Assembly: GCA_964456985.1 (NCBI GenBank)
Contig: CAYWDH010000005.1
Coordinates: forward strand, 17,247-81,246
Direction of reading: 5' to 3'
From: an uncultured Eubacteriales bacterium
GTDB lineage: Bacteria; Acidobacteriota; Aminicenantia; Aminicenantales; Aminicenantaceae
Length of the DNA stretch: 64,000 bases
In this document: in pieces, positions 1 to 64,000 of the stretch
Layout: each line of letters starts with the position of its first letter
How positions within the stretch are numbered: the first letter of the stretch is position 1
Position numbers and translations under genes: made by a program
Notes under the pieces: model-generated
Databases searched by the model: none
What the model saw: only the letters and a program-made list of their open reading frames with translations
What the model was told of the DNA's origin: nothing

Positions 1-364
1 TAAAAAGCGCTGGAAGAGATAAAATCAGATTTAAAGACAGAGAAGATGTGGGTGTGCGATTGAGAATATATTCGCTGTTAAAGGTTAATTTATTAAAAGC
101 AATGCCTATGCCCACAATGATCAATACCTGAAGAATTGGAAGGAAGATGCTAATGAACAAATACTTCAATCCTGGGAAGCGCCAGCCCACATCACGCAGT
201 TTGTCTTTCTTTGAAAACAGGATGAAAATCAATGCCAATATCATGGGAATCACCATAACAATCGTCATGGGACTTTCACCCCATCCGAAATGACTTATGG
301 CAATGACAGTCAGCCAGCTGGTGAGAAGAACAGATGCAATGAAGATGAGTATTTTTTTATCCAT
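1..364 (-). CDS. Membrane protein, partial (runs off window); possible CPBP/CAAX intramembrane protease N-terminus
   Basis: Own translation from ATG at 364: MDKKILIFIASVLLTSWLTVIAISHFGWGESPMTIVMVIPMILALIFILFSKKDKLRDVGWRFPGLKYLFISIFLP. Several hydrophobic segments; catalytic motifs would lie outside the window. Confidence 0.55.
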   Translation of the reverse strand, partial: MDKKILIFIASVLLTSWLTVIAISHFGWGESPMTIVMVIPMILALIFILFSKKDKLRDVGWRFPGLKYLFISIFLPILQVLIIVGIGIAFNKLTFNSEYILNRTPTSSLSLNLILSLPALF

Positions 365-367
365 CCC

Positions 368-2125
368 TTATCTTATGTCCACCTCTTTCCATTTTGATTT
401 GTCCCCGCTGTTTTGATCCCACTCAGGGTACTCTGACGTTTCCTCTTCTCCCTGAAGTTCAGCTTTTGAATTCCCCGGATACCACCAATGTTTTTCAATA
501 TCATTATAGACTATAGATCCCATCCATTCCCAATCAATTACATTCAGCGGAACCCATTCACTGCCTTCCCCAACCGGTTTGTACATCAAATACATCTTGC
601 TTTTCTGGTGTTTTTTGAATTCAAACAGCATGCCCTCACCTTCATTTGTTTCCGGGGCTATGACTGCAGGTTTATCCAAAGCATTTTTACCGGATTGGTA
701 AGGATAACAGTGGTCCAGTCCCATCCTCACTTCTGCCCATTTCTGCCTATTGAAATATTCATATTCCATATAATCCTCTACAAGCTGCACCCATTGGAAT
801 TCTCCCTCATCGCTGGACTCACATTTAAAAGTAATGCCGTTGTATTGGAGCCCCACCATCTTTTTGGGTTCCTCATAAGCCTCATCTATCCAGCATTCTT
901 TTGCAGATAGTTTTGCCCCTGATGTCAACTCTCCAAAAGTGGAGCCGCTTGATGGCTCCACTGTAAGTTTGTATTCCGGCCTGCTGATATTAAACTCGGT
1001 CTCCGCTGTGATGGTTTCTCCTTTGACCTCAGCCTCACATTTGACTTTTCCTTTACCTTTATCTGTCCAGTAAAAAACAATATTCGGTCGATTCAAGTCT
1101 TCCTGGCTCAGGTGAATAACTTTTCCCTGTTCTTTGGAAGCCTCAAATCTCTTTATATATTTTCTTTGATCAGAATTCCCATCATCAAGAGTCCAAATCT
1201 GGGACTGCGGTTTGCCTTCGGATTCGGGAAGAACTCTGCATTCCAATTCAATCTTCTCGCCCACTTTGACATCCTGATTTTTTTTATCCGTGATATTGAT
1301 CTCCTCCCCTTCTTGATTTCTGTACCAGATCTGAAGAATGGGTTTGGTGTATCCGAACGACCAACTGACTCTATGTTTGACCTCATTCCCACCTTTAGGC
1401 GGACCCAATGATTTGAAGCCCTGGAAGTCTTTGATATCCACATCACTGAAACCTTCATCTGATTCCCATGTATAAGAACCGCTCATTGTTGATGCAGTCA
1501 ATTCTTTAAAAATCCCAACATGAAAAGGAATAACCCCTCTCTCAGTATGGGCCGGTCCGTCGCACAGACCAAACTGGAATGTCGCATTGAATCCTCCGGA
1601 AAGCGTAACACTATAGTTGTCACTGTGAGTATTTTTATCTTCTTCCTCCAGGATGGCCTTCGCCACTTCTGCGCCTCTTCCCATTTGCTGAAGAGCCGCG
1701 ATTTTTCCCAGTTGTCCTAAATGGACCTCCATAAGAAAACCATTCAAACTTTGGGAAGATGAAGTGATGGGGATAGTGTCAGATCCCTCTATTCTGTTTA
1801 TAACTTTACCGTAACATTCACTATCAGGATTTTCCATAATTTCCTCATTATTAATCCTGGCAAAGGCCTGCATATCAACCGGTTCGTATCTCAGCAGTTC
1901 ATCTTCCTCCTCAAACAACCTGGCTTTTCCGGTGACCTGAAGCATAAAAGTTCCCTTGCTCCTGAGATTCCCGCCGCTTTTCGGAGGGTGATCCCATTCA
2001 ATATTGACCTGGATCTGTATGGGAATGATTTTCTTTAACTCCACAGGAAACAAAAAAGCCGGAACGGCTAAAACAAGCAGGATAAATACAATGATCTTTT
2101 GTCCTAGAAATCTCATGAGATTCAT
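368..2125 (-). CDS. Secreted hypothetical protein (585 aa)
   Basis: Long ORF with an N-terminal hydrophobic signal-like segment; no family recognised. Confidence 0.75.
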   Translation of the reverse strand: MNLMRFLGQKIIVFILLVLAVPAFLFPVELKKIIPIQIQVNIEWDHPPKSGGNLRSKGTFMLQVTGKARLFEEEDELLRYEPVDMQAFARINNEEIMENPDSECYGKVINRIEGSDTIPITSSSQSLNGFLMEVHLGQLGKIAALQQMGRGAEVAKAILEEEDKNTHSDNYSVTLSGGFNATFQFGLCDGPAHTERGVIPFHVGIFKELTASTMSGSYTWESDEGFSDVDIKDFQGFKSLGPPKGGNEVKHRVSWSFGYTKPILQIWYRNQEGEEINITDKKNQDVKVGEKIELECRVLPESEGKPQSQIWTLDDGNSDQRKYIKRFEASKEQGKVIHLSQEDLNRPNIVFYWTDKGKGKVKCEAEVKGETITAETEFNISRPEYKLTVEPSSGSTFGELTSGAKLSAKECWIDEAYEEPKKMVGLQYNGITFKCESSDEGEFQWVQLVEDYMEYEYFNRQKWAEVRMGLDHCYPYQSGKNALDKPAVIAPETNEGEGMLFEFKKHQKSKMYLMYKPVGEGSEWVPLNVIDWEWMGSIVYNDIEKHWWYPGNSKAELQGEEETSEYPEWDQNSGDKSKWKEVDIR

Positions 2126-2314
2126 GATACCCCCTTTTTAAAACGGAGCATTTTTGATTTAAAAAGATTATCAGACTGAAGTCAAAAATTCAATTGAAAA
2201 TTTACCCATCATAATCCGAGTCACACATAACATTTGTTTCTTGCTCCTGATTGATTATAATAACATCAGACTGTACATCAGAGAAGACATCGCTGTTTTT
2301 TACTAAGGAGATTT

Positions 2315-2908
2315 ATGAAACTTCTAGGAGTAAATGGAAGCCCAAGAGTAGCCGGAAATACAGATATCCTCCTGGATAAATCATTGGAAGCAGCTGGAGA
2401 CTCCGGCTGGATAACAGAAAAGATCATCCTGAATAAGCTGAATATCACGACCCCTCAAGAAGAAGAATACTATGCAGTCAATGCAGACGGCCTCTCCCCC
2501 ATTGAAGACGACATGCATATCGTCTATAAAAAAGTCAAAGAATGTGATGCGCTTATCATTGCGTCCCCTATTTTTTTCGGAAGCCTGTCCGCTCAGACAA
2601 AAATCATGATCGACCGGTTTCAGTGCGCATGGGTCTCTAAAAATATTTTAAAAAAAGATCCCTTCAAAAAGAAAAAAAAAGGAGCCTTCATCTGCACATC
2701 CGCAGCCCGCAGAAAAGACTTTTTCCAGAACGCCAGATCTATTGTCAGAAACTTATTCCAGGTCATAAATGCAAAATATGAAGGAGAGCTTTTTTGTCCC
2801 GGCCTTGAAAAAAAGGGAGAGGTCAAAAAATATCCGGAATTTCTGGAAAGCGCCTATGATCTGGGAAAGAAAATCACTTCAACAGAAAAAGATTTAAGGC
2901 CGTCTTAA
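2315..2908 (+). CDS. Flavodoxin-fold NADPH-dependent FMN reductase / iron-sulfur-flavoprotein-like protein
   Basis: GSPRxxGNT FMN-binding loop, ASPIFFGSLSAQTKIMIDR motif, RBS aaggag. The usual Cys cluster is absent. Confidence 0.85.
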   Translation: MKLLGVNGSPRVAGNTDILLDKSLEAAGDSGWITEKIILNKLNITTPQEEEYYAVNADGLSPIEDDMHIVYKKVKECDALIIASPIFFGSLSAQTKIMIDRFQCAWVSKNILKKDPFKKKKKGAFICTSAARRKDFFQNARSIVRNLFQVINAKYEGELFCPGLEKKGEVKKYPEFLESAYDLGKKITSTEKDLRPS

Positions 2909-3618
2909 ATCATATCCCTCAACGATTCCAGCCGGGAAATCAGATCCCTTGTGGCAGCCCTAACGAATTCCTCCAGCGCATCTTTTTCCACTGTTTGATA
3001 GGAAATACCCTCATAAAAAGTGGTTTCTTTTTTCAAATAAGCACTGTTCGGAGAAACCTCGACCACACAGCCATCCGGACAGGGCGCATAGTGAAAAGTA
3101 AAATGACCGGCTAATTCATTATTCTGGATCAAAATGAATCTGAAGGTGACTTTTGCCCCAAAGGCACTCACAGATGCGTTATCAGGAAAAAGCCTCTGCT
3201 CTCCTTCGTATGTATAAAACTTATTGGTTTTATACGTAACATCCGTACCCAACTTCACCAATTCTAAGATCATGTCCGTATTGGTTCTCCGGCTCATTTC
3301 CATATAACTGATTTTATCATCCGACCTGCTCATGATCTCTTCAAAAAGAGCCCTGTCACTCACTTGAAATCCTGCTTTTATTAATTCTTCCTCAATCGCC
3401 GCATACAGAAGGTCATTGTTTCCCGATTCAGTAGCCACCAGCTCCGGATTCGGAACCCTGAGAACTATCTTCGGGGATGTATGATTTTTTATGAATTCCT
3501 TCAAACTGGGTGTGTATACCATTTCCGGCTCGGGCGGCACAAACTGAACATAACCCTGATAACATCCGCCAAAGAGAGAAGCTAAGACTACTAAAAATAT
3601 TCCAATTCTTGGCTTCAT
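2905..3618 (-). CDS. Putative lipoprotein
   Basis: Basic N-terminus, hydrophobic core, lipobox LFGG-C. Confidence 0.7.
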   Translation of the reverse strand: MKPRIGIFLVVLASLFGGCYQGYVQFVPPEPEMVYTPSLKEFIKNHTSPKIVLRVPNPELVATESGNNDLLYAAIEEELIKAGFQVSDRALFEEIMSRSDDKISYMEMSRRTNTDMILELVKLGTDVTYKTNKFYTYEGEQRLFPDNASVSAFGAKVTFRFILIQNNELAGHFTFHYAPCPDGCVVEVSPNSAYLKKETTFYEGISYQTVEKDALEEFVRAATRDLISRLESLRDMI

Positions 3619-3819
3619 TGTACCCCCTTATCCCTAAGCATTTTTATTTTGCACTTCTCCTCATTCTTTCATACATAAAAGCTTGTTCGTTCGTCTTTTA
3701 TTATAGTCATTTCAAACATAGAAATAAAGTTTCATTTCATGCCTTGTTTTTAAGTTGAAATCCCTCCTCATAAATCTTAAGATAAATCACAGAAATAATG
3801 CCATTATAAAGGAGCGAAT

Positions 3820-4485
3820 ATGAAAGAACCCAAATGCGCCAAATGCCCTCAAAAATACTGCAATCAGGGAATAACCGATGAAAAGGAACTCCCGGATTTC
3901 TGCCCTATGATCCACTTTAAGTCCTTAATCAAATCCACATCAGAACAATATAGGGACAAAAATATCAAGGATTTCTTTTATAAATCCGCGATCACTGAAA
4001 AAGAGGCCTATGATGAATACGCCGCCCGCAGTCTGGGAAAAAGCATCCCGGTACGCCCAAGGATCAGAGAAATATCTGAGTTTGCCAAAAAAATAGGAGC
4101 CAAAAAATTGGGGATGGCGTTCTGCATAGGCCTTGCAGAAGAGGCAAAGAGGGCTTCCGCCATACTTGAAAGCCACGGCCTTAATGTCTGCTCTGCAGTC
4201 TGCAGCTGCGGAGCTGTGGATAAAACAGAACTGGGAGTGCCTGCTGAAAAAAAGATCAGAAATCCCGAACTATTTGAAGCTTCCTGCAATCCCCTCCTTC
4301 AGGCTGAGATTTTTAACACCCTTGACACTGACTTTAACATCATTGTGGGCCTCTGCATCGGACATGACATGCTGTTTACCAAACATTCCAGGGCGCCGGT
4401 GACCACACTTATCGTTAAAGACAGGTTTACAGGCCATAACCCTGTTATCACTCTTTATTCCAGATACCACAGAGACCTTGTCTGA
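3820..4485 (+). CDS. DUF1847 family Cys-rich metal-binding protein
   Basis: CxxC..C N-terminus, GMAFCIGL, CSCG, CNP..QA and GLCIGHD motifs. Confidence 0.85.
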   Translation: MKEPKCAKCPQKYCNQGITDEKELPDFCPMIHFKSLIKSTSEQYRDKNIKDFFYKSAITEKEAYDEYAARSLGKSIPVRPRIREISEFAKKIGAKKLGMAFCIGLAEEAKRASAILESHGLNVCSAVCSCGAVDKTELGVPAEKKIRNPELFEASCNPLLQAEIFNTLDTDFNIIVGLCIGHDMLFTKHSRAPVTTLIVKDRFTGHNPVITLYSRYHRDLV

Positions 4486-4569
4486 ACGGATGAAAAACAA
4501 TTGAATTTAAAGACACCTCTTATTAAAATAAGAGAGGATTGTTATCCCAATAAATAAAAGGAGGGTTTT

Positions 4570-5118
4570 ATGAAAAAAACAGTCCTTTTTTCCACCCTGG
4601 TCATATTTGCCTTTGCATCATCAATCATTTCCTCCCCACCCGCATCACCCCCTGCGGTGGAGGTCACCATACTGAACGTCACTCCCTTTGCTTTCTGCAG
4701 CCTGCCGCACAAAGGGCCCTATTCTGATATAGGAGCTGTGATCACAGAGCTGATTAACAACATGCAGAACCAGAACATAACTCCACAGGGTCCTCCTATT
4801 TCCATATACTACAGCATACCTGAAGACACGCCGGAGGCCGAGCTGGAATGGGAAGTGGGCTTTCCCATCACGCCTCAATCCGAACCTCAGGCACCGCTCC
4901 AAAAAAAAATATGGGATTACCCGCTCGTGGCCCAAGCCGTGCATATCGGAGCTTATGAAAAATCTGGAGATACCATACTGGAAATGCTGGAATGGATGGA
5001 GGCAAACCGGTATGTTCAGGACGGACCGATTCTGGGCAAATACCTGAATATGCCCTCACCTGATACGCCATCTGACAAGTTAAGGACAGAAATCTGGATC
5101 CCATGTAAAAGAAACTGA
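4570..5118 (+). CDS. Exported GyrI-like small-molecule-binding domain protein
   Basis: Signal peptide; HKGPY, HIGAY and LRTEIWIP motifs typical of the GyrI-like fold. Confidence 0.8.
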   Translation: MKKTVLFSTLVIFAFASSIISSPPASPPAVEVTILNVTPFAFCSLPHKGPYSDIGAVITELINNMQNQNITPQGPPISIYYSIPEDTPEAELEWEVGFPITPQSEPQAPLQKKIWDYPLVAQAVHIGAYEKSGDTILEMLEWMEANRYVQDGPILGKYLNMPSPDTPSDKLRTEIWIPCKRN

Positions 5119-5200
5119 GCGCTTTTCATTTTTCAGATTTGACTCAAATTTGATATTGATATATATCATTACACTTACCTGAGAAAAAAGGAGTTAATGA

Positions 5201-5602
5201 ATGGAAAAAACGCTGGCCATTATCAAGCCTGACGCAGTGAAAAAGAAACTCACAGGCACTATCATCAAGCGGATAGAAGAGGAAGGATTTGATATACTCG
5301 AATTGAAGATGACCCTTCTCAACAAAGAGGAAGCCAAAGGCTTTTATGCGGTTCACAAAGACAAGCCTTTTTTTAACAGCTTAACTGACTTTATGTCTTC
5401 GGGAAAAATCGTTCTCATGGTGCTGGAGAGGGAAAACGCCATTGAAAAGTGGCGCCAGGTCATGGGAGTGACTGACCCTGCGCTGGCCGAGCCTGGGACG
5501 CTCCGGCATAAATACGGATTCTCCATAGAACGAAACGCCACCCACGGCTCTGACGCCCCTGAAACAGCCGAATGGGAGATCAAGTATTTTTTCCCACAAT
5601 AA
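5201..5602 (+). CDS. ndk: Nucleoside diphosphate kinase
   Basis: EKTLAIIKPDAV, PGTLR and NATHGSD catalytic His motif. Confidence 0.97.
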   Translation: MEKTLAIIKPDAVKKKLTGTIIKRIEEEGFDILELKMTLLNKEEAKGFYAVHKDKPFFNSLTDFMSSGKIVLMVLERENAIEKWRQVMGVTDPALAEPGTLRHKYGFSIERNATHGSDAPETAEWEIKYFFPQ

Positions 5603-5627
5603 ATAGCCGTAAGGGAGCTCAAAAGCC

Positions 5628-7070
5628 GTGACCGTCATTTTTATCGGGTACCTGGCGCTGACCCTGGGACTCGGCCTCTGGCAGTCTCTCAAAACAAAAA
5701 CCCAGTCTGATTTTGTACTGGGAAGCTCAAAGCTTCCGGGCTGGATGCTCGCTCTCTCTGAAAGGGCTACGGGCGAATCAGCATGGCTTCTCTTGGGGCT
5801 TACGGGATTCATCTATTCCACAGGCCTCTCCGGGATCTGGACCTGTGTGGGATGCCTTCTGGGGATCAGCACTGCCTGGATCGTTCTGGCCCGAAAATTC
5901 CGCCGCGAAGCCAAACAGTACAACGCCATGACCATGCCCGAGTATTTCTCTGCAAAATTCAAAGAAAAAGCCAACACCATACGCATCCTTTCCACGATCA
6001 TCATCGTTTTCTTTTTCATCTTCTATGTAGGTGCCCAATTTGCAGGCGCCGGTAAAACCATATTCAAAACATTCGGGCTTGACCCTTTCTGGGGCATTGT
6101 GATCGCCGCAGCCATCATACTCATATACGCCACAGCCGGCGGATTCATCAGCGTAGTGGCTGTGGATACTCTCCAGTCCCTCCTCATGATCACGACGCTC
6201 ATCGTCACTCCCATTATCATGCTGGTGCTTGTGTTCCATGAGCCCGTAAGCATTGGAGAAGCACTCAGAGAGGCCGGGGGCGGAAGACTCTCTCTCACCG
6301 GAGGACTCACAGGATTCGGGGCCGGCCTTTTGATCTTTAACAATATCGCCTGGTTCTTCGGATACCTCGGAGGCCAGCCCCAGCTCAATGCCCGGTTTAT
6401 GGGAATGAGGGACGACCGCCAGGTCAAAATCGGCCGGAATATCGCAGTGGGATGGACAGCTCTCGCATATATCGGAGTGGTCGTCATCGGAGTGAGCGCG
6501 GTGGTGCTCTTCGGTCCGAACGCTGTCACAGACCCTGAAATGATCCTCCCCCATGTCCTCACACATCTATTCCCGGGCTGGCTGGCAGCCATTCTTCTGG
6601 CAGGAGCTGTGGCGGCTATGATCTCAACAGCCCAGAGCATGCTTCTCGTGGCCTCATCATCCATAAGCCAGGATGTCTACAACGGAATCATCAAAAAAGG
6701 AAAGGCCGAAGACAGAAAACTGCTCTTCCTCTCAAGAGGGGCCACTCTCGGAATAGGGCTTCTTGGATTGATCCTGGCCCTCACCACTTCCGAGCTTATC
6801 TACTACATTGTCAGCTATGCATGGGCGGGAATCGGATGCTCCTTTGCACCGGCTGTGCTTCTTTCTTTTTACTGGGACCGGTTCAGCTCAAAAGGCGTTG
6901 TCACAGCGCTCAGCACAGGGCTTGTGACCACCATCGTCTGGATCCTCACCGGATTGGACAGCGAAGTTACCGCCCGGGCTGCCACGTTTATTGCAGCCAT
7001 GGGGCTTGCTGTTCTGGTGACGCTTTTATCAAAAGATAAGAAAACAGACCCCTTAAACCTTAAGGATTAA
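5628..7070 (+). CDS. Sodium:solute symporter, proline (PutP) family
   Basis: About 13 hydrophobic segments; ALSERATGESAWLLLGL, GYLGGQPQ..RFM and AAMIST motifs. Confidence 0.9.
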   Translation: MTVIFIGYLALTLGLGLWQSLKTKTQSDFVLGSSKLPGWMLALSERATGESAWLLLGLTGFIYSTGLSGIWTCVGCLLGISTAWIVLARKFRREAKQYNAMTMPEYFSAKFKEKANTIRILSTIIIVFFFIFYVGAQFAGAGKTIFKTFGLDPFWGIVIAAAIILIYATAGGFISVVAVDTLQSLLMITTLIVTPIIMLVLVFHEPVSIGEALREAGGGRLSLTGGLTGFGAGLLIFNNIAWFFGYLGGQPQLNARFMGMRDDRQVKIGRNIAVGWTALAYIGVVVIGVSAVVLFGPNAVTDPEMILPHVLTHLFPGWLAAILLAGAVAAMISTAQSMLLVASSSISQDVYNGIIKKGKAEDRKLLFLSRGATLGIGLLGLILALTTSELIYYIVSYAWAGIGCSFAPAVLLSFYWDRFSSKGVVTALSTGLVTTIVWILTGLDSEVTARAATFIAAMGLAVLVTLLSKDKKTDPLNLKD

Positions 7071-7077
7071 CCTTTAT

Positions 7078-7101
7078 CAGGGGGGGTGAAAAAAGCCCCC
7101 T
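7078..7101 (+). terminator. GC-rich hairpin after the symporter (probable terminator)
   Basis: tcaggggg...ccccctga inverted repeat directly after the stop codon; U-tract is weak. Confidence 0.5.
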
Positions 7102-7256
7102 GAGCGTAAAAAATCCGGGATTTTAAAAAAAATTTGTCAATTTTTTCCTATTGAATCCGACTCAATATATAGAATGAATAGGTCGGATGTATACCATATA
7201 GGGCGCTTTTTAGGGCTTAAGTTGCTGTATATAAAGGAGTTAAGCTTATAATTAAC

Positions 7257-7285
7257 TTGACAAAAAATAAAAAAAAGTCTAGGTT
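7257..7285 (+). promoter_or_regulatory. Sigma70-type promoter for the small secreted-peptide gene
   Basis: TTGACA-N17-TAGGTT with an A-rich spacer. Inverted repeat ATCCGAC-N20-GTCGGAT lies upstream at 7155-7188. Confidence 0.6.
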
Positions 7286-7405
7286 AAAAAAGGTGCCTTG
7301 GATAAAAAAATGACGGGAATAGTTATATTTTCAAGGAGAACAGGTTAGTCCTCCCTCTATTTCTATCATCTCTTTCCAAGGCTCCTAAATTATAGGAGGC
7401 ACATT

Positions 7406-7684
7406 ATGTCTAAAAAAACTCTTTTCAAAGCTGTGAGTTTATTGGTGGTATTTTCAGTTTTGGCTCTGTCTTTACCCAATGCTGCAAATGCTAGAGATAA
7501 CAATGCACGATTCACTTTTTCTCAGCTCATCCAGCACCCTGTGGACTTTATCACATCCCTTTTCCCCTTCCTTCAGAAAAACCAGCAGCCCACAAACACC
7601 CATGACACATATGACCAGGATACCAACAACACCGTACAGAAGACCGGCGATCTTGATATACCGAGGCCAAGCAAAGACGGATAA
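7406..7684 (+). CDS. Small secreted protein / peptide precursor (92 aa)
   Basis: Strong RBS aggagg; Sec signal ending ANA-RD; polar N/T/D/Q-rich spacer; C-terminus KTGDLDIPRPSKDG. Confidence 0.8.
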   Translation: MSKKTLFKAVSLLVVFSVLALSLPNAANARDNNARFTFSQLIQHPVDFITSLFPFLQKNQQPTNTHDTYDQDTNNTVQKTGDLDIPRPSKDG

Positions 7685-7773
7685 ACCCTTACTCCTTCAA
7701 AGCAGTAAAGAATCTAGGATTTTAACAAAGAAATAGAGAATACATAAAAGACACATCAAGGCACATTTTCTTC

Positions 7774-7842
7774 TGCCTCCCCTTTAAGGGTGAGGCACGG
7801 AAGCTATTTTCCCCCCTCTCAATCCTCTTTAAAGGGGATTGA
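7774..7842. repeat. Two adjacent palindromic hairpins (REP-like) between the peptide gene and the CHAT gene
   Basis: tgcctc-ccctttaaggg-t-gaggca at 7774-7797 and tcaatcc-tctttaaagg-ggattga at 7819-7842, both centred on CTTTAA. Confidence 0.55.
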
Positions 7843-7903
7843 CCCCAGGAGAGCATCTTCTATATAATGGCAGTGCCTGATTATAGAGAAGCTCAGATTT
7901 AAA

Positions 7904-10900
7904 ATGTGCGTCCTTAAAAAGTTATTTGCCCTGAACATTACCTGTTTCCTTCTTTTTTCTTACACCTTCCCCGCAAACAAAAGCGCCCCGGAGCCAAATC
8001 CAGAGGTTCTCTATTCCGAATGCTTCTCTTCAGGAGAAAAAGCCCAGCTCAAGGGCGATTTCGAGAAATCTCTTGATCTTTTTGAACAATCTCTGACTCT
8101 GGCCAGGAACATAAAAAGCCTTGAAAAGGAGCTCGATTCCCTGGGAAAAATCGCTCTCATGCTCTGGAACAAAGGAGAATATGAAGAATCCACCCAAAAA
8201 TACAGTGAAGCCCTCTCTCTGGCAAAAAAGAACAAGGACCCGGTCAGACAGAACCAAATGGAGACCATCATCACCATAAACAACCTCTATTCAAAAGGGA
8301 TCAGGCTGCAAAAACAAGATACCTTTCAACAGTCAATCGATACTCTGGAAAAGGCTGTTTCTTTATGCCGAGAGAACGGATTGAAAGAGCATGAGCTTAA
8401 ATGCCTCAGGTATTTAAGCTATTCCTATTATGAAACAGGTAGTTATCTAGACTTTAAAAAACTCAACGAACAGGCTCTGACAATTGCAAAAAAAATAAAC
8501 CATAATAAAGAAATCGGCAAATGCTCCAACAACATCGGTATTTATCATTTAAAATATAAAAATTATTCCCAGGCCCTCCTTTATTATGAAGAATCATTGA
8601 ATATCGCAAAGGAATACAACAATAAGCTCGAGATCGCCAACTGCTCCAACAACATCGGCATCATCTACAAGAATATCGGAAACTATGACAAAGCCCTTGA
8701 TTATTTTAACAAAGCGCTAGTAATCGACCGGGAATTTGGTGATGAACTATATATAGCCATTGACCTAAACGGAATCGGCACTGTCTACAGAAATTTGGGT
8801 CTGTCATCCGAAAAAAAGGAATACTTTGAAAAAGCTCTTGATAATTATAATGAATGTCTTGGTTTATTCAGAAAAATGAAAGACTTAAAAAAAGAAGTCG
8901 TTGTCCTCAACAACATCGGCTCTGTGTATTCAGACCTGTATGAATACTTCGGAGATGAAAATCATTTCCATCAAGCGCAGAGGACCTTTGAGGAAGCCTT
9001 AAAAAAAGCAGAAACACTCAAAGACAATGAATCCATGGGCATGATCCTCAACAATATCGGCATCATCCACTCCAACAAGGGAAATTTCGACGAATCCACA
9101 AAATATTTCCAAGAGGCCATTGACCTGGCCTTAAAAATAGAAGGAGGAAAAATCCTCTGGGAAGCATATCTGGAATTAGCCCAGGTCTACAGAAAGCAAA
9201 ACCGGATCAAAGAAGCCAGGGAATATTTCAACCGCTCCATATCCATTATCGAAGATATCCGTTCCAACATCAAACTGGAAGAACTGAAAGCCAGTTTTTT
9301 AGGCTCTTACAAACGAATGAAAGCGTATCACGGCCTCATCCACATCCTTTTTTCTCTCAATAAACAGGAACCAGGAGAAAATCACGACCGGGAGGCTTTT
9401 GACTTTCTTGAGAGGGCTAAAGCCAGGGCTTTCTTAGACAGGCTCGAATTATCCCAGGTCAATATATCCCAGTACATTGATTTTAAACTTCAGAACCAGG
9501 AAAAAGAGCTCATGAAAGACATCTCCGGTATATACCAGAAACTTCTCGACTCCGATCTTACCTCTCAGGAAAGTGTGAACCTGCATGAGGAACTAACCAA
9601 AAAAGAAGATGAACTGGAAACACTGAAACGGAAAATCAGAAACACAAGCCCTGCTTATGCCAATCTCAGGTATCCTGAAATCATCTCTTTAAAAAATGCC
9701 CAAAAAATGCTGGATAAAAAAACAGCTTTTTTCGAATATTTGATCAGTGAAGAAAGCTCCTATCTCTTCGTTGTGACCAAGGATAAGTTGAATATCTATT
9801 CATTACCAGACAGGGAACAGGTCCAGGCTCTGGTTTCAAATTACATAAGGAAAATATCGGATAGGGAAAACTCCGATTTCGCCGAAGGATATACCCTGTA
9901 TGAAGACCTTGTTTCTCCCGGCCTTAAGAATAAAGATATAAAGAAAATAATATTTATCCCGGATGACATCCTTAACTTCCTTCCGTTCGAAGCTTTGATC
10001 ACAGAACCGGATTCAAAGAAATGGCTGATCCGCGATTTTAATATGGCCTATTGCCCTTCGATTTCTTCCCTTCAGGAGATCATAAAAAGAAAAAAAGCTA
10101 ATGGATACAAAAGACACAAAGACCTTCTTGCTCTGGGGGATCCTTACTTCAAATCCATACAAAACGGAAACAATGGGAGGCAAATTTTAGGTCAGTTCGA
10201 TTTCCAGCGGTTAAAATACAGCGGAACAGAAATCGACCGGATCAGCAGCCTGTTCAAAGACGCCAAAAAAACAGTGCTCAAAAGAAACAAAGCCACTGAA
10301 GAAACATTGAAAAAGACTAACCTGGAGGATTATAAAATCATCCATCTCGCCACCCACAGCCTTATTGATGACAAACGCCCTTTCCGCTCATCCATCATAC
10401 TAGCCCTGGATGACAATCCTCAGGAAGACGGTTTTCTGCAGACAAGAGAGATCTACAACATCAGCATGAATTCAGACCTGGTGGTGCTTTCTGCCTGTGA
10501 AACAGGGCTCGGTCAGTTCATAAAAGGCGAAGGCATTGAAGGAATCAACCGATCTTTTTTCTACGCGGGTTCCTCAGCTGTATTGATGAGCCTGTGGCAG
10601 GTCAATGACCAGGCCACCTATCAACTGATGGAGCGCTTCTACACCCATCTGCGCTCCTCAAAATCCATTATTGATTCTTTGAGAAAGACCAAGCTGGAAC
10701 TGATTGACTCTGAAGCCCTCTCCCATCCTTATTACTGGGCAGGATTCATTGCATCCGGCAAGACCGATCAGAAAGTATTCCTCAGTTCCACTCCATATAT
10801 TATACTGATTGGCACAGCACTGCTTGCGGCCTTGATATTTTTTTTCTTTCTCAGCCGCAAACACAAAATAGCACTAACCTCTCGTAATCCTCAAAATTTT

Positions 10901-10906
10901 CAGTAA
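7904..10906 (+). CDS. TPR-repeat plus CHAT (caspase-like protease) domain protein, exported and C-terminally membrane-anchored
   Basis: Multiple TPRs (NNIG..Y...G.Y..AL); CHAT dyad intact (IHLATHS; LSACETG); HPYYWAGF; N-terminal signal and C-terminal hydrophobic helix followed by a basic tail. Confidence 0.92.
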   Translation: MCVLKKLFALNITCFLLFSYTFPANKSAPEPNPEVLYSECFSSGEKAQLKGDFEKSLDLFEQSLTLARNIKSLEKELDSLGKIALMLWNKGEYEESTQKYSEALSLAKKNKDPVRQNQMETIITINNLYSKGIRLQKQDTFQQSIDTLEKAVSLCRENGLKEHELKCLRYLSYSYYETGSYLDFKKLNEQALTIAKKINHNKEIGKCSNNIGIYHLKYKNYSQALLYYEESLNIAKEYNNKLEIANCSNNIGIIYKNIGNYDKALDYFNKALVIDREFGDELYIAIDLNGIGTVYRNLGLSSEKKEYFEKALDNYNECLGLFRKMKDLKKEVVVLNNIGSVYSDLYEYFGDENHFHQAQRTFEEALKKAETLKDNESMGMILNNIGIIHSNKGNFDESTKYFQEAIDLALKIEGGKILWEAYLELAQVYRKQNRIKEAREYFNRSISIIEDIRSNIKLEELKASFLGSYKRMKAYHGLIHILFSLNKQEPGENHDREAFDFLERAKARAFLDRLELSQVNISQYIDFKLQNQEKELMKDISGIYQKLLDSDLTSQESVNLHEELTKKEDELETLKRKIRNTSPAYANLRYPEIISLKNAQKMLDKKTAFFEYLISEESSYLFVVTKDKLNIYSLPDREQVQALVSNYIRKISDRENSDFAEGYTLYEDLVSPGLKNKDIKKIIFIPDDILNFLPFEALITEPDSKKWLIRDFNMAYCPSISSLQEIIKRKKANGYKRHKDLLALGDPYFKSIQNGNNGRQILGQFDFQRLKYSGTEIDRISSLFKDAKKTVLKRNKATEETLKKTNLEDYKIIHLATHSLIDDKRPFRSSIILALDDNPQEDGFLQTREIYNISMNSDLVVLSACETGLGQFIKGEGIEGINRSFFYAGSSAVLMSLWQVNDQATYQLMERFYTHLRSSKSIIDSLRKTKLELIDSEALSHPYYWAGFIASGKTDQKVFLSSTPYIILIGTALLAALIFFFFLSRKHKIALTSRNPQNFQ

Positions 10907-10926
10907 TATCATAATTAAAATGAAAG

Positions 10927-10991
10927 AGCCCATGACTCTGGATCATGGAATCTGGATCCGAACATACGACCTACTGATTACGAATCAGTTG
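10927..10991 (-). pseudogene. Degenerate 3' fragment of tRNA-Thr(CGT), left att junction
   Basis: 25 bp cgacctactgattacgaatcagttg identical to 25583-25607 (anticodon arm, CGT); remnants of T-arm (ggatccgaac) and acceptor strand (agcccatg). Confidence 0.75.
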
Positions 10992-11084
10992 ATTTTTCCA
11001 GTTTTTTCCTCTGTTATATGGGGTAGTCAGTTAAAAGCCTTTTGCCAATTATAGCCGTAATTGGGCGTTTTTAGTCAAAATCTG
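10967..11084. repeat. Direct repeat A, copy 1 (att core plus P-arm)
   Basis: Aligns by eye to 25583-25700 (both 118 bp); includes gccaattatagccgtaatt(g/a)ggcgttttta(g/t)tcaaaatctg. Confidence 0.9.
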
Positions 11085-11173
11085 TGACATATTTGTGACA
11101 TGGGAGAGGTCTATTTTTTTCCAATTTGATTTATGATATATTATATACATCAGAAAAATGAAAGGGTGGTACT

Positions 11174-13192
11174 ATGACTGAACTTGTTTGGCAAGGCAAG
11201 TATAATAATGATTTAAAAACGTCTCCTGTACGTATAGCATTGCCATTCCAAACTATTGAGACAATAAATGAAAGTACTCAACAACGGCAAAAAACATTAG
11301 AATTGTTTGCTTTAGGAAAAGAAACTGATTGGCGGAATAGATTAATTTGGGGAGATAAAAAATATGTATTACCTTCCCTTATGCCGGAATTTGCTAATAA
11401 GTTAAAACTAATTTATATTGACCCTCCTTTTGATACAGGGGCAGATTTTTCTTTTAAAGCCAAAATACCTGATAATCCACAGACTGAGGAAGATGAAACA
11501 ACAACATTTATTAAACAACCAAGCATTATTGAACAAAAAGCCTACCGTGATACTTGGGGTAAAGGGTTACAATCATATCTTCAATGGTTTTATGAAACAA
11601 TTGCTCTTCTTTATGAACTGCTATCTGAAGATGGTAGTATTTATATTCATATTGATTGGCATATTGGACATTATGCAAAGATAATATTAGATGAAGTATT
11701 TGGATACGATTCATTTAAAGCTGAAATATGTTGGAAAAAAACTACTAAAACTACTTCCTTTAAAAACTATGGTTCAGAACATGATGTAATACTTTATTAT
11801 GTAAAGTCTCCAGATAATTATATTTTCAATCAGGTCTTTAAACCCTTGAAAAAGTCAGAATTATTAACTAAGTACAGATATTTAGAAAGGCCTAATGGTG
11901 AAATTATAACTCTTAACAAAGAACAAAGAGAAGGAAGAAATTTACCTGAAGGCAGACGATTAAGAGGTATCCCATTAACAAATATGAATCCTAATCGTCC
12001 AAATTTAAAATATGAATTCTTAGGTCACACAAGAGTATGGGCTGCGAGTAAAAAAAGGCTAATGAAATTATATAAGGAAGGGAGAATATTCCAAATAGGC
12101 AATAGCCTTCCAAAGAAAAAAGGATATTTAGACGAAAATAAAGGAGCAAAAGTCAACGATGTCTGGGATGATATTAATCCAGTTAATTCGCAAGCGAAAG
12201 AGAGGACTGGTTATGACACACAAAAACCTGAAAAGCTTTTAGAAAGAATTATCTCAGTTTCTACAAATCCAGGTGATTTAGTACTTGATTGTTTTGTTGG
12301 TTCTGGAACTACAGCAGCAATTTCAGAAAAATTGGAGAGGAGATGGATTGCTTGTGATTTGGGGCGTTTTGCAATTCATACCTCACGTAAACGCCTACTT
12401 GAACTTGACAATTTAAAACCTTTTGTAGTTCAAAATCTTGGAAAATATGAACTTCAACACTGGATAGATGCAAAATTTTCTCGTTCTAAAAATCGTTTCA
12501 TTCAGGAAAAAGCATATAAGAATTTTATAATTGAACTTTATCATGCTCAACCAATTACAGGTTACAATTATCTACACGGTATAAAATCAGGAAGGATGAT
12601 TCATGTTGGTTCAGTAGATGCTCCTGTTTCTCTTGGAGATATAAAAGCGTGTATAAAAGAATTTTGGAAATCAGTTGGTAAGTCTCCTGATATCAAAAAA
12701 AATGGAATTGATATTTTAGGGTGGGACTTTGCCTTTGAAATAAATGAGACTGCTAAACAAATTGCTTCTGAAAATAAAATTGACCTAAAATTTAGAAAAA
12801 TACCACGTGAAGTTTTAGATAAAAAAGCAGTTGAACAAGGAGATATAAAATTTTTTGAGATGGCATGCTTAGATATAAAACTCAATCAGAGTGGAAAAAA
12901 TGTTACCCTTAAGCTCAATAATTTTGTTGTTCCTCCTGATGATTTACCTAAGGATGTTCAAAAAAATATCACTCATTGGCGTCAATGGATTGATTATTGG
13001 GCAATTGATTGGAATTACAGAGATGATACTTTCCACAATGAATGGCAAAGCTATCGTACAAAAAATGACTCACAGATTGAATTGCAAGTTACTCATAACT
13101 ACAGTGAACTAGGCCAATACATGATATTAGTTAAGGTAATCGATATTCTCGGGAATGATACCACTAAAATGCTAAAAAATGATATAAAATAA
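11174..13192 (+). CDS. Type III restriction-modification methyltransferase (Mod-like, N6-adenine)
   Basis: IYIDPPF catalytic motif precedes DCFVGSGTT SAM-binding motif (beta class); TQKPEKLL; overlaps the helicase gene by 1 nt. Confidence 0.88.
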   Translation: MTELVWQGKYNNDLKTSPVRIALPFQTIETINESTQQRQKTLELFALGKETDWRNRLIWGDKKYVLPSLMPEFANKLKLIYIDPPFDTGADFSFKAKIPDNPQTEEDETTTFIKQPSIIEQKAYRDTWGKGLQSYLQWFYETIALLYELLSEDGSIYIHIDWHIGHYAKIILDEVFGYDSFKAEICWKKTTKTTSFKNYGSEHDVILYYVKSPDNYIFNQVFKPLKKSELLTKYRYLERPNGEIITLNKEQREGRNLPEGRRLRGIPLTNMNPNRPNLKYEFLGHTRVWAASKKRLMKLYKEGRIFQIGNSLPKKKGYLDENKGAKVNDVWDDINPVNSQAKERTGYDTQKPEKLLERIISVSTNPGDLVLDCFVGSGTTAAISEKLERRWIACDLGRFAIHTSRKRLLELDNLKPFVVQNLGKYELQHWIDAKFSRSKNRFIQEKAYKNFIIELYHAQPITGYNYLHGIKSGRMIHVGSVDAPVSLGDIKACIKEFWKSVGKSPDIKKNGIDILGWDFAFEINETAKQIASENKIDLKFRKIPREVLDKKAVEQGDIKFFEMACLDIKLNQSGKNVTLKLNNFVVPPDDLPKDVQKNITHWRQWIDYWAIDWNYRDDTFHNEWQSYRTKNDSQIELQVTHNYSELGQYMILVKVIDILGNDTTKMLKNDIK

Positions 13193-15759
13193 TGCCGAAA
13201 AAAAGAACAGCAAAAAATCAAAAATATCTTTTTGATATTAAAGAATATCTCTCCACAGCTCATTGTGTCCCTGCTATAAGGGAAGCAGTGGCTGAATGGA
13301 GAGAAGGAGGATATAAAGGAATCACTAAAACCACAAAAGAGCTTCTAAACTTCTGGTTCTATTCAGACCATATATTACCAAACGGCAATAAATTTAGTTA
13401 TTATTTATGTCAACAAGAAGCTATTGAAACGATAATTTACCTTTACGAAATAGAAAATGTCAGAACGAGAAAAGACTTATTAGAGCGTTTCGCATTTAGT
13501 ACAAAAGACTTGCGTCTTCCTCCAATTGATAAGTTTGGTCGATACTGTATTAAAATGGCTACAGGAACTGGAAAAACAAAGGTAATGGCATTAGCTATAG
13601 TGTGGCAATACTTAAACGCAGTCAGAGAGGATGATAATAAATTTGCCAAAACATTTCTTATTATAGCTCCAAACGTAATTGTGTTTGACCGATTAAAAGT
13701 TGATTTTCACGGAGGCAGAATATTTAAAACAGACCCTATGTTTCCAAAACACTTTGAATTATTCTGGGATTTTCAATTTTATATGCGTGGAGATAGCGAA
13801 AGAGCCAGCAGTGATGGTGCCCTTTATCTTACTAATATCCAACAATTTTATGAACGGCCTTCAAAAATTAAAACTGAAGAGCCAGAAGTTTTAACTACTC
13901 TATTAGGTTCGAACCCGAAAAAACAAATATCAGAAATTACTGATTTTAATAAGCGTATCACAAAACGTAGTGGACTTTTAATGGTTCTAAATGATGAAGC
14001 CCACCATACTCATGATGAAAACAATGAGTGGAATAAAGCTATTCACAAAATTCATGATATTAGGAATGTATCTTTACAGCTTGATTTTTCTGCAACTCCG
14101 AGATACTCAAAAGGCTCTCTATTTGCATGGACTATTTATGATTATCCGCTTAAACAGGCTATTGTCGATAACCTCGTGAAACGTCCAATAAAAGGGATTT
14201 CAGAAATTGAGGAAGCAAAGTCAGAAATTTCTAGCGTAAAATATGTAGGATTTCTTACAGCAGCTGTTGAAAGATGGAGAGAATATCGCACTCAATTAAA
14301 GCATTTATCAAAAAGTCCAGTTCTCTTTATTATGATGGCAAATACAAAAGAAGCAGATGAAATTGGAGATTGGATTCAGTCCAAGTATCCATCAGATTTT
14401 GGAGGCAATAAAACATTAATTATTCATACGAAATCATCGGGAGAAATAACCCAAAGAGATTTAGAAAAAGCCAGAAGAGTTGCTCGAGAAGTTGACCGAG
14501 ACGAATCTCCTGTAAATGCAATAGTAAGTGTTCTTATGTTAAGAGAAGGTTGGGATGTTAAAAATGTAACCGTAGTTTTAGGTTTAAGACCATATACGGC
14601 TAAGGCAAATATTTTGCCTGAACAGACTATTGGGAGAGGTTTGAGAATGATGTTTAAGGGATATGCGTCCTCTTATGAAGAACGAGTTGATATTATCGGA
14701 AATTCAGCTTTTCTTGAATTTGTAGATGACTTAGAAATTCTTGAAGAACTAACACTTGAAACCTTTGAGGTTGGAAAAGAAAAACTGAAAATTTCAACCA
14801 TTATGCCAGTTGATAAGAAAAACAACTATGATATTGGAATCCCTGATATTTCGCCCACATTAGCTCGAAAAAAATCTTTATCTGAAGAAATAAATAATTT
14901 AGATGTAATGTCGTTTGACATTAATCCTTTGCCACTTAAAGAAAAAGGAGAGGAGGAGATAAAAACATTTATTTATGAGGGTAGAGATATTTTAACTGAT
15001 GAGAAATTATTAGAAAGAGAATATGAAATACCAAAATCTCAAACCCCAGAAGAAGTTATTGGATATTATGCGAAAAGAATTGCTCAAAATGTTAAATTGC
15101 CATCCCAGTTTGCATCTCTCGTCCCCAAAATAAGAGAATTTTTTAAGAAAAAAGCATTTGGCAAAATAGTTAATTTAAATGATGACGTTGTGATTCAATC
15201 AATGAGTACAAATGTAGCAAGTTACGTTGTATTGAAAGAATTTGAGAAAGCAATAAGAGACCTAATCATAGAAGAGAAAAAGCCTGAACTTTTAGCACCA
15301 AATAGATATTTATCTGCAACCACACCTTTTCCTTTTTCAAAAATAATTATGAAAGCGAGTAAATCTGTATTTAACTATGTTACTTGTGATAATAAATATG
15401 AAGAGTCATTTGCCAAATTTCTTCAATCTGCAAATGATGTAGCTGCTTTTGCAAAGCTTCCAGAACAATTCGGTTTCTGTATTCAATATACAGATAAACG
15501 GGCAAATATTCGTCATTATTACCCCGATTTTGTGACAAGACTTATAGATAATAAACATTGGTTGATAGAAACAAAAGGAAGAGAAGATATTGAAGTAAAA
15601 CTAAAGGATAAAGCAGCAAGGAATTGGTGCGAAAATGCGAGTTTTTTTACGGAAATTGATTGGAATTACATGAAAGTATTACAGAAAGATTTTGATAACT
15701 TGCATCCATCTTGCTTTAATGAATTAAAAAATGCATTGTTTCATCCTGAATTAATTTAA
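13192..15759 (+). CDS. Type III restriction endonuclease subunit (Res-like SF2 helicase plus PD-(D/E)xK nuclease)
   Basis: MATGTGKT Walker A, DEAHH, SATP, LREGWD, EQTIGRGLR, and C-terminal PDF...IETKG. Confidence 0.9.
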   Translation: MPKKRTAKNQKYLFDIKEYLSTAHCVPAIREAVAEWREGGYKGITKTTKELLNFWFYSDHILPNGNKFSYYLCQQEAIETIIYLYEIENVRTRKDLLERFAFSTKDLRLPPIDKFGRYCIKMATGTGKTKVMALAIVWQYLNAVREDDNKFAKTFLIIAPNVIVFDRLKVDFHGGRIFKTDPMFPKHFELFWDFQFYMRGDSERASSDGALYLTNIQQFYERPSKIKTEEPEVLTTLLGSNPKKQISEITDFNKRITKRSGLLMVLNDEAHHTHDENNEWNKAIHKIHDIRNVSLQLDFSATPRYSKGSLFAWTIYDYPLKQAIVDNLVKRPIKGISEIEEAKSEISSVKYVGFLTAAVERWREYRTQLKHLSKSPVLFIMMANTKEADEIGDWIQSKYPSDFGGNKTLIIHTKSSGEITQRDLEKARRVAREVDRDESPVNAIVSVLMLREGWDVKNVTVVLGLRPYTAKANILPEQTIGRGLRMMFKGYASSYEERVDIIGNSAFLEFVDDLEILEELTLETFEVGKEKLKISTIMPVDKKNNYDIGIPDISPTLARKKSLSEEINNLDVMSFDINPLPLKEKGEEEIKTFIYEGRDILTDEKLLEREYEIPKSQTPEEVIGYYAKRIAQNVKLPSQFASLVPKIREFFKKKAFGKIVNLNDDVVIQSMSTNVASYVVLKEFEKAIRDLIIEEKKPELLAPNRYLSATTPFPFSKIIMKASKSVFNYVTCDNKYEESFAKFLQSANDVAAFAKLPEQFGFCIQYTDKRANIRHYYPDFVTRLIDNKHWLIETKGREDIEVKLKDKAARNWCENASFFTEIDWNYMKVLQKDFDNLHPSCFNELKNALFHPELI

Positions 15760-15864
15760 CTCTCAGTATTCTGACCATATTCTGATAGATTTTAGTAGAG
15801 GGGAAACTGGCGTCCCAGGTATGCTGGCTTCTCTAAATCTAATATTTGTAATTAAGGAGGAACA

Positions 15865-16311
15865 ATGAAGATTGAAGCAGAGAAATATGAAGTCATTTTT
15901 GGCTCTAATTTTATATCAGAATGTCCAAGAGTGATTAAATTAATTGGGAAAGGAATAAATAAACAAATCATGAGGTTCAGAGAAGGTGAAGATGGGAAAA
16001 TTCTATTTGATTGTACTGTTAAAGATAAAAAAGGAAATACAGTTACTAGGATTGCAAACAGCTTAACTCAGTATGTTATGAAAGGATATAAAACCCAAAT
16101 TACTGATGATGGGATTAAAGTAATAAATAAAAATACAGGAGATATTTGGTTAGAGTTCGCTTTTGTGAGCCCAAGAAAATTTAAGTTAAATGGGATTTTT
16201 TTCTTGCCAGGATACAAAATAGTTGCAACTGATGAATATTTAGAAATCAACACAAATAGGATTTCTAACTGTAAGTTTTCAAGCTGTTCTGCCGCGATAG
16301 GGCTTGTTTAG
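15865..16311 (+). CDS. Hypothetical protein
   Basis: RBS aaggagg; 148 aa with beta-rich pattern; no family recognised. Confidence 0.75.
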   Translation: MKIEAEKYEVIFGSNFISECPRVIKLIGKGINKQIMRFREGEDGKILFDCTVKDKKGNTVTRIANSLTQYVMKGYKTQITDDGIKVINKNTGDIWLEFAFVSPRKFKLNGIFFLPGYKIVATDEYLEINTNRISNCKFSSCSAAIGLV

Positions 16312-16329
16312 AGTTTTCCTTGAGGCAAG

Positions 16330-16370
16330 GGGAAGCCAGAGACTTTTTAACTCTGGCCTCCCAGATTTTT
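16330..16370 (+). terminator. Intrinsic terminator
   Basis: gggaagccagag...ctctggcctccc stem followed by a T-run. Confidence 0.65.
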
Positions 16371-16462
16371 AATAGACAACGTTACGCTGGAAAATAGCCT
16401 CATAATAGAGGACACACGAAAGTGGAAAAATTTCTCATAAAGGAACCAACAACTAGATTTTA

Positions 16463-17185
16463 ATGTCTCAGAAAAAATCAACAATAGAAATTAAATATTT
16501 ACTTGAAAGAAATACAGGAGTATTTAAGTTTGTTAATCATGACAAAAATGTAATTAAAATTGCTGTGAATCATGGCTGGCTTCCTGGAGCACGTTATACA
16601 CATTTGAGGAACATTAAAATATTTAATAGGTTAGGTTTTCTTGATATTGACTGGAAAAGATATGATTTCAAAAGGCATTTAAAGGCAACGAAAATGACTA
16701 GACCTTTTATGACAGTAGCACGAGATGTTCTAGATAAAAGAGAGCTAAATAAAATTATAGATGAAGCTTTCTCCTTACAAAAATATGCTAAAATAGTTAT
16801 AATAGTTCCGAAAGATAGAAAATTATCATGTCATATAAATAATATAATACCTAAGAATTTTTTATTGGGTTTTAGCGTTACCAGTTCATATGGGGAAACA
16901 AATATTGAACCTAAATACTTTAATAGGCCAGTCCATCTCCTCGGTGGTCGTCCAGAGGTTCAACGCAATCTTGCAAATTTGATGCCAGTAGTGTCATTTG
17001 ACAACAATAGATTCACTCTAGATGCTATCTATGGAGATTACTTTGATGGGCAAATATTTCGACCCCATCCTAATGGAGGTTATATAAGTTGCATTAGAGA
17101 TTCAATAATAAATATAAATAGATTGTGGGAGGATTACAAACCTCCTTATTGGGAATATTCTACAAACTTTAAATTGGAGACATAA
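16463..17185 (+). CDS. DUF6610-like protein with motifs reminiscent of a TGT-type TIM barrel
   Basis: GFLDIDWK, VARD, VHLLGG and SFDNN motifs; family recalled from memory, not searched. Confidence 0.55.
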   Translation: MSQKKSTIEIKYLLERNTGVFKFVNHDKNVIKIAVNHGWLPGARYTHLRNIKIFNRLGFLDIDWKRYDFKRHLKATKMTRPFMTVARDVLDKRELNKIIDEAFSLQKYAKIVIIVPKDRKLSCHINNIIPKNFLLGFSVTSSYGETNIEPKYFNRPVHLLGGRPEVQRNLANLMPVVSFDNNRFTLDAIYGDYFDGQIFRPHPNGGYISCIRDSIININRLWEDYKPPYWEYSTNFKLET

Positions 17186-17187
17186 TT

Positions 17188-17862
17188 ATGGACGACAAGG
17201 AAAAATTCCGTAGAGAATTTTTAATTAATATGTACAACCAAATGTTTAATGATATTAATAGGCATATTACTGTCACTTGGCAATCTATTACTACCTTTGT
17301 TGGTGCATTCGCTATTTTTGCCTTAGCAGAGAGAGAAATTATAAGTGTTGACATTGCTTCTACTTTAGTTGTCTTAATATGTGGCTGGCTCATAGCACAC
17401 GTCATTGACGCTTCATATTGGTATAATAGAAATCTCGCTATTATTGCAAACATAGAAAAGGAGTTTTTAGAAAAAGATGATTTATGGAAAATTCATTATT
17501 ATTTCGGTCAACACAGACCTAAAAATAGAATGATTCACCATCTAAAAATACAATTTTTTTTCGGACTAACCCTAGGATTATCTATACTAATTTTCCATTT
17601 TCTTACAATAGTAATTCCAAGTTTATATTTTTCATTAAGTTTAAAAAGTATAGATTTGAGTAAATGGTTTCCCTATATAGCTCTTATTGTTATTTCAATT
17701 TATATTGTTTGGGTGATAAGACATAGGTCATCAAGTTATAAGGAATTTCTAAAAAATTCACCTGGGATAAAGGTTGATACAACAGACATTATTTATGGAA
17801 AAGGTCATGCATTTGGATTTATGAGAAAAATCAAGAGAAAAAAAAATGAGGAAAGTATATAG
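17188..17862 (+). CDS. Multi-pass membrane protein, candidate defence effector
   Basis: About four hydrophobic segments; begins 2 nt after the preceding stop codon. Confidence 0.7.
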   Translation: MDDKEKFRREFLINMYNQMFNDINRHITVTWQSITTFVGAFAIFALAEREIISVDIASTLVVLICGWLIAHVIDASYWYNRNLAIIANIEKEFLEKDDLWKIHYYFGQHRPKNRMIHHLKIQFFFGLTLGLSILIFHFLTIVIPSLYFSLSLKSIDLSKWFPYIALIVISIYIVWVIRHRSSSYKEFLKNSPGIKVDTTDIIYGKGHAFGFMRKIKRKKNEESI

Positions 17863-17927
17863 AGGAATATAAATTCTATTTCCTAGTCAATGATGAAAAT
17901 ATATGAAAAGAAAATACATGTCTTGAA

Positions 17928-18137
17928 TTGAAAAAGGAGGAACTCATGAAAACAGATAAAAACGTTATCAATCAAATTGAAAAATTATTAGAGAGATATG
18001 AAATTGAAGTTGAGGAAAAAAGAAAGAATGGGATATTAAAGGACAAGACAGCATATACTTATCTCCGGCACGCCAATACTTTCGTTAGATGGTGCAAAGA
18101 TGATTTCATCCCAGGCGAAAGAAATATAAATAAATGA
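17928..18137 (+). CDS. Small hypothetical protein (integrase N-terminal SAM-like flavour)
   Basis: TAYTYLRHANTFVRWC motif. Start may instead be the ATG at 17946, which has RBS aggagg. Confidence 0.6.
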   Translation: MKKEELMKTDKNVINQIEKLLERYEIEVEEKRKNGILKDKTAYTYLRHANTFVRWCKDDFIPGERNINK

Positions 18138-18214
18138 GAGTTAAGGAAGCTCGAAAGGAATAATGGCTTTTGAGATAGGCGAAAGAAGAAACAGGAAATT
18201 CTCACTAAATTTAA

Positions 18215-18457
18215 TTAGCTTTTTAGCTTTTTTTCATAAGTTCGTATAAAGTCTATAAATTTAATATCCAAACCACGACAGATTGTCATAAGTTCAACAA
18301 TATCTAACCTTCGTTCGCATCTTTCATATTTACTAATATATGTCTGGTCAGTTCCAATCTTTTGGGCTAACTCTAGTTGAGTCAGATTTGCAGACTTTCT
18401 GAATTTTTTTAGGCATTCTACCAAAATTTTATATTCTTCCCTATGAATAGTCTTCAC
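18215..18457 (-). CDS. XRE-family HTH regulator
   Basis: RKSANLTQLELAQKIGTDQTYISKYERCERRLD; GTG at 18457 with an upstream AAGGA is preferred over the ORF-track start at 18514. Confidence 0.88.
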   Translation of the reverse strand: MKTIHREEYKILVECLKKFRKSANLTQLELAQKIGTDQTYISKYERCERRLDIVELMTICRGLDIKFIDFIRTYEKKLKS

Positions 18458-18505
18458 TTGGAATTTCCTTAAAAACCTTGGTGTTATTAAACATGTAAAT
18501 TCAAA

Positions 18506-18552
18506 ATATGCCAAAATAGCATATTGACGAGGGAAGCAAACAAAGTTATGCT
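18506..18552 (+). promoter_or_regulatory. Promoter with overlapping palindromic operator between the divergent XRE and lipoprotein genes
   Basis: TTGACG-N17-TATGCT at 18524-18552; ATATGC-N7-GCATAT at 18506-18524. Confidence 0.6.
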
Positions 18553-18637
18553 TAAAGCAAGCAAATTAATAATCCAGTTTAAAGAGGAAAATGAAGAAAG
18601 ATTTTATAAAAATCTTCATGAAAAAAGGAGGTAAGAA

Positions 18638-19129
18638 ATGAAAAAAGGAAAAGGTGGAACCTTCATCATTGTCTTTGTACTTTCACTCTCAGTGATTATG
18701 GCCGGATGTAACCAAGCGGAGAAAGAGCGAGAAGCTCAAATCAAGCAAAAGAAAAAAGAGAGGGCGGAGACTATAGATAGAATGGAGAGTTCATTTAGAG
18801 GCATCCTTCAAGGGAGCGGGTATATATTTGCAGATGTTAACTTGATAGAAGAGGAGGAGTTTATAAACTTCTATTTTTCGTTCTGGAAACGTATGGATAA
18901 AAATGAACTGTCCAAAACTATAGGGGCTTGTATTGCGATAGTTGGAGAAGCATCAAAAGATGAAAATTGGAAATGGGGAAGAGTTTATTTCAGATATGGA
19001 GATGCATACGAAGGGGAAAAATTGGGTTGGATTACTTCTTATAATTGTAGAGAGGCTCTTAAACATGAGGACAATCCAGAGCAAATGAGAAAGATAATAT
19101 CCGAGAATTGGCATGATTGGATAGATTAA
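18638..19129 (+). CDS. Putative lipoprotein
   Basis: RBS aggaggt; signal peptide with MAG-C lipobox. Confidence 0.72.
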   Translation: MKKGKGGTFIIVFVLSLSVIMAGCNQAEKEREAQIKQKKKERAETIDRMESSFRGILQGSGYIFADVNLIEEEEFINFYFSFWKRMDKNELSKTIGACIAIVGEASKDENWKWGRVYFRYGDAYEGEKLGWITSYNCREALKHEDNPEQMRKIISENWHDWID

Positions 19130-19130
19130 G

Positions 19131-19388
19131 AAAAGAGCCAAGGCACTGAGAAAAAAATGTCCATTTCTTAAAACGGATATACCACCTGCTTTATTCTATA
19201 ATTCTCGTTACCGATAAAAATAATTATGTCTACTTTTCATCAGCGTAACTTCTTTATTTACAACACTTCTTGATTTTACATAAAAAACGGGACGATTATC
19301 GTGAATTTTGTCCCAAAATGGGCAAAAAAACGGGTATATTTTCCCAATCAAGTCCAAAAATACGCCTATTTTTAGCCTTTTTGTCCCA
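19131..19388. repeat. Direct repeat B, copy 1 (~260 bp dif-containing module)
   Basis: Colinear but diverged similarity to 35710-35966, e.g. aaacggata..ccacctgc, gtgaattttg.cccaaaatgg, ttcccaa.caagtccaaaaa. Confidence 0.88.
19207..19234 (+). other. XerC/XerD dif-like recombination site
   Basis: GTTACCGATAA-AAATAA-TTATGTCTACT: 11-6-11 layout, ATAA/TTAT inner palindrome, XerD arm resembling TTATGTTAAAT. Confidence 0.7.
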
Positions 19389-19430
19389 TTTTATTTTGCC
19401 GAACTACCGAAACTTTATGAAAATAACTGC

Positions 19431-19459
19431 TTGACAACCGCACTGTAATGACCTATTTT
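19431..19459 (+). promoter_or_regulatory. Sigma70-type promoter for the terminase module
   Basis: TTGACA-N17-TATTTT. Confidence 0.55.
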
Positions 19460-19716
19460 CTGAATAGGTGTTCCGTTCCCCTGCTTGAACGGGACTTAGG
19501 TATAAAGGTAAATAAACCCCAAGTAAGTCAGTATTAGAGGGTCATCTTCTGGTATAGGTCTGATTGAGTTTGTCTGTCTTATGGCATCTCATAGGGAGAA
19601 ATTTTAGAGAAAATGAAAAGAGACCAGATAGAGGGAATAAAAATGAGAATACAATTAACTATCTACCCTTATAATCGTCGTTTCTGGGGCGTTTCAGAGC
19701 CTTATTTGAGGAGAAT

Positions 19717-20181
19717 TTGACTATGTCTAAGGCTGATTCTGGAAGGGATTCACAAGGAAGATTTACGAAGGGGAATAAAGCCGCCATAAAGCATTATTGC
19801 CATACGTTTCTTGTAACAAATAGACTCCCTAAAATTCGTGGAGTAAGGAAGATTCAGAAGAATCTGGATAGGGTCAGAAAAGAGCTTGAGTCTAGTGTTT
19901 CCAAGATGACTGTCCAGAAGCAAATCCTGATTGACCAAATCGTAAAAACACAGGGTTTTTGCTCACTATTCGAGCTATATGCCAGAAAGATGGGATTATT
20001 TGACCCCCAGGATGGTAAAAAAGGAAAAATCTCTTTTATGCCAGGATTCAAGACTTATATCAGTCTGTTAAACAGTCAGCGGAGGGCATTATTTGCTCTT
20101 GGGTTAGATAGACAGGCTCAAGAGCAGATTTTAACTCCGCTCGAAATCACACAAAAGGAGAGTGGAAATGAAAGATATTAA
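19717..20181 (+). CDS. Putative terminase small subunit
   Basis: GRDSQGRFTKGNKAAIKH N-terminal motif typical of TerS-like proteins; directly upstream of TerL. Confidence 0.6.
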   Translation: MTMSKADSGRDSQGRFTKGNKAAIKHYCHTFLVTNRLPKIRGVRKIQKNLDRVRKELESSVSKMTVQKQILIDQIVKTQGFCSLFELYARKMGLFDPQDGKKGKISFMPGFKTYISLLNSQRRALFALGLDRQAQEQILTPLEITQKESGNERY

Positions 20182-20326
20182 GACTGTTGATGATTTACGA
20201 AGGGAGTATCCAAAACTTGTAAAAGAGATTGAAGATAACGCTCTCATTAGTGGAGGGAAAAAGCACTCATTTGACAGAGAGATACGGAGAGCTAAAGCAC
20301 AGGCAAGGAGACTAGCTGGAGTATAG
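20168..20326 (+). CDS. Small protein (52 aa) between terS and terL, not in the ORF track
   Basis: Own translation MKDIKTVDDLRREYPKLVKEIEDNALISGGKKHSFDREIRRAKAQARRLAGV; RBS ggag; overlaps the terS end and stops 1 nt before the terL ATG. Confidence 0.6.
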   Translation: MKDIKTVDDLRREYPKLVKEIEDNALISGGKKHSFDREIRRAKAQARRLAGV

Positions 20327-20327
20327 A

Positions 20328-21920
20328 ATGAACATTATTCAAGCTCTCGATGACGAAAGATTTTTCAAAGGTCTGTTCAAAGATTCTTCCACCTGGGCGT
20401 CATGGAGAGTTTTTCTCAAAGCATTATTCGGACTTCCAATTGAAGACAAAAAGGAACTTGAGCTTTTCAGGAAATGCACAGGAAGAAAAGAATTTTTATC
20501 TAAGCAAGCTAGAGAATGTTACGTAATAGCAGGGAGACGCTCAGGAAAGTCCTTCATTTCTGCGGTTATCGCTGTATATTTAGCCTGTTTTTTTGACTGG
20601 ACACCTTTTCTAACTACGGGGGAGCTGGGTTCTATTTTCATTATTGCAACGGATAAAGAACAGGCTCGTATTGTTAAGGCTTATATAGACGGGATTCTTA
20701 ACTCGACTCCACATCTTGCGAAAACAATAGAAAAAAGCCTTGTTTGGGAAATTGAATTGAACACAAGAGTAAACATTGCAATCAAAACCGCTTCATTCAA
20801 AACTGTCAGAGGATTCACATTGTTAGCTGTCATAGCTGAAGAACTTGCATTTTGGAGAGATTCAGAGACCTCTGCAAATCCAGCTCAAGAGATTCTAACC
20901 GCACTAAGACCCGCACTTTCAACTATTCCTAATTCTCTCCTTCTTGGAATTTCCACTCCATACAGCCGTTCGGGAGTTCTTTGGGAACATTTTCATAAAC
21001 ACTATGGAAACGACGAAAGAGAGGCTCCTCTAGTCTGGCAAGCTGACACTTTTACTATGAACCCTACAATAAACAAATCCATCATTGAAAACGCTCTCAG
21101 AGATGATTACTCAGCGGCTTCTGCTGAATGGCTTGCCAGATTTAGGGATGACCTTGAGCAGTTCTTATCATTAGAACTTATCGAGCAAGCAGTCATCCCT
21201 GGACGTATCGAACTTCCAAAGATTGCAGACACTCGGTATTTTGCTCATTGTGACCCAAGTGGAGGACGTGGAGACTCAATGACCCTGGCAATCAGTCACA
21301 AGGATTCAGACAGTCAGAAAATCGTCCTGGATGCTGTCAGGGAAGCCAGACCCCCTTTCGTACCCAGAGATGTGGTCAAAGACTTTTCCAAGGTTTTGAA
21401 AAGTTACGGAGTCGAGCGTTTACAGCTTGACCGTTACGCCGCAGAGTGGACTGTTTCAGCTTTTAGAGATGAAGGAATCATGCCAGAGTCGGTAAAGAAA
21501 TCAGCTTCTGAGCTTTATATAAATTTCTTGCCTTTGATAAGCAATCGAAGCATTGAACTCTTAGATAATAAACGACTCGTTTCACAATTTAAATCCCTGG
21601 AGCGAAAAACAAGGAGTGGAGGGCGAGATTTAGTTGACCACCCTCCAGGAGCACACGACGATTTGTCAAATGCTACTGCTGGGGCTTGTGTCCTTGCCTC
21701 TGAGATTCAAGAAAATGATTCAGAAATCATTCTCTCACTTCTAGAAGCAGAGGCGGAATCTATCTTGACAGATGAAGAGGAGCTTGAGCGGCGTTTTACA
21801 ACCTGGCTCTTAGGTGGTGAATTACCTCCGACAAAAGAGGAGCAAGAAGGTAAACCCAGGCAGGGAAAACCAAGGACAGTTTTGACAGTAAGTGAATGGG
21901 ACAGAAGAAATGATAAATAG
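20328..21920 (+). CDS. Terminase large subunit
   Basis: AGRRSGKS Walker A, AVIAEELAFW Walker B, LGISTP coupling motif, RNase-H-like nuclease DPSGGRGDS and HDDLSNA. Confidence 0.88.
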   Translation: MNIIQALDDERFFKGLFKDSSTWASWRVFLKALFGLPIEDKKELELFRKCTGRKEFLSKQARECYVIAGRRSGKSFISAVIAVYLACFFDWTPFLTTGELGSIFIIATDKEQARIVKAYIDGILNSTPHLAKTIEKSLVWEIELNTRVNIAIKTASFKTVRGFTLLAVIAEELAFWRDSETSANPAQEILTALRPALSTIPNSLLLGISTPYSRSGVLWEHFHKHYGNDEREAPLVWQADTFTMNPTINKSIIENALRDDYSAASAEWLARFRDDLEQFLSLELIEQAVIPGRIELPKIADTRYFAHCDPSGGRGDSMTLAISHKDSDSQKIVLDAVREARPPFVPRDVVKDFSKVLKSYGVERLQLDRYAAEWTVSAFRDEGIMPESVKKSASELYINFLPLISNRSIELLDNKRLVSQFKSLERKTRSGGRDLVDHPPGAHDDLSNATAGACVLASEIQENDSEIILSLLEAEAESILTDEEELERRFTTWLLGGELPPTKEEQEGKPRQGKPRTVLTVSEWDRRNDK

Positions 21921-22053
21921 AAGCTTATATCTAACGACGTCCACACCAAAAAGACTGTCCTTCTTTTTCAGGTGTTTTATGCCTATGGAGCAGGGCGGCT
22001 GTTTTTTAAAAAGAACAGTCGCCCTTCCTCCTAAGGTCAAAAGAGAGTGAAAA

Positions 22054-22656
22054 ATGACAAAGAAAGAAATTGAAAAAATCCTTATAAGCAAGATTCTGGA
22101 AAATCCTCATTTTATCCGCTTCGATAAAGCTCCGGCCGTTTACCCAGAACATAATGAACATGCAGGGTTACTCTGGAAGATTTTTTACCTTTTCGAGACC
22201 AGAACATGGACAAGACTCAGCAGGGAAAATGATGGTTTGATTTTGTCTGTTTTGGATAAAATCGCAAAGGAAGGGAAAGCTAAATTTTTCAGTGTGGAAC
22301 TCACAAAAGACATGCATCATGATGACATTCGCTTCAGGTGTGAAATCGGGACAGCGAAAAGGACAAACGGAACCTGTGATGTTAAACAAACAACTATAAG
22401 GCTCTATTCGGATGAACCTCTTACAAAAAAAGAGAAGAAAGAGCCTTACACTATTCTGAATGTTAAAGAGCAATTTGAGAAAATAAGAGAGGAACGAGAC
22501 AAGGCATTCAGAAAAGAGTTCGGATGGAGATACGACTTCGACCTCGAAAAGAAACTCCGCAACCAGGAGCTAAAAGCTCAATCTGAACTGAGACGAAACA
22601 TACGAGCAATCAGAAAATGGACTCAGGAACATGATGAAAAACAAAAAAAGGCTTAA
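22054..22656 (+). CDS. Hypothetical protein of the element core
   Basis: 200 aa ORF with a charged, coiled-coil-like C-terminus. Confidence 0.7.
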   Translation: MTKKEIEKILISKILENPHFIRFDKAPAVYPEHNEHAGLLWKIFYLFETRTWTRLSRENDGLILSVLDKIAKEGKAKFFSVELTKDMHHDDIRFRCEIGTAKRTNGTCDVKQTTIRLYSDEPLTKKEKKEPYTILNVKEQFEKIREERDKAFRKEFGWRYDFDLEKKLRNQELKAQSELRRNIRAIRKWTQEHDEKQKKA

Positions 22657-22749
22657 TATAAAATGGCTCATACTGGTTTTTCAAAGAATAAAGGGGCAGT
22701 CGTTTTTCTAACTTGTAACGACCGCCTCGACTAAAAGAGCAAAGGAAAG

Positions 22750-22884
22750 ATGAGTTATAAAAAGCTTTCAGTCCCAGAAATTAAGAGAGAAAATCCCTGG
22801 GGATATCTCAAAGATAGAATCAGGTTTTTTATTTGGCTTTTAAAGTGGAGTGTCATTCTTTTAATTTTAGGGGTTTGTTTTTAA
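22750..22884 (+). CDS. Possible 44 aa single-pass membrane peptide
   Basis: Own translation MSYKKLSVPEIKRENPWGYLKDRIRFFIWLLKWSVILLILGVCF; aaagga upstream. Confidence 0.4.
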   Translation: MSYKKLSVPEIKRENPWGYLKDRIRFFIWLLKWSVILLILGVCF

Positions 22885-22906
22885 TATGGAAAAAATCTTT
22901 AATCAT

Positions 22907-22949
22907 AGCCAAGAAGGGGAGGTCATTGCTTCTATCCTCCCCTCTGGCT
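22907..22949. terminator. Hairpin, probable terminator
   Basis: agccaagaaggggagg...cctcccctctggct inverted repeat. Confidence 0.5.
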
Positions 22950-23130
22950 CTTCAAAAAATTGGGTTTTTTTGAAAAATGATTAAAATAATAGATAAGGTC
23001 GCTCCGTCGTTTGGAGTGATGGTCATTTAGAACCCAGTTCTGGGTTGGTCATTAGGCTCGAAAAATCGAGCGGTTCCTTGAACTTGCGTTCAGCAAGTGG
23101 TGAATTAAAAAATTTAATAGAAAGGAGCCA

Positions 23131-23571
23131 ATGGCTATGATTAAAAATCCAAACTCAAACCCAAACCTGGGAAGAAGAAATCACCAAACAGCCGTTACTT
23201 TTGATGGTGTACATTACGGACAAACACCAATTGATTTGCTCGCAGACCCTAATATTAAACCACAGCTAAAAGTTTTATATTCAGCTTATCATTTACACTG
23301 TCCGCAAAAATATCTAAGTTCAAATCCGTTTACCTTCGTCAGTCAAAAAAGAATCGGCAGAGAATATCTTGGATGGAGTCAACAAACAGTTTCATATTGG
23401 ACAAAAAAACTTGCAGAGGAAGGCTGGCTGACAATCATAAGACTCGGACAAGGAAAATCCAACATCATCATTTTACACGATAGAAAAGGGAAGCGTATTA
23501 CAGCAAAAGAGCGGAAAAATTTCATCAAATCTGTCAAACTTCAACAGGCTAGATACCAATCCTCTTTGTAA
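23131..23571 (+). CDS. Winged-HTH protein, putative replication initiator / replisome organiser
   Basis: SQKRIGREYLGWSQQTVSYWTKKLAEEGWL HTH pattern; followed immediately by iteron-like repeats. Confidence 0.6.
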   Translation: MAMIKNPNSNPNLGRRNHQTAVTFDGVHYGQTPIDLLADPNIKPQLKVLYSAYHLHCPQKYLSSNPFTFVSQKRIGREYLGWSQQTVSYWTKKLAEEGWLTIIRLGQGKSNIIILHDRKGKRITAKERKNFIKSVKLQQARYQSSL

Positions 23572-24085
23572 CTAGATACCAACCCTCTTTGTGCTAAATA
23601 AATAAGAATAAATAAATAATAAATTTATTATTATCTTTTTTAAGATTTAAATAAATTTATTATTTATGAATAGAAGATATAATGTAATGTATATCTTCTA
23701 TTTACCCTGTGTAATACGCTCTCATACTGTAATACACACTGTAATACACACTGTATTACACACTGTATTACACTTTGTATTACATCCCTCGCTTCGCTCG
23801 GGGAACGCCTTCGGCGTCTCTGAATCTTAGAAAGTTTACTGAACAGACCCTTCAGCATTATTTCAACTTCAGCATTATTAGAAAATGTCCAGAATGTCCA
23901 GATATCAGGAATGTCCAAAATGTCCAGAATGTCCGAAAAAAGGGGACAAAAAGCAAATTGAGTTTACTCAAGAACGACCTTTAAATTAGTGTAATACAGA
24001 GAGTGTATGTAATACGTCCTTAATATAGCTGTAATACATTTCTACCTCAGGGTAATACACAATAATTTTATAGTGTAATACACAA
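23549..24085. repeat. Origin-like region with three families of short direct repeats and an AT-only tract
   Basis: 2x ctagataccaa(t/c)cctctttgt (23549, 23572); AT-only tract ~23596-23670; tandem 12-mers ctgta(a/t)tacaca ~23727-23775 plus scattered gtaatac; aatgtcc repeats ~23884-23934. Confidence 0.75.
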
Positions 24086-24130
24086 TTTCAATCAAAAATA
24101 GCCGTTTTTCATACTCTCACACTGGAGAGA

Positions 24131-25552
24131 TTGAAAATGGATTCTTTACTAAATACAAAACAGCTTTCAGAATACTTAGGAGTATCCAAAAGCACAGTAT
24201 ACAGATACATAAAAAATCTCGGTCTCCCTTACTATCAAATCCAAGATTCAAAACTCCTATTTAAAAAGGAAGAAGTTGATGAGTGGGTGAATCATCACAA
24301 AACAACGTACAAGCTTACTGACAAAATTTTAAATAATTTGTTGACAAATCCTGTTCGAGAAAATATTGATAAGGTTGAAGGAGGTCAAACAGTGGCGAGA
24401 AAAAAGACTCGTCACAATTACGGCTATGGTTCGGTTTATGTCAGGAAAACAAAAAAGGGAATATCAAGGTATTACATCGAGTATTACGATTCAGAAGGAA
24501 AAAGGATTCAGAAAGTAGTAAAAAATGCAGTTGATTGGAATCCTGCACATGAGGCTTTAAGAGATGCTGTCTACAAAGTACATTTCCATAAAATTGACTC
24601 AAAAATTCAAAAGAAAACTATCAGATTTAAATCATTCTCTGAAATCTATCTCAAAGACTATGCTATGAGAAAAAAATCATGGGAACGCTCGGAAAAAGTG
24701 TATTTGAACGCCAGCCTTATCCCCTACTTCGGAAAATATAAAATCAGAAAAATCACACAGCACCACATTGAGCAATTCATTCGTGAGAGACAAGAAAATG
24801 GAGTTAAAAAATCAAGTATCAATCGTGAACTTTCATGTTTGAGTATGATGTTCAAGAAAGCTATCAGTTGGGGATATTTGAGCGAGAATCCATTGGAACA
24901 TATCAAGCGATTTAAGGAGAAAGATAACATGAGGGAAAGAGTCCTGTCAGAAAAAGAAGAGTCAAGGCTTTTAGAAAATTGTGCAGACCATCTGAAGCCT
25001 ATCATCATCACCGCTCTTAACACCGGAATGAGGCTAGGAGAGATTCTACAGCTCAGATGGAGTCAAGTTGACTTTAACACAAGAAGAATCAAAGTAGAAA
25101 ACACAAAAAGCGAAAAGAACAGGGTCATTGGAATCAATGAAGACCTGTACAATGTTTTGAAGCAAAGAAACACTCAAAATCCTTATGTATTCCCGAATCC
25201 TAGCACAGGAAAAGCACTGACTACCGTAAAAACGTCATTCAAAACTGCTTGTAAGAGAGCGGGGATTGAAAATCTGCGTTTTAATGACCTAAGACACACA
25301 TTTGGAACTAGACTCATTCAGAATGGAGTAGACATTGAAACGGTGAGAGATTTAATGGGTCATCACAGCATCGTTGTCACTCAAAGGTACCTTCATACGA
25401 ACGATGAAAGAAGGCGGCTAGCTGTTGAATCATTGACCAATAAAGGGACAAAAAAGGTACAAATCTGTGACACGAACTGTGACACGGGGACAAAAAGCGG
25501 AACACCCAAAAATAACAAAACCCACCCAAATGTATTATTTTCAGCCAATTAA
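24131..25552 (+). CDS. Tyrosine integrase with an in-frame N-terminal excisionase-like HTH
   Basis: LLNTKQLSEYLGVSKSTVYRY (Xis/HTH_17 pattern); catalytic residues in TGMRLGE, FNDLRHTFG, MGH and TQRY; internal aaggaggt-N6-GTG start at 24392. Confidence 0.92.
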   Translation: MKMDSLLNTKQLSEYLGVSKSTVYRYIKNLGLPYYQIQDSKLLFKKEEVDEWVNHHKTTYKLTDKILNNLLTNPVRENIDKVEGGQTVARKKTRHNYGYGSVYVRKTKKGISRYYIEYYDSEGKRIQKVVKNAVDWNPAHEALRDAVYKVHFHKIDSKIQKKTIRFKSFSEIYLKDYAMRKKSWERSEKVYLNASLIPYFGKYKIRKITQHHIEQFIRERQENGVKKSSINRELSCLSMMFKKAISWGYLSENPLEHIKRFKEKDNMRERVLSEKEESRLLENCADHLKPIIITALNTGMRLGEILQLRWSQVDFNTRRIKVENTKSEKNRVIGINEDLYNVLKQRNTQNPYVFPNPSTGKALTTVKTSFKTACKRAGIENLRFNDLRHTFGTRLIQNGVDIETVRDLMGHHSIVVTQRYLHTNDERRRLAVESLTNKGTKKVQICDTNCDTGTKSGTPKNNKTHPNVLFSAN

Positions 25553-25558
25553 AAAAAG

Positions 25559-25611
25559 AGCCAGCGAGAGGATTCGAACCTCCGACCTACTGATTACGAA
25601 TCAGTTGCTCT
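25559..25611 (-). pseudogene. 3' 53 nt of tRNA-Thr(CGT), att junction; 5' half absent
   Basis: Reverse complement AGAGCAACTGATTCGTAATCAGTAGGTCGGAGGTTCGAATCCTCTCGCTGGCT gives anticodon arm (CGT), T-arm and acceptor 3' strand; no 5' acceptor strand adjacent. Confidence 0.9.
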
Positions 25612-25700
25612 TGCAGTGTTTTCCCTATGTTATATGGGTTAGCCAGAAAAAAAGTTTTAGCCAATTATAGCCGTAATTAGGCGTTTTTATTCAAAATCTG
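25583..25700. repeat. Direct repeat A, copy 2
   Basis: Matches 10967-11084. Confidence 0.9.
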
Positions 25701-25834
25701 CGTAAAATCTTAAGTAATCTAAGAGTTAAGTATCATATTTAAATTTGATTGATATCACAAAGTTATATATAATACCAAGGAAAGGAATATTCAATTAAAT
25801 ATAGAATATTTTAGATAATCTAAAAGATTTTCTT

Positions 25835-26974
25835 GTGGATAATTCATTACTAAAATCGTATGATTGGGACTTTGTAGATACCTCTTCAAGTAATGGAGTT
25901 CACTCAATCCACTCATACCCTGCTAAATTTATTCCTCAAATACCTCGTCAGTTAATTAAATTATTTGCAAATGACAAGAGTAGAGTAATTCTTGATCCAT
26001 TTTGTGGCTCAGGAACTACGCTTGTTGAAGCAATTCTAAAGGGATTTGATGCATGGGGAATTGATATAAATCCAGTTTCTTGTCTTATTTCAAGGGTTAA
26101 AACTAGGCGTCTTCCAAATAATTTTCTATTTGTTTTGAGACAAGTGCTTGAAGAGGCAAAAGAGCATTATGCAAACAATACAGTCATACTTCCTGAAATC
26201 CCTCGATTAGACCATTGGTTTAAGAAAGATATTCAAAAAGCTGTTAAAGCTCTTTTAGATAAAATCAACTTGCAGGAGAGCATCCTAATAAAAGAAGGCC
26301 TACAGGTTGCTCTCTCGAAAATTTTGGTACAGGTTTCTAATCAGGAAAGTGATACGCGATATGCTGCTGTCGAAAAAAACGTAACCTATCTAGATGTTTT
26401 TGTTAAATTTGAGAAGGCCGCAGTGATTGTCTTCAATGAATTATCCAAAATATCAGATGACCTCTTTAAAAAGCTTGGCAAAGCCGTGGTGATAAATAAA
26501 GATATTATGAAGACCAAAGGCAAAGATTTGCCTGATAATATCGGTTTAATCATTACTTCACCCCCATATCCGAATGCATATGAGTACTGGCTTTATCATA
26601 AATATAGAATGTATTGGTTAGGAATGGACCCAATAAAAGTGAGAGAGAATGAAATAGGCGCTCGACCTCATTATTTTAAGAAAAATCATCAAGATGAAAG
26701 GGACTTTGAGAATCAGATGAGTAAATGTTTCGAACTTCTGTCACGAGTAATGATAAAGAATGGAAAGGCATGTTTTCTCGTAGGAGATTCTGTTATACAT
26801 GGGAAAACGATTGATAACTCTTTAATATTACATCGAGCGGCAGAGCCATATGGATTTAAAGTAATCGATGAAGTCGAACGCAATATCTTAGTCACACGAA
26901 AGACATTTAATCCAAAACATGGAAGATTAAAAAAAGAAACAATCTTGGTGTTTTCTCTTAATGAAAAGATATGA
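25835..26974 (+). CDS. DNA methyltransferase 1 (probable N4-cytosine)
   Basis: HSYPAKFIP, DPFCGSGTT and TSPPY motifs. Confidence 0.88.
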   Translation: MDNSLLKSYDWDFVDTSSSNGVHSIHSYPAKFIPQIPRQLIKLFANDKSRVILDPFCGSGTTLVEAILKGFDAWGIDINPVSCLISRVKTRRLPNNFLFVLRQVLEEAKEHYANNTVILPEIPRLDHWFKKDIQKAVKALLDKINLQESILIKEGLQVALSKILVQVSNQESDTRYAAVEKNVTYLDVFVKFEKAAVIVFNELSKISDDLFKKLGKAVVINKDIMKTKGKDLPDNIGLIITSPPYPNAYEYWLYHKYRMYWLGMDPIKVRENEIGARPHYFKKNHQDERDFENQMSKCFELLSRVMIKNGKACFLVGDSVIHGKTIDNSLILHRAAEPYGFKVIDEVERNILVTRKTFNPKHGRLKKETILVFSLNEKI

Positions 26975-28575
26975 AAGTAAAATTTCACTGGCACAATTAT
27001 AAATATTTCCCATATGAAAAAGACTTAGCTAGACGAGAATTGTTATCCTTAACAAAAACTAAGCCAAAACTAACAAAAGAGAATATAGCTGTAGAAGCTC
27101 CAAATAGCTGGAAAGATATTGCATTCAGAACTACCTATTTTCGGGAAGCGATAGCAGAAGATGGGACTATAATAATACCCCAACAAGCTCATTTTGAACT
27201 TACAGCAAATGGGGTATCTGAATCAGGGGACTTTGGTGGTTCATTATCCCTTAACCATCAGTCAACCAGATATTCTGCACATGGAATTCACGAATTCCGT
27301 GGAAAGTACAATCCACAGATAGTACGAGCAATAGGCAACATAGTTGGCATTAAACCTGGGGATTGGATTATTGACCCTTTTTGCGGGAGTGGGACGACGT
27401 TGTTAGAATCAGCCCATACTGGTTGGAACGCTGTCGGGATTGAATTGAATCCTCTTGGTGTAGAGATTACAAACGCTAAAATTGCCTCTATAAAAGTGCC
27501 TGAAGACATGTTAATTGCTGAAACTACAAAGTTAAAAGAGAATTTGAAAAAAAAATGGAATTCTTATTCTTTCGAAAAAGCATTTTTAAAAAAACAAATT
27601 GATTCATTACAAAAAACAAGTCTAGATAATATATTTCTCAATTGGAATTATCTTAAAAAGTGGTTTTCTGGGTCAGTACTAATACAAGTTGCATCTATAG
27701 TCGAAGAAATAAAGAAGCTTTCTCTTCCAGACATACAAAATATATACAAAATATTCTTGAGTGATATTTTGCGTCATGTTTCTTTTCAGGATCCTGGAGA
27801 TTTAAGAATAAGGCGAAGGAAACATCCTGCTCCCAATTATCCTGTAATACCATTATTTGTTGAATCCATTTCATCAAAAATAAAAAATATCATATTAGCC
27901 AGAAAATTCATTTCAGATGATAAAACTTATCAAAAAGCGATTCTTGAAGATACCCGATATATTTCAGAGAGAATCAATGAACATAAAATGCCTAAGGATA
28001 GTGAAATTTTTGATGCTGCTATTACAAGCCCTCCTTACGCTACTGCACTCCCATATATTGATACTTCTAGATTGAGCCTTACTCTGCTCAACTTTATAAC
28101 ATCAGATATTATTCATAAGACAGAAAAAAAATTGATTGGAAGTAGAGAAATTACCGAAAAAGAGAGGCAAAGTTATTATGAATCCATTGTCACTAATCGA
28201 AATAAACTTCCTAAAGAATGCATTAATTTGTGTAGAAGGCTAAGAAATGCAGTTAATTTTGAAACAGACGGATTTAGAAGAAAAAACGTTCCTGCTTTAC
28301 TTTATAAATATTTTGTAGATATGCAATTGACATTTAAACAGATGTCCAATCTCCTTCGTCTTCATGCGCCTTATGCAATTGTTATAGGAATGAATAGGAC
28401 AACACTTGGTGGTAAAGAATTTATTATTAATACCCCTCTGTTGTTGACTCGCCTGGCTGAAGAAAGCGGATTTTCATTAGAGAAAAAAATTAGATTGAAT
28501 ACATATCAGCGTTTTGACATTCATAAATTGAATTCAATTAGGGATGAAATATTGCTAATTTTAAGGAAAACATAG
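26971..28575 (+). CDS. DNA methyltransferase 2 (probable N4-cytosine) with N-terminal extension
   Basis: HEFRGKYNP, DPFCGSGTT and TSPPY motifs; ATGA overlap with MTase 1. Confidence 0.88.
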   Translation: MKVKFHWHNYKYFPYEKDLARRELLSLTKTKPKLTKENIAVEAPNSWKDIAFRTTYFREAIAEDGTIIIPQQAHFELTANGVSESGDFGGSLSLNHQSTRYSAHGIHEFRGKYNPQIVRAIGNIVGIKPGDWIIDPFCGSGTTLLESAHTGWNAVGIELNPLGVEITNAKIASIKVPEDMLIAETTKLKENLKKKWNSYSFEKAFLKKQIDSLQKTSLDNIFLNWNYLKKWFSGSVLIQVASIVEEIKKLSLPDIQNIYKIFLSDILRHVSFQDPGDLRIRRRKHPAPNYPVIPLFVESISSKIKNIILARKFISDDKTYQKAILEDTRYISERINEHKMPKDSEIFDAAITSPPYATALPYIDTSRLSLTLLNFITSDIIHKTEKKLIGSREITEKERQSYYESIVTNRNKLPKECINLCRRLRNAVNFETDGFRRKNVPALLYKYFVDMQLTFKQMSNLLRLHAPYAIVIGMNRTTLGGKEFIINTPLLLTRLAEESGFSLEKKIRLNTYQRFDIHKLNSIRDEILLILRKT

Positions 28576-28576
28576 A

Positions 28577-29785
28577 ATGATTATAGAAATAATACCTCAA
28601 ATGGAGACAGGAAACATACAGCGTCTTCGGGTTGGAGATTTCCTAAATCAAACCATCAGTAACAATGACTTTCTTAGCTTTAAATTTATTGTTGCGTATA
28701 TGAGATTCTCTGGTTGGGATAGACTCGGTGCTTCCATAGAGAATCTTTTGGATCGAGAAGGTCTGATTTCAGGGGTAGTCGGAATTGATTCAGGGATTAC
28801 AAGCCAGGAAGCTCTTAAAGCCTTAATGAGTGTTTCTAGCTCAAGTACGGTTTTTTATAGTACTTCGAACTTCATTTTTCATCCTAAGGTATACGCCATA
28901 AGTGGGAAGGAAAAGTCTATAATTCTAGTAGGAAGTGCAAACTTCACTCGAGATGGACTATTTAGAAACTTTGAGATAATGACTGCTATTCATTTGGATT
29001 TTAATGATAGTATTGATTTAGAAGTACACAATAGGTACGAGGTAATACTAGATGAATTATTAGATATCCATAATGCCAATGTGCAACCTCTAAATAGAGA
29101 GACATTAAGGCTTTTGGTCGAAAATAATTTAGTGAAACCTGAATCGGAAGGAATAGAGCCTGGAGAGAAAGGCTTACAACGAGGAAGACAAGGAGAGCTG
29201 CCCAACTCTCAAATAGGGGCTATGTTTCCCCCGCTTGGTATCCCTGTTGCTCCTCCCGGATATCGTAGTAGTGTTAGACCCACAAGGCAACCTCCTGGTC
29301 AAAGAAGGAAAGTGATAGTAGTCCCTCCACAGGTCTCAGGAGAAGCTCGAACATTTATAATGAAGCTATCTGAATTTGATTCTAGTCATCGAAGCGGGAT
29401 TTCTGGAACAGCAGAGGTACTCATCCCTCATAGAGCCATCCAATTTTTTCCAGAATTGTCACATACTACAAGAAAATATCCAGACGCAGTGTTTGATGTT
29501 GTTTTACGTACTCCCAGCGGACCTGAAAGGCGCAGATTTAGACTTTGGTATTATGAATTTAGGGCCACAGGGTCAAAAATAGATGAATATCGTTTGCGCA
29601 TGGATAAAGAGACAATTGATATAAGTTCGCCTGGTGGAGGAGACTTGTTAGTGATTAATAAGTTACCTGAGGGAAGCGATCCAGAATTTGAAGTTACAAT
29701 ATTGCCTCAAACTGACCCAACATATCCAGCGTTCTTTGAACTTTGTACGCAAGAATCTCAAGGAAAGAGATGGGGCATTGCTTAA
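28577..29785 (+). CDS. Phospholipase-D-family restriction endonuclease (BfiI/NgoFVII-like)
   Basis: FHPKVY...VGSANFT HxK nuclease motif, Pro/Gln-rich linker, separate C-terminal domain; coupled to two MTases. Confidence 0.8.
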   Translation: MIIEIIPQMETGNIQRLRVGDFLNQTISNNDFLSFKFIVAYMRFSGWDRLGASIENLLDREGLISGVVGIDSGITSQEALKALMSVSSSSTVFYSTSNFIFHPKVYAISGKEKSIILVGSANFTRDGLFRNFEIMTAIHLDFNDSIDLEVHNRYEVILDELLDIHNANVQPLNRETLRLLVENNLVKPESEGIEPGEKGLQRGRQGELPNSQIGAMFPPLGIPVAPPGYRSSVRPTRQPPGQRRKVIVVPPQVSGEARTFIMKLSEFDSSHRSGISGTAEVLIPHRAIQFFPELSHTTRKYPDAVFDVVLRTPSGPERRRFRLWYYEFRATGSKIDEYRLRMDKETIDISSPGGGDLLVINKLPEGSDPEFEVTILPQTDPTYPAFFELCTQESQGKRWGIA

Positions 29786-30118
29786 AAGATAATATTGGGC
29801 TTCCTTAATATGGGGTTTAATTAGATATAAGCTTTTTTCAATACAAGCAAACTATTCTGAAATATTCTATACAGTCTATTTGGGCGATTGGAAGCCAGAA
29901 ACTCTGAAGCTATTGCTTCCCGAATGCAGATTCCGGTCCATTCCGGACACTGATTCCGAATTAATCCGGCCACTAAATCCGGAGCATTCCGGTCACGGAT
30001 TCCGGATTAATCCGGCCATTTTTTACTGGGTTTCGGAATCATTGATCAGCGAAGCGGCGCTGGATAACTTGATGAGAATAAGCCATCATGTCTCTTTTAA
30101 AAAAGAGAGGAGAACAAG

Positions 30119-31651
30119 ATGGCCAAAAAGAGGTTATCCATGCGAAAAATCAGAGAAGTACTCAGGTTAAAACATTCGGGGCTTTCGATTCGGGCGATTG
30201 CCCGGGCCTGTTCGATAGGGAGAGAGACGGTCCGGGAGTATTTAAACCGGGCTTCAGAGGCAGGGCTTAGCTGGCCTCTTCCTGATGAGCTTTCCGATAA
30301 GGATCTGGAACAGCAGCTTTTTCCTGCGGTTATAAAGATCTATGGACAGAGGAGCAGTCCTGACTGGGTTTTGATCCATCAGGAACTGAAGAAAAAAGGG
30401 GTGACCCGCCGGCTGCTGTGGGAAGAGTACCGGCAAGAAGAAAAAGATTATTACCGTTACTCCCAGTTTTGCGAGCTCTACCGGCGATGGGCAAAAAGCT
30501 TGTCTCCTCCCATGCGGCTTCCTCACAAGGCTGGGGAGAAGCTGTTTGTTGACTATGCCGGCCTGACAATGTGTTACACGGATCGCTCCACTGGGGAGGA
30601 AAAGAAGGCGTATATTTTTGTAGCCATGTGGGGAGCCAGCAATTACACCTATGCTGAAGCCCATGCTGGCCAGACCCTCACTTCCTGGATCAGCGGCCAT
30701 ATTCGGGCGTTTGAATATTTTGGAGGGGTTCCGGTCCTTTTAGTACCGGATAACACCAAGACCGGGGTGACATCAGCCTGTTACTATGAGCCGGATCTCA
30801 ATCCCACTTATCAGGAATTTGCGCAGCATTACGGAACCGCAGTGCTTCCCACAAGGGTCAACCGGCCTAAAGACAAAGCCAAAGTGGAAAAAGGTGTACA
30901 GACGGTCGAATACTGGTTGATTGCTCCCCTGAGAAAGAGACAGTTTTTCAGTATCGCTGAGATCAACGATGCTCTCAAAGATAGACTCGAGGAGCTTAAT
31001 ACCCGGGAGATGCAGCATTTAAAAAAGAGCCGCAGAGAGATGTTCGAGGAGTTGGATCGACCCGTGCTCCGGCCTCTGCCTCGAACCGCTTTTGAGGTGG
31101 CGGAATGGAAAAGAGCCAAAGTGAATATTGATTATCATGTGGAATTTAAAAAGCATTACTACTCAGTGCCCTACAAGTTGATTAAAAAATATGTGGATAT
31201 CCGGGCCACAGACCAGGTGATCGAAGTTTTTTACAACCGGGAGCGGATCTCTTCGCACAAACGAGATGACACCCCGGGTCGGCATTCCACTCATCCTGAG
31301 CATATGCCGGAATCTCATCGGCAATATGCGGAGTATCATCCTGAGAGGTTCATCAAATGGGCCAAACGTATCGGAGATCTTACAGAGCAGCTGGTAAATA
31401 CCATCTTCTCATCCCGGCCTCATCCTGAACACGGGTACCGTACCTGCCTGGGGCTTATGCGCCTTGAGTCACGTTATGGCAAAGAGCGGCTGGAGGCCGC
31501 TTCGAAGCGGGCTCTTTTTTTTGGGCTTTATTCCTTTCGAGGGGTTAAAAATATCCTGGAGGCTGGATTGGATAAACTATCATTGGAGGAATCAACCGGT
31601 GTGGGCAGTAAAGCACACGCCAATGTCCGGGGAACAGATTACTACTCCTGA
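30119..31651 (+). CDS. istA: IS21 transposase IstA
   Basis: N-terminal HTH, FVDYAG, VPDNTKTGV and KDKAKVEKGV DDE motifs. Confidence 0.95.
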   Translation: MAKKRLSMRKIREVLRLKHSGLSIRAIARACSIGRETVREYLNRASEAGLSWPLPDELSDKDLEQQLFPAVIKIYGQRSSPDWVLIHQELKKKGVTRRLLWEEYRQEEKDYYRYSQFCELYRRWAKSLSPPMRLPHKAGEKLFVDYAGLTMCYTDRSTGEEKKAYIFVAMWGASNYTYAEAHAGQTLTSWISGHIRAFEYFGGVPVLLVPDNTKTGVTSACYYEPDLNPTYQEFAQHYGTAVLPTRVNRPKDKAKVEKGVQTVEYWLIAPLRKRQFFSIAEINDALKDRLEELNTREMQHLKKSRREMFEELDRPVLRPLPRTAFEVAEWKRAKVNIDYHVEFKKHYYSVPYKLIKKYVDIRATDQVIEVFYNRERISSHKRDDTPGRHSTHPEHMPESHRQYAEYHPERFIKWAKRIGDLTEQLVNTIFSSRPHPEHGYRTCLGLMRLESRYGKERLEAASKRALFFGLYSFRGVKNILEAGLDKLSLEESTGVGSKAHANVRGTDYYS

Positions 31652-31749
31652 AGGGTAAAAGTTTTACATCATTTAAAGAAAACGCGTTATACGGCATCTG
31701 AGAGCCTGTTTTTTTTAAGCTTTAAAAACACAGAAAAAAGGAGATAATC

Positions 31750-32508
31750 ATGCTTCATCAACCCATTATGGATAAACTATTCGCGCTTAAACTCAATGGA
31801 ATGCTGGAAGGACTGCGGGAACAGATGGAAAGCCCGCAGTACAGGAAACTGAGTTTTGATGAGCGTTTCGGTCTTCTTCTGGACCGAGAATGGGACCTTC
31901 GGCAGAAGAGAAAACTGCACAGGAGAATGCGAGTGGCCCGGTTTAGAGAACAGGCTGCTATAGAGGATCTTGAAATATCCGCTAAAAGAGGGCTGGATCG
32001 CAAACAAGTTCTATACATGGCAGAGTGCAACTGGATCAGAGAAAAGCTCAACACACTCATAACCGGTCCTACAGGAGCCGGGAAGACCTATCTGGCCTGT
32101 GCTCTTGGAAATGCCGCCTGTCGAAATGGACTGACGGTCCGTTATTTTCAGCTCTCCCGGCTGCTTGAGATATTAAAACTGGCTCGTGCAGATGGATCCT
32201 ATCCCAAAATGTTAGACCAGATCGCTAAATGCCAGCTGCTTATCCTGGATGACTGGCTGCGGAATCGTCTCACAGAAACACAAACCAATGATATCCTCGA
32301 GATCTTCGAGGACAGATATAATCATGGCTCCATCATGGTGGCTACTCAGATCCCAGTGGAAGAATGGCATGAACAGTTTGCCAATCCCACTTTTGCCGAT
32401 GCCATCATGGACAGAATCGTTCACAATGCCTATAGACTGGAATTAAAGGGTGAATCTATGCGAAAACGAAAATCTAACTTGACCCATTCCGGTCACTCGG
32501 AGGTATAA
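31750..32508 (+). CDS. istB: IS21 helper ATPase IstB
   Basis: GPTGAGKT Walker A, LLILDDW Walker B, ADAIMDRIVHNA. Confidence 0.95.
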   Translation: MLHQPIMDKLFALKLNGMLEGLREQMESPQYRKLSFDERFGLLLDREWDLRQKRKLHRRMRVARFREQAAIEDLEISAKRGLDRKQVLYMAECNWIREKLNTLITGPTGAGKTYLACALGNAACRNGLTVRYFQLSRLLEILKLARADGSYPKMLDQIAKCQLLILDDWLRNRLTETQTNDILEIFEDRYNHGSIMVATQIPVEEWHEQFANPTFADAIMDRIVHNAYRLELKGESMRKRKSNLTHSGHSEV

Positions 32509-32809
32509 TGATAGACCAGCGTCGCTTCGCTCCGGAATGTGGCCGGATTAAATCGGAATCGGTGGCCGGATACGCCGGAATAAGCACCGAAGAAGAAATG
32601 ACGGCAATGTCGGAAATGCATCCCACTTAGATAGGCGGTTTATAAATAGAGATATTCTCATCTCAGGAAAAGAAATAACTATAAATAACTAAATTTCATT
32701 TAAATTGTGATGCCCTCTTTATCTTGACAGCTAATTAAACTAAGAATACATTTATAGTAAGAAAATAAGAGCAAAAAGGTCAAACTTAATAAATATATAC
32801 TAAAAAAAA

Positions 32810-34105
32810 ATGAATGAATATCATAAAAAGAAAAACCAAGATATTAAGGATATTCCCTCACTTAGGAAATTAAAAGACAATGTAAATGGAATGCATATGC
32901 TTTCAAAAACCATAATATTTCTTAAAAAACTTGGAATAAGAGACACAAAACTTTTAAATGCTTTGAATAAATTTCCCGAATTAGAAAAGAAAACAAAGGA
33001 GATTATTGAAATGCCAGACCGTTTCAATAATCATTTTTCAAAAAATGGTTGGATTGCATATGAATCCATGAATTTTGAACTAATGAAAGAAACAGTGAAT
33101 CTAGCTGATAAGGGAAAACTTGAAGAAGCAGAAGCTATATTGGTTGAGCAATTTGATGAGCCTAATCTCGATTTTCATCTTATGAAAATGAAGGCTATTC
33201 AAGAATATCAAATAAGGGAAGACCTTATAAAAAAGGCAATGACAGATTATTTATTCAAACGTTATCATGCCTGCATTCCAGTTATCCTTAGCCTGATTGA
33301 TGGAATAGTCAATGATATTGAACAAAAAGGCTTTTTTGCCCAAGGAGTTAATTTGACTGCTTGGGATTCTATTGCTGCACATAACTCAGGAATACAAGAA
33401 CTCAAAAAAATACTAAATAAAAAACGCAAGAAAACTACTACTGATACAATTACAGTTCCTTATAGGCATGGAATACTCCATGGTCGTGATTTAGGATATG
33501 ATAATAAGATTGTTGCTTCGAAAACATGGGCAGCTCTTTTTGCTATTCGTGACTGGGCTCTTGCAGTGAGAAACAAAGGTGAGAACAAGAAGAATGAAGA
33601 AGAGGCGAGAAGCATTCTTGATTCATTGAAAATAATAGCTGAAACAAAATCTTTAAATAGACAAATTAAAACATGGAAACCGAGGAACATTGAGATAGGT
33701 AGAGATTGTCCTCGATCTGGAAATTCAAAAGATTATGAAGAGGGAAGTCCCGAGAGAGCCATGGTAGAATTCATGCAATATTGGAATAATTTTAACTATG
33801 GTTGGATGGCTAAGATGATAAAGACATTTCGCGATGAACCAATTAAAAAATTTGCAGGAGACATCCGTGAATTATTCCAAGCTCATAACTTGAAAAGTTT
33901 CTCATTAATAAGGATATCTGATTTTGCACCCGCAGCTGCTGAGATTGAAGTTGAGTTAAGTATAATGACGGATGAAAAAGAAATAAAAAAAAGTTCCAAC
34001 GTCAGATTAATTCACGAAAATAAACAAGGAAATCCTCAAGTAATGGGTGCTAATAATGGCATTTGGAAAATTCCTATTTATTCAATATATTCACTTGTAA
34101 GTTAG
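32810..34105 (+). CDS. Hypothetical protein with HEPN-like Rx4H motif
   Basis: LIDGIVND followed by YRHGILHG; TTGACA-N17-TACATT promoter at 32724-32752. Confidence 0.6.
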   Translation: MNEYHKKKNQDIKDIPSLRKLKDNVNGMHMLSKTIIFLKKLGIRDTKLLNALNKFPELEKKTKEIIEMPDRFNNHFSKNGWIAYESMNFELMKETVNLADKGKLEEAEAILVEQFDEPNLDFHLMKMKAIQEYQIREDLIKKAMTDYLFKRYHACIPVILSLIDGIVNDIEQKGFFAQGVNLTAWDSIAAHNSGIQELKKILNKKRKKTTTDTITVPYRHGILHGRDLGYDNKIVASKTWAALFAIRDWALAVRNKGENKKNEEEARSILDSLKIIAETKSLNRQIKTWKPRNIEIGRDCPRSGNSKDYEEGSPERAMVEFMQYWNNFNYGWMAKMIKTFRDEPIKKFAGDIRELFQAHNLKSFSLIRISDFAPAAAEIEVELSIMTDEKEIKKSSNVRLIHENKQGNPQVMGANNGIWKIPIYSIYSLVS

Positions 34106-34133
34106 AATCAAAAATTAGTGTCTTTTTTAGAAA

Positions 34134-35729
34134 ATGACAAGAAAAAAGCCAAAGGTTCCATACACTCCTATCAGTAAACATAAGTTAAAGAAAGGACTAT
34201 TAAAGCCGCCCTTAAGTCAACTTAACATTAAACAAATAGACTGGCATAGAGATTTGTTACCTGAGCATCTTTGGATTGAATGCCTATCAATTACATATGT
34301 CCAAAAAGAGTGGCAAAATTTATATAGTGAATTTCTTGATGCTTTAGATGCATACGTTCCTGAAGATAAAATTATTTTTGGTTTTATAACAGATTTTGGA
34401 TTAATCCCGTCTGATAAGAGAAAAGATTTCTTGAAATATAATGAAAAATTAGTATATAGAGCATTTTACAAGCCAATAGGAAGGATCATTACGTTCTATC
34501 CAGAAGCTCCATGTTATTGGCTTTTACAGAAAAAATATTTGGATATTGAAAGACCAGTTAATTCTAATGTTGAGTTAGGAAAGTTGAGTAAATCGGTCTT
34601 GAGACTTATTCCAGGTAAAGATAAGCATGCAGGACATATAAGAGCAATGCCCATTTCTAGAGCAATTAAGCATAAAAAAATATATTTCAAGAGGGGAATG
34701 AAAATCGCCGACCTTCTCCCTAAATACCCATCTGGATGTGACGAAGAAGAAAAATATCATGTTCAGTCGCAAGCTAGAAACATAATGAATACCTTTTTTC
34801 TACAAAAAGATATATATTTGAATAGAAAATGGCCAAAATATTTTTGGAATAAAAATTTGGAGTTAGTACCATGTTCTCCTCATAAAATTCAAGCAAATAA
34901 AGAGAATGCGTTTGGTGAAGATGAAACCAATAAACTTTACAAACTTATTGATAGAAACTCCAATATTGTAAAAGATTACCTAAAGAAAATTTCTTTTAAT
35001 TATAAGTATGATTTGTACAATACAGAGCGTGACGAGGTTCTTCTTGGGCTTTTTGGCAGACTTACTCGTATTTATGTTCTAATTTTATCTAATCCACCTC
35101 TTTGGTCAAGGGATATTGCGGGGATTTTGCTACGATGCCTAGCAGAGACTGCGATTACATTTGCATATCTAACTAAAAAAGGTTCCAAGGATGAACTGAG
35201 AGATTTTAAGGCATATGGAGAAGGGAAAGAAAAGCTTCTGATGTTACACCTTCAAGATACTTATCCAGATAAAAAATCATTAGAAGGAAAGAATTCTGAA
35301 GAAATTGCTGAGGAAATGGGATGGGGTTTTTCGCCAGAATTAATGGATATTGAATTGTCAGATTGGACAAAAAAATCCACAAGAGAGTTAGCATTTTCTG
35401 TAGGTCTTGAAGATATTTATAGACTGGTTTTTGACCCTTCAAGCTCAGATGTTCATGGCACTTGGATTAGCCTAAAAAAGTCTAACCTAACACGATGTGT
35501 TCAGCCTTTACATAGGTTTCATCAAATGCCTCAATATATCGAACCACCAATATTTGTAAATACGATAGATGCAGTTCAACGAGTTTATCAAAAGTGCGTA
35601 GAAATAGGTAATCGACACTTAGACTTTCCTAAAATGAAGCATAAACCTGAAAAAGTTGTCTCATTCCTAAATACAGTTAAAAAAAGATACATAGATTTCG
35701 ATAAGAGCAAAAAGAACAAAGGCACTTAG
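34134..35729 (+). CDS. DUF5677-like (HEPN-superfamily-like) domain protein
   Basis: C-terminal ILLRCLAETAITFAYL ... SSDVHG pattern. Confidence 0.6.
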   Translation: MTRKKPKVPYTPISKHKLKKGLLKPPLSQLNIKQIDWHRDLLPEHLWIECLSITYVQKEWQNLYSEFLDALDAYVPEDKIIFGFITDFGLIPSDKRKDFLKYNEKLVYRAFYKPIGRIITFYPEAPCYWLLQKKYLDIERPVNSNVELGKLSKSVLRLIPGKDKHAGHIRAMPISRAIKHKKIYFKRGMKIADLLPKYPSGCDEEEKYHVQSQARNIMNTFFLQKDIYLNRKWPKYFWNKNLELVPCSPHKIQANKENAFGEDETNKLYKLIDRNSNIVKDYLKKISFNYKYDLYNTERDEVLLGLFGRLTRIYVLILSNPPLWSRDIAGILLRCLAETAITFAYLTKKGSKDELRDFKAYGEGKEKLLMLHLQDTYPDKKSLEGKNSEEIAEEMGWGFSPELMDIELSDWTKKSTRELAFSVGLEDIYRLVFDPSSSDVHGTWISLKKSNLTRCVQPLHRFHQMPQYIEPPIFVNTIDAVQRVYQKCVEIGNRHLDFPKMKHKPEKVVSFLNTVKKRYIDFDKSKKNKGT

Positions 35730-35966
35730 AAAATGATGTTTATTTTCACAAACGGATACTCCACCTGCATCTTTCTATAATGTTAGAAACCGATAAGACG
35801 GATTATGTCAACTTTTTATCGACTAAACTCCTTTATTTGCAACAACTCTTGATTTTTCTAAAAAAAGGGACGATTTTTGTGAATTTTGCCCCAAAATGGC
35901 CAAAAAAACGGCCATATTTTCCCAACCAAGTCCAAAAACATCTCTATTTTTTGCCTTTTTATCCCA
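35710..35966. repeat. Direct repeat B, copy 2
   Basis: Colinear similarity to 19131-19388; homology stops at tccca (35966). Confidence 0.88.
35786..35813 (+). other. XerC/XerD dif-like recombination site
   Basis: GAAACCGATAA-GACGGA-TTATGTCAACT; 11-6-11 layout with a XerD arm close to canonical dif arms. Confidence 0.8.
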
Positions 35967-36533
35967 ATAAACAATGCTTATCTGGCGCAAAATCCTCTGC
36001 TTGAGTTCTCTTCTTGATATCTTTTCTGCAATGTCTGCCGCTTCTTGAAAAGCGTGTAAAGACCCATCCAATTTTTTGCTCTCCCTCAGTTCTATTCCGA
36101 GCATATAAAGGCTTATGACCTCCAGTACTTTTTTTAATTCATCCTGTTTGTCTGTTAGATGGCTCATTTCAGATCGATCCAATAAATGCGAATACTCCTT
36201 ATAGGAATCCGATATCCTACCTAAATTCCAGTAGCACAGCCCTTTATAAAACCCGCATTCGATATATTTTTCTTCTTTGTTTTTATACTGAGCTATTATT
36301 GAAGCTGTCTGAAAAGCTTTTAGCGCTTTATCGTAAATGCCATTTTTATAGAATTTTTCAGCCTTTAAAAATACAAGATCGAACCAATTATACTGTGTGA
36401 TGTTCTGGTAATGTGGAGTGAAAAAAATAATAGACCGAGAGAGCAATAGAGAGCCTATTGAAGAAAATAAAAGCAGAAATAAGCATGTCCTTTTCAAATA
36501 TCCCATCTGTAAATAATATTGAATGTGAATCAT
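35967..36533 (-). pseudogene. 5' fragment of a TPR(-CHAT) gene paralogous to 7904-10906, truncated by repeat B
   Basis: Signal peptide and TPR helices align with the N-terminus of the intact protein; after RQISIVYWD the frame reads into repeat B and stops at 35823. Confidence 0.72.
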
Positions 36534-36620
36534 CCCCTCATGTCAAGCCCAATATTCTCCTCATTCCAATTAAATTTAAAAAAAAAAATTAAAAACACTC
36601 TACAAATCTTGCATCAAATG

Positions 36621-36712
36621 TGCTATAATGCATGTGATTCGTGTTGTGCTGGCTGGGCATGAATCCCCCTCTTATTACCCCCTTTTGCTTATATTCCCCT
36701 TACAGCCAGCAC
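36621..36712 (+). promoter_or_regulatory. Extended -10 promoter followed by a stem-loop leader with C-rich loop
   Basis: TGcTATAAT at 36621-36629; perfect 10 bp stem gtgctggctg (36646-36655) / cagccagcac (36703-36712) enclosing three cccc tracts. Confidence 0.5.
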
Positions 36713-36894
36713 CCTTTCATCACAAAAGGCATCTGCCCCTTTATAGGCATCTCATATGACGCAGAAGCGGTTTTGAATTTCTCACAATCCCCCTATTTCT
36801 TTGTTTTTTCGGATCCACAAACGGCACGTGTATTGATTTTTTACGCTCCGTAAAATAATATTTGGTTTTACGATTCCATAAGGAGCAAAGGAAA

Positions 36895-38031
36895 ATGAAA
36901 AAAATACATTTCGGGCTCATATCACTGCTTCTGGTCTTTGCTTTTCTGTGGCCGGAACAAAGGCCCAGAGCCAGAGAGGCAGGTATTGAACCGGGCATAT
37001 TCACGCCGGGAAAATGGAATGCCATCACTGATGTCAAAGGAGTCAGAGTGGGGCATGTCACTCTGATCGAGGGGGACAATGTCAGAACAGGAGTCACGGC
37101 TATCCTTCCCCATGGAGGAAACATTTTCCAGGAGAAAGTGCCTGCGGCCGTGTATGTGGCCAATGGATTCGGCAAACTCACGGGAACCACCCAGGTAGAG
37201 GAGCTGGGTTCTCTGGAGACACCAGTTGTTCTGACCAACACGCTGAGCGTGCCCACAGCAGCGGATGCAGTCATCGACTATGTGCTTTCCTACCCCGGAA
37301 ACGAGAGAGTATTTTCCGTGAATCCGGTTGTGGGAGAGACAAACGACGGATACCTCAATGACATAAGGGGAAGGCATGTGGAGAAAAAGCATGTGCTGAG
37401 CGCCATCCAAAAAGCGGCCTCAGGCCCTGTTAAAGAAGGGTGTGTGGGCGCCGGCACAGGGACCACGTGCTTCGGCTTTAAAGGAGGCATAGGCACCTCG
37501 TCCAGAAAGCTCCCTGCGTCTCTGGGAGGATACACAGTGGGCGTTCTGGTGCAGACCAACCACGGAGGCGTGCTCAACATAGACGGGTTCCCTGCGGGGG
37601 AAGAGCTGGGAAACTATGCCTACAAAAGGTTTCTGGATGCAGAAGAGGAAGGCTCGTGCATGGTGGTCGTGGCCACAGACGCCCCTCTTCTGGCGCGGAA
37701 TCTCAAAAGGCTCGCCAAACGAGCGCTTCTCGGGATAGCGCGCACAGGGGGATTTTATTCGAACGGAAGCGGAGACTATGCTATCGCGTTTTCAACCGCG
37801 GAAGAGGTCAGGATTCCCTATAGGCCGGAAGGGGCGCTCGAGACGTATGAGGTGGTTCCTAACAGGATGATGTCCCCTCTTTTTCTGGCCGCTGCCGAAG
37901 CGTGCGAAGAAGCGATTCTCAACTCCCTTTTCAAGGCAGAGACCATGAAAGGAAAAGACGGACATACGGAGGAAGCCCTCCCTGTTGCAAAGATAGTAGA
38001 GATGATGAAAAATTATCGTTTTTTCCGTTGA
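36895..38031 (+). CDS. P1/S58 family peptidase (DmpA-like aminopeptidase), exported
   Basis: NAITDVKGVRVGHVT, NGFGKLTG, ETNDGYLND, GAGTG, GS autoprocessing site, NGSGD; signal peptide from the ATG at 36895. Confidence 0.92.
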   Translation: MKKIHFGLISLLLVFAFLWPEQRPRAREAGIEPGIFTPGKWNAITDVKGVRVGHVTLIEGDNVRTGVTAILPHGGNIFQEKVPAAVYVANGFGKLTGTTQVEELGSLETPVVLTNTLSVPTAADAVIDYVLSYPGNERVFSVNPVVGETNDGYLNDIRGRHVEKKHVLSAIQKAASGPVKEGCVGAGTGTTCFGFKGGIGTSSRKLPASLGGYTVGVLVQTNHGGVLNIDGFPAGEELGNYAYKRFLDAEEEGSCMVVVATDAPLLARNLKRLAKRALLGIARTGGFYSNGSGDYAIAFSTAEEVRIPYRPEGALETYEVVPNRMMSPLFLAAAEACEEAILNSLFKAETMKGKDGHTEEALPVAKIVEMMKNYRFFR

Positions 38032-38141
38032 CAGGGTTTATTCGGGATGATAGATTGAAGTTTATATTTCATCATACGGATGTCAGTGATTATTAATCGG
38101 GTTATCGAATCCTGATAAACAAAATTAATTTTGGAGGGAAA

Positions 38142-39080
38142 ATGAGCAAAAACAAGTTATGGAATTTTTTTATCATCCTCAGTGCTGTGCTTCTCATTCT
38201 GCCTAGTGTTTCCATTGCAGATGATACTCCCCAGCTTACTCAGGGGCAGGCCAATCATAACAACCTTAAGTTCGGTTTCAGGCTTACAGGAGGCGTTTTC
38301 CCGCTGATGAGAAACGATATCAATGACCATCTGCAGGGATTAAATGACATTTTTAAAGATTACTCAGATATTGACCCGAATTTCATAGTGAACTCCGAGT
38401 TCGAAATGATCAAAATGGGAATGGACTTTGACGGGGAAATACTGGTCAGTTTCATGCCTAACTTAAGCATTGGTATCGGAGCCGGGTATATCTCTGCCGG
38501 AAAAGAAACGGCTTCGGAAATGACTACATCCTCCACCAGTAGTGATACGTGGACGTACGATATAAAATTTTCCGCTATACCTATTACGTTAAGCCTTTAT
38601 TACGGAATTCCGGTAGGAAGTTCCCTGCAGGTCGTGCTGAACGGCGGTGTCGGATACTACCTGGGAACAGTAAACTTTGATTTTCTTTCTGAGGGAAATA
38701 CAAGTTCCCTTACATATGAAGGTACAGATGAATGGAGCGCTAAATCCAATGCCCTTGGGTTCCACGGAGGAATTGACCTGGAATTCAGCTTTGCGCGTAA
38801 TTTAGCCCTGGTTGCAGGAGCTAAAGGAAGGTACGTCAAATTGACCGACCTGGCCGGGACCGAGGATTATGATTACAATCAAAGCGACGGGTATTCGTTA
38901 TCTTCCACAAATGAAGACATGACTCTCTGGTATGGTAACTATAAGGAAGGAACTAAGTATTACCCCCAGGTAGTACTTTCGCAAAATACACCCACTGGCC
39001 CTGCTTGGTCTGATGTGCGCAAAGCAGAGGTCAATCTCAGTGGGATTGTGTTTCAGGCCGGGATAAAGATCACTTTTTAG
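38142..39080 (+). CDS. Outer-membrane beta-barrel protein, paralog 1
   Basis: Signal peptide, alternating amphipathic strands, C-terminal GIKITF (BamA-type signal). Confidence 0.88.
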   Translation: MSKNKLWNFFIILSAVLLILPSVSIADDTPQLTQGQANHNNLKFGFRLTGGVFPLMRNDINDHLQGLNDIFKDYSDIDPNFIVNSEFEMIKMGMDFDGEILVSFMPNLSIGIGAGYISAGKETASEMTTSSTSSDTWTYDIKFSAIPITLSLYYGIPVGSSLQVVLNGGVGYYLGTVNFDFLSEGNTSSLTYEGTDEWSAKSNALGFHGGIDLEFSFARNLALVAGAKGRYVKLTDLAGTEDYDYNQSDGYSLSSTNEDMTLWYGNYKEGTKYYPQVVLSQNTPTGPAWSDVRKAEVNLSGIVFQAGIKITF

Positions 39081-39103
39081 CAGCTTTTTTTAAAGGAGGC
39101 AAA

Positions 39104-40036
39104 ATGAGTAAAAACAAATTGTGGAGTCTATTGGTTATTACTTCATTTGTTTTTTTTAGTCTTCCCGCGGCTTCAAGCGCAGACGAGATCACATTTCCTC
39201 AGATCGTTCAGAGCCAAACCAATCATAACAGCATTAAATTAGGTCTCAGACTTACGGGAGGCGCATCTCTGCTTTCGAACAACGACTTCAATGACCACTT
39301 GCAGTCATATAATGACGCGGTTGATCTTATTCCCTATTTATCAGCAGACTCTGACTTCGAAATGATTAAAATGGGAATGGACTTCAGCGGGGAGATATTG
39401 ATAAGCTTCATGCCCAACTTCAGCATTGGTATCGGAGCCGGATATCTCTCAGCAGAAAAAGAAACCTCTAAGGAATTCGATATCTTTGGAATGCAAACAG
39501 CAGACTTCACTTATCATCCGAAATTCTCTGCTATTCCCATTACTTTCAGCTTATACTACGGAGTTCCCGTGGGAGGCTTTATGAAGGTCATGCTGAACGC
39601 CGGCATTGGATACTACCTGGGGACAGTGAGTTTCTACTCTTATATTAAGGAAAGTTATTTAACAGATTGGATGGATGAAACAGATGACTGGAGCGCCAAT
39701 TCCAATGTCCTGGGATTCCACGGAGGGATCGATCTGGAATTCGGCATCGCACCCAATTTAGCCCTCGTTGTAGGAGCCAAAGGACGATATGCCAAATTGA
39801 CAGACCTGACCGGCGATATGGATTATGAGTACGACACAAGCTATGGGTATTCGGAATCAGAAACATATGAAGACCAGACCCTCTGGTATGGTTACGAAGA
39901 AGTTTGGCCAGGAAACGAATTTCCTTTCTTAACTCTTTCGGAAACTAAACCCACTGGTTCTTATTCTGATGTGCGCAAAGCAGAGGTCAATCTCAGCGGG
40001 ATTGTGTTTCAGGCCGGGATAAAAATCACCTTTTAG
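39104..40036 (+). CDS. Outer-membrane beta-barrel protein, paralog 2
   Basis: Same strands (FEMIKMGMDF, FHGGIDLE), C-terminal GIKITF. Confidence 0.88.
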   Translation: MSKNKLWSLLVITSFVFFSLPAASSADEITFPQIVQSQTNHNSIKLGLRLTGGASLLSNNDFNDHLQSYNDAVDLIPYLSADSDFEMIKMGMDFSGEILISFMPNFSIGIGAGYLSAEKETSKEFDIFGMQTADFTYHPKFSAIPITFSLYYGVPVGGFMKVMLNAGIGYYLGTVSFYSYIKESYLTDWMDETDDWSANSNVLGFHGGIDLEFGIAPNLALVVGAKGRYAKLTDLTGDMDYEYDTSYGYSESETYEDQTLWYGYEEVWPGNEFPFLTLSETKPTGSYSDVRKAEVNLSGIVFQAGIKITF

Positions 40037-40124
40037 CACCGCGCAATACATATTTAGTTATCTATAAAAAATATTGCCTTCTTTTTTGAGAAGGACTATT
40101 ATATACAGCCAGAAAGGAGGAACC
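40031..40124. repeat. Duplicated intergenic spacer, copy 1 (copy 2 at 41031-41124)
   Basis: ttttagcaccgcgcaataca...aaaatattgccttcttttt...atatacagccagaaaggaggaacc repeated at exactly 1000 bp offset; similarity continues into the signal-peptide coding region. Confidence 0.9.
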
Positions 40125-41036
40125 TTGAAAAGAAACACATTTTATATTTTTCTAACAATTATCTTTTTTATTTTTCTTATTCTGCCCGTGACAGCCGCAG
40201 CAGACGATACCCCACAGCTCCCACAGCTACAGGCCAACCAGAGCAGTGTTACATTCGGTCTTAGGATCACAGGAGGCTGTTTCCCTCTGATGAGAAACGA
40301 TATCAATGACCATTTACAGTCATACAATGACTATTATAACGACACCACCGTAACAGTGGGCTCTGAGTTCGAAATGATCAAGATGGGAATGGACTTCAGC
40401 GGGGAAATATTGATAAGCTTTATGCCCAACTTCAGCATTGGTATCGGAGCCGGGTATATCTCTGCCGGAAAAGAAACGACTCTGGAACTGAGCGACACAA
40501 TGTACTCCGCAGACTATACGTACAACCCGAAATTTTCCGTTATACCCATTACGTTAAGCTTTTACTACGGGATTCCCATAGGAAGCTCTATACAGGTCGT
40601 ACTGAACGCCGGCCTCGGATACTACCTGGGAACAGTGAATTTCGATCATATTTATTTTGGAGATGTAGGTTCCTATACATATGAAGAATCATACATCTGG
40701 AGCGCTCAGTCCAATGCATTCGGCTTCCACGGAGGGATTGACCTGGAACTCGGCATCGCGCGTAATGTAGCCCTGGTTGTAGGAGCCAAAGGGAGGTACG
40801 CCAAACTGACCGACCTGACAGGCGATGAGGATTATGAATTTACTACAAGTTATGGGTATTCGTCCTCATCAACATACGAAGACATGACTCTCTGGTATTA
40901 TATCTATGATGAGGAATTGCCACTGGCAGAGCTTTGGGAAAATAAGCCCACAGGCATGTATGTGTCTGATGCACGTAAGGCAGAGGTGAATCTCAGCGGC
41001 TTGACTTTTCTAGCGGGCATAAAGATCTCTTTTTAG
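40125..41036 (+). CDS. Outer-membrane beta-barrel protein, paralog 3
   Basis: TTG start at 40125 after aaaggagg; C-terminal GIKISF. Confidence 0.88.
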   Translation: MKRNTFYIFLTIIFFIFLILPVTAAADDTPQLPQLQANQSSVTFGLRITGGCFPLMRNDINDHLQSYNDYYNDTTVTVGSEFEMIKMGMDFSGEILISFMPNFSIGIGAGYISAGKETTLELSDTMYSADYTYNPKFSVIPITLSFYYGIPIGSSIQVVLNAGLGYYLGTVNFDHIYFGDVGSYTYEESYIWSAQSNAFGFHGGIDLELGIARNVALVVGAKGRYAKLTDLTGDEDYEFTTSYGYSSSSTYEDMTLWYYIYDEELPLAELWENKPTGMYVSDARKAEVNLSGLTFLAGIKISF

Positions 41037-41124
41037 CACCGCGCAATACACATTTACTTATCTCTGAAAAATATTGCCTTCTTTTTTAAGAGGGACTATC
41101 ATATACAGCCAGAAAGGAGGAACC

Positions 41125-42054
41125 ATGAAGAAAAAGATACTTTATATTTTTCTAACAATTGCCTTTTTTGTTTTTCTTATTCTGCCCGTGACAGCCGCAG
41201 CAGATGATACTTCCCAGCTCACTCAGGGACAGGCTAATCAGAGCGGGATTAAATTAGGTCTCAGGATCACAGGGGGCGGTTTCCCGCTGATGAGAAACGA
41301 TTTTAATGACCATTTACAGTCTTGCAATGACTATTATGAAGATTTGGCAATTTACACAGTGAACTCCGAGTTCGAAATGATCAAGATGGGAATGGACTTC
41401 AGCGGGGAAATGCTGGTCAGCTTCATGCCCAACTTCAGCATTGGTATCGGGGCCGGATATCTCTTAGTCGAAAAAGAAACGACTGCGGAACTGAGCGATA
41501 CAACATGGAACGAAGACGAAATATACAATATAAAATTTTCCGTTATACCCATTACTCTAAGCTTTTATTACGGGATTCCCTTGGGAAGCTCCATGAAGAT
41601 CGTAATGAATGCAGGTCTCGGATATTACCTGGGAACAGTAGATTTCGATTATTCGTTTGAGGGAGATTCAGGTATCTATACATACGAAGCCACAGATGCC
41701 TGGAGCGCTCAGTCCAATGCATTCGGCTTTCACGGAGGGATTGACCTGGAACTCGGCATCGCGCGCAATTTATTCCTGATTGTAGGGGCCAAAGGACGAT
41801 ATGCGAAATTGACCGATCTGACCGGTACCGAGAAATATGAATACAACAGAAGCGACGGGTTTTCGTTCTCTTTTTCAGATGAAGGCGAGACCCTCTGGTA
41901 CGGAGATTATGAGAGTACAGCAACAGGCAAAAAATCCCCGTGGTTAGAGCTAGCAATAAATAAACCCTCAACCTCTTATTGGTCTAATGTGCGCAAAGCC
42001 GAGGCAAATCTCAGCGGGATTGTGTTTCAAGCAGGGATAAAAATCACTTTTTAG
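41125..42054 (+). CDS. Outer-membrane beta-barrel protein, paralog 4
   Basis: ATG at 41125 after aaaggagg; C-terminal GIKITF. Confidence 0.88.
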   Translation: MKKKILYIFLTIAFFVFLILPVTAAADDTSQLTQGQANQSGIKLGLRITGGGFPLMRNDFNDHLQSCNDYYEDLAIYTVNSEFEMIKMGMDFSGEMLVSFMPNFSIGIGAGYLLVEKETTAELSDTTWNEDEIYNIKFSVIPITLSFYYGIPLGSSMKIVMNAGLGYYLGTVDFDYSFEGDSGIYTYEATDAWSAQSNAFGFHGGIDLELGIARNLFLIVGAKGRYAKLTDLTGTEKYEYNRSDGFSFSFSDEGETLWYGDYESTATGKKSPWLELAINKPSTSYWSNVRKAEANLSGIVFQAGIKITF

Positions 42055-42094
42055 CACTGAAGGCAGGATAAACTCAATATGAGTGATCTTCCTT

Positions 42095-43231
42095 TTATAA
42101 AAGAGAGGAAATCGACCCTTTAATCACAAACAACAATTTGCCAATATCTTTTTTTTCAGCCAGTTCAGGTTGTTTAAAAGCCAGAGGTTTATCAATGATT
42201 CCATTTTCCACCAGATATTCCATAAATTCCCACATCCACTCATGGTAAACAACTACAAAGGCCGCTTCTTTGTCAGAAAAACCATATTCTTTTTGAAGTG
42301 CATCAAGGTCCAAGTTCTGATTCACGAAACCCACTATCTTTGCTGCCATGGACTGGCAGGCTAGAAATACAGGATCATCCAATTTCATCTCAATCACTGG
42401 GACTGTCATATGTCCTTGCTCATCCACGACCCCATAAGGCAGCAGCTGGCTGATAAGGTCATCATCAACAATCTTCCCGTATTCATCCAGTTGTTTCTGC
42501 ATGGAGTAGAGATTTTCCCAGTAAAAAACATTCTGTATTTTTTTCTGCGGCCCGTCGCTCCAGTTGAGCAGCACAAATGTCTTTTCACCCATGGCAATGT
42601 TTGTCCCGCATCTAAAATCTCTTTTTGGGTAGTATGCCCAATAAATGCCGTCAAAAAGAGGCCTTTCCTCTGTTAAAGAAAATTCTTTGACCAAGCCCTG
42701 AGCCCTAAACGGAAACCACACCAGTCCGTCAACCACACAGGAAAACAGCACGCTGAAAACATGGTCCGGGTACCCTTGGGTGAATAAAATTTCCTTAAGC
42801 TGATGGATATCATCCTTAAGAACAGGCTCAATATCCCGGGCTAATTGGCGGAGATATGGAATAAGCTTCTGTTTCTCCTTGGCTCCGAGAATGGGCATGA
42901 TCGTTTTAATGGTATCGCCTTCATAGTCAATAAACCTCATGGCGCGGAGAAGCATTAATTGACTCTCCGTGAATTTGATATCCATTTCTCTTAATTCTTT
43001 CTTTGTTTTGCTTTCCAGACATGTCAGCAGAATCTCCCAATTGTTGTCTGCATGAACGACATGGTCCGGAGAAATGATCTCCTGACCTCCGGAATACCTT
43101 AAGAACTCATAATCTCCGATATCCGGAGGATATCCTTCCTTAACAGTATTTGTCTTTGTTTCCATACAGGTATTGACGGAAAGCAACAATAAGGCCAATA
43201 AAAAAATCGGGATATAACATAATCGTTTCAT
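42095..43231 (-). CDS. Exported hypothetical protein (possible lipoprotein)
   Basis: Hydrophobic signal ending in VNT-C; no family recognised. Confidence 0.7.
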   Translation of the reverse strand: MKRLCYIPIFLLALLLLSVNTCMETKTNTVKEGYPPDIGDYEFLRYSGGQEIISPDHVVHADNNWEILLTCLESKTKKELREMDIKFTESQLMLLRAMRFIDYEGDTIKTIMPILGAKEKQKLIPYLRQLARDIEPVLKDDIHQLKEILFTQGYPDHVFSVLFSCVVDGLVWFPFRAQGLVKEFSLTEERPLFDGIYWAYYPKRDFRCGTNIAMGEKTFVLLNWSDGPQKKIQNVFYWENLYSMQKQLDEYGKIVDDDLISQLLPYGVVDEQGHMTVPVIEMKLDDPVFLACQSMAAKIVGFVNQNLDLDALQKEYGFSDKEAAFVVVYHEWMWEFMEYLVENGIIDKPLAFKQPELAEKKDIGKLLFVIKGSISSLL

Positions 43232-44211
43232 AATGATTCCTCCTTTTTAGCACGAATCAATTTAATGGCTGACTGAGGGCAGTGATATGAACAGAGGCCG
43301 CATCCGAAGCATATACCCTCGTTTATAACGATATTCTCATTTTCGAACGTCACGGCTCCGAACATGCACTTATCAACGCATAACCCACATAAATCACAGA
43401 GTTCGGCTGAAAGCCTGGCAATGAATCCGGACCTGCCCATTGACGTGAATATACCGAATTTTTTCAATCCCTGAATATACATGCAACAACAATCACAGCA
43501 ATTGCAGAGATACTCCGGATTCTCTACATCATTGATAGTATGAACCAGATCATGATGCCGGGCTTTATCCAGAATTTCAAGAGCCTTCTGAACACTTATT
43601 TCTTTTCCGATTTTCCGACTGATGAAAAATTCAGCCTTATCATTTAATGAGAGGCAAACATCTAAAGGTTTATCACAGTTTCTGTATGTGGACCTGCATA
43701 AGCAGTTGACAACTGCGATCTTCGGGGAATCTCGGATATAAGATTGAGCTTGATAAAACGGGATGAGCTGTCTTTTATCTTCAATGGTGACCTCAATGGG
43801 CAGGACTCTGTATACCGGCCGTTCGCTTTCGTTCATCTCTTTGAGTGCCCAATCAGTTATACACTCCTGGATAAGAGACTTCTCATTATGAGATAATTGG
43901 TGATATTCAGAGCTGTTTATGATGAATCTTTTAAGAATGCCTTCAAGAGTACAGCTGGTATAGAATTTCTCCTTCTGTTTTATGTGCTGATTCAAATAAC
44001 CCTTTTCAAAGGATGACTGCAGTATGTTTGCTGGCAGATCAGGAAACCTTAAAAAAAGCTCAGAAGCTTTGACTTTTTTATCGGCAAGATAACTCAGGAG
44101 AGTAATTTCATCCTTTGATAAAATTTTGGGAATAACATTTTCCAGTCTCTCGGGAACTCTAAATATAGTTAAAAAGACTTGCAGGATTTGGTTCTTTTCT
44201 GATTGGCTCAT
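43228..44211 (-). CDS. 4Fe-4S ferredoxin-domain protein
   Basis: CxCR...C..P..VC, CNCCDCCC and two CxxCxxCxxxC motifs. Confidence 0.88.
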   Translation of the reverse strand: MSQSEKNQILQVFLTIFRVPERLENVIPKILSKDEITLLSYLADKKVKASELFLRFPDLPANILQSSFEKGYLNQHIKQKEKFYTSCTLEGILKRFIINSSEYHQLSHNEKSLIQECITDWALKEMNESERPVYRVLPIEVTIEDKRQLIPFYQAQSYIRDSPKIAVVNCLCRSTYRNCDKPLDVCLSLNDKAEFFISRKIGKEISVQKALEILDKARHHDLVHTINDVENPEYLCNCCDCCCMYIQGLKKFGIFTSMGRSGFIARLSAELCDLCGLCVDKCMFGAVTFENENIVINEGICFGCGLCSYHCPQSAIKLIRAKKEESL

Positions 44212-44273
44212 CCCGTCATCTCAAAATTTTTCCTGCGTTTTGTTCAAAGTTATATGTTATGCTTGCCATAGAG

Positions 44274-45068
44274 TCAACTCGATGCAAACCTGACGAACTT
44301 TTTGCGGCTGAAGACAACAAAGACCAAAACAAGACTCAGAATAAGACCGATCGTGGTTATGAGTGTTATCTCATTGAGATGAGCTTTGATCATCTCTTCA
44401 TTGATCAAGGCATCCATGGAACCGGCAATGAAAAAATGAAAAGAAACACAGGCCCATAAGTTCCCTTTAGTTTTATAAAAAATATAACCAATAGGAAACG
44501 ACATCAAAAATCCGGCTGTTACTGAAATTAATATTTCATTTATATTATGCCCTATAATGAGGTTTGACAGGTGTGCCGGGCCAAAAAACAGTCCGGTGAT
44601 CAGGGCGGCTGTATACCATTTCGTAACATTTGCAGCATTATTGAACAGCACTCCCCTAAAAAGTCCTTCCTCAAACAAACCAGGGCCGATCAATGCTATG
44701 AGAAGCATTAACATAGAATGCACGGAAAACCGGATGGGGACTTTATAAATCACACATCCCATAATCCATGACAGAACAAACGGCAGTGAAGCAGTAAACC
44801 CGGCAAGAAAAGGCCTAATTATTTTTTTCTTCAATCCTATAAAGGAGATTACTTTTGTAATGCTTTTTGTGTAAAAGATCACAACTCCGGCAAACAAAAC
44901 AGCTAATCTAATCAGATACACGAAAAAACCGTCAGCAAAAATTCTCACGGCTGGAAAAACATCTCTGAACAACAAATTAAATCCGGTTATGGCTACTAAA
45001 TAAATAACCAATGAGACTAAAATTGCCTTAATGATATATTTTGCTTTCATTTTCATCTCTTCTGCCAT
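44274..45068 (-). CDS. CPBP (CAAX/Abi) family intramembrane metalloprotease
   Basis: EEGLFRG, FGPAH and HF motifs within multiple TM segments. Confidence 0.88.
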   Translation of the reverse strand: MAEEMKMKAKYIIKAILVSLVIYLVAITGFNLLFRDVFPAVRIFADGFFVYLIRLAVLFAGVVIFYTKSITKVISFIGLKKKIIRPFLAGFTASLPFVLSWIMGCVIYKVPIRFSVHSMLMLLIALIGPGLFEEGLFRGVLFNNAANVTKWYTAALITGLFFGPAHLSNLIIGHNINEILISVTAGFLMSFPIGYIFYKTKGNLWACVSFHFFIAGSMDALINEEMIKAHLNEITLITTIGLILSLVLVFVVFSRKKFVRFASS

Positions 45069-46384
45069 TCCTGCCAGCCTCCCTGGAAGCGAAAAACATT
45101 TTTATAACCTAAAGTCACTGCCCACCGGGCTGCAAGAGGACTTCGAGTGCAATCGGTCCGCCGGCAGTAAAAAATGACCTCTTCATTTTTATTTTGAGGG
45201 AGATAGTTTAAAAGTTCTTCCATTTTTGTTTTTGACATATATTCTTCGCCCGATAACCTGTCGATCAACACAAAGTCAATTTTCTCATTTTGGCTTTTTA
45301 TGATCTTTTCCAGTTCTGCCTTAACTCTTGTGTTTTGATCAAATTCGAACGAATCTATGGAAACATTCAATGCTCCCGGGATATGACCAGCTTCATACTC
45401 TTCGGGGGGCCTGCAGTCAATTAAAGTGAATTTTTCCTTATCAACAATTTTTTTAAACAACTGCTGACCGCTGATCAATGCATAGCCGCATTGAGCTTCG
45501 GATTGTTTATCGCTTGTAACATCATAAGCTTTACCATGCATAAATTGATTCCCTAATTTTTCTTTTAAGAAATTGATATTTCTGTCGATTTCATCCTTTG
45601 AACAAATTTCCCCATGACCTGGAACTATATTGAGGATGTCGAGTTCTTTCAGACGTTCAAGCTGGCTTATCCATGTTTTCCATTCTTCCGCTCCTCCAAA
45701 CTGAGTCGCCAGGGCTGTTCCTTCATAGATGGTATCGCCTGCGAAAAGGGTCTTGGATGAAGAGTGATAAACTGATATTTCATCAGGAACATGCCCTGGA
45801 GTGACTAAAAGATGGATTTCATCTCCGTCAATATGAAGTACTGTATCCTGTTCAATGGTCCTATCGGGCTGATAAAGGATGACATCACCCAATATTTCAT
45901 CAGCCTGTTCTGAATCCCAACCCATTTTATCTGCAATAAACTTCTTATAAAATCCATTATCACCCTGAAGCTCATCGACAACTTCTTTATGGGCGATGAT
46001 TTCAGCCCCTTTGTCCTTAAAAATGCGCATCCCAAACACATGATCAGAATGATGATGAGTGAGAATCAGGTAAATTTTCTTATAGCCTTTCATGTGTGCC
46101 CGGGCAGTTTCCCAGAGAAACTTTGCTGACGCAATGGTTTGTCCTGAATCAATGAAGATAACGCTTTCTGATGTAAAAATAATTCCTGCATTGGTTGTGA
46201 ATCCTTTTTCTATGGCCGTATGATACAACCCGGTTATTGCCAAGACATTTTCACTCAATTGATGGACATAAGGATTTCCTAAGCCCGGTTTTATTGTTTC
46301 CTGTTCACTGCAAAAAAGAATGCAAGGTAATATCAAGCTGAGTATCATTAACAAGGGAAAAATTATAATATGTATCTTTTTCAC
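45053..46384 (-). CDS. Exported metallo-beta-lactamase-fold hydrolase fused to a rhodanese domain
   Basis: THHHSDH, TPGH, AGD and VPGHG; then IDCRPPEEYEAGHIPGA ... FYC ... GGW. Confidence 0.85.
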   Translation of the reverse strand: MKKIHIIIFPLLMILSLILPCILFCSEQETIKPGLGNPYVHQLSENVLAITGLYHTAIEKGFTTNAGIIFTSESVIFIDSGQTIASAKFLWETARAHMKGYKKIYLILTHHHSDHVFGMRIFKDKGAEIIAHKEVVDELQGDNGFYKKFIADKMGWDSEQADEILGDVILYQPDRTIEQDTVLHIDGDEIHLLVTPGHVPDEISVYHSSSKTLFAGDTIYEGTALATQFGGAEEWKTWISQLERLKELDILNIVPGHGEICSKDEIDRNINFLKEKLGNQFMHGKAYDVTSDKQSEAQCGYALISGQQLFKKIVDKEKFTLIDCRPPEEYEAGHIPGALNVSIDSFEFDQNTRVKAELEKIIKSQNEKIDFVLIDRLSGEEYMSKTKMEELLNYLPQNKNEEVIFYCRRTDCTRSPLAARWAVTLGYKNVFRFQGGWQEWQKR

Positions 46385-46459
46385 AAGAAATTCCTCACAA
46401 AACGCCTCCTAAATAAGCATTGGTTAAAAAAACATGCCGATATATGACAATCAGTGACT

Positions 46460-47884
46460 CTATTGTTTTTTCCTTATTTTCTCCAGAATATCTTTATACT
46501 TCCGTGATTCTTTTAAATCATCAAAATAGGGACTGTTTTGGACTGCGGATAAGTCATTAAAGTTGTTTTTGACCGCGAGGTCTAAATATTCAAGCGCTGA
46601 TTTTTTATCTTTATTCAGGGCATAAGCCTGAGCTAAATCGAACAATACAAGCTTGTAGACATCTTCGTTTCCCTGACTAGCCTTAACAGCAATCTCAAAC
46701 AAAATCACGGCTTTAGAGGGCTGGTTGTTTTTTAAATGTTGGTTTCCGGTTTGAGCTGCCCTCACAAATATTAAGTGCAGAAGACGCACCGCAAGACTTT
46801 GGTCTTCCAAACGACTTTCTGCTTGCGCTTCCTCTAAAAGATAATCCAGTTCCATTTTTGTGAACAGCTCTTCAAAGTCATTATAGTCTTGAGGTGTTTT
46901 TTCAATATTATTAAAAATGTTACCGCAGGTCCTTATGATACTGGCTTCTCTTTTTTGACGTTCATTTTCGTCTCGAACAAACTGCTTATATGGTTCACTC
47001 TCTTCCAGGCGGTTTATTTTTTCTTCTATACCGGAAATATCTCTAAGTCCGCTGAAAAGCGAAGATATACCCTGATAGCTCAAAACAGCCCAATAAATTT
47101 TTCCTTGTGCCTCAAGATTCTCAGCAGTATGGATCTTTTTTTTATAAACTTTTTCTATTTCCTCGTTGTCTCGCGGAATGACATCCTGCTTCATTCTCAT
47201 TATTTCCATCCATTCCAGGGCAGAAAGGCAAACATCAGAAGGCGGCCAACTATGTGTTCCTTCGAAAAAATGGATATAATGTTTGATTCCTGCCTGGTCC
47301 AACTGCTTGTCCAGCATGACCATCTCTCTATAATTGAAGTCAGCGATCCCTACCGTTCCATAATACACAGACGGGTTCATCTCATCGAGCTTAAATCCTA
47401 CGGGAATCCCCGCTCCGCAGCCAATGATGCCCGCAACTGGTTTGTTGATCGTTTGGGAAAATATAACCGCTGCCCGGGCTCCTCCAGAAAAACCAGTGCT
47501 GTAAATGCTTTTTTTATCTATATTGAAACGGTTTTCGGTATCATCCCATATGATCTGCATTGCCTGGAAAATCTCTTCCCACGGGCCGTTTTTAATATTG
47601 TTTGAACCCACCACAATGATACCGTACTCTTCAGCGGCTTCTTTGAAATGTTCGACCGGCACTTTTCCTCTGGCCGAAGGGTCAAAAGCAAAAAGTATAG
47701 GCCATGATTTGTCCGGAGTGTATTCTTGAGGCAAATAGAGAGCATAGCTTTGAGATGGAAAATGCTGGCATACTACCTTGTCTATGATTTTTCCCTTTTC
47801 AAACGCAGACTGTAAGGGGAAAGTCCTTCCTCCTACCGGAAAGAGAAGGAATAAAACTCCAAGTAAAAAAAGTTTGTTTTTCAT
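46460..47884 (-). CDS. Exported alpha/beta hydrolase with C-terminal TPR
   Basis: GFSGG nucleophile elbow, GTHSWP, C-terminal TPR-like helix pair. Confidence 0.8.
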   Translation of the reverse strand: MKNKLFLLGVLFLLFPVGGRTFPLQSAFEKGKIIDKVVCQHFPSQSYALYLPQEYTPDKSWPILFAFDPSARGKVPVEHFKEAAEEYGIIVVGSNNIKNGPWEEIFQAMQIIWDDTENRFNIDKKSIYSTGFSGGARAAVIFSQTINKPVAGIIGCGAGIPVGFKLDEMNPSVYYGTVGIADFNYREMVMLDKQLDQAGIKHYIHFFEGTHSWPPSDVCLSALEWMEIMRMKQDVIPRDNEEIEKVYKKKIHTAENLEAQGKIYWAVLSYQGISSLFSGLRDISGIEEKINRLEESEPYKQFVRDENERQKREASIIRTCGNIFNNIEKTPQDYNDFEELFTKMELDYLLEEAQAESRLEDQSLAVRLLHLIFVRAAQTGNQHLKNNQPSKAVILFEIAVKASQGNEDVYKLVLFDLAQAYALNKDKKSALEYLDLAVKNNFNDLSAVQNSPYFDDLKESRKYKDILEKIRKKQ

Positions 47885-47928
47885 TCGTTTCTTTAAAATT
47901 ATACGGATTGGTTATAAATATCAAATCC

Positions 47929-48291
47929 TCACATAGATTTTTTTTTGAACTGAATCCCGTGTTTTTTGATTTTCTCATGAAGAGTGGTGTAATTGATTCC
48001 CAGCATCTCTGAGGCCAGCTTCTGGCTGCCGTTCATCTCAGATAAAATCCTGACTAAAAAAGCTCTTTCCAGCTGGTCCATGAGTTCTCGAAACGAGATT
48101 TCATTCTTTATACAGAAGTACTCAAGGAAATTACTCAGGAAATCCTGTTTTGACATTCCGCTTTCCCTCTGATTGTGTTCATCGATGAAATCCCTGAACA
48201 GCTCATTGAACTTTTTCACATCTTTGTTTTTGCTGCCGCTAAAAGCATACTCATGCTTCTTCTTATTGAATAAGGACACCCTCGAATTCAT
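47929..48291 (-). CDS. Fis-type HTH protein
   Basis: GSQKLASEMLGINYTTLHEKIKKHGI. Confidence 0.8.
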   Translation of the reverse strand: MNSRVSLFNKKKHEYAFSGSKNKDVKKFNELFRDFIDEHNQRESGMSKQDFLSNFLEYFCIKNEISFRELMDQLERAFLVRILSEMNGSQKLASEMLGINYTTLHEKIKKHGIQFKKKSM

Positions 48292-48326
48292 TTTTCTCCC
48301 CCTTTTCTATCCATGGATAAGCTCTT

Positions 48327-48764
48327 TTAGTTTATATTAGTCAAAAGACAATCTATAGAATAGGTCAATTCCCCCAATTCCAGGGGCTTAACAAAGAAGT
48401 GGTCCACGGCAAGCCGGTTTAATTCCATCGGATTAACAAGGTCGGGAAAAGCTGAAATCAATATGGCCTTTCCTTTAAACCCTGAGTTTCGGAATCTCTC
48501 CAGCATCTTCAGGCCTGAGGTGTGAGGCAACCTCAAATCAGCTATAATGAGGTCAATATCAAATCCCTTGAAACGCTTGAGCGCTTCTTCCGAATCTTTA
48601 ACCGGATAGACCCTGTAATTTTCATGAAGAAGAAGGAAGAAAGTCTTCCGTATGGACTCATCATCATCCACTACCACTACTTTCTTCATCTCAGGTTTTT
48701 TCATGTCTTTCTCTCTCTCTTTTTCACTCTCATGATACAGCACATTTTGTGCCAACTGAGTCAA
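48327..48764 (-). CDS. Single-domain response regulator (receiver)
   Basis: VVVVDDD, IADLRLP, ISA and FVKP; the true start may be downstream (MKKPEM). Confidence 0.88.
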   Translation of the reverse strand: MTQLAQNVLYHESEKEREKDMKKPEMKKVVVVDDDESIRKTFFLLLHENYRVYPVKDSEEALKRFKGFDIDLIIADLRLPHTSGLKMLERFRNSGFKGKAILISAFPDLVNPMELNRLAVDHFFVKPLELGELTYSIDCLLTNIN

Positions 48765-48859
48765 TGTTTCGGATTACAGGCAAGGAAATGCCCATCAATC
48801 AGTTAATTTTGACAAAAAGTGAGTAAATATAATTGACAAACCGTAAAATATTTTTACAA

Positions 48860-50194
48860 TCAGGCTTTACGGCTGTATTCTTTTATTTTTTTATCCAGTG
48901 TGGGGCGGCTTATATCCAGAATCCTGCTTGCCCTGCTTTTATTTCCTTTAACTTTTTTTAAAACATAGTGAATGTATTCTTTTTCAACCTCCGCCAAAGG
49001 AACCAACTTTTTGGGCACCATTTCCTTTTCTCTCTGTTCAACCGGTAAATTTTCTTTAAGGATCACATCGCCTTTTGCCAAGATCACGGCTCTTGTCAGA
49101 GCATTTTCCAGCTCTCTGACATTTCCTTTCCAGGAAAGGCTGACAAGAAAATCCATCACATCAGGAGAAACCTTTTTAGCTTTCTTTTTCAATTCTCTGT
49201 TAATTTTTTCCAACAGATAAGCCACTAATTGAGGAATGTCCTCTTTTCTCTCCCTAAGAGGAGGCAGATTGATTTCCACTACTTTTAACCTGTAATAAAG
49301 ATCTTCCCTGAACTTCCCCTCTTTCACCAGATCCTTGAGTTTTTGGTTTGTCGCAGCAATGATCCTTGCTTCTGTATTGAGAACCTCCTGCCCCCCTACC
49401 TTCATAAAGTCCCGGTTCTCTAAAACTCTCAATAATTTTGACTGTAAGTTCAGCGAGACATCCCCGATTTCATCCAGGAAAAGGGTGCCTTTTCCCGCAA
49501 TCTCAAACTTGCCTTTCGTATCATAGACCGCATCAGTAAAAGCGCCCTTTACATGACCGAACAGCTCGGTTTCCAGGAGTGTATCTGAAAGAGTGGAGCA
49601 GTTTATGACAATGAATGGTTCGTTCCTATAGATGCTGTTATAATGGATAGCCTTAGCAACCAATTCCTTCCCTGTTCCGCTTTCTCCCTGGACAAGCACA
49701 TTAGCCCTGGTGTTTGCCACAGAACCTATCAATTTATACACTTCTCTCATCTCCGGTGTGCTTCCTATGATATTGTCAATAGTGTATTCTTTCTGCTTTT
49801 CTCCCACCAGATAGCTCATCTTGTCTTCCAGGCTCTTTACCCTGAAAACCTTATCAATGACTAGATCCATATCAACATAGTCCAGGGGTTTAACCAGATA
49901 CTCAAATGCTCCTGACTTTACGGCTTCTACTGTGGTCTTCATATCATCATAGGCGGTCATGATGATGATACAGGCCTGCTGGTTTTCCTCTCTAATCTTT
50001 CTCAAGACCTCCAATCCGTCGATATCCGGCAGGCGGATATCCAGAAGAACCAGATCCGGAGAATTTTCTTTAAATTCCCTTATGCCTGACTTCCCGTCTT
50101 CTGCAGTGAATATCTGGAATTCCTTATTACTGAAATGGGAAGAAAGACTTTTCCGGATCAACTTATCATCATCAATAATTAAAATAGACTTCAT
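48860..50194 (-). CDS. Sigma54-dependent response regulator (NtrC/AtoC family)
   Basis: REC domain, GESGTGKE, GAFTDA loop, FLDEIGD, FREDLYYRL, GNVREL, Fis-type HTH. Confidence 0.95.
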   Translation of the reverse strand: MKSILIIDDDKLIRKSLSSHFSNKEFQIFTAEDGKSGIREFKENSPDLVLLDIRLPDIDGLEVLRKIREENQQACIIIMTAYDDMKTTVEAVKSGAFEYLVKPLDYVDMDLVIDKVFRVKSLEDKMSYLVGEKQKEYTIDNIIGSTPEMREVYKLIGSVANTRANVLVQGESGTGKELVAKAIHYNSIYRNEPFIVINCSTLSDTLLETELFGHVKGAFTDAVYDTKGKFEIAGKGTLFLDEIGDVSLNLQSKLLRVLENRDFMKVGGQEVLNTEARIIAATNQKLKDLVKEGKFREDLYYRLKVVEINLPPLRERKEDIPQLVAYLLEKINRELKKKAKKVSPDVMDFLVSLSWKGNVRELENALTRAVILAKGDVILKENLPVEQREKEMVPKKLVPLAEVEKEYIHYVLKKVKGNKSRASRILDISRPTLDKKIKEYSRKA

Positions 50195-51642
50195 TTTTCA
50201 TCCTCCGCAGGCAGTGTGATTTCAAAACTAGTCCCTTGTTGTTCTGTTTCCTTAACTCTAATCGAGCCTTGATGCTGCTCCACGATTTTTTGAGCATTAG
50301 CCAAACCCAATCCGATTCCGGAAGATTTAGTGGTAAAAAAAGGTTCAAATATTTTTTCTCTGTCCTCATCCGGAATTCCGCAGCCGTTATCAATGACCTC
50401 TATGATAACCTTTTTTCTTCCCTCTCCCTTGGAAAGATACGCAAAGATACCTATCTCTCCGCCTTTTCTCACGGCATCTCTGGCATTGCATAAAAGGTTC
50501 AAAATGACCTGGCGGAGCTTGTCTCCGTCAACATAAACCAAAGGCAGGTCCTTCTTATAATACTCAGATAGCTTGATTTTTTTCTCCTCCAGGGAATCTG
50601 AAATCATTTTTACGGATTCCTCTATTATCTCATGAACGGAAAACCTCTCTTTGTTGAGTTCTGAAACCCGGACAAAATTCAAGAGTTCTTTTATGAATTT
50701 TTCAATTTGGACTATCCCTTCCCGGGATAAATTAAGGTGCTCTTTTTGCACTTCTTCCAGGTTTTCACCTTGCAGGACTTTTTGAATATTCAGATTAGCG
50801 GATGTAAGGGGGTTTCTAATCTCATGAGCAATGGTTGCTGAGATCCTTCCTATGGAAGCGAGTTTTTCTGCCTGTATCAATTTCTTGTTTGCAGCTTCCA
50901 TCCTCTTCCTTGCAAGAAGAAGCTGGCGGTTCATCTCGTTGAAATTCTCAGCCAACTTCCTGATCTCATCCTGGGAGCTGACAGTGATCTCCTGGGAAAA
51001 ATCCCCGCTTGAAATACTAAAGGTGGCATCTGTCAGTTTCTTGATAGGACCGGTGATCCGGCCGGAGAGAAAGACAGCCCCCCCAATCCCTACCAAAAGC
51101 CCTCCAAGCCCAATAAATATCAGTATAAGCCGGGTTCGGCTCATCTCCTTCTGCATTTCCTCTAAAGACAGGCCTATTTTAATGGATCCCCACTGAGTGC
51201 TGGATCCTCTTGCGAAAACAGGAATTTCAATCTCTAAAACTGATACACGTTCACCTTTATCATCATATTCTATTTCTTTCCTTTCACAATAATAAGTGTT
51301 TTCATCAACCGGTTCTTTAAGAAAGGAGGTTGTAAATGTCTTTTTATTTTTTTCAGCAAAATCACTGGCTACAAAAAGCCTTTTATGCTGGTCAAAAAAG
51401 ACCACATAGAGAAGTTTTTGGTCTATCTGTCCCTGAATGTTGTTCTTAACTCCCTCTGCATCCCAGAACATCAGAGGCTCCAGGTTCAAATAAGCAATGT
51501 TCCTTGCTGTTAAAATCCCTCTGCTCTTATGTTCCTCAAATATAGCTCTTTCCTCTCTTTTCTCTATAAGAAAGAGTATCGCAGCCACCAGGAAAAAAAG
51601 CAGCACTGCTATGGCAGTAATAAACTTCGTCCGCAGAGACAT
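50191..51642 (-). CDS. HAMP-domain sensor histidine kinase
   Basis: Two TM segments, AHEIRNPL H-box, DNGCGI and FFTTK...GLGL. Confidence 0.95.
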
Positions 51643-51665
51643 TCTTTTACTCTCTATAAATTATT

Positions 51666-53261
51666 CTATTTATCAAGCCAAATCTTTCTCACTTGCAGGT
51701 AATAAAATCCAAGCGCAGTCTTCTCCACCCCGCTTACATATGGCTGCATAGCTATTCTATTCTGTCTGTTAAAAAGAGGGACAGCAGGGACTTCGGAGCG
51801 TAAAGTCTGTTCGATGCGCTGAAAAAGCTCTATCCGTTTTGTCCAGCTTCTCTCCAGTTCAGCACTCCTTAAAAGCCCGTCTACTTCCTGGCTGCTGTAG
51901 CCGAATAAATTGGATACAGATCGGGAGAAAAAAAGAGTTCTTATAATATCCTCAGGATCAGGGAAATTCATTTTCCATTTTATATAAACCAAGTAAGGTT
52001 TATCACAATTTTCAATTTCTTGAACATTTTCAAAATAACGCAGTCTTAATTTAATCCCCAGAGTTTCAAGCTGGCTTCTTAAACATTTAAAAATATTGTA
52101 GTTGGTTTCTGACTTTGGTGATTGGATAAAAAACTGCAGGGTTGGAAATTGAACATCTTTGTAAAAACCCTGTTGATTCAGTATTTGAAGTGCCTGTTTA
52201 AGGTCTGTCGAGTCTTCTCGATCGGGGAAAAAACCTTGAAGCTGGGGAGGAATGTAATTATTGGTAATCTGGAACAGGAACTGAGGTTCATCCAATTGTC
52301 GGATGATTTCATTTTTGTCAATCCCAAGACTGATTGCCTTTCTTATATCCGGTCTGTTAAGAGGAGCGATATTACAGCTCATACCAAGGAATGCGATGTT
52401 GATAGAGCCGTCTTCAAAAATCTGGTATTTTGAATCAAAAAGACGGTGTGAAATCAAAGGAATGGCATCAATTTCTTCTCTTAAAAAGTTATCCAGTTTG
52501 TACAGGGAACAAAACTCGACAGCTTCCAAATACGGCTTTCCCATAAAATAATTCTCATTCCGTTTCAGGCACACTCCCACGATATTCAATCTTGTATCCC
52601 TTAACCAATGTTCGAAGGCAAATGGTCCGGTCCCTGACGGATTAAAGAAAAATCTATCTCCCATGATCTGAGACATTTCTTTAGGAAGGATTTTGCAAAA
52701 ATGCATGCTCATCAAATACAGCGCAGATACATAAGGCTTGATCCAATGAATTTCAAAAGTATATTTATCTTGTGCCTTAAAACCGGATACATGCTCAGCC
52801 TTCTCTGATCTGAATTCCTCAGCTCCTAACACACGGGACAAAAAATAATGGAAGTAGGGTGAATCGTTTTTCTTATCTAGGATCCTCTCTAAAGAATATT
52901 TTACATCTTCGGCCATCAATTCCTCCCCGTCATGAAACCGGACTCCTTTTCTAAGATGAAATGTGTATTTTTTCCCGTCCGGAGATATCTCCCAGTATTC
53001 AGCCAAAGAGGGCACAATATTAAAGTTTTTGTCTAATCTTACAAGTCCATCATATAACTGCTCAGATAAAAATATAAAAGAATCAGATTTTATAGGATCC
53101 AGCTGTCTTCTGAATTGGTCCGCAAAAGATTTCACGCGGAACACTCCACCATACTGAGGCTTTTGGTTAGAATTATTCCTTTCCAAGGGCAATAAACAAA
53201 AGGAAATCAGAAGAAAAAATGTGATGATGTTTCTTACTTTTTTTATAATCTTAGTGAACAT
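51666..53261 (-). CDS. ABC-type family-5 (peptide/nickel) substrate-binding protein
   Basis: YDGLVR...PSLAEYWEISPDGKKYTFHLRKGVRFHDG, GTGPF and VPAVPL. Confidence 0.92.
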   Translation of the reverse strand: MFTKIIKKVRNIITFFLLISFCLLPLERNNSNQKPQYGGVFRVKSFADQFRRQLDPIKSDSFIFLSEQLYDGLVRLDKNFNIVPSLAEYWEISPDGKKYTFHLRKGVRFHDGEELMAEDVKYSLERILDKKNDSPYFHYFLSRVLGAEEFRSEKAEHVSGFKAQDKYTFEIHWIKPYVSALYLMSMHFCKILPKEMSQIMGDRFFFNPSGTGPFAFEHWLRDTRLNIVGVCLKRNENYFMGKPYLEAVEFCSLYKLDNFLREEIDAIPLISHRLFDSKYQIFEDGSINIAFLGMSCNIAPLNRPDIRKAISLGIDKNEIIRQLDEPQFLFQITNNYIPPQLQGFFPDREDSTDLKQALQILNQQGFYKDVQFPTLQFFIQSPKSETNYNIFKCLRSQLETLGIKLRLRYFENVQEIENCDKPYLVYIKWKMNFPDPEDIIRTLFFSRSVSNLFGYSSQEVDGLLRSAELERSWTKRIELFQRIEQTLRSEVPAVPLFNRQNRIAMQPYVSGVEKTALGFYYLQVRKIWLDK

Positions 53262-53426
53262 TTTTTTTCAATCATAATGCGAGCTCTGTTTTAAAGCAAT
53301 ACCCAATTTACCTGAACGATTAAAAAAAGATTGGATCAAAAGGATGGAAATTTTCACGGAAAACCAACTTTTTCATAAGCCTTTTCGTATTAATAAAAAG
53401 GTATAAAATCAATAAAAAGGCATAAA

Positions 53427-54881
53427 ATGATTATCAAATTTTTCAAATCTACCAGTGAAACAAAAATATTTAAAAAATTTTTTCTCATCTTTTTTCTTTA
53501 TTTTCTCTGCTTTTTCTCTTCCTACTCTTCAGAATATGTCCGCCCGGAGTCTTACGACCTTAAGGTTCAAATAGAACCAGATTCAGGAAATATTTCTGTT
53601 CAATGTGAGCTTAAAATTCATCTGCTTGATCACCTATCAAAACAATTTGATTTCGATCTGCACGGCACATTCCAAGTGGATGATTTGAAAATCAATGGAC
53701 GTCCGGCTGAATACTCCCAAAAAGAAAACAAACCGTGGGTCATTTTCCCCTGCTCTAAAAAAATTACAATCGGATTACCAGAGGATAAAAGAAAACAAGA
53801 TGTCAGTGTTGATATCGCCTATCATGGGAGACTGAAAAGTATTCCTGAATTCGGAAGTCATGAGGGTCAAAAACTGGCCTTGGATGACCAGATCAATCCA
53901 CGGATGGTGGAGTTAGCCAGTTATTCCTGCTGGTACCCTCTCTTCGAATTCGGAAATCGATACGACATTAAACTCGAACTTTCTCTCCCTGATGGTTGGC
54001 AGTGTGTGTGCTCCGGAAAGGAAATCAAGAGACAGAGAAAAAAAGAAAAAATACTCAGTTATTGGTCTTCTTCGAATGATACGGATATCATTATTATTGC
54101 CTCACCATTTCTTAAACTAAAAACCTATAAGGGGGAAGATTTTGACATTCATATCTATCATACGCAGATGCCAAGCAATTTTATTGACCGAGAGTTCGCT
54201 CAGATCGAAAAAACAGTAGGTCTTTATACAAATCTTTTGGGAAAAGCACCTATTCCAGGAGGGATAATAAAGCATGTTTTTTCTCCCAAACTAAAAGGAC
54301 AGGGAGGAGCAGGGATCGCCAGGCCAGGTATGATTGTGACTTCCGAGGGGCTCACGCTTGAAAGCTTAAAAAAAGACCCTGGCTTTTCGCTTTTTCATGG
54401 AATAGCCCATGAGATCGCCCACTTCTGGTGGAATTTCGGCGCAAGTCAAGGTGACTGGATCAATGAAACATTTGCTGAATATTTTTCTTCGGTTGCGGAC
54501 CAAAAGATTATTTCCGAAGAAACAATCCAAAACGATCTGAATAAATACCTTAACTTAACTCACTCTTTACCCAAGGACGCGCCTGCTCTTTCAGTAGTTC
54601 CGTTTAAAGAGGGAAAAATCAACTATATAGTAAGATATTACAAAGGCTCTCTTATGCTCAACTCCTTAAGGAAACAAATGGGAGATTCGAATTTTTTTAT
54701 GACCTGCCATGACTTTTACCAGACCTTCAGCGGGGATCTGATTGGAACCACAGAATTTCGTGAATTTTGGGGAAAGAGACTCGGAAAAAACAAAAATTTA
54801 TTGATTAAATGGCTTGATTCAGAGGGAGGAGTTCCGGAATACCAAATGCTGATTATCGGGCCTGGAGAATATCTAAAATGA
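53427..54881 (+). CDS. M1-family (gluzincin) aminopeptidase-like protein
   Basis: HEIAH..W...WINETFAEY zinc motif; YYKG. Confidence 0.85.
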   Translation: MIIKFFKSTSETKIFKKFFLIFFLYFLCFFSSYSSEYVRPESYDLKVQIEPDSGNISVQCELKIHLLDHLSKQFDFDLHGTFQVDDLKINGRPAEYSQKENKPWVIFPCSKKITIGLPEDKRKQDVSVDIAYHGRLKSIPEFGSHEGQKLALDDQINPRMVELASYSCWYPLFEFGNRYDIKLELSLPDGWQCVCSGKEIKRQRKKEKILSYWSSSNDTDIIIIASPFLKLKTYKGEDFDIHIYHTQMPSNFIDREFAQIEKTVGLYTNLLGKAPIPGGIIKHVFSPKLKGQGGAGIARPGMIVTSEGLTLESLKKDPGFSLFHGIAHEIAHFWWNFGASQGDWINETFAEYFSSVADQKIISEETIQNDLNKYLNLTHSLPKDAPALSVVPFKEGKINYIVRYYKGSLMLNSLRKQMGDSNFFMTCHDFYQTFSGDLIGTTEFREFWGKRLGKNKNLLIKWLDSEGGVPEYQMLIIGPGEYLK

Positions 54882-57217
54882 TTCAAAATTATCTTAAAAC
54901 CGCATTAAGAAATATCAAAAGAGCCAAGATGTTTTCAGTGCTCAACATTCTGGGGCTTGCCGTGGGCATGGGGAGCTGCTTCCTCATATTCCTATTTGTC
55001 CAGCATGAGTTGAGTTATGACAGATTCCATAAAAACTATGACCAAATCTACAGGGTGACTGTAGAATGGCAATCACAAATCGGCCAAACTACGACTGCAC
55101 CTGTTGCGCCGGCTCTTTTAAACGATTTTCCCGAAGTCAAAGATGCTGTTCGTGTAGAAAGACTGAGCGCCATCATCCGGTACCAGGGAGAAAGCTATGT
55201 GGAAAGGAAAATTCTGCTGGTGGATCCTTCTTTTTTCAACATATTCACTTTCCCACTCATTGAAGGAGATCCTGAAAAAGCACTCAGCGACCTTCATTCC
55301 ATCATCCTAACTGAAAGAGCTGCTGAAAAATATTTCGGTACTGAGAAGCCTTTGGGAAAGATTCTGAATATAGAAGATAGATATGATTTTAAAGTAACCG
55401 GAGTGGTAAAAAATCCTCCTTCCAATTCTCATATTGATTTTGACTTTCTCGTGCGGTTTGACTTCATCAACAGTTATGCTCACTTCAATTATCTTGGAAG
55501 CTGGGGCGCCTGGAACTTTCATACTTATATTTTACTCCAAAAAGGTTATTCCCTTTCCGAATTTGAGTCAAAAACCCCGGCTTTCTTAAGGACCTATAGA
55601 GGTGGTGCTGAATATCCCAGGATGCTTCATTTGAGTTCTTTGACCAATATCAACCTGGAAACCCATGGAAAACTGAAATATATCTATTTCTTCTCAGCCA
55701 TTGCTGTCATCATTTTGATACTAGCCTGCATCAATTTCATGAACCTCTCTATATCCAGATCATCAGAGAGAATCAAAGAGATAGGCATGAGAAAAGTCAT
55801 CGGCGCCAATAAAGCCCAGCTTATCAAACAGTTTTTAGGAGAATCAGCTGTCCTGGCTTTTCTGGCTCTTCCGCTGGCACTTTTACTGGTCTACATGGTT
55901 CTTCCCTCTTTTAACTCCCTTGCCAACACTCATCTGCAATCCAACTATTTCCAAAACTGGTTTTTTATCTGCGGTATGTTCGGAATCACAATGTTGGTCG
56001 GCATTTTATCAGGGAGCTATCCTTCTCTCTATCTGTCTTCAATGAATCCTCTTCAATCTCTTAAAGGTGAGTTAAGGTCAGGGACAAAATCTTCTCTCCT
56101 GAGAAGCCTTTTGGTTGTTTTCCAGTTTTCGGTCTCTATCATCCTCATTATCAGTGCCGCGGCCGTTTCTCACCAGATGCACTTCATTCACAGCAAAGAC
56201 CTGGGCTTTAACAAGGACTTCATCGTCAATATCCCCATATATGAGAGCAGCCTGAGACTTAAATCAGAAGTCATCAAATCTGAACTCCTTCAGAATCCTA
56301 ATATATCCAAGGCTGCAGTTTCCTCTTTCTCGCCCGGGAGTCATCCTAACCAAAGTGTTGATTGGGAAGGTAGAAAGCCAGACCAAGAGCTGATGATGGC
56401 TTGGTATTCAGTGGACTACGACTTTGTGGACACTTTTGGTATTAAAATCAATGAAGGCAGAGATTTCTCCCTTGATTTTCCTTCTGATGTAAGATCAGCT
56501 TATATTTTGAATGAGTCGGCAGTGAGAGCTTTGGGCTGGGAACATGCGGTGGAAAAACAATTCAGGGTTGAACGAGCTTTCACTCCTATGGGCCGAGTGG
56601 TGGGAGTGATGAAAGACTTCAATTTTGATTCACTTCACCAATCCATACTTCCTCTGGCTCTTCTCTTAGAACCTATCAGCGGAAATCACTTCTCATTGAA
56701 AATATCCTCGAGAAATATGAAAGACACCCTTTCCTTTATTGAGACCAAATTCAAGGAATTCGCCCCTAATGCTCCGTTCAACTACCGCTTTCTGGATGAA
56801 GAGATCGCCGAAATGTACATAGAGGAGGACCGGCTGGGGACTTTAATCAATTCTTTTTCGGTATTAGCGGTTTTCATTGCCTGTCTGGGACTTCTCGGCC
56901 TAGCCTCCTCATCCATAAACAGAAGGACAAAGGAAATCGGAGTGCGTAAAGTCCTAGGGGCCTCTGTCCCAAATATCTTTACTCTGTTGGTTAAAGATTT
57001 TACCAAGCTTGTCTTTATTGCCAATGTCATTGCCTGGCCTGTTGCCTTTTATGCCATGAACCGATGGCTTCAAAATTTTGTGTACCGTATAAGCCTGGAA
57101 TGGTGGCTGTTTGTTGTATCAGGTTTTGTGGCTTTGATGATCGCTATCCTCACAGTGAGCTTTCATACGATTAAAGCCGCCACTTCCAATCCGGCTGATT
57201 CGCTGAGATACGAGTAA
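54878..57217 (+). CDS. ABC transporter permease, duplicated MacB/FtsX type
   Basis: NYLKTALRN, LACINFMNL...R.KEIGMRKVIGA and RTKEIGVRKVLGAS; ends LRYE. Confidence 0.95.
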   Translation: MIQNYLKTALRNIKRAKMFSVLNILGLAVGMGSCFLIFLFVQHELSYDRFHKNYDQIYRVTVEWQSQIGQTTTAPVAPALLNDFPEVKDAVRVERLSAIIRYQGESYVERKILLVDPSFFNIFTFPLIEGDPEKALSDLHSIILTERAAEKYFGTEKPLGKILNIEDRYDFKVTGVVKNPPSNSHIDFDFLVRFDFINSYAHFNYLGSWGAWNFHTYILLQKGYSLSEFESKTPAFLRTYRGGAEYPRMLHLSSLTNINLETHGKLKYIYFFSAIAVIILILACINFMNLSISRSSERIKEIGMRKVIGANKAQLIKQFLGESAVLAFLALPLALLLVYMVLPSFNSLANTHLQSNYFQNWFFICGMFGITMLVGILSGSYPSLYLSSMNPLQSLKGELRSGTKSSLLRSLLVVFQFSVSIILIISAAAVSHQMHFIHSKDLGFNKDFIVNIPIYESSLRLKSEVIKSELLQNPNISKAAVSSFSPGSHPNQSVDWEGRKPDQELMMAWYSVDYDFVDTFGIKINEGRDFSLDFPSDVRSAYILNESAVRALGWEHAVEKQFRVERAFTPMGRVVGVMKDFNFDSLHQSILPLALLLEPISGNHFSLKISSRNMKDTLSFIETKFKEFAPNAPFNYRFLDEEIAEMYIEEDRLGTLINSFSVLAVFIACLGLLGLASSSINRRTKEIGVRKVLGASVPNIFTLLVKDFTKLVFIANVIAWPVAFYAMNRWLQNFVYRISLEWWLFVVSGFVALMIAILTVSFHTIKAATSNPADSLRYE

Positions 57218-57397
57218 AAAAAAGTATCAAAACAAATCGCGGCCTTCGGAGAGGAATACAACGTCCTGCCGCTAAAAAATAAAGTAACGGATAAGGCCGG
57301 AACCTAGGTTTAGCCAAACAAAATCATTACCGCTATCTTTATTGATTTTTAGACTCATTAGGATTATATATATATAAGAGAAAGACATCCCATATGT

Positions 57398-59248
57398 ATG
57401 CCCGGAAGTGTTATGGCATCAGAAAAAAAGACTAAACAACAACTAATAAATGAAATTGAAAAACTGCGCCGGAGAATATCAGAACTTGAAAAATCAGAAT
57501 CCCAATGCCAAATAGAGAGGAAAAAACGGAAGGAAAGCGAAGAGAGGTTCCGCGGTCTCTCTGAAACTTTGTTTGAGGGACTCCTGCTGCATAAAAAAGG
57601 AATATTACTGGATGCAAACAAAAAGGCTACTGAGATGTTCGGATATAACCTGAAAGAAGTCATAGGCAGGAATGTGCTGGAATTTGCGGCTCCTGAATCA
57701 AAGGAGATAATAAAAAAAAATATCCTTTCAGGCGGAGAAGAACCTTATGAAGCCAAAGGAGTAAGGAAGGATGGGTCCGTTTTTCCTGTTGAGCTTCACG
57801 GAAAGCAGATAAAATATAAAGACCAAGAGGCGAGAATCGCTGCTATCAGAGATCTTACCGAACAGAAAAAGGCCGAGCAGTCCTTAAAAGAAAGTGGAGA
57901 AAAATATTCCCTGGTCGTGGAGAACAGCAACGATGCCATCATCATCCACCATGACGGGATCATCCAGTTTGCCAACTCCACTTCATCCCAGTTTATAGGA
58001 GTGCCTCTCAGTAAACTGATCGGAAAACCAATCACAGATTTTGTCCACCCCGATTATAAAAAGATCGTCCTGGATAACTTTAGCAAAAGAAAGGCTGGAG
58101 AAGATGTCGAGGATATCTATGAGATCGCTCTTGTCAGAAAAGACGGCTCCTCCTTCCCTGCAGAAATCAATGTTTCCCTTATTCAGTACCAGGGAGAACC
58201 GGCCGGGCTTGTGTTTATAAGGGACATCACCAAGCGCAAAAAAACAGAGGAAGCTCTGAGGGAAAGGGAACAACTGTTGAGCAATGTTTTTCAATCAATG
58301 CAGGAAGGTGTCCTTGTGCTAAACACTGATTTCAAGTGCACTTACTGGAACAAGGGAATGGAACAAATCTCGAAGATTAAAAGGGAAGAAGTTATAGGGA
58401 GTATCCCTTGGAAGAAATTTCAATTCATAAAAGGCAAAATCGAAGAAGCTATGAAAAAAGCAATGAGAGGAAACGTATCCCGCGGTATAGAATTGAAATA
58501 TTCTTTACCTGATGGAAAAGAAGGATGGACAACAGAAAGCTATTTCCCTCTGAAAGATGCTCAAGAGAATACCATTGGCGTGATCGGTGTGGTTGAGGAT
58601 ATTACAGAGCTCAAAGATACAGAGCAAAAAATCAAAAAATCCCTAGAGGAAAAAGAAGTTCTTTTAAAAGAGATCCATCACAGAGTCAAAAACAATATGC
58701 AGGTCATCTCAAGCCTTATCAACATTCAGGCGAATCGCATCAAAGATAAAAAAGCACGGGAGATATTCAGGAACACCAGAAACAGGGTCATGTCCATGGC
58801 TCTTGTACATGAAAGGCTGTACCGTTCAGAAAATCTGGCCGGAATTGACTTCAAAATGTATATAGAAAGGATGTCAGTCCATCTTATGAGCTACTACAGG
58901 GAATTGTCACAAAACATAGAATTAAAAACAGATGTAGAAGACATCTTCCTTGATATCACTAAAGCCGTACCCCTTGGGCTTATTACAAATGAATTGATAA
59001 GCAACTCTATAAAACATGCTTTTTCAAAAAGAAAAAAAGGGAAGGTAACCATAGAGTTTTATAAAAAGGGAAAAACATACCACCTGAACATCGGAGACAA
59101 CGGTATAGGATTTCCTAAAGACCTGGATTTCAGGAAGGTGGAATCAATGGGGATGGATCTGGTGAATTCCCTTGTAAAGCAGATCAACGGCGTCATACAG
59201 CTTATCAGGCATAAAGGCACTCTTTTCAAGATCACCTTTACAGAATAA
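57398..59248 (+). CDS. Multi-PAS sensor histidine kinase (HisKA_2/HWE-like)
   Basis: Three PAS-PAC repeats, EIHHRVKNNMQ, NELISNSIKHAF, DNGIG. Confidence 0.93.
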   Translation: MPGSVMASEKKTKQQLINEIEKLRRRISELEKSESQCQIERKKRKESEERFRGLSETLFEGLLLHKKGILLDANKKATEMFGYNLKEVIGRNVLEFAAPESKEIIKKNILSGGEEPYEAKGVRKDGSVFPVELHGKQIKYKDQEARIAAIRDLTEQKKAEQSLKESGEKYSLVVENSNDAIIIHHDGIIQFANSTSSQFIGVPLSKLIGKPITDFVHPDYKKIVLDNFSKRKAGEDVEDIYEIALVRKDGSSFPAEINVSLIQYQGEPAGLVFIRDITKRKKTEEALREREQLLSNVFQSMQEGVLVLNTDFKCTYWNKGMEQISKIKREEVIGSIPWKKFQFIKGKIEEAMKKAMRGNVSRGIELKYSLPDGKEGWTTESYFPLKDAQENTIGVIGVVEDITELKDTEQKIKKSLEEKEVLLKEIHHRVKNNMQVISSLINIQANRIKDKKAREIFRNTRNRVMSMALVHERLYRSENLAGIDFKMYIERMSVHLMSYYRELSQNIELKTDVEDIFLDITKAVPLGLITNELISNSIKHAFSKRKKGKVTIEFYKKGKTYHLNIGDNGIGFPKDLDFRKVESMGMDLVNSLVKQINGVIQLIRHKGTLFKITFTE

Positions 59249-59437
59249 TCGCCTTTATGAGAAACGTGCATCCCTTCTTATTAAGATAATCATCCAGTTT
59301 TAGAAAAGCAAGATTTCTCGGGTGAAAAAAGCATAAATAATAAAATTCACTTTAAATCTTTCCGCTTCTCGTGTATATTTGTTCAATTGTATTGAAATCT
59401 TTACAGAATGATAAACTCCGTATATTAGAAGAATGCC

Positions 59438-60838
59438 ATGGAATCTGAAGAACATATGACCAAAGGGGTAAAAATCCTTTTGGGCGACCCTAAAAAAGCC
59501 ATTTTAAAGCTTTCCGCTCCCATGATGCTGGCCATGCTGCTTCAGGCTGTTTATAACATTGCGGACGGTATCTGGGTTGCCGGACTGGGAGCCGACCAGT
59601 TGGCTGCCGTAGGACTCTTCTTCCCGTTTTTTATGATCATTGTCGCTTTGGGAGCCGGAATCGGGGTGGGAGGAAGCTCAGCGATTTCCCGGAGAATCGG
59701 AGAACGAAATAAGAAAGCTGCAGAAAACACAGCTGCCCATACTCTTGTATTTGCCTTAGGTCTTTCACTGATCATCAGTATGGGGGCACTTCCTTTTACA
59801 GGAAAACTCTTTCAATCCCTATCAGGAAACGGTGAAGTGGGGCGTATGGCTGCCAATTATGCCCGCATACTTTTTGCAGGCACTTTCATCCTTGTTTTCT
59901 CTCATATAGCAAACGCGCTTCTCAGAGGAGAGGGAGCAGCTAAAAAAGCCATGTACGGATTAGCGGTCGGATCACTCCTGAACATTGTCCTTGATCCCTT
60001 ATTCATATACGGCTTCAAACTGGGAGTGGTAGGTGCTGCCTGGGCTACTCTGATTTCCATTACGATCTCCGCACTGATATTCTTCTACTGGATATTCATC
60101 CAGAAAAAAACTTACCTCCGGATCACATTCTATGATTTTAAGCCGGACATGGGGATTCTGAGGGAAATTCTTTCAGTCGGCTTTCCATCCTCTTTAGCTC
60201 AGCTTTCCATGTCAGCGGCCATGATCGTGCTGAATATCGTGGTCATCCAGGCCGGAGGAACAGACGGAGTGGCTGTTTTCACAAGCGGTTGGCGTATCGT
60301 AATGGTGGGCACCATCCCTCTTATAGGAATGGCCACAGGAGTTGTCTCTGTGACTGGGGCGGCTTTCGGCGCAAGAGACAAACAAAAATTGAAAACCGCC
60401 TTTTTATATGCGGTTAAAATCGGTGTTCTTATCGAACTGGGAGTTGGAATCCTTGTGGCTCTGTTCGCCGGCCATATAAGCTATATTTTCAGCTATTCCA
60501 AAGAAGCCTCCCGTATCCAGGATGAGCTGACTAAATTCCTCAGGATTACCACGCTATTCTACCCTGCAGTCCCCCTGGGGATGCTCACTTCTGCCATGTT
60601 TCGAGGCATAGGAAAGGGCACCCGTTCTCTGATCGTGACCATCCTTCGGACCATTATCCTTCAGGTTCCCATATGCTATCTTCTCGCTATCACTTTTGGG
60701 CTCGGTCTTAACGGGGTTTGGGCGGGAATCGTTGCCGGAAATGTGGCTGCTGTGGGAATCAGCTTTTCATGGGGAAAATATACGGTCGAACACGTGATAA
60801 AAAAAAGGGCGGCATTAGAGAATCAGGCCGCCCTTTAG
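59438..60838 (+). CDS. MATE family efflux transporter
   Basis: PMMLAMLLQAVYNIADGIWV and NIVLDPLFI...GAAWAT; about 12 TM segments. Confidence 0.95.
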   Translation: MESEEHMTKGVKILLGDPKKAILKLSAPMMLAMLLQAVYNIADGIWVAGLGADQLAAVGLFFPFFMIIVALGAGIGVGGSSAISRRIGERNKKAAENTAAHTLVFALGLSLIISMGALPFTGKLFQSLSGNGEVGRMAANYARILFAGTFILVFSHIANALLRGEGAAKKAMYGLAVGSLLNIVLDPLFIYGFKLGVVGAAWATLISITISALIFFYWIFIQKKTYLRITFYDFKPDMGILREILSVGFPSSLAQLSMSAAMIVLNIVVIQAGGTDGVAVFTSGWRIVMVGTIPLIGMATGVVSVTGAAFGARDKQKLKTAFLYAVKIGVLIELGVGILVALFAGHISYIFSYSKEASRIQDELTKFLRITTLFYPAVPLGMLTSAMFRGIGKGTRSLIVTILRTIILQVPICYLLAITFGLGLNGVWAGIVAGNVAAVGISFSWGKYTVEHVIKKRAALENQAAL

Positions 60839-60847
60839 AATTTTTTG

Positions 60848-61840
60848 TTATTTGGCTTTCCTCAGCAGGATATCCCCTTCGTTGTTGCTGAACACATAAA
60901 CAGGACCGCCCCCGTTTATTCTGGCGTATATATACCTATTGAAAGAGATATCAAAATACTCTCCACGTGCTAAGTCTCTTGCTCCCCTGAGGCTGACAGC
61001 AAGATCTCCCAGAGATTCACCTGAAACAACAACCGGAGCTTCGGGGGGTTTGGGAGGAGTGAGGTAATAAAAACTTCTTAAATTTTCTCTCTTTAGATTT
61101 TTCAGCTTATCCGAGTCAAAATCAAATCCTTCATCCGGATTACGGACGATCTGGAGGTCAAAATCAGTGTACACTTCGCCCTCGCCCGATTTCATCTTGA
61201 GGTTGGCTTTGGTGTCTGAGGGAAGAGTGATATCTATATCCCCCTGCCAGGAGGTGAAAGACATGGGAAGGTCCGGAGACACGCTCTTGAACACGGCCTT
61301 GATCTCTCCGTCATAAGCATGGGCCACCACCGCACCGGAGATCCCTGTTAAATCGATGTCTCCGTTGTGATTGGTGACTTCTATCTCTCCATTTACGTTT
61401 TCGATCCTCACATCCCCATTCTCATTAGCGCTGATGCTTACGGAAGTGGCATAAGGCACTCTGATGAAGAGGTCCACCGTCTGCTTGTAAGAACTCACGC
61501 TGATGCGCATCACATTTTCGTCTTCCATGACTCTAAGCCCTGTGGTATCGACCTGGATAAGCTTCAGCCCTCTGGCTTTTTCATTCCTTTTGATCTCTTC
61601 TTCTGTCACCAGTTTCTCCCTCACCCTGGCTTCCACCACGACCTCTTTCCCGTTATATCCAGTAACAGTGATGCTGCCGTTGTGCACTCCTGCTTTGACC
61701 AGCCCCGGCTTATCCGGATTGGAAAACGGGACCGTGGCTTTGTCCGTGGCCTTTTCCTGGGCACAGAGAAAACCGCCTATCATGAGGATAGCCAGAGCAA
61801 TCCCTAAAAATCGAACATTTACTTTGATTGTTTTTTTCAT
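60848..61840 (-). CDS. DUF4097-like beta-repeat (adhesin-like) exported protein
   Basis: Signal peptide; repeated xxxNGxIx beta motifs; downstream of an ECF/anti-sigma pair. Confidence 0.75.
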   Translation of the reverse strand: MKKTIKVNVRFLGIALAILMIGGFLCAQEKATDKATVPFSNPDKPGLVKAGVHNGSITVTGYNGKEVVVEARVREKLVTEEEIKRNEKARGLKLIQVDTTGLRVMEDENVMRISVSSYKQTVDLFIRVPYATSVSISANENGDVRIENVNGEIEVTNHNGDIDLTGISGAVVAHAYDGEIKAVFKSVSPDLPMSFTSWQGDIDITLPSDTKANLKMKSGEGEVYTDFDLQIVRNPDEGFDFDSDKLKNLKRENLRSFYYLTPPKPPEAPVVVSGESLGDLAVSLRGARDLARGEYFDISFNRYIYARINGGGPVYVFSNNEGDILLRKAK

Positions 61841-61905
61841 TTATTTTCTCCTTTGCTTTCTTTTCAATCTATGAATAATCTCCTTTTTCACAGAATTTTT
61901 CTCCT

Positions 61906-62718
61906 TTAAAAACTCAACCTTTGAATACCCTGTTCAGCCCTGTCCTTGATTTCAGGATCCACACCCTCTTGCTCCAGAAGGCTTTTCAGGGCATCCACTG
62001 CTTTTCTTTCCCGGATGCTGACTATAAGGTCAATGAGTGAGGCTTGGACCATGGGCGAAGTCTGCTTGGACAAGGAGTCGATCAATCCCTGTTTGACCTT
62101 GGGGTGATCGTGGAAAAGATACAGAGCATCCACCGCAGCCAACCTCACATTCACACTCGGGTCTGAGTTGAGAGTGGACAGCAGTTTGTCCAGCAGCTTG
62201 TCATCCGGCTTGACCAGAGTATAGCTCATGTTTATTCCCTGAAGCCTTTCACTGGCTGAGTCCTGATCAATGAGGGATGCAGCCAGAGACTGCCTCATAG
62301 TCTGGACCTCATCCACCAGCACCGTATTTACAGCTTCCTTATGAGGGATGACCGTCCATACATTTCCGATGACCAATCCCAACACAAGCATTCCCAGGGT
62401 CAGGGCAAACTGAAAAGCCGGTTTCCTGGGCCACAGGTTCTTGAGACGGGAAAAAAGACCTTTCCTTTGTTTTCTGCTTTTTTCTTCTTCCGCCTGTTTG
62501 TATTCTTGAAGCATGCTGTAGAACCGGGTGCGGATTCTATCACCGGGCTTCTCCTCTTCGAGAACCCCCAGCTTCGTCCATATTTCGGTCAGCGACTCAA
62601 GTTCCCTGCGGCATGCGTCGCATTCAGCTACATGCGCCTGGATTTTTTCTCTTTCCTTTTTTAAAAGCTGACCGGTCAAATACTCCACAAACTTCTCCTC
62701 TATATTTTCGCATGTCAT
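61906..62718 (-). CDS. Anti-sigma factor (zf-HC2) with HEAT-repeat domain
   Basis: HVAECDAC, one TM segment, NVRLAAVDAL repeats. Confidence 0.88.
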   Translation of the reverse strand: MTCENIEEKFVEYLTGQLLKKEREKIQAHVAECDACRRELESLTEIWTKLGVLEEEKPGDRIRTRFYSMLQEYKQAEEEKSRKQRKGLFSRLKNLWPRKPAFQFALTLGMLVLGLVIGNVWTVIPHKEAVNTVLVDEVQTMRQSLAASLIDQDSASERLQGINMSYTLVKPDDKLLDKLLSTLNSDPSVNVRLAAVDALYLFHDHPKVKQGLIDSLSKQTSPMVQASLIDLIVSIRERKAVDALKSLLEQEGVDPEIKDRAEQGIQRLSF

Positions 62719-63272
62719 GACGGAACACCTCCCTGCAGCTCAAGATAGATTTCTCCAAGCTGCTTGACAGCCCTGTGAATACTGGCTTTTATAGTCCCTT
62801 CTTTGCATCCAAAAAGCTCTGCGATTTCCTTGTACTTCATATCCTGAAAACGGCTCAGTATCAGGGCTTCCCTTTTCTTCACAGGAAGCAGAGAAAGAGC
62901 TTCCTGGATAAGTTCTTTATCCTTCTTCTGCTCAAGAGTATGCACGGGGGAACCCTCTTCGCTTTCCGGCTCTTCAAACTGGTCCTCCAAATTATATGTC
63001 TCTTTGTTTTTTCTCAGGTAGTCCACATGCACATTTCTTGCAACACGATACATCCATACCGTGAACCTCCCTCTTCCTTCATAAGAGGAACGGTACTTGA
63101 GCATACGGATAAACACATCCTGCACCAAGTCTTCACTCAGGTTGTGGGATCCGGTCAATCGCAAGAAAAAGTTGAAGATCTTCACATGATGCCTCTCAAA
63201 TAAAATGGCTAATTTTTCAACCTGTCCGTCTCTTACTTTTTCCATAATAGCGCTGTCTGATAAAGATTCCAT
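62715..63272 (-). CDS. ECF RNA polymerase sigma factor
   Basis: EDLVQDVF, WMYRVARN and YKEIAELFGCKEGTIK. Confidence 0.95.
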   Translation of the reverse strand: MESLSDSAIMEKVRDGQVEKLAILFERHHVKIFNFFLRLTGSHNLSEDLVQDVFIRMLKYRSSYEGRGRFTVWMYRVARNVHVDYLRKNKETYNLEDQFEEPESEEGSPVHTLEQKKDKELIQEALSLLPVKKREALILSRFQDMKYKEIAELFGCKEGTIKASIHRAVKQLGEIYLELQGGVPS

Positions 63273-63452
63273 TCTGTTTGTCCTTTATTCAGCTGTCATT
63301 TATATAGACTCCATTATACTTAAAAAGTTACAAAATGATTTCAGTTTTTTCATGTTTGCTTTTTTTGGGATAGTTTGTATATTATCATAACTGTTCCAAG
63401 CTATTTATAAAGATATGGCTGCATTCTTATCACACATAAAAGAGGGCTTATT

Positions 63453-64000
63453 GTGAAAAAAACATCCTTGTTCTTTTTATTCCTGCTGGCTCCGGGCTTT
63501 TTGTTTTCCTCTGCACAAAGATTTATTCGATTCGAACATATTTTTCCCAATTATAATTCGGTTCCCATTTCTGTTGTCTCAAGTATCCTGCAGGACAGAG
63601 AAGGCTTTCTGTGGTTTGGGACGAATGAAGGATTAGCCAAGTATGACGGATACCGCTTCACTCTTTTCACTCCTCATCAGTCCGGCCAGGAATCCCCTGT
63701 TCGGCCGGCCTCTGTCTTTCCCATAATAGAGGACAGCCATGGAGATATCTGGCTTGGGACTAACGGGAACGGGCTTTTTCGGTTCGACGTACAAAAAGAG
63801 GAATTTTTTCAATTCATGCACGACCCTGAGGACCCTGTAGGTCTAACCAAAAACATAATTCTATCCTTACAGGAAGATAAAATCGGCGATCTGTATATCG
63901 GAACCCGATTTAACGGCCTCTTCCGCTATGAGAGACAAAACAGAGAATTCACCAGGATCTCCTTAGGGGAGAATGTTCAAACCATCTGGGGCCTTCTGAT
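63453..64000 (+). CDS. Two-component-regulator beta-propeller protein, partial (runs off window)
   Basis: Own translation from GTG 63453: signal peptide, then ILQDREGFLWFGTNEGLAKYDGY, IIEDSHGDIWLGT and LQEDKIGDLYIGT repeats. Confidence 0.88.
   Translation, partial: MKKTSLFFLFLLAPGFLFSSAQRFIRFEHIFPNYNSVPISVVSSILQDREGFLWFGTNEGLAKYDGYRFTLFTPHQSGQESPVRPASVFPIIEDSHGDIWLGTNGNGLFRFDVQKEEFFQFMHDPEDPVGLTKNIILSLQEDKIGDLYIGTRFNGLFRYERQNREFTRISLGENVQTIWGLL

Follow-up and report, generated by a model that had tools for sequence, protein, structure and literature searches.

Xer sites on mobile DNA

Sites for the host Xer recombinases are known from mobile DNA of several kinds: plasmids, in which they serve multimer resolution or occur in pdif modules, and the integrase-less IMEXs. 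The importance of the central region of such sites is familiar from other recombinases, as heterospecific lox sites of Cre and FRT sites of Flp, with identical arms and unlike spacers, do not recombine with each other. In the pdif/xrs modules of Acinetobacter the central region likewise decides which sites are compatible (PMC11705084; PMC6449649). Xer excision requires direct repeats with an identical central region, and no recombination was seen between sites with unlike central regions (PMC11705084).

The window, that is, the whole stretch of 64,000 nucleotides analysed here, contains two dif-like sites. The second of these, at 35786-35813 (copy 2), is predicted to be a Xer-type recombination site, a look-alike of the host dif that is carried by a mobile element. 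The coordinates of all features are given in Table 1.

Table 1. Features of the mobile-element array and its borders in the window
Feature	Position	Strand	Remarks
Left junction of the insert	10848-10911	.	congener homology stops at 10868; integrase-like 3' gene tail at 10852-10911
att1, left end of element 1	10912-11000	-	decayed copy of the tRNA-Thr 3' fragment; keeps a 25-bp identical stretch, CGACCTACTGATTACGAATCAGTTG
LC1 and cargo 1	11001-19129	+	LC1 11001-11084; type III R-M mod/res 11174-15759; DUF6610 pair 16463-17862; other ORFs to 19129
RC1, conserved non-coding block around copy 1	19131-19388	+	between cargo 1 and the TerS-like gene; aligned to RC2
dif-like site copy 1, of element 1	19207-19234	+	GTTACCGATAA-AAATAA-TTATGTCTACT; XerD arm 10/11, XerC arm 7/11
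Core of element 1	19717-25552	+	Pfam, PHROGs; family synteny TerS-TerL-...-Int-tRNA
TerS-like ORF, element 1	19717-20181	+	Pfam, PHROGs
Small ORF, element 1 core	20162-20326	+	
TerL, element 1	20328-21920	+	Pfam, PHROGs
ORF, element 1 core	22054-22656	+	
Replication-initiator-like wHTH, element 1	23131-23571	+	Pfam, PHROGs
Tyrosine integrase with N-terminal HTH_17, element 1	24131-25552	+	Pfam, PHROGs
attP-like site	25547-25611	-	65 bp: 3' 54 nt of tRNA-Thr(CGT) and the 11 nt that follow; overlap with the stop codon of the integrase
LC2 and cargo 2	25612-35729	+	LC2 25612-25700; spans LC2 through the DUF5677 protein
Two DNA methylases, cargo 2	25835-28575	+	
PLD-family nuclease, cargo 2	28577-29785	+	
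IS21 istA/istB, cargo 2	30119-32508	+	
Unknown ORF, cargo 2	32810-34105	+	
DUF5677 protein, cargo 2	34134-35729	+	
RC2, conserved non-coding block around copy 2	35710-35966	+	homologous to RC1 19131-19388; T[AG]TCCC[AG] motif TerS-proximal, as in the family
dif-like (Xer-type) site copy 2	35786-35813	+	XerC-like arm GAAACCGATAA 35786-35796, central GACGGA 35797-35802, XerD-like arm TTATGTCAACT 35803-35813
CHAT2 paralogue N-terminal remnant (TPR part)	35823-36533	-	reading frame runs into RC2; Pfam TPR
Right junction of the 25-kb insert	35954-35966	.	13-bp microhomology CCTTTTTATCCCA, common to the RC1/RC2 end and the congeners' CHAT2 gene

Two dif-like sites and the host dif

Copy 2 is 28 bases long and lies inside a non-coding block of 257 bp. 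It has the layout of Xer sites of the dif/xrs type, with two 11-bp arms around a 6-bp spacer and the inner ATAA/TTAT present. In comparison with the dif of the genus, the XerD arm is identical (11/11) and the XerC arm is weak (6/11). Because the XerD arm is fully identical and the pattern ATAA-N6-TTATGTNAANT has its sole match in the whole 3.03-Mb assembly at 35786, the resemblance to dif exceeds chance, and the site that the first-pass annotation had proposed at this position can be upheld. Its description as the more canonical of the two copies is correct for the XerD arm (10/11 in copy 1) but not for the XerC arm, in which copy 1 is the closer to GTGTCGCATAA (7/11).

Copy 1 lies 16,579 bp upstream. 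As the annotation had it, the two sites have one orientation and unlike hexamers, AAATAA and GACGGA; both lie on the + strand, and only 2/6 bases of the hexamers are identical. The surrounding blocks RC1 and RC2 are 80-85% identical overall: 76.6% in the left flank, 19/22 in the arms, 2/6 in the spacer and 83.8% in the right flank. The two copies are homologous and therefore cannot count as independent occurrences. No DNA homologue of the RC block was found in 60 related genomes or in the family loci outside the window; what it has in common with the family is the 28-bp site and short TCCCA motifs only. Promoter and terminator scans gave no excess over shuffled sequence in either block. The junction from cargo 1 through RC1 to core 1 is confirmed by an independent per-run contig, 100% identical to 18359-22402. 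Exact-match look-ups of the proteins encoded by cargo 2, of the CHAT2 remnant and of TerS did not place RC2 in any other context; independent confirmation exists for the RC1 junction only.

The chromosomal dif of the genus is GTGTCGCATAA-GGTATA-TTATGTCAACT, with minor variants, in all eight of the congeners. It occurs once per genome in a conserved context, with the left flank conserved across the eight, and can be written more fully as GTGTCGCATAA-GGTATA-TTATGT[C/A/T]AACT. The congener spacers are GGTATA or, alternatively, GGGTTA and GGGATA; the host dif spacer is also given as GATATA. Complete Aminicenantes chromosomes have similar, single dif sites. A palindrome elsewhere in the assembly, TTTTGACATAA-TCCACC-TTATGGCAAAA on C76, was weighed as a candidate for the true dif of this MAG but given up, the genus dif being clearly different. 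Two Xer-type recombinases of the host, at C17:11150-12010 (382 bits) and C4:18154-19017 (332 bits), score above the TIGR02225 (XerD) cut-off.

A tandem array away from its tRNA

The tandem elements that had been proposed are indeed found, as one whole element and the remnant of a second with homologous site blocks. Judged from sequence, 25 kb of the window (about 10869-35953) are a fragment of an array in which capsid-less, integrase-bearing elements that integrate at tRNA-Thr are arranged in tandem. Their plan consists, in order, of att, a short conserved LC block, a variable defence cargo, an RC block with one dif-like site, TerS-TerL, a Rep-like gene and Int. Element 1 is whole and has the make-up of a capsid-less, satellite-like TerS/TerL/Int element: a TerS-like gene, TerL, a tyrosine integrase and a tRNA att, with no capsid, portal or tail genes. 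Element 2 has att, LC, cargo and RC only, without a core, and it ends 141 bp (boundary 35954) to 154 bp (end of the shared 13-mer, 35967) past copy 2, which is its last surviving part and marks its stump.

The 65 bp of the attP-like site are identical to C31:15907-15971. The tRNA-Thr(CGT) on that contig has ordinary neighbours, and attB is therefore empty. A related integrase (59% identical) is found in another locus (L004) at tRNA-Thr(CGT)-SMC. Scans of the window for tRNAs and Rfam families gave no match; its att sites are tRNA fragments only. At the position of the CHAT2 remnant, the congeners have a CHAT2 gene of 920-980 aa, in the order CHAT1-CHAT2-peptidase and without any dif-like site. 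The two CHAT genes are convergent, and the 25-kb insert stands in place of 3.7 kb between them, each of its junctions showing microhomology. The array sits at an illegitimate site, away from its tRNA, while the true tRNA-Thr target is empty. At the left junction, a weak alignment suggests that 10852-10911 may be the tail of an integrase from a third, lost element.

It had been predicted that a crossing between 19207 and 35786 would excise about 16.6 kb with core 1 and cargo 2. This geometry holds: the segment between the sites contains core 1 with its integrase, an intact 65-bp attP and cargo 2, and it would make a complete, potentially mobile hybrid element if released.

Sites and spacers across the family

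The same gene order recurs at 18 loci from genomes and 80 from metagenomes. Around 20 of 44 related TerS/TerL/Int loci have a strong dif-like site in the 3.6 kb that precede TerL; in the control, the 3.6 kb downstream, the figure is 1 of 37 (Fisher p = 6e-6). The survey used the arm consensus of one host clade, with which a site is recognisable in about half of the family only and which also inflates the apparent arm conservation. Where both ends of an element are defined (L048), the site lies within it, with the cargo on one side and the core on the other. It is an internal feature, one per element across a large family, and not an element end.

The survey of spacer diversity among sister elements, which the first-pass annotation had recommended, gives 30 different spacers among 31 sites, and none equals the host dif spacer. 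In 25 of the 31, as in the host dif, the last spacer base, which adjoins the XerD arm, is an A. The XerC arms of the window are the poorest of the set, deviating at positions 3-4 from the G and T that are found in 29 and 27 of the 31 sites, respectively; both window copies may be weak or decaying. The sites occur in either orientation (21 +, 10 -), with the T[AG]TCCC[AG] cluster always on the TerS side. In four related pairs, homology extends past the site for 50-76 bp on the XerC side, on which cer and psi have their accessory sequences; an accessory motif common to the whole family was not found.

Arrays of related elements also occur in L037, L110, L117 and L149. The spacers are unlike in the window and in L110, and identical in L149; insulation of tandem neighbours, suggested in the first-pass annotation, is a possible purpose of the spacer differences. 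In L149, a TerS/TerL unit without integrase and without tRNA is flanked by a pair of identical dif-like sites, which are separated by 10,849 bp and are not a wrap-around overlap. Nearly all members of the family retain their own integrase, and in complete chromosomes the elements adjoin tRNAs about 140-150 kb from dif. There are no circular contigs of the family among the 98 loci, and TerL alone had no match among viral contigs. An apparent second dif in one genome, taken up as a candidate IMEX, was rejected, as it is a 99-bp overlap of two contig ends.

Possible roles of the site

It seems about as probable as not that the site serves multimer resolution in the manner of cer and psi, with the spacer confining recombination to identical sites. 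The integrase would excise the element and Rep would drive its replication, giving rise to circular multimers. The host XerC/XerD would then act at the site and convert these to monomers, as at plasmid cer/psi. Because strand exchange needs matching central regions, a hexamer private to its element would confine recombination to the sister copies of that element and would exclude both the host dif (GGTATA) and neighbouring elements as partners. The episomal, multimer-prone stage is an assumption, as no circular contig was found among the 98 loci; the core does have a Rep-initiator-like wHTH gene. Going by the literature, the unlike spacers of the window pair would block Xer recombination (PMC11705084), and the hybrid excision is not expected to take place. 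Against multimer resolution, TerL packaging uses concatemers, so that resolution is not obviously useful during packaging. The identical sites around the integrase-less unit of L149 fit integration or tandem joining instead. Furthermore, no accessory region appears to be conserved family-wide, and the site is recognised in about half of the members.

It could be imagined instead, with a rather low probability, that the site is used for cargo exchange as in Acinetobacter pdif modules: the cargo lies between the integrase att and the XerCD site, and Xer crossing between the sites of two tandem or co-resident elements would move it to another core, yielding in the window a circle of 16.6 kb composed of core 1, attP and cargo 2. 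The geometry is exact, as att/LC and RC delimit the cargo and the interval between the sites comprises a complete core together with an intact attP and cargo 2. Arrays of elements are common, DNA homology in L039, L154 and L162 begins at most 2 bp from the outer edge of the site, on the core side only, and Xer-driven plasmid cointegration between matching sites is documented (PMC11705084). However, the window spacers have only two bases in common, and compatible partners would be rare because 30 of 31 family spacers are unique. In addition, the cargo breakpoint is not at the crossover point, since in the window pair, L048/L160 and L119/L134 the homology reaches beyond the site and covers 50-76 bp on the cargo side; the conserved LC and RC blocks could allow ordinary homologous exchange.

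A broader proposal, unlikely in our estimation, is that the hexamer acts as a natural compatibility code in a cargo cassette served by two recombinases. Elements with the same hexamer would swap cargo or fuse by Xer recombination, for instance through release of the 16.6-kb circle, and those with unlike hexamers would be insulated even in tandem.

Comparably improbable is a role without recombination, in which the site would bind XerD/XerC in regulation, topology or partition, or copy 2 would be the inert relic of a dead element. Element 2 has no core and is unable to replicate or package alone, no XerC arms in the family are weaker than those of the window copies, and the site is always beside the T[AG]TCCC[AG] cluster upstream of TerS, likely a cis-acting control or packaging region. 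On the other hand, the two arms, the 6-bp spacer and the inner ATAA/TTAT, which Xer sites need for cleavage, are kept across elements with non-alignable flanks. Between the window copies, the arms are identical at 19 of 22 positions, against 77-84% in the flanks.

There is still less to be said for a second, IMEX-like integration route, in which the site would be an attP for host XerCD into the chromosomal dif or another element's site if the tRNA is unavailable. The L149 unit, the perfect XerD arm, the A next to it in 25 of 31 spacers and the position of the window array away from its tRNA would suit this view. No family member, however, is seen at the chromosomal dif, those in complete chromosomes lying by their tRNAs; the family spacers are unlike the host GGTATA/GATATA; and nearly all members keep an integrase. 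IMEXs lie at dif with dif/attP hybrid flanks and have no integrase, whereas the window element encodes a tyrosine integrase and carries a tRNA attP, and the insert junctions, which lie about 8.3 kb to the left of site 1 and 141-154 bp to the right of site 2, are microhomologies and not Xer-site hybrids.

That copy 2 is simply the single chromosomal dif at the replication terminus, an objection raised in the first-pass annotation and checked against the congeners, is very improbable and was rejected: although the assembly has no other strict dif-pattern match and the local GC skew changes a few kb away, this change tracks gene orientation and foreign DNA, the congeners' dif sits elsewhere with another spacer and a conserved flank that is missing from the window, their 3-kb dif loci match nothing in the 86%-complete MAG, their counterpart locus is without such a site, copy 2 lies inside the 25-kb insert that they lack, and a homologous copy is present 16.6 kb away, at 19207. 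Copy 2 is thus not a single site in a conserved terminus context common to relatives.

Comparison with known systems

Multimer resolution, the role favoured here, is modelled on ColE1 cer and pSC101 psi. As in these, a dif-like core occurs once per mobile replicon, here predicted to serve the host XerC/XerD; of the two arms, that of XerD is well preserved and that of XerC less so, the central region is unlike dif, and conserved sequence adjoins the XerC arm (50-76 bp in the window family). In contrast to cer/psi, the carrier is not a plasmid but an integrase-bearing, tRNA-integrating TerS/TerL element of an uncultured Aminicenantes bacterium. There is no recognisable accessory region of about 180 bp and there are no PepA, ArgR or ArcA sites in the window family, and resolution is inferred.

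With the Acinetobacter pdif/xrs modules, the family has in common that Xer sites are borne by many elements, next to adaptive cargo, and combine conserved arms with diverse central regions (PMC11705084; PMC6449649). A pdif module, however, is bracketed by two Xer sites, often inverted (PMC11705084; PMC6449649), whereas cargo 2 has a Xer site on one side and the integrase att with LC on the other. The IMEXs (CTXphi, VGJphi and TLCphi of Vibrio cholerae, and the gonococcal genetic island) are comparable in their dif mimic, tandem arrays and proposed dependence on host Xer. They are without integrase and at the chromosomal dif, unlike the present family with its integrase, tRNA sites and spacers that mismatch the host dif, and unlike the window array at its illegitimate site.

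Here, a perfect copy of the host XerD arm is found once inside each member of a large integrase-bearing family. The carriers have a terminase without capsid and live in uncultured sediment bacteria, and nearly every central hexamer is different. If the sites are active, two recombination systems would be used side by side: the chromosome would be served by the element's own integrase, and the elements themselves by host Xer. The logic proposed for the private hexamers is that of heterospecific lox and FRT sites. The latter are engineered variants of one recombinase system, whereas the hexamer diversity described here is natural and its effect is proposed; with active sites, it would provide a ready test set for central-region gating of Xer recombination.

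Two dif-like sites in a tandem element pair

The window contains two tandem, capsid-less TerS/TerL/Int elements that run from att to Int; in the second, the core (the TerS-to-Int genes) is missing. The non-coding blocks RC1 and RC2, which hold the two dif-like sites, align at 80-85% identity and have no further copies in the genome. Identity is 76.6% to the left of the site and 83.8% to the right; the arms agree at 19 of 22 positions and the spacers at 2 of 6. The first-pass annotation had reported a second dif-like site with the orientation of the first and another central hexamer, and both sequences are indeed read on the plus strand, 16,579 bp apart, with GACGGA and AAATAA as spacers. In a pattern search of the whole 3.03-Mb assembly, the sole match to ATAA-N6-TTATGTNAANT is at 35786. 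The bare core ATAA-N6-TTATG occurs 94 times, and it is therefore the extended arm that sets site 2 apart. Two Xer-type recombinases in the host genome score above the XerD model cut-off. Three 23-bp-spaced repeats (29932-30018) precede the IS21 element of cargo 2.

Features of the tandem pair and its right border, with their order in the array where it applies
Order	Feature	Position	Strand	Content
1	att1, then LC1 (short conserved block)
2	Cargo 1			Type III R-M, DUF6610 pair, further ORFs
3	RC1, with site 1	19131-19388		Non-coding, ~257 bp, around site 1
	Site 1, dif-like	19207-19234	+	GTTACCGATAA-AAATAA-TTATGTCTACT
4	Core 1			TerS-like ORF, TerL, Rep-initiator-like wHTH, integrase
5	att2, then LC2
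6	Cargo 2			Two methylases, PLD nuclease, IS21, unknown ORF, DUF5677 protein
	IS21-family element	29880-32508		istA 30119-31651, istB 31750-32508; in cargo 2, between PLD nuclease and downstream genes
7	RC2, with site 2	35710-35966		Non-coding, ~257 bp, around site 2
	Site 2, dif-like	35786-35813	+	GAAACCGATAA-GACGGA-TTATGTCAACT
	T[AG]TCCC[AG] region	19370-19388 and 35954-35966
	CHAT2 stump	35823-36533	-	236-aa TPR ORF

The chromosomal dif of the genus

In the eight other species of the genus, a pattern search finds one dif site per genome, GTGTCGCATAA-GGTATA-TTATGT[C/A/T]AACT, with GGGTTA and GGGATA as alternative spacers and a conserved 30-bp left flank, tatcagtgatttatctttatgggaaatatt, before every copy. 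The form GTGTCGCATAA-GGTATA-TTATGTCAACT is legible directly from loci L050-L058, and complete Aminicenantes chromosomes, reached via other loci, have a single comparable site each, with the spacer GATATA or GAGTTA. Compared with the genus dif, site 2 agrees at 11/11 positions of the XerD arm and 6/11 of the XerC arm, and site 1 at 10/11 and 7/11. Nothing in the window's MAG (86% complete) corresponds to the 3-kb dif loci of four congeners, and its true dif is therefore missing from the assembly. The possibility, raised in the first-pass annotation, that site 2 is simply the single chromosomal dif is refuted, since the dif of the eight congeners differs in spacer and conserved flank and its locus is absent from the MAG.

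An apparent second dif in one congener (G006) was rejected, the duplicate being a 99-bp overlap between two contig ends. Two contigs of this genome end at or near dif: one starts about 18 bp ahead of the site, whereas C36 runs on for about 60 bp beyond it.

Attachment sites and insertion of the array

There is a second pair of homologous blocks (10954-11084 and 25570-25700), and both start with part of a tRNA-Thr(CGT) on the minus strand, namely its 3' half. No intact tRNA was found in the 64-kb window; the genome's only intact tRNA-Thr(CGT) lies on contig C31 (15907-15990) and has ordinary neighbours, a gene for a 973-aa protein and SMC. Its last 54 nt and 11 nt downstream recur at 25547-25611 (65/65 identical), a stretch that overlaps the integrase stop codon and is thereby marked as an attP-like site. 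An integrase that is 59% identical, on a metagenome contig, is located exactly at tRNA-Thr(CGT)-SMC. The att1 copy (about 10912-11000) has decayed, retaining 25 identical bases. Element 1 may still excise (att1 x att2) and reach its proper tRNA target. The attB on C31 is unoccupied, and the array lies at an unrelated, illegitimate site.

The ancestral form of that site, seen in eight congeners (for example at G005:C161:859-4575), has two convergent CHAT-TPR paralogues, in the order CHAT1(+), 1.4 kb, CHAT2(-), S58 peptidase(+). Congener homology ends at 10868 and starts again at 35954, so that 25 kb stands in for 3.7 kb. The replaced DNA takes in the C-terminal two thirds of CHAT2, and the window's genome has thus lost most of this second paralogue to the insert. 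The left junction (region 10848-10911) falls within the last codons of CHAT1, the final 12 or so of which are unlike every congener. Past them come 40-60 bp with a weak similarity to the 3' end of the integrase gene, which would fit a third element formerly located ahead of att1. At the right junction there is a 13-bp microhomology, CCTTTTTATCCCA, common to the ends of RC1 and RC2 and to the congeners' CHAT2. We infer that illegitimate recombination brought in one piece of a longer array. The RC1 context is confirmed by an independent per-run contig, 100% identical to 18359-22402; an independent contig spanning the RC2 junction was looked for and not found.

The site in the element family

TerL homologues are numerous, and the survey set comprised 18 loci from genomes, most of them Candidatus Aminicenantes MAGs, and 80 from metagenomes, with the common gene order TerS-like, TerL, ..., Int, tRNA. 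A strong dif-like site lies within 3.6 kb upstream of TerL in about 20 of the 44 loci with enough sequence, as against 1 of 37 in the 3.6 kb downstream (Fisher p = 6e-6). The site is a hallmark of this family. In L048, where a 53-bp tRNA-Ala repeat defines the two ends, it lies between cargo and TerS; in L043 (TerL 67% identical) the intergenic DNA is unalignable and the site is present, inverted. The 31 family sites (21 plus, 10 minus) have 30 different spacers, in which the last base, A in 25 of 31, is the sole position with real bias. Because the sites were found by their arms, this set overstates how well the arms are conserved; neither the diversity of the spacers nor the contrast between upstream and downstream is affected.

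Some loci are also arrayed. L037 holds three additional tRNA-Thr fragments, L117 has a dif-like site (7414) together with a further TerS-like gene, 6 kb downstream of a TerL, and L110 (JABUBL010000111.1) has two direct sites, at 2866 and 9020, 6.15 kb apart, with TGTACA vs TGATTA as spacers.

A short motif, T[AG]TCCC[AG] (e.g. TTTTATCCCA), is concentrated on that side of the site which faces TerS, with 47 matches vs 7 on the other side. Within 300 bp of the site in the family loci, it is present on these sides at 23/29 and 5/29 sites, respectively. The bias is independent of site orientation, and the motif is frequently found in direct or inverted pairs; the microhomology at the right junction of the insert is one such motif. 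The motif may be a binding site for pac/TerS or a regulator.

Possible roles of the dif-like site

In Acinetobacter experiments, Xer excision works on direct repeats sharing one central region, and no recombination took place between sites whose central regions differed (PMC11705084). By this rule, and with a spacer identity of 2/6, 19207 x 35786 is predicted to be silent, in agreement with the earlier view that unlike spacers may insulate the tandem elements. That interpretation is partly supported; insulation of neighbours may be a by-product of the spacer differences rather than their purpose.

By analogy with cer/psi, we infer that the dif-like site most likely serves in multimer resolution. 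An element would be excised as a replicating circle, multimers would arise and be resolved at the site, and a private hexamer would confine recombination to copies of the same site. The finding of one private hexamer per element fits a site that recombines only with its own copies.

Several points count against multimer resolution. No circular contigs were found among the family loci, and terminase packaging favours concatemers. L149 (JABUBK010000336.1) has two identical sites, GTGTCTCATAA-GGATTA-TTATGTCAACT, at 57-84 and 10906-10933, 10,849 bp apart, around a TerS/TerL unit without integrase or tRNA fragment; their left flanks are identical and their right flanks diverged. Such an arrangement is easier to reconcile with integration or joining than with resolution, and L149 could be an IMEX-like relative that depends on Xer, or else a tandem whose units were joined at the sites. 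An IMEX-like second integration route is one rival reading. Another is a pdif-like site for cargo exchange. The XerC arms of both window sites are weak, again a point against resolution, and the site could also be one for binding only, or a relic.

Multimer resolution finds some slight support in related element pairs, which keep 50-76 bp of homology beyond the XerC arm, on the side that in cer/psi holds the accessory sequences. Element-borne Xer sites are known as such; what is new is that they occur, with heterospecific spacers, in satellite-like elements that have an integrase.
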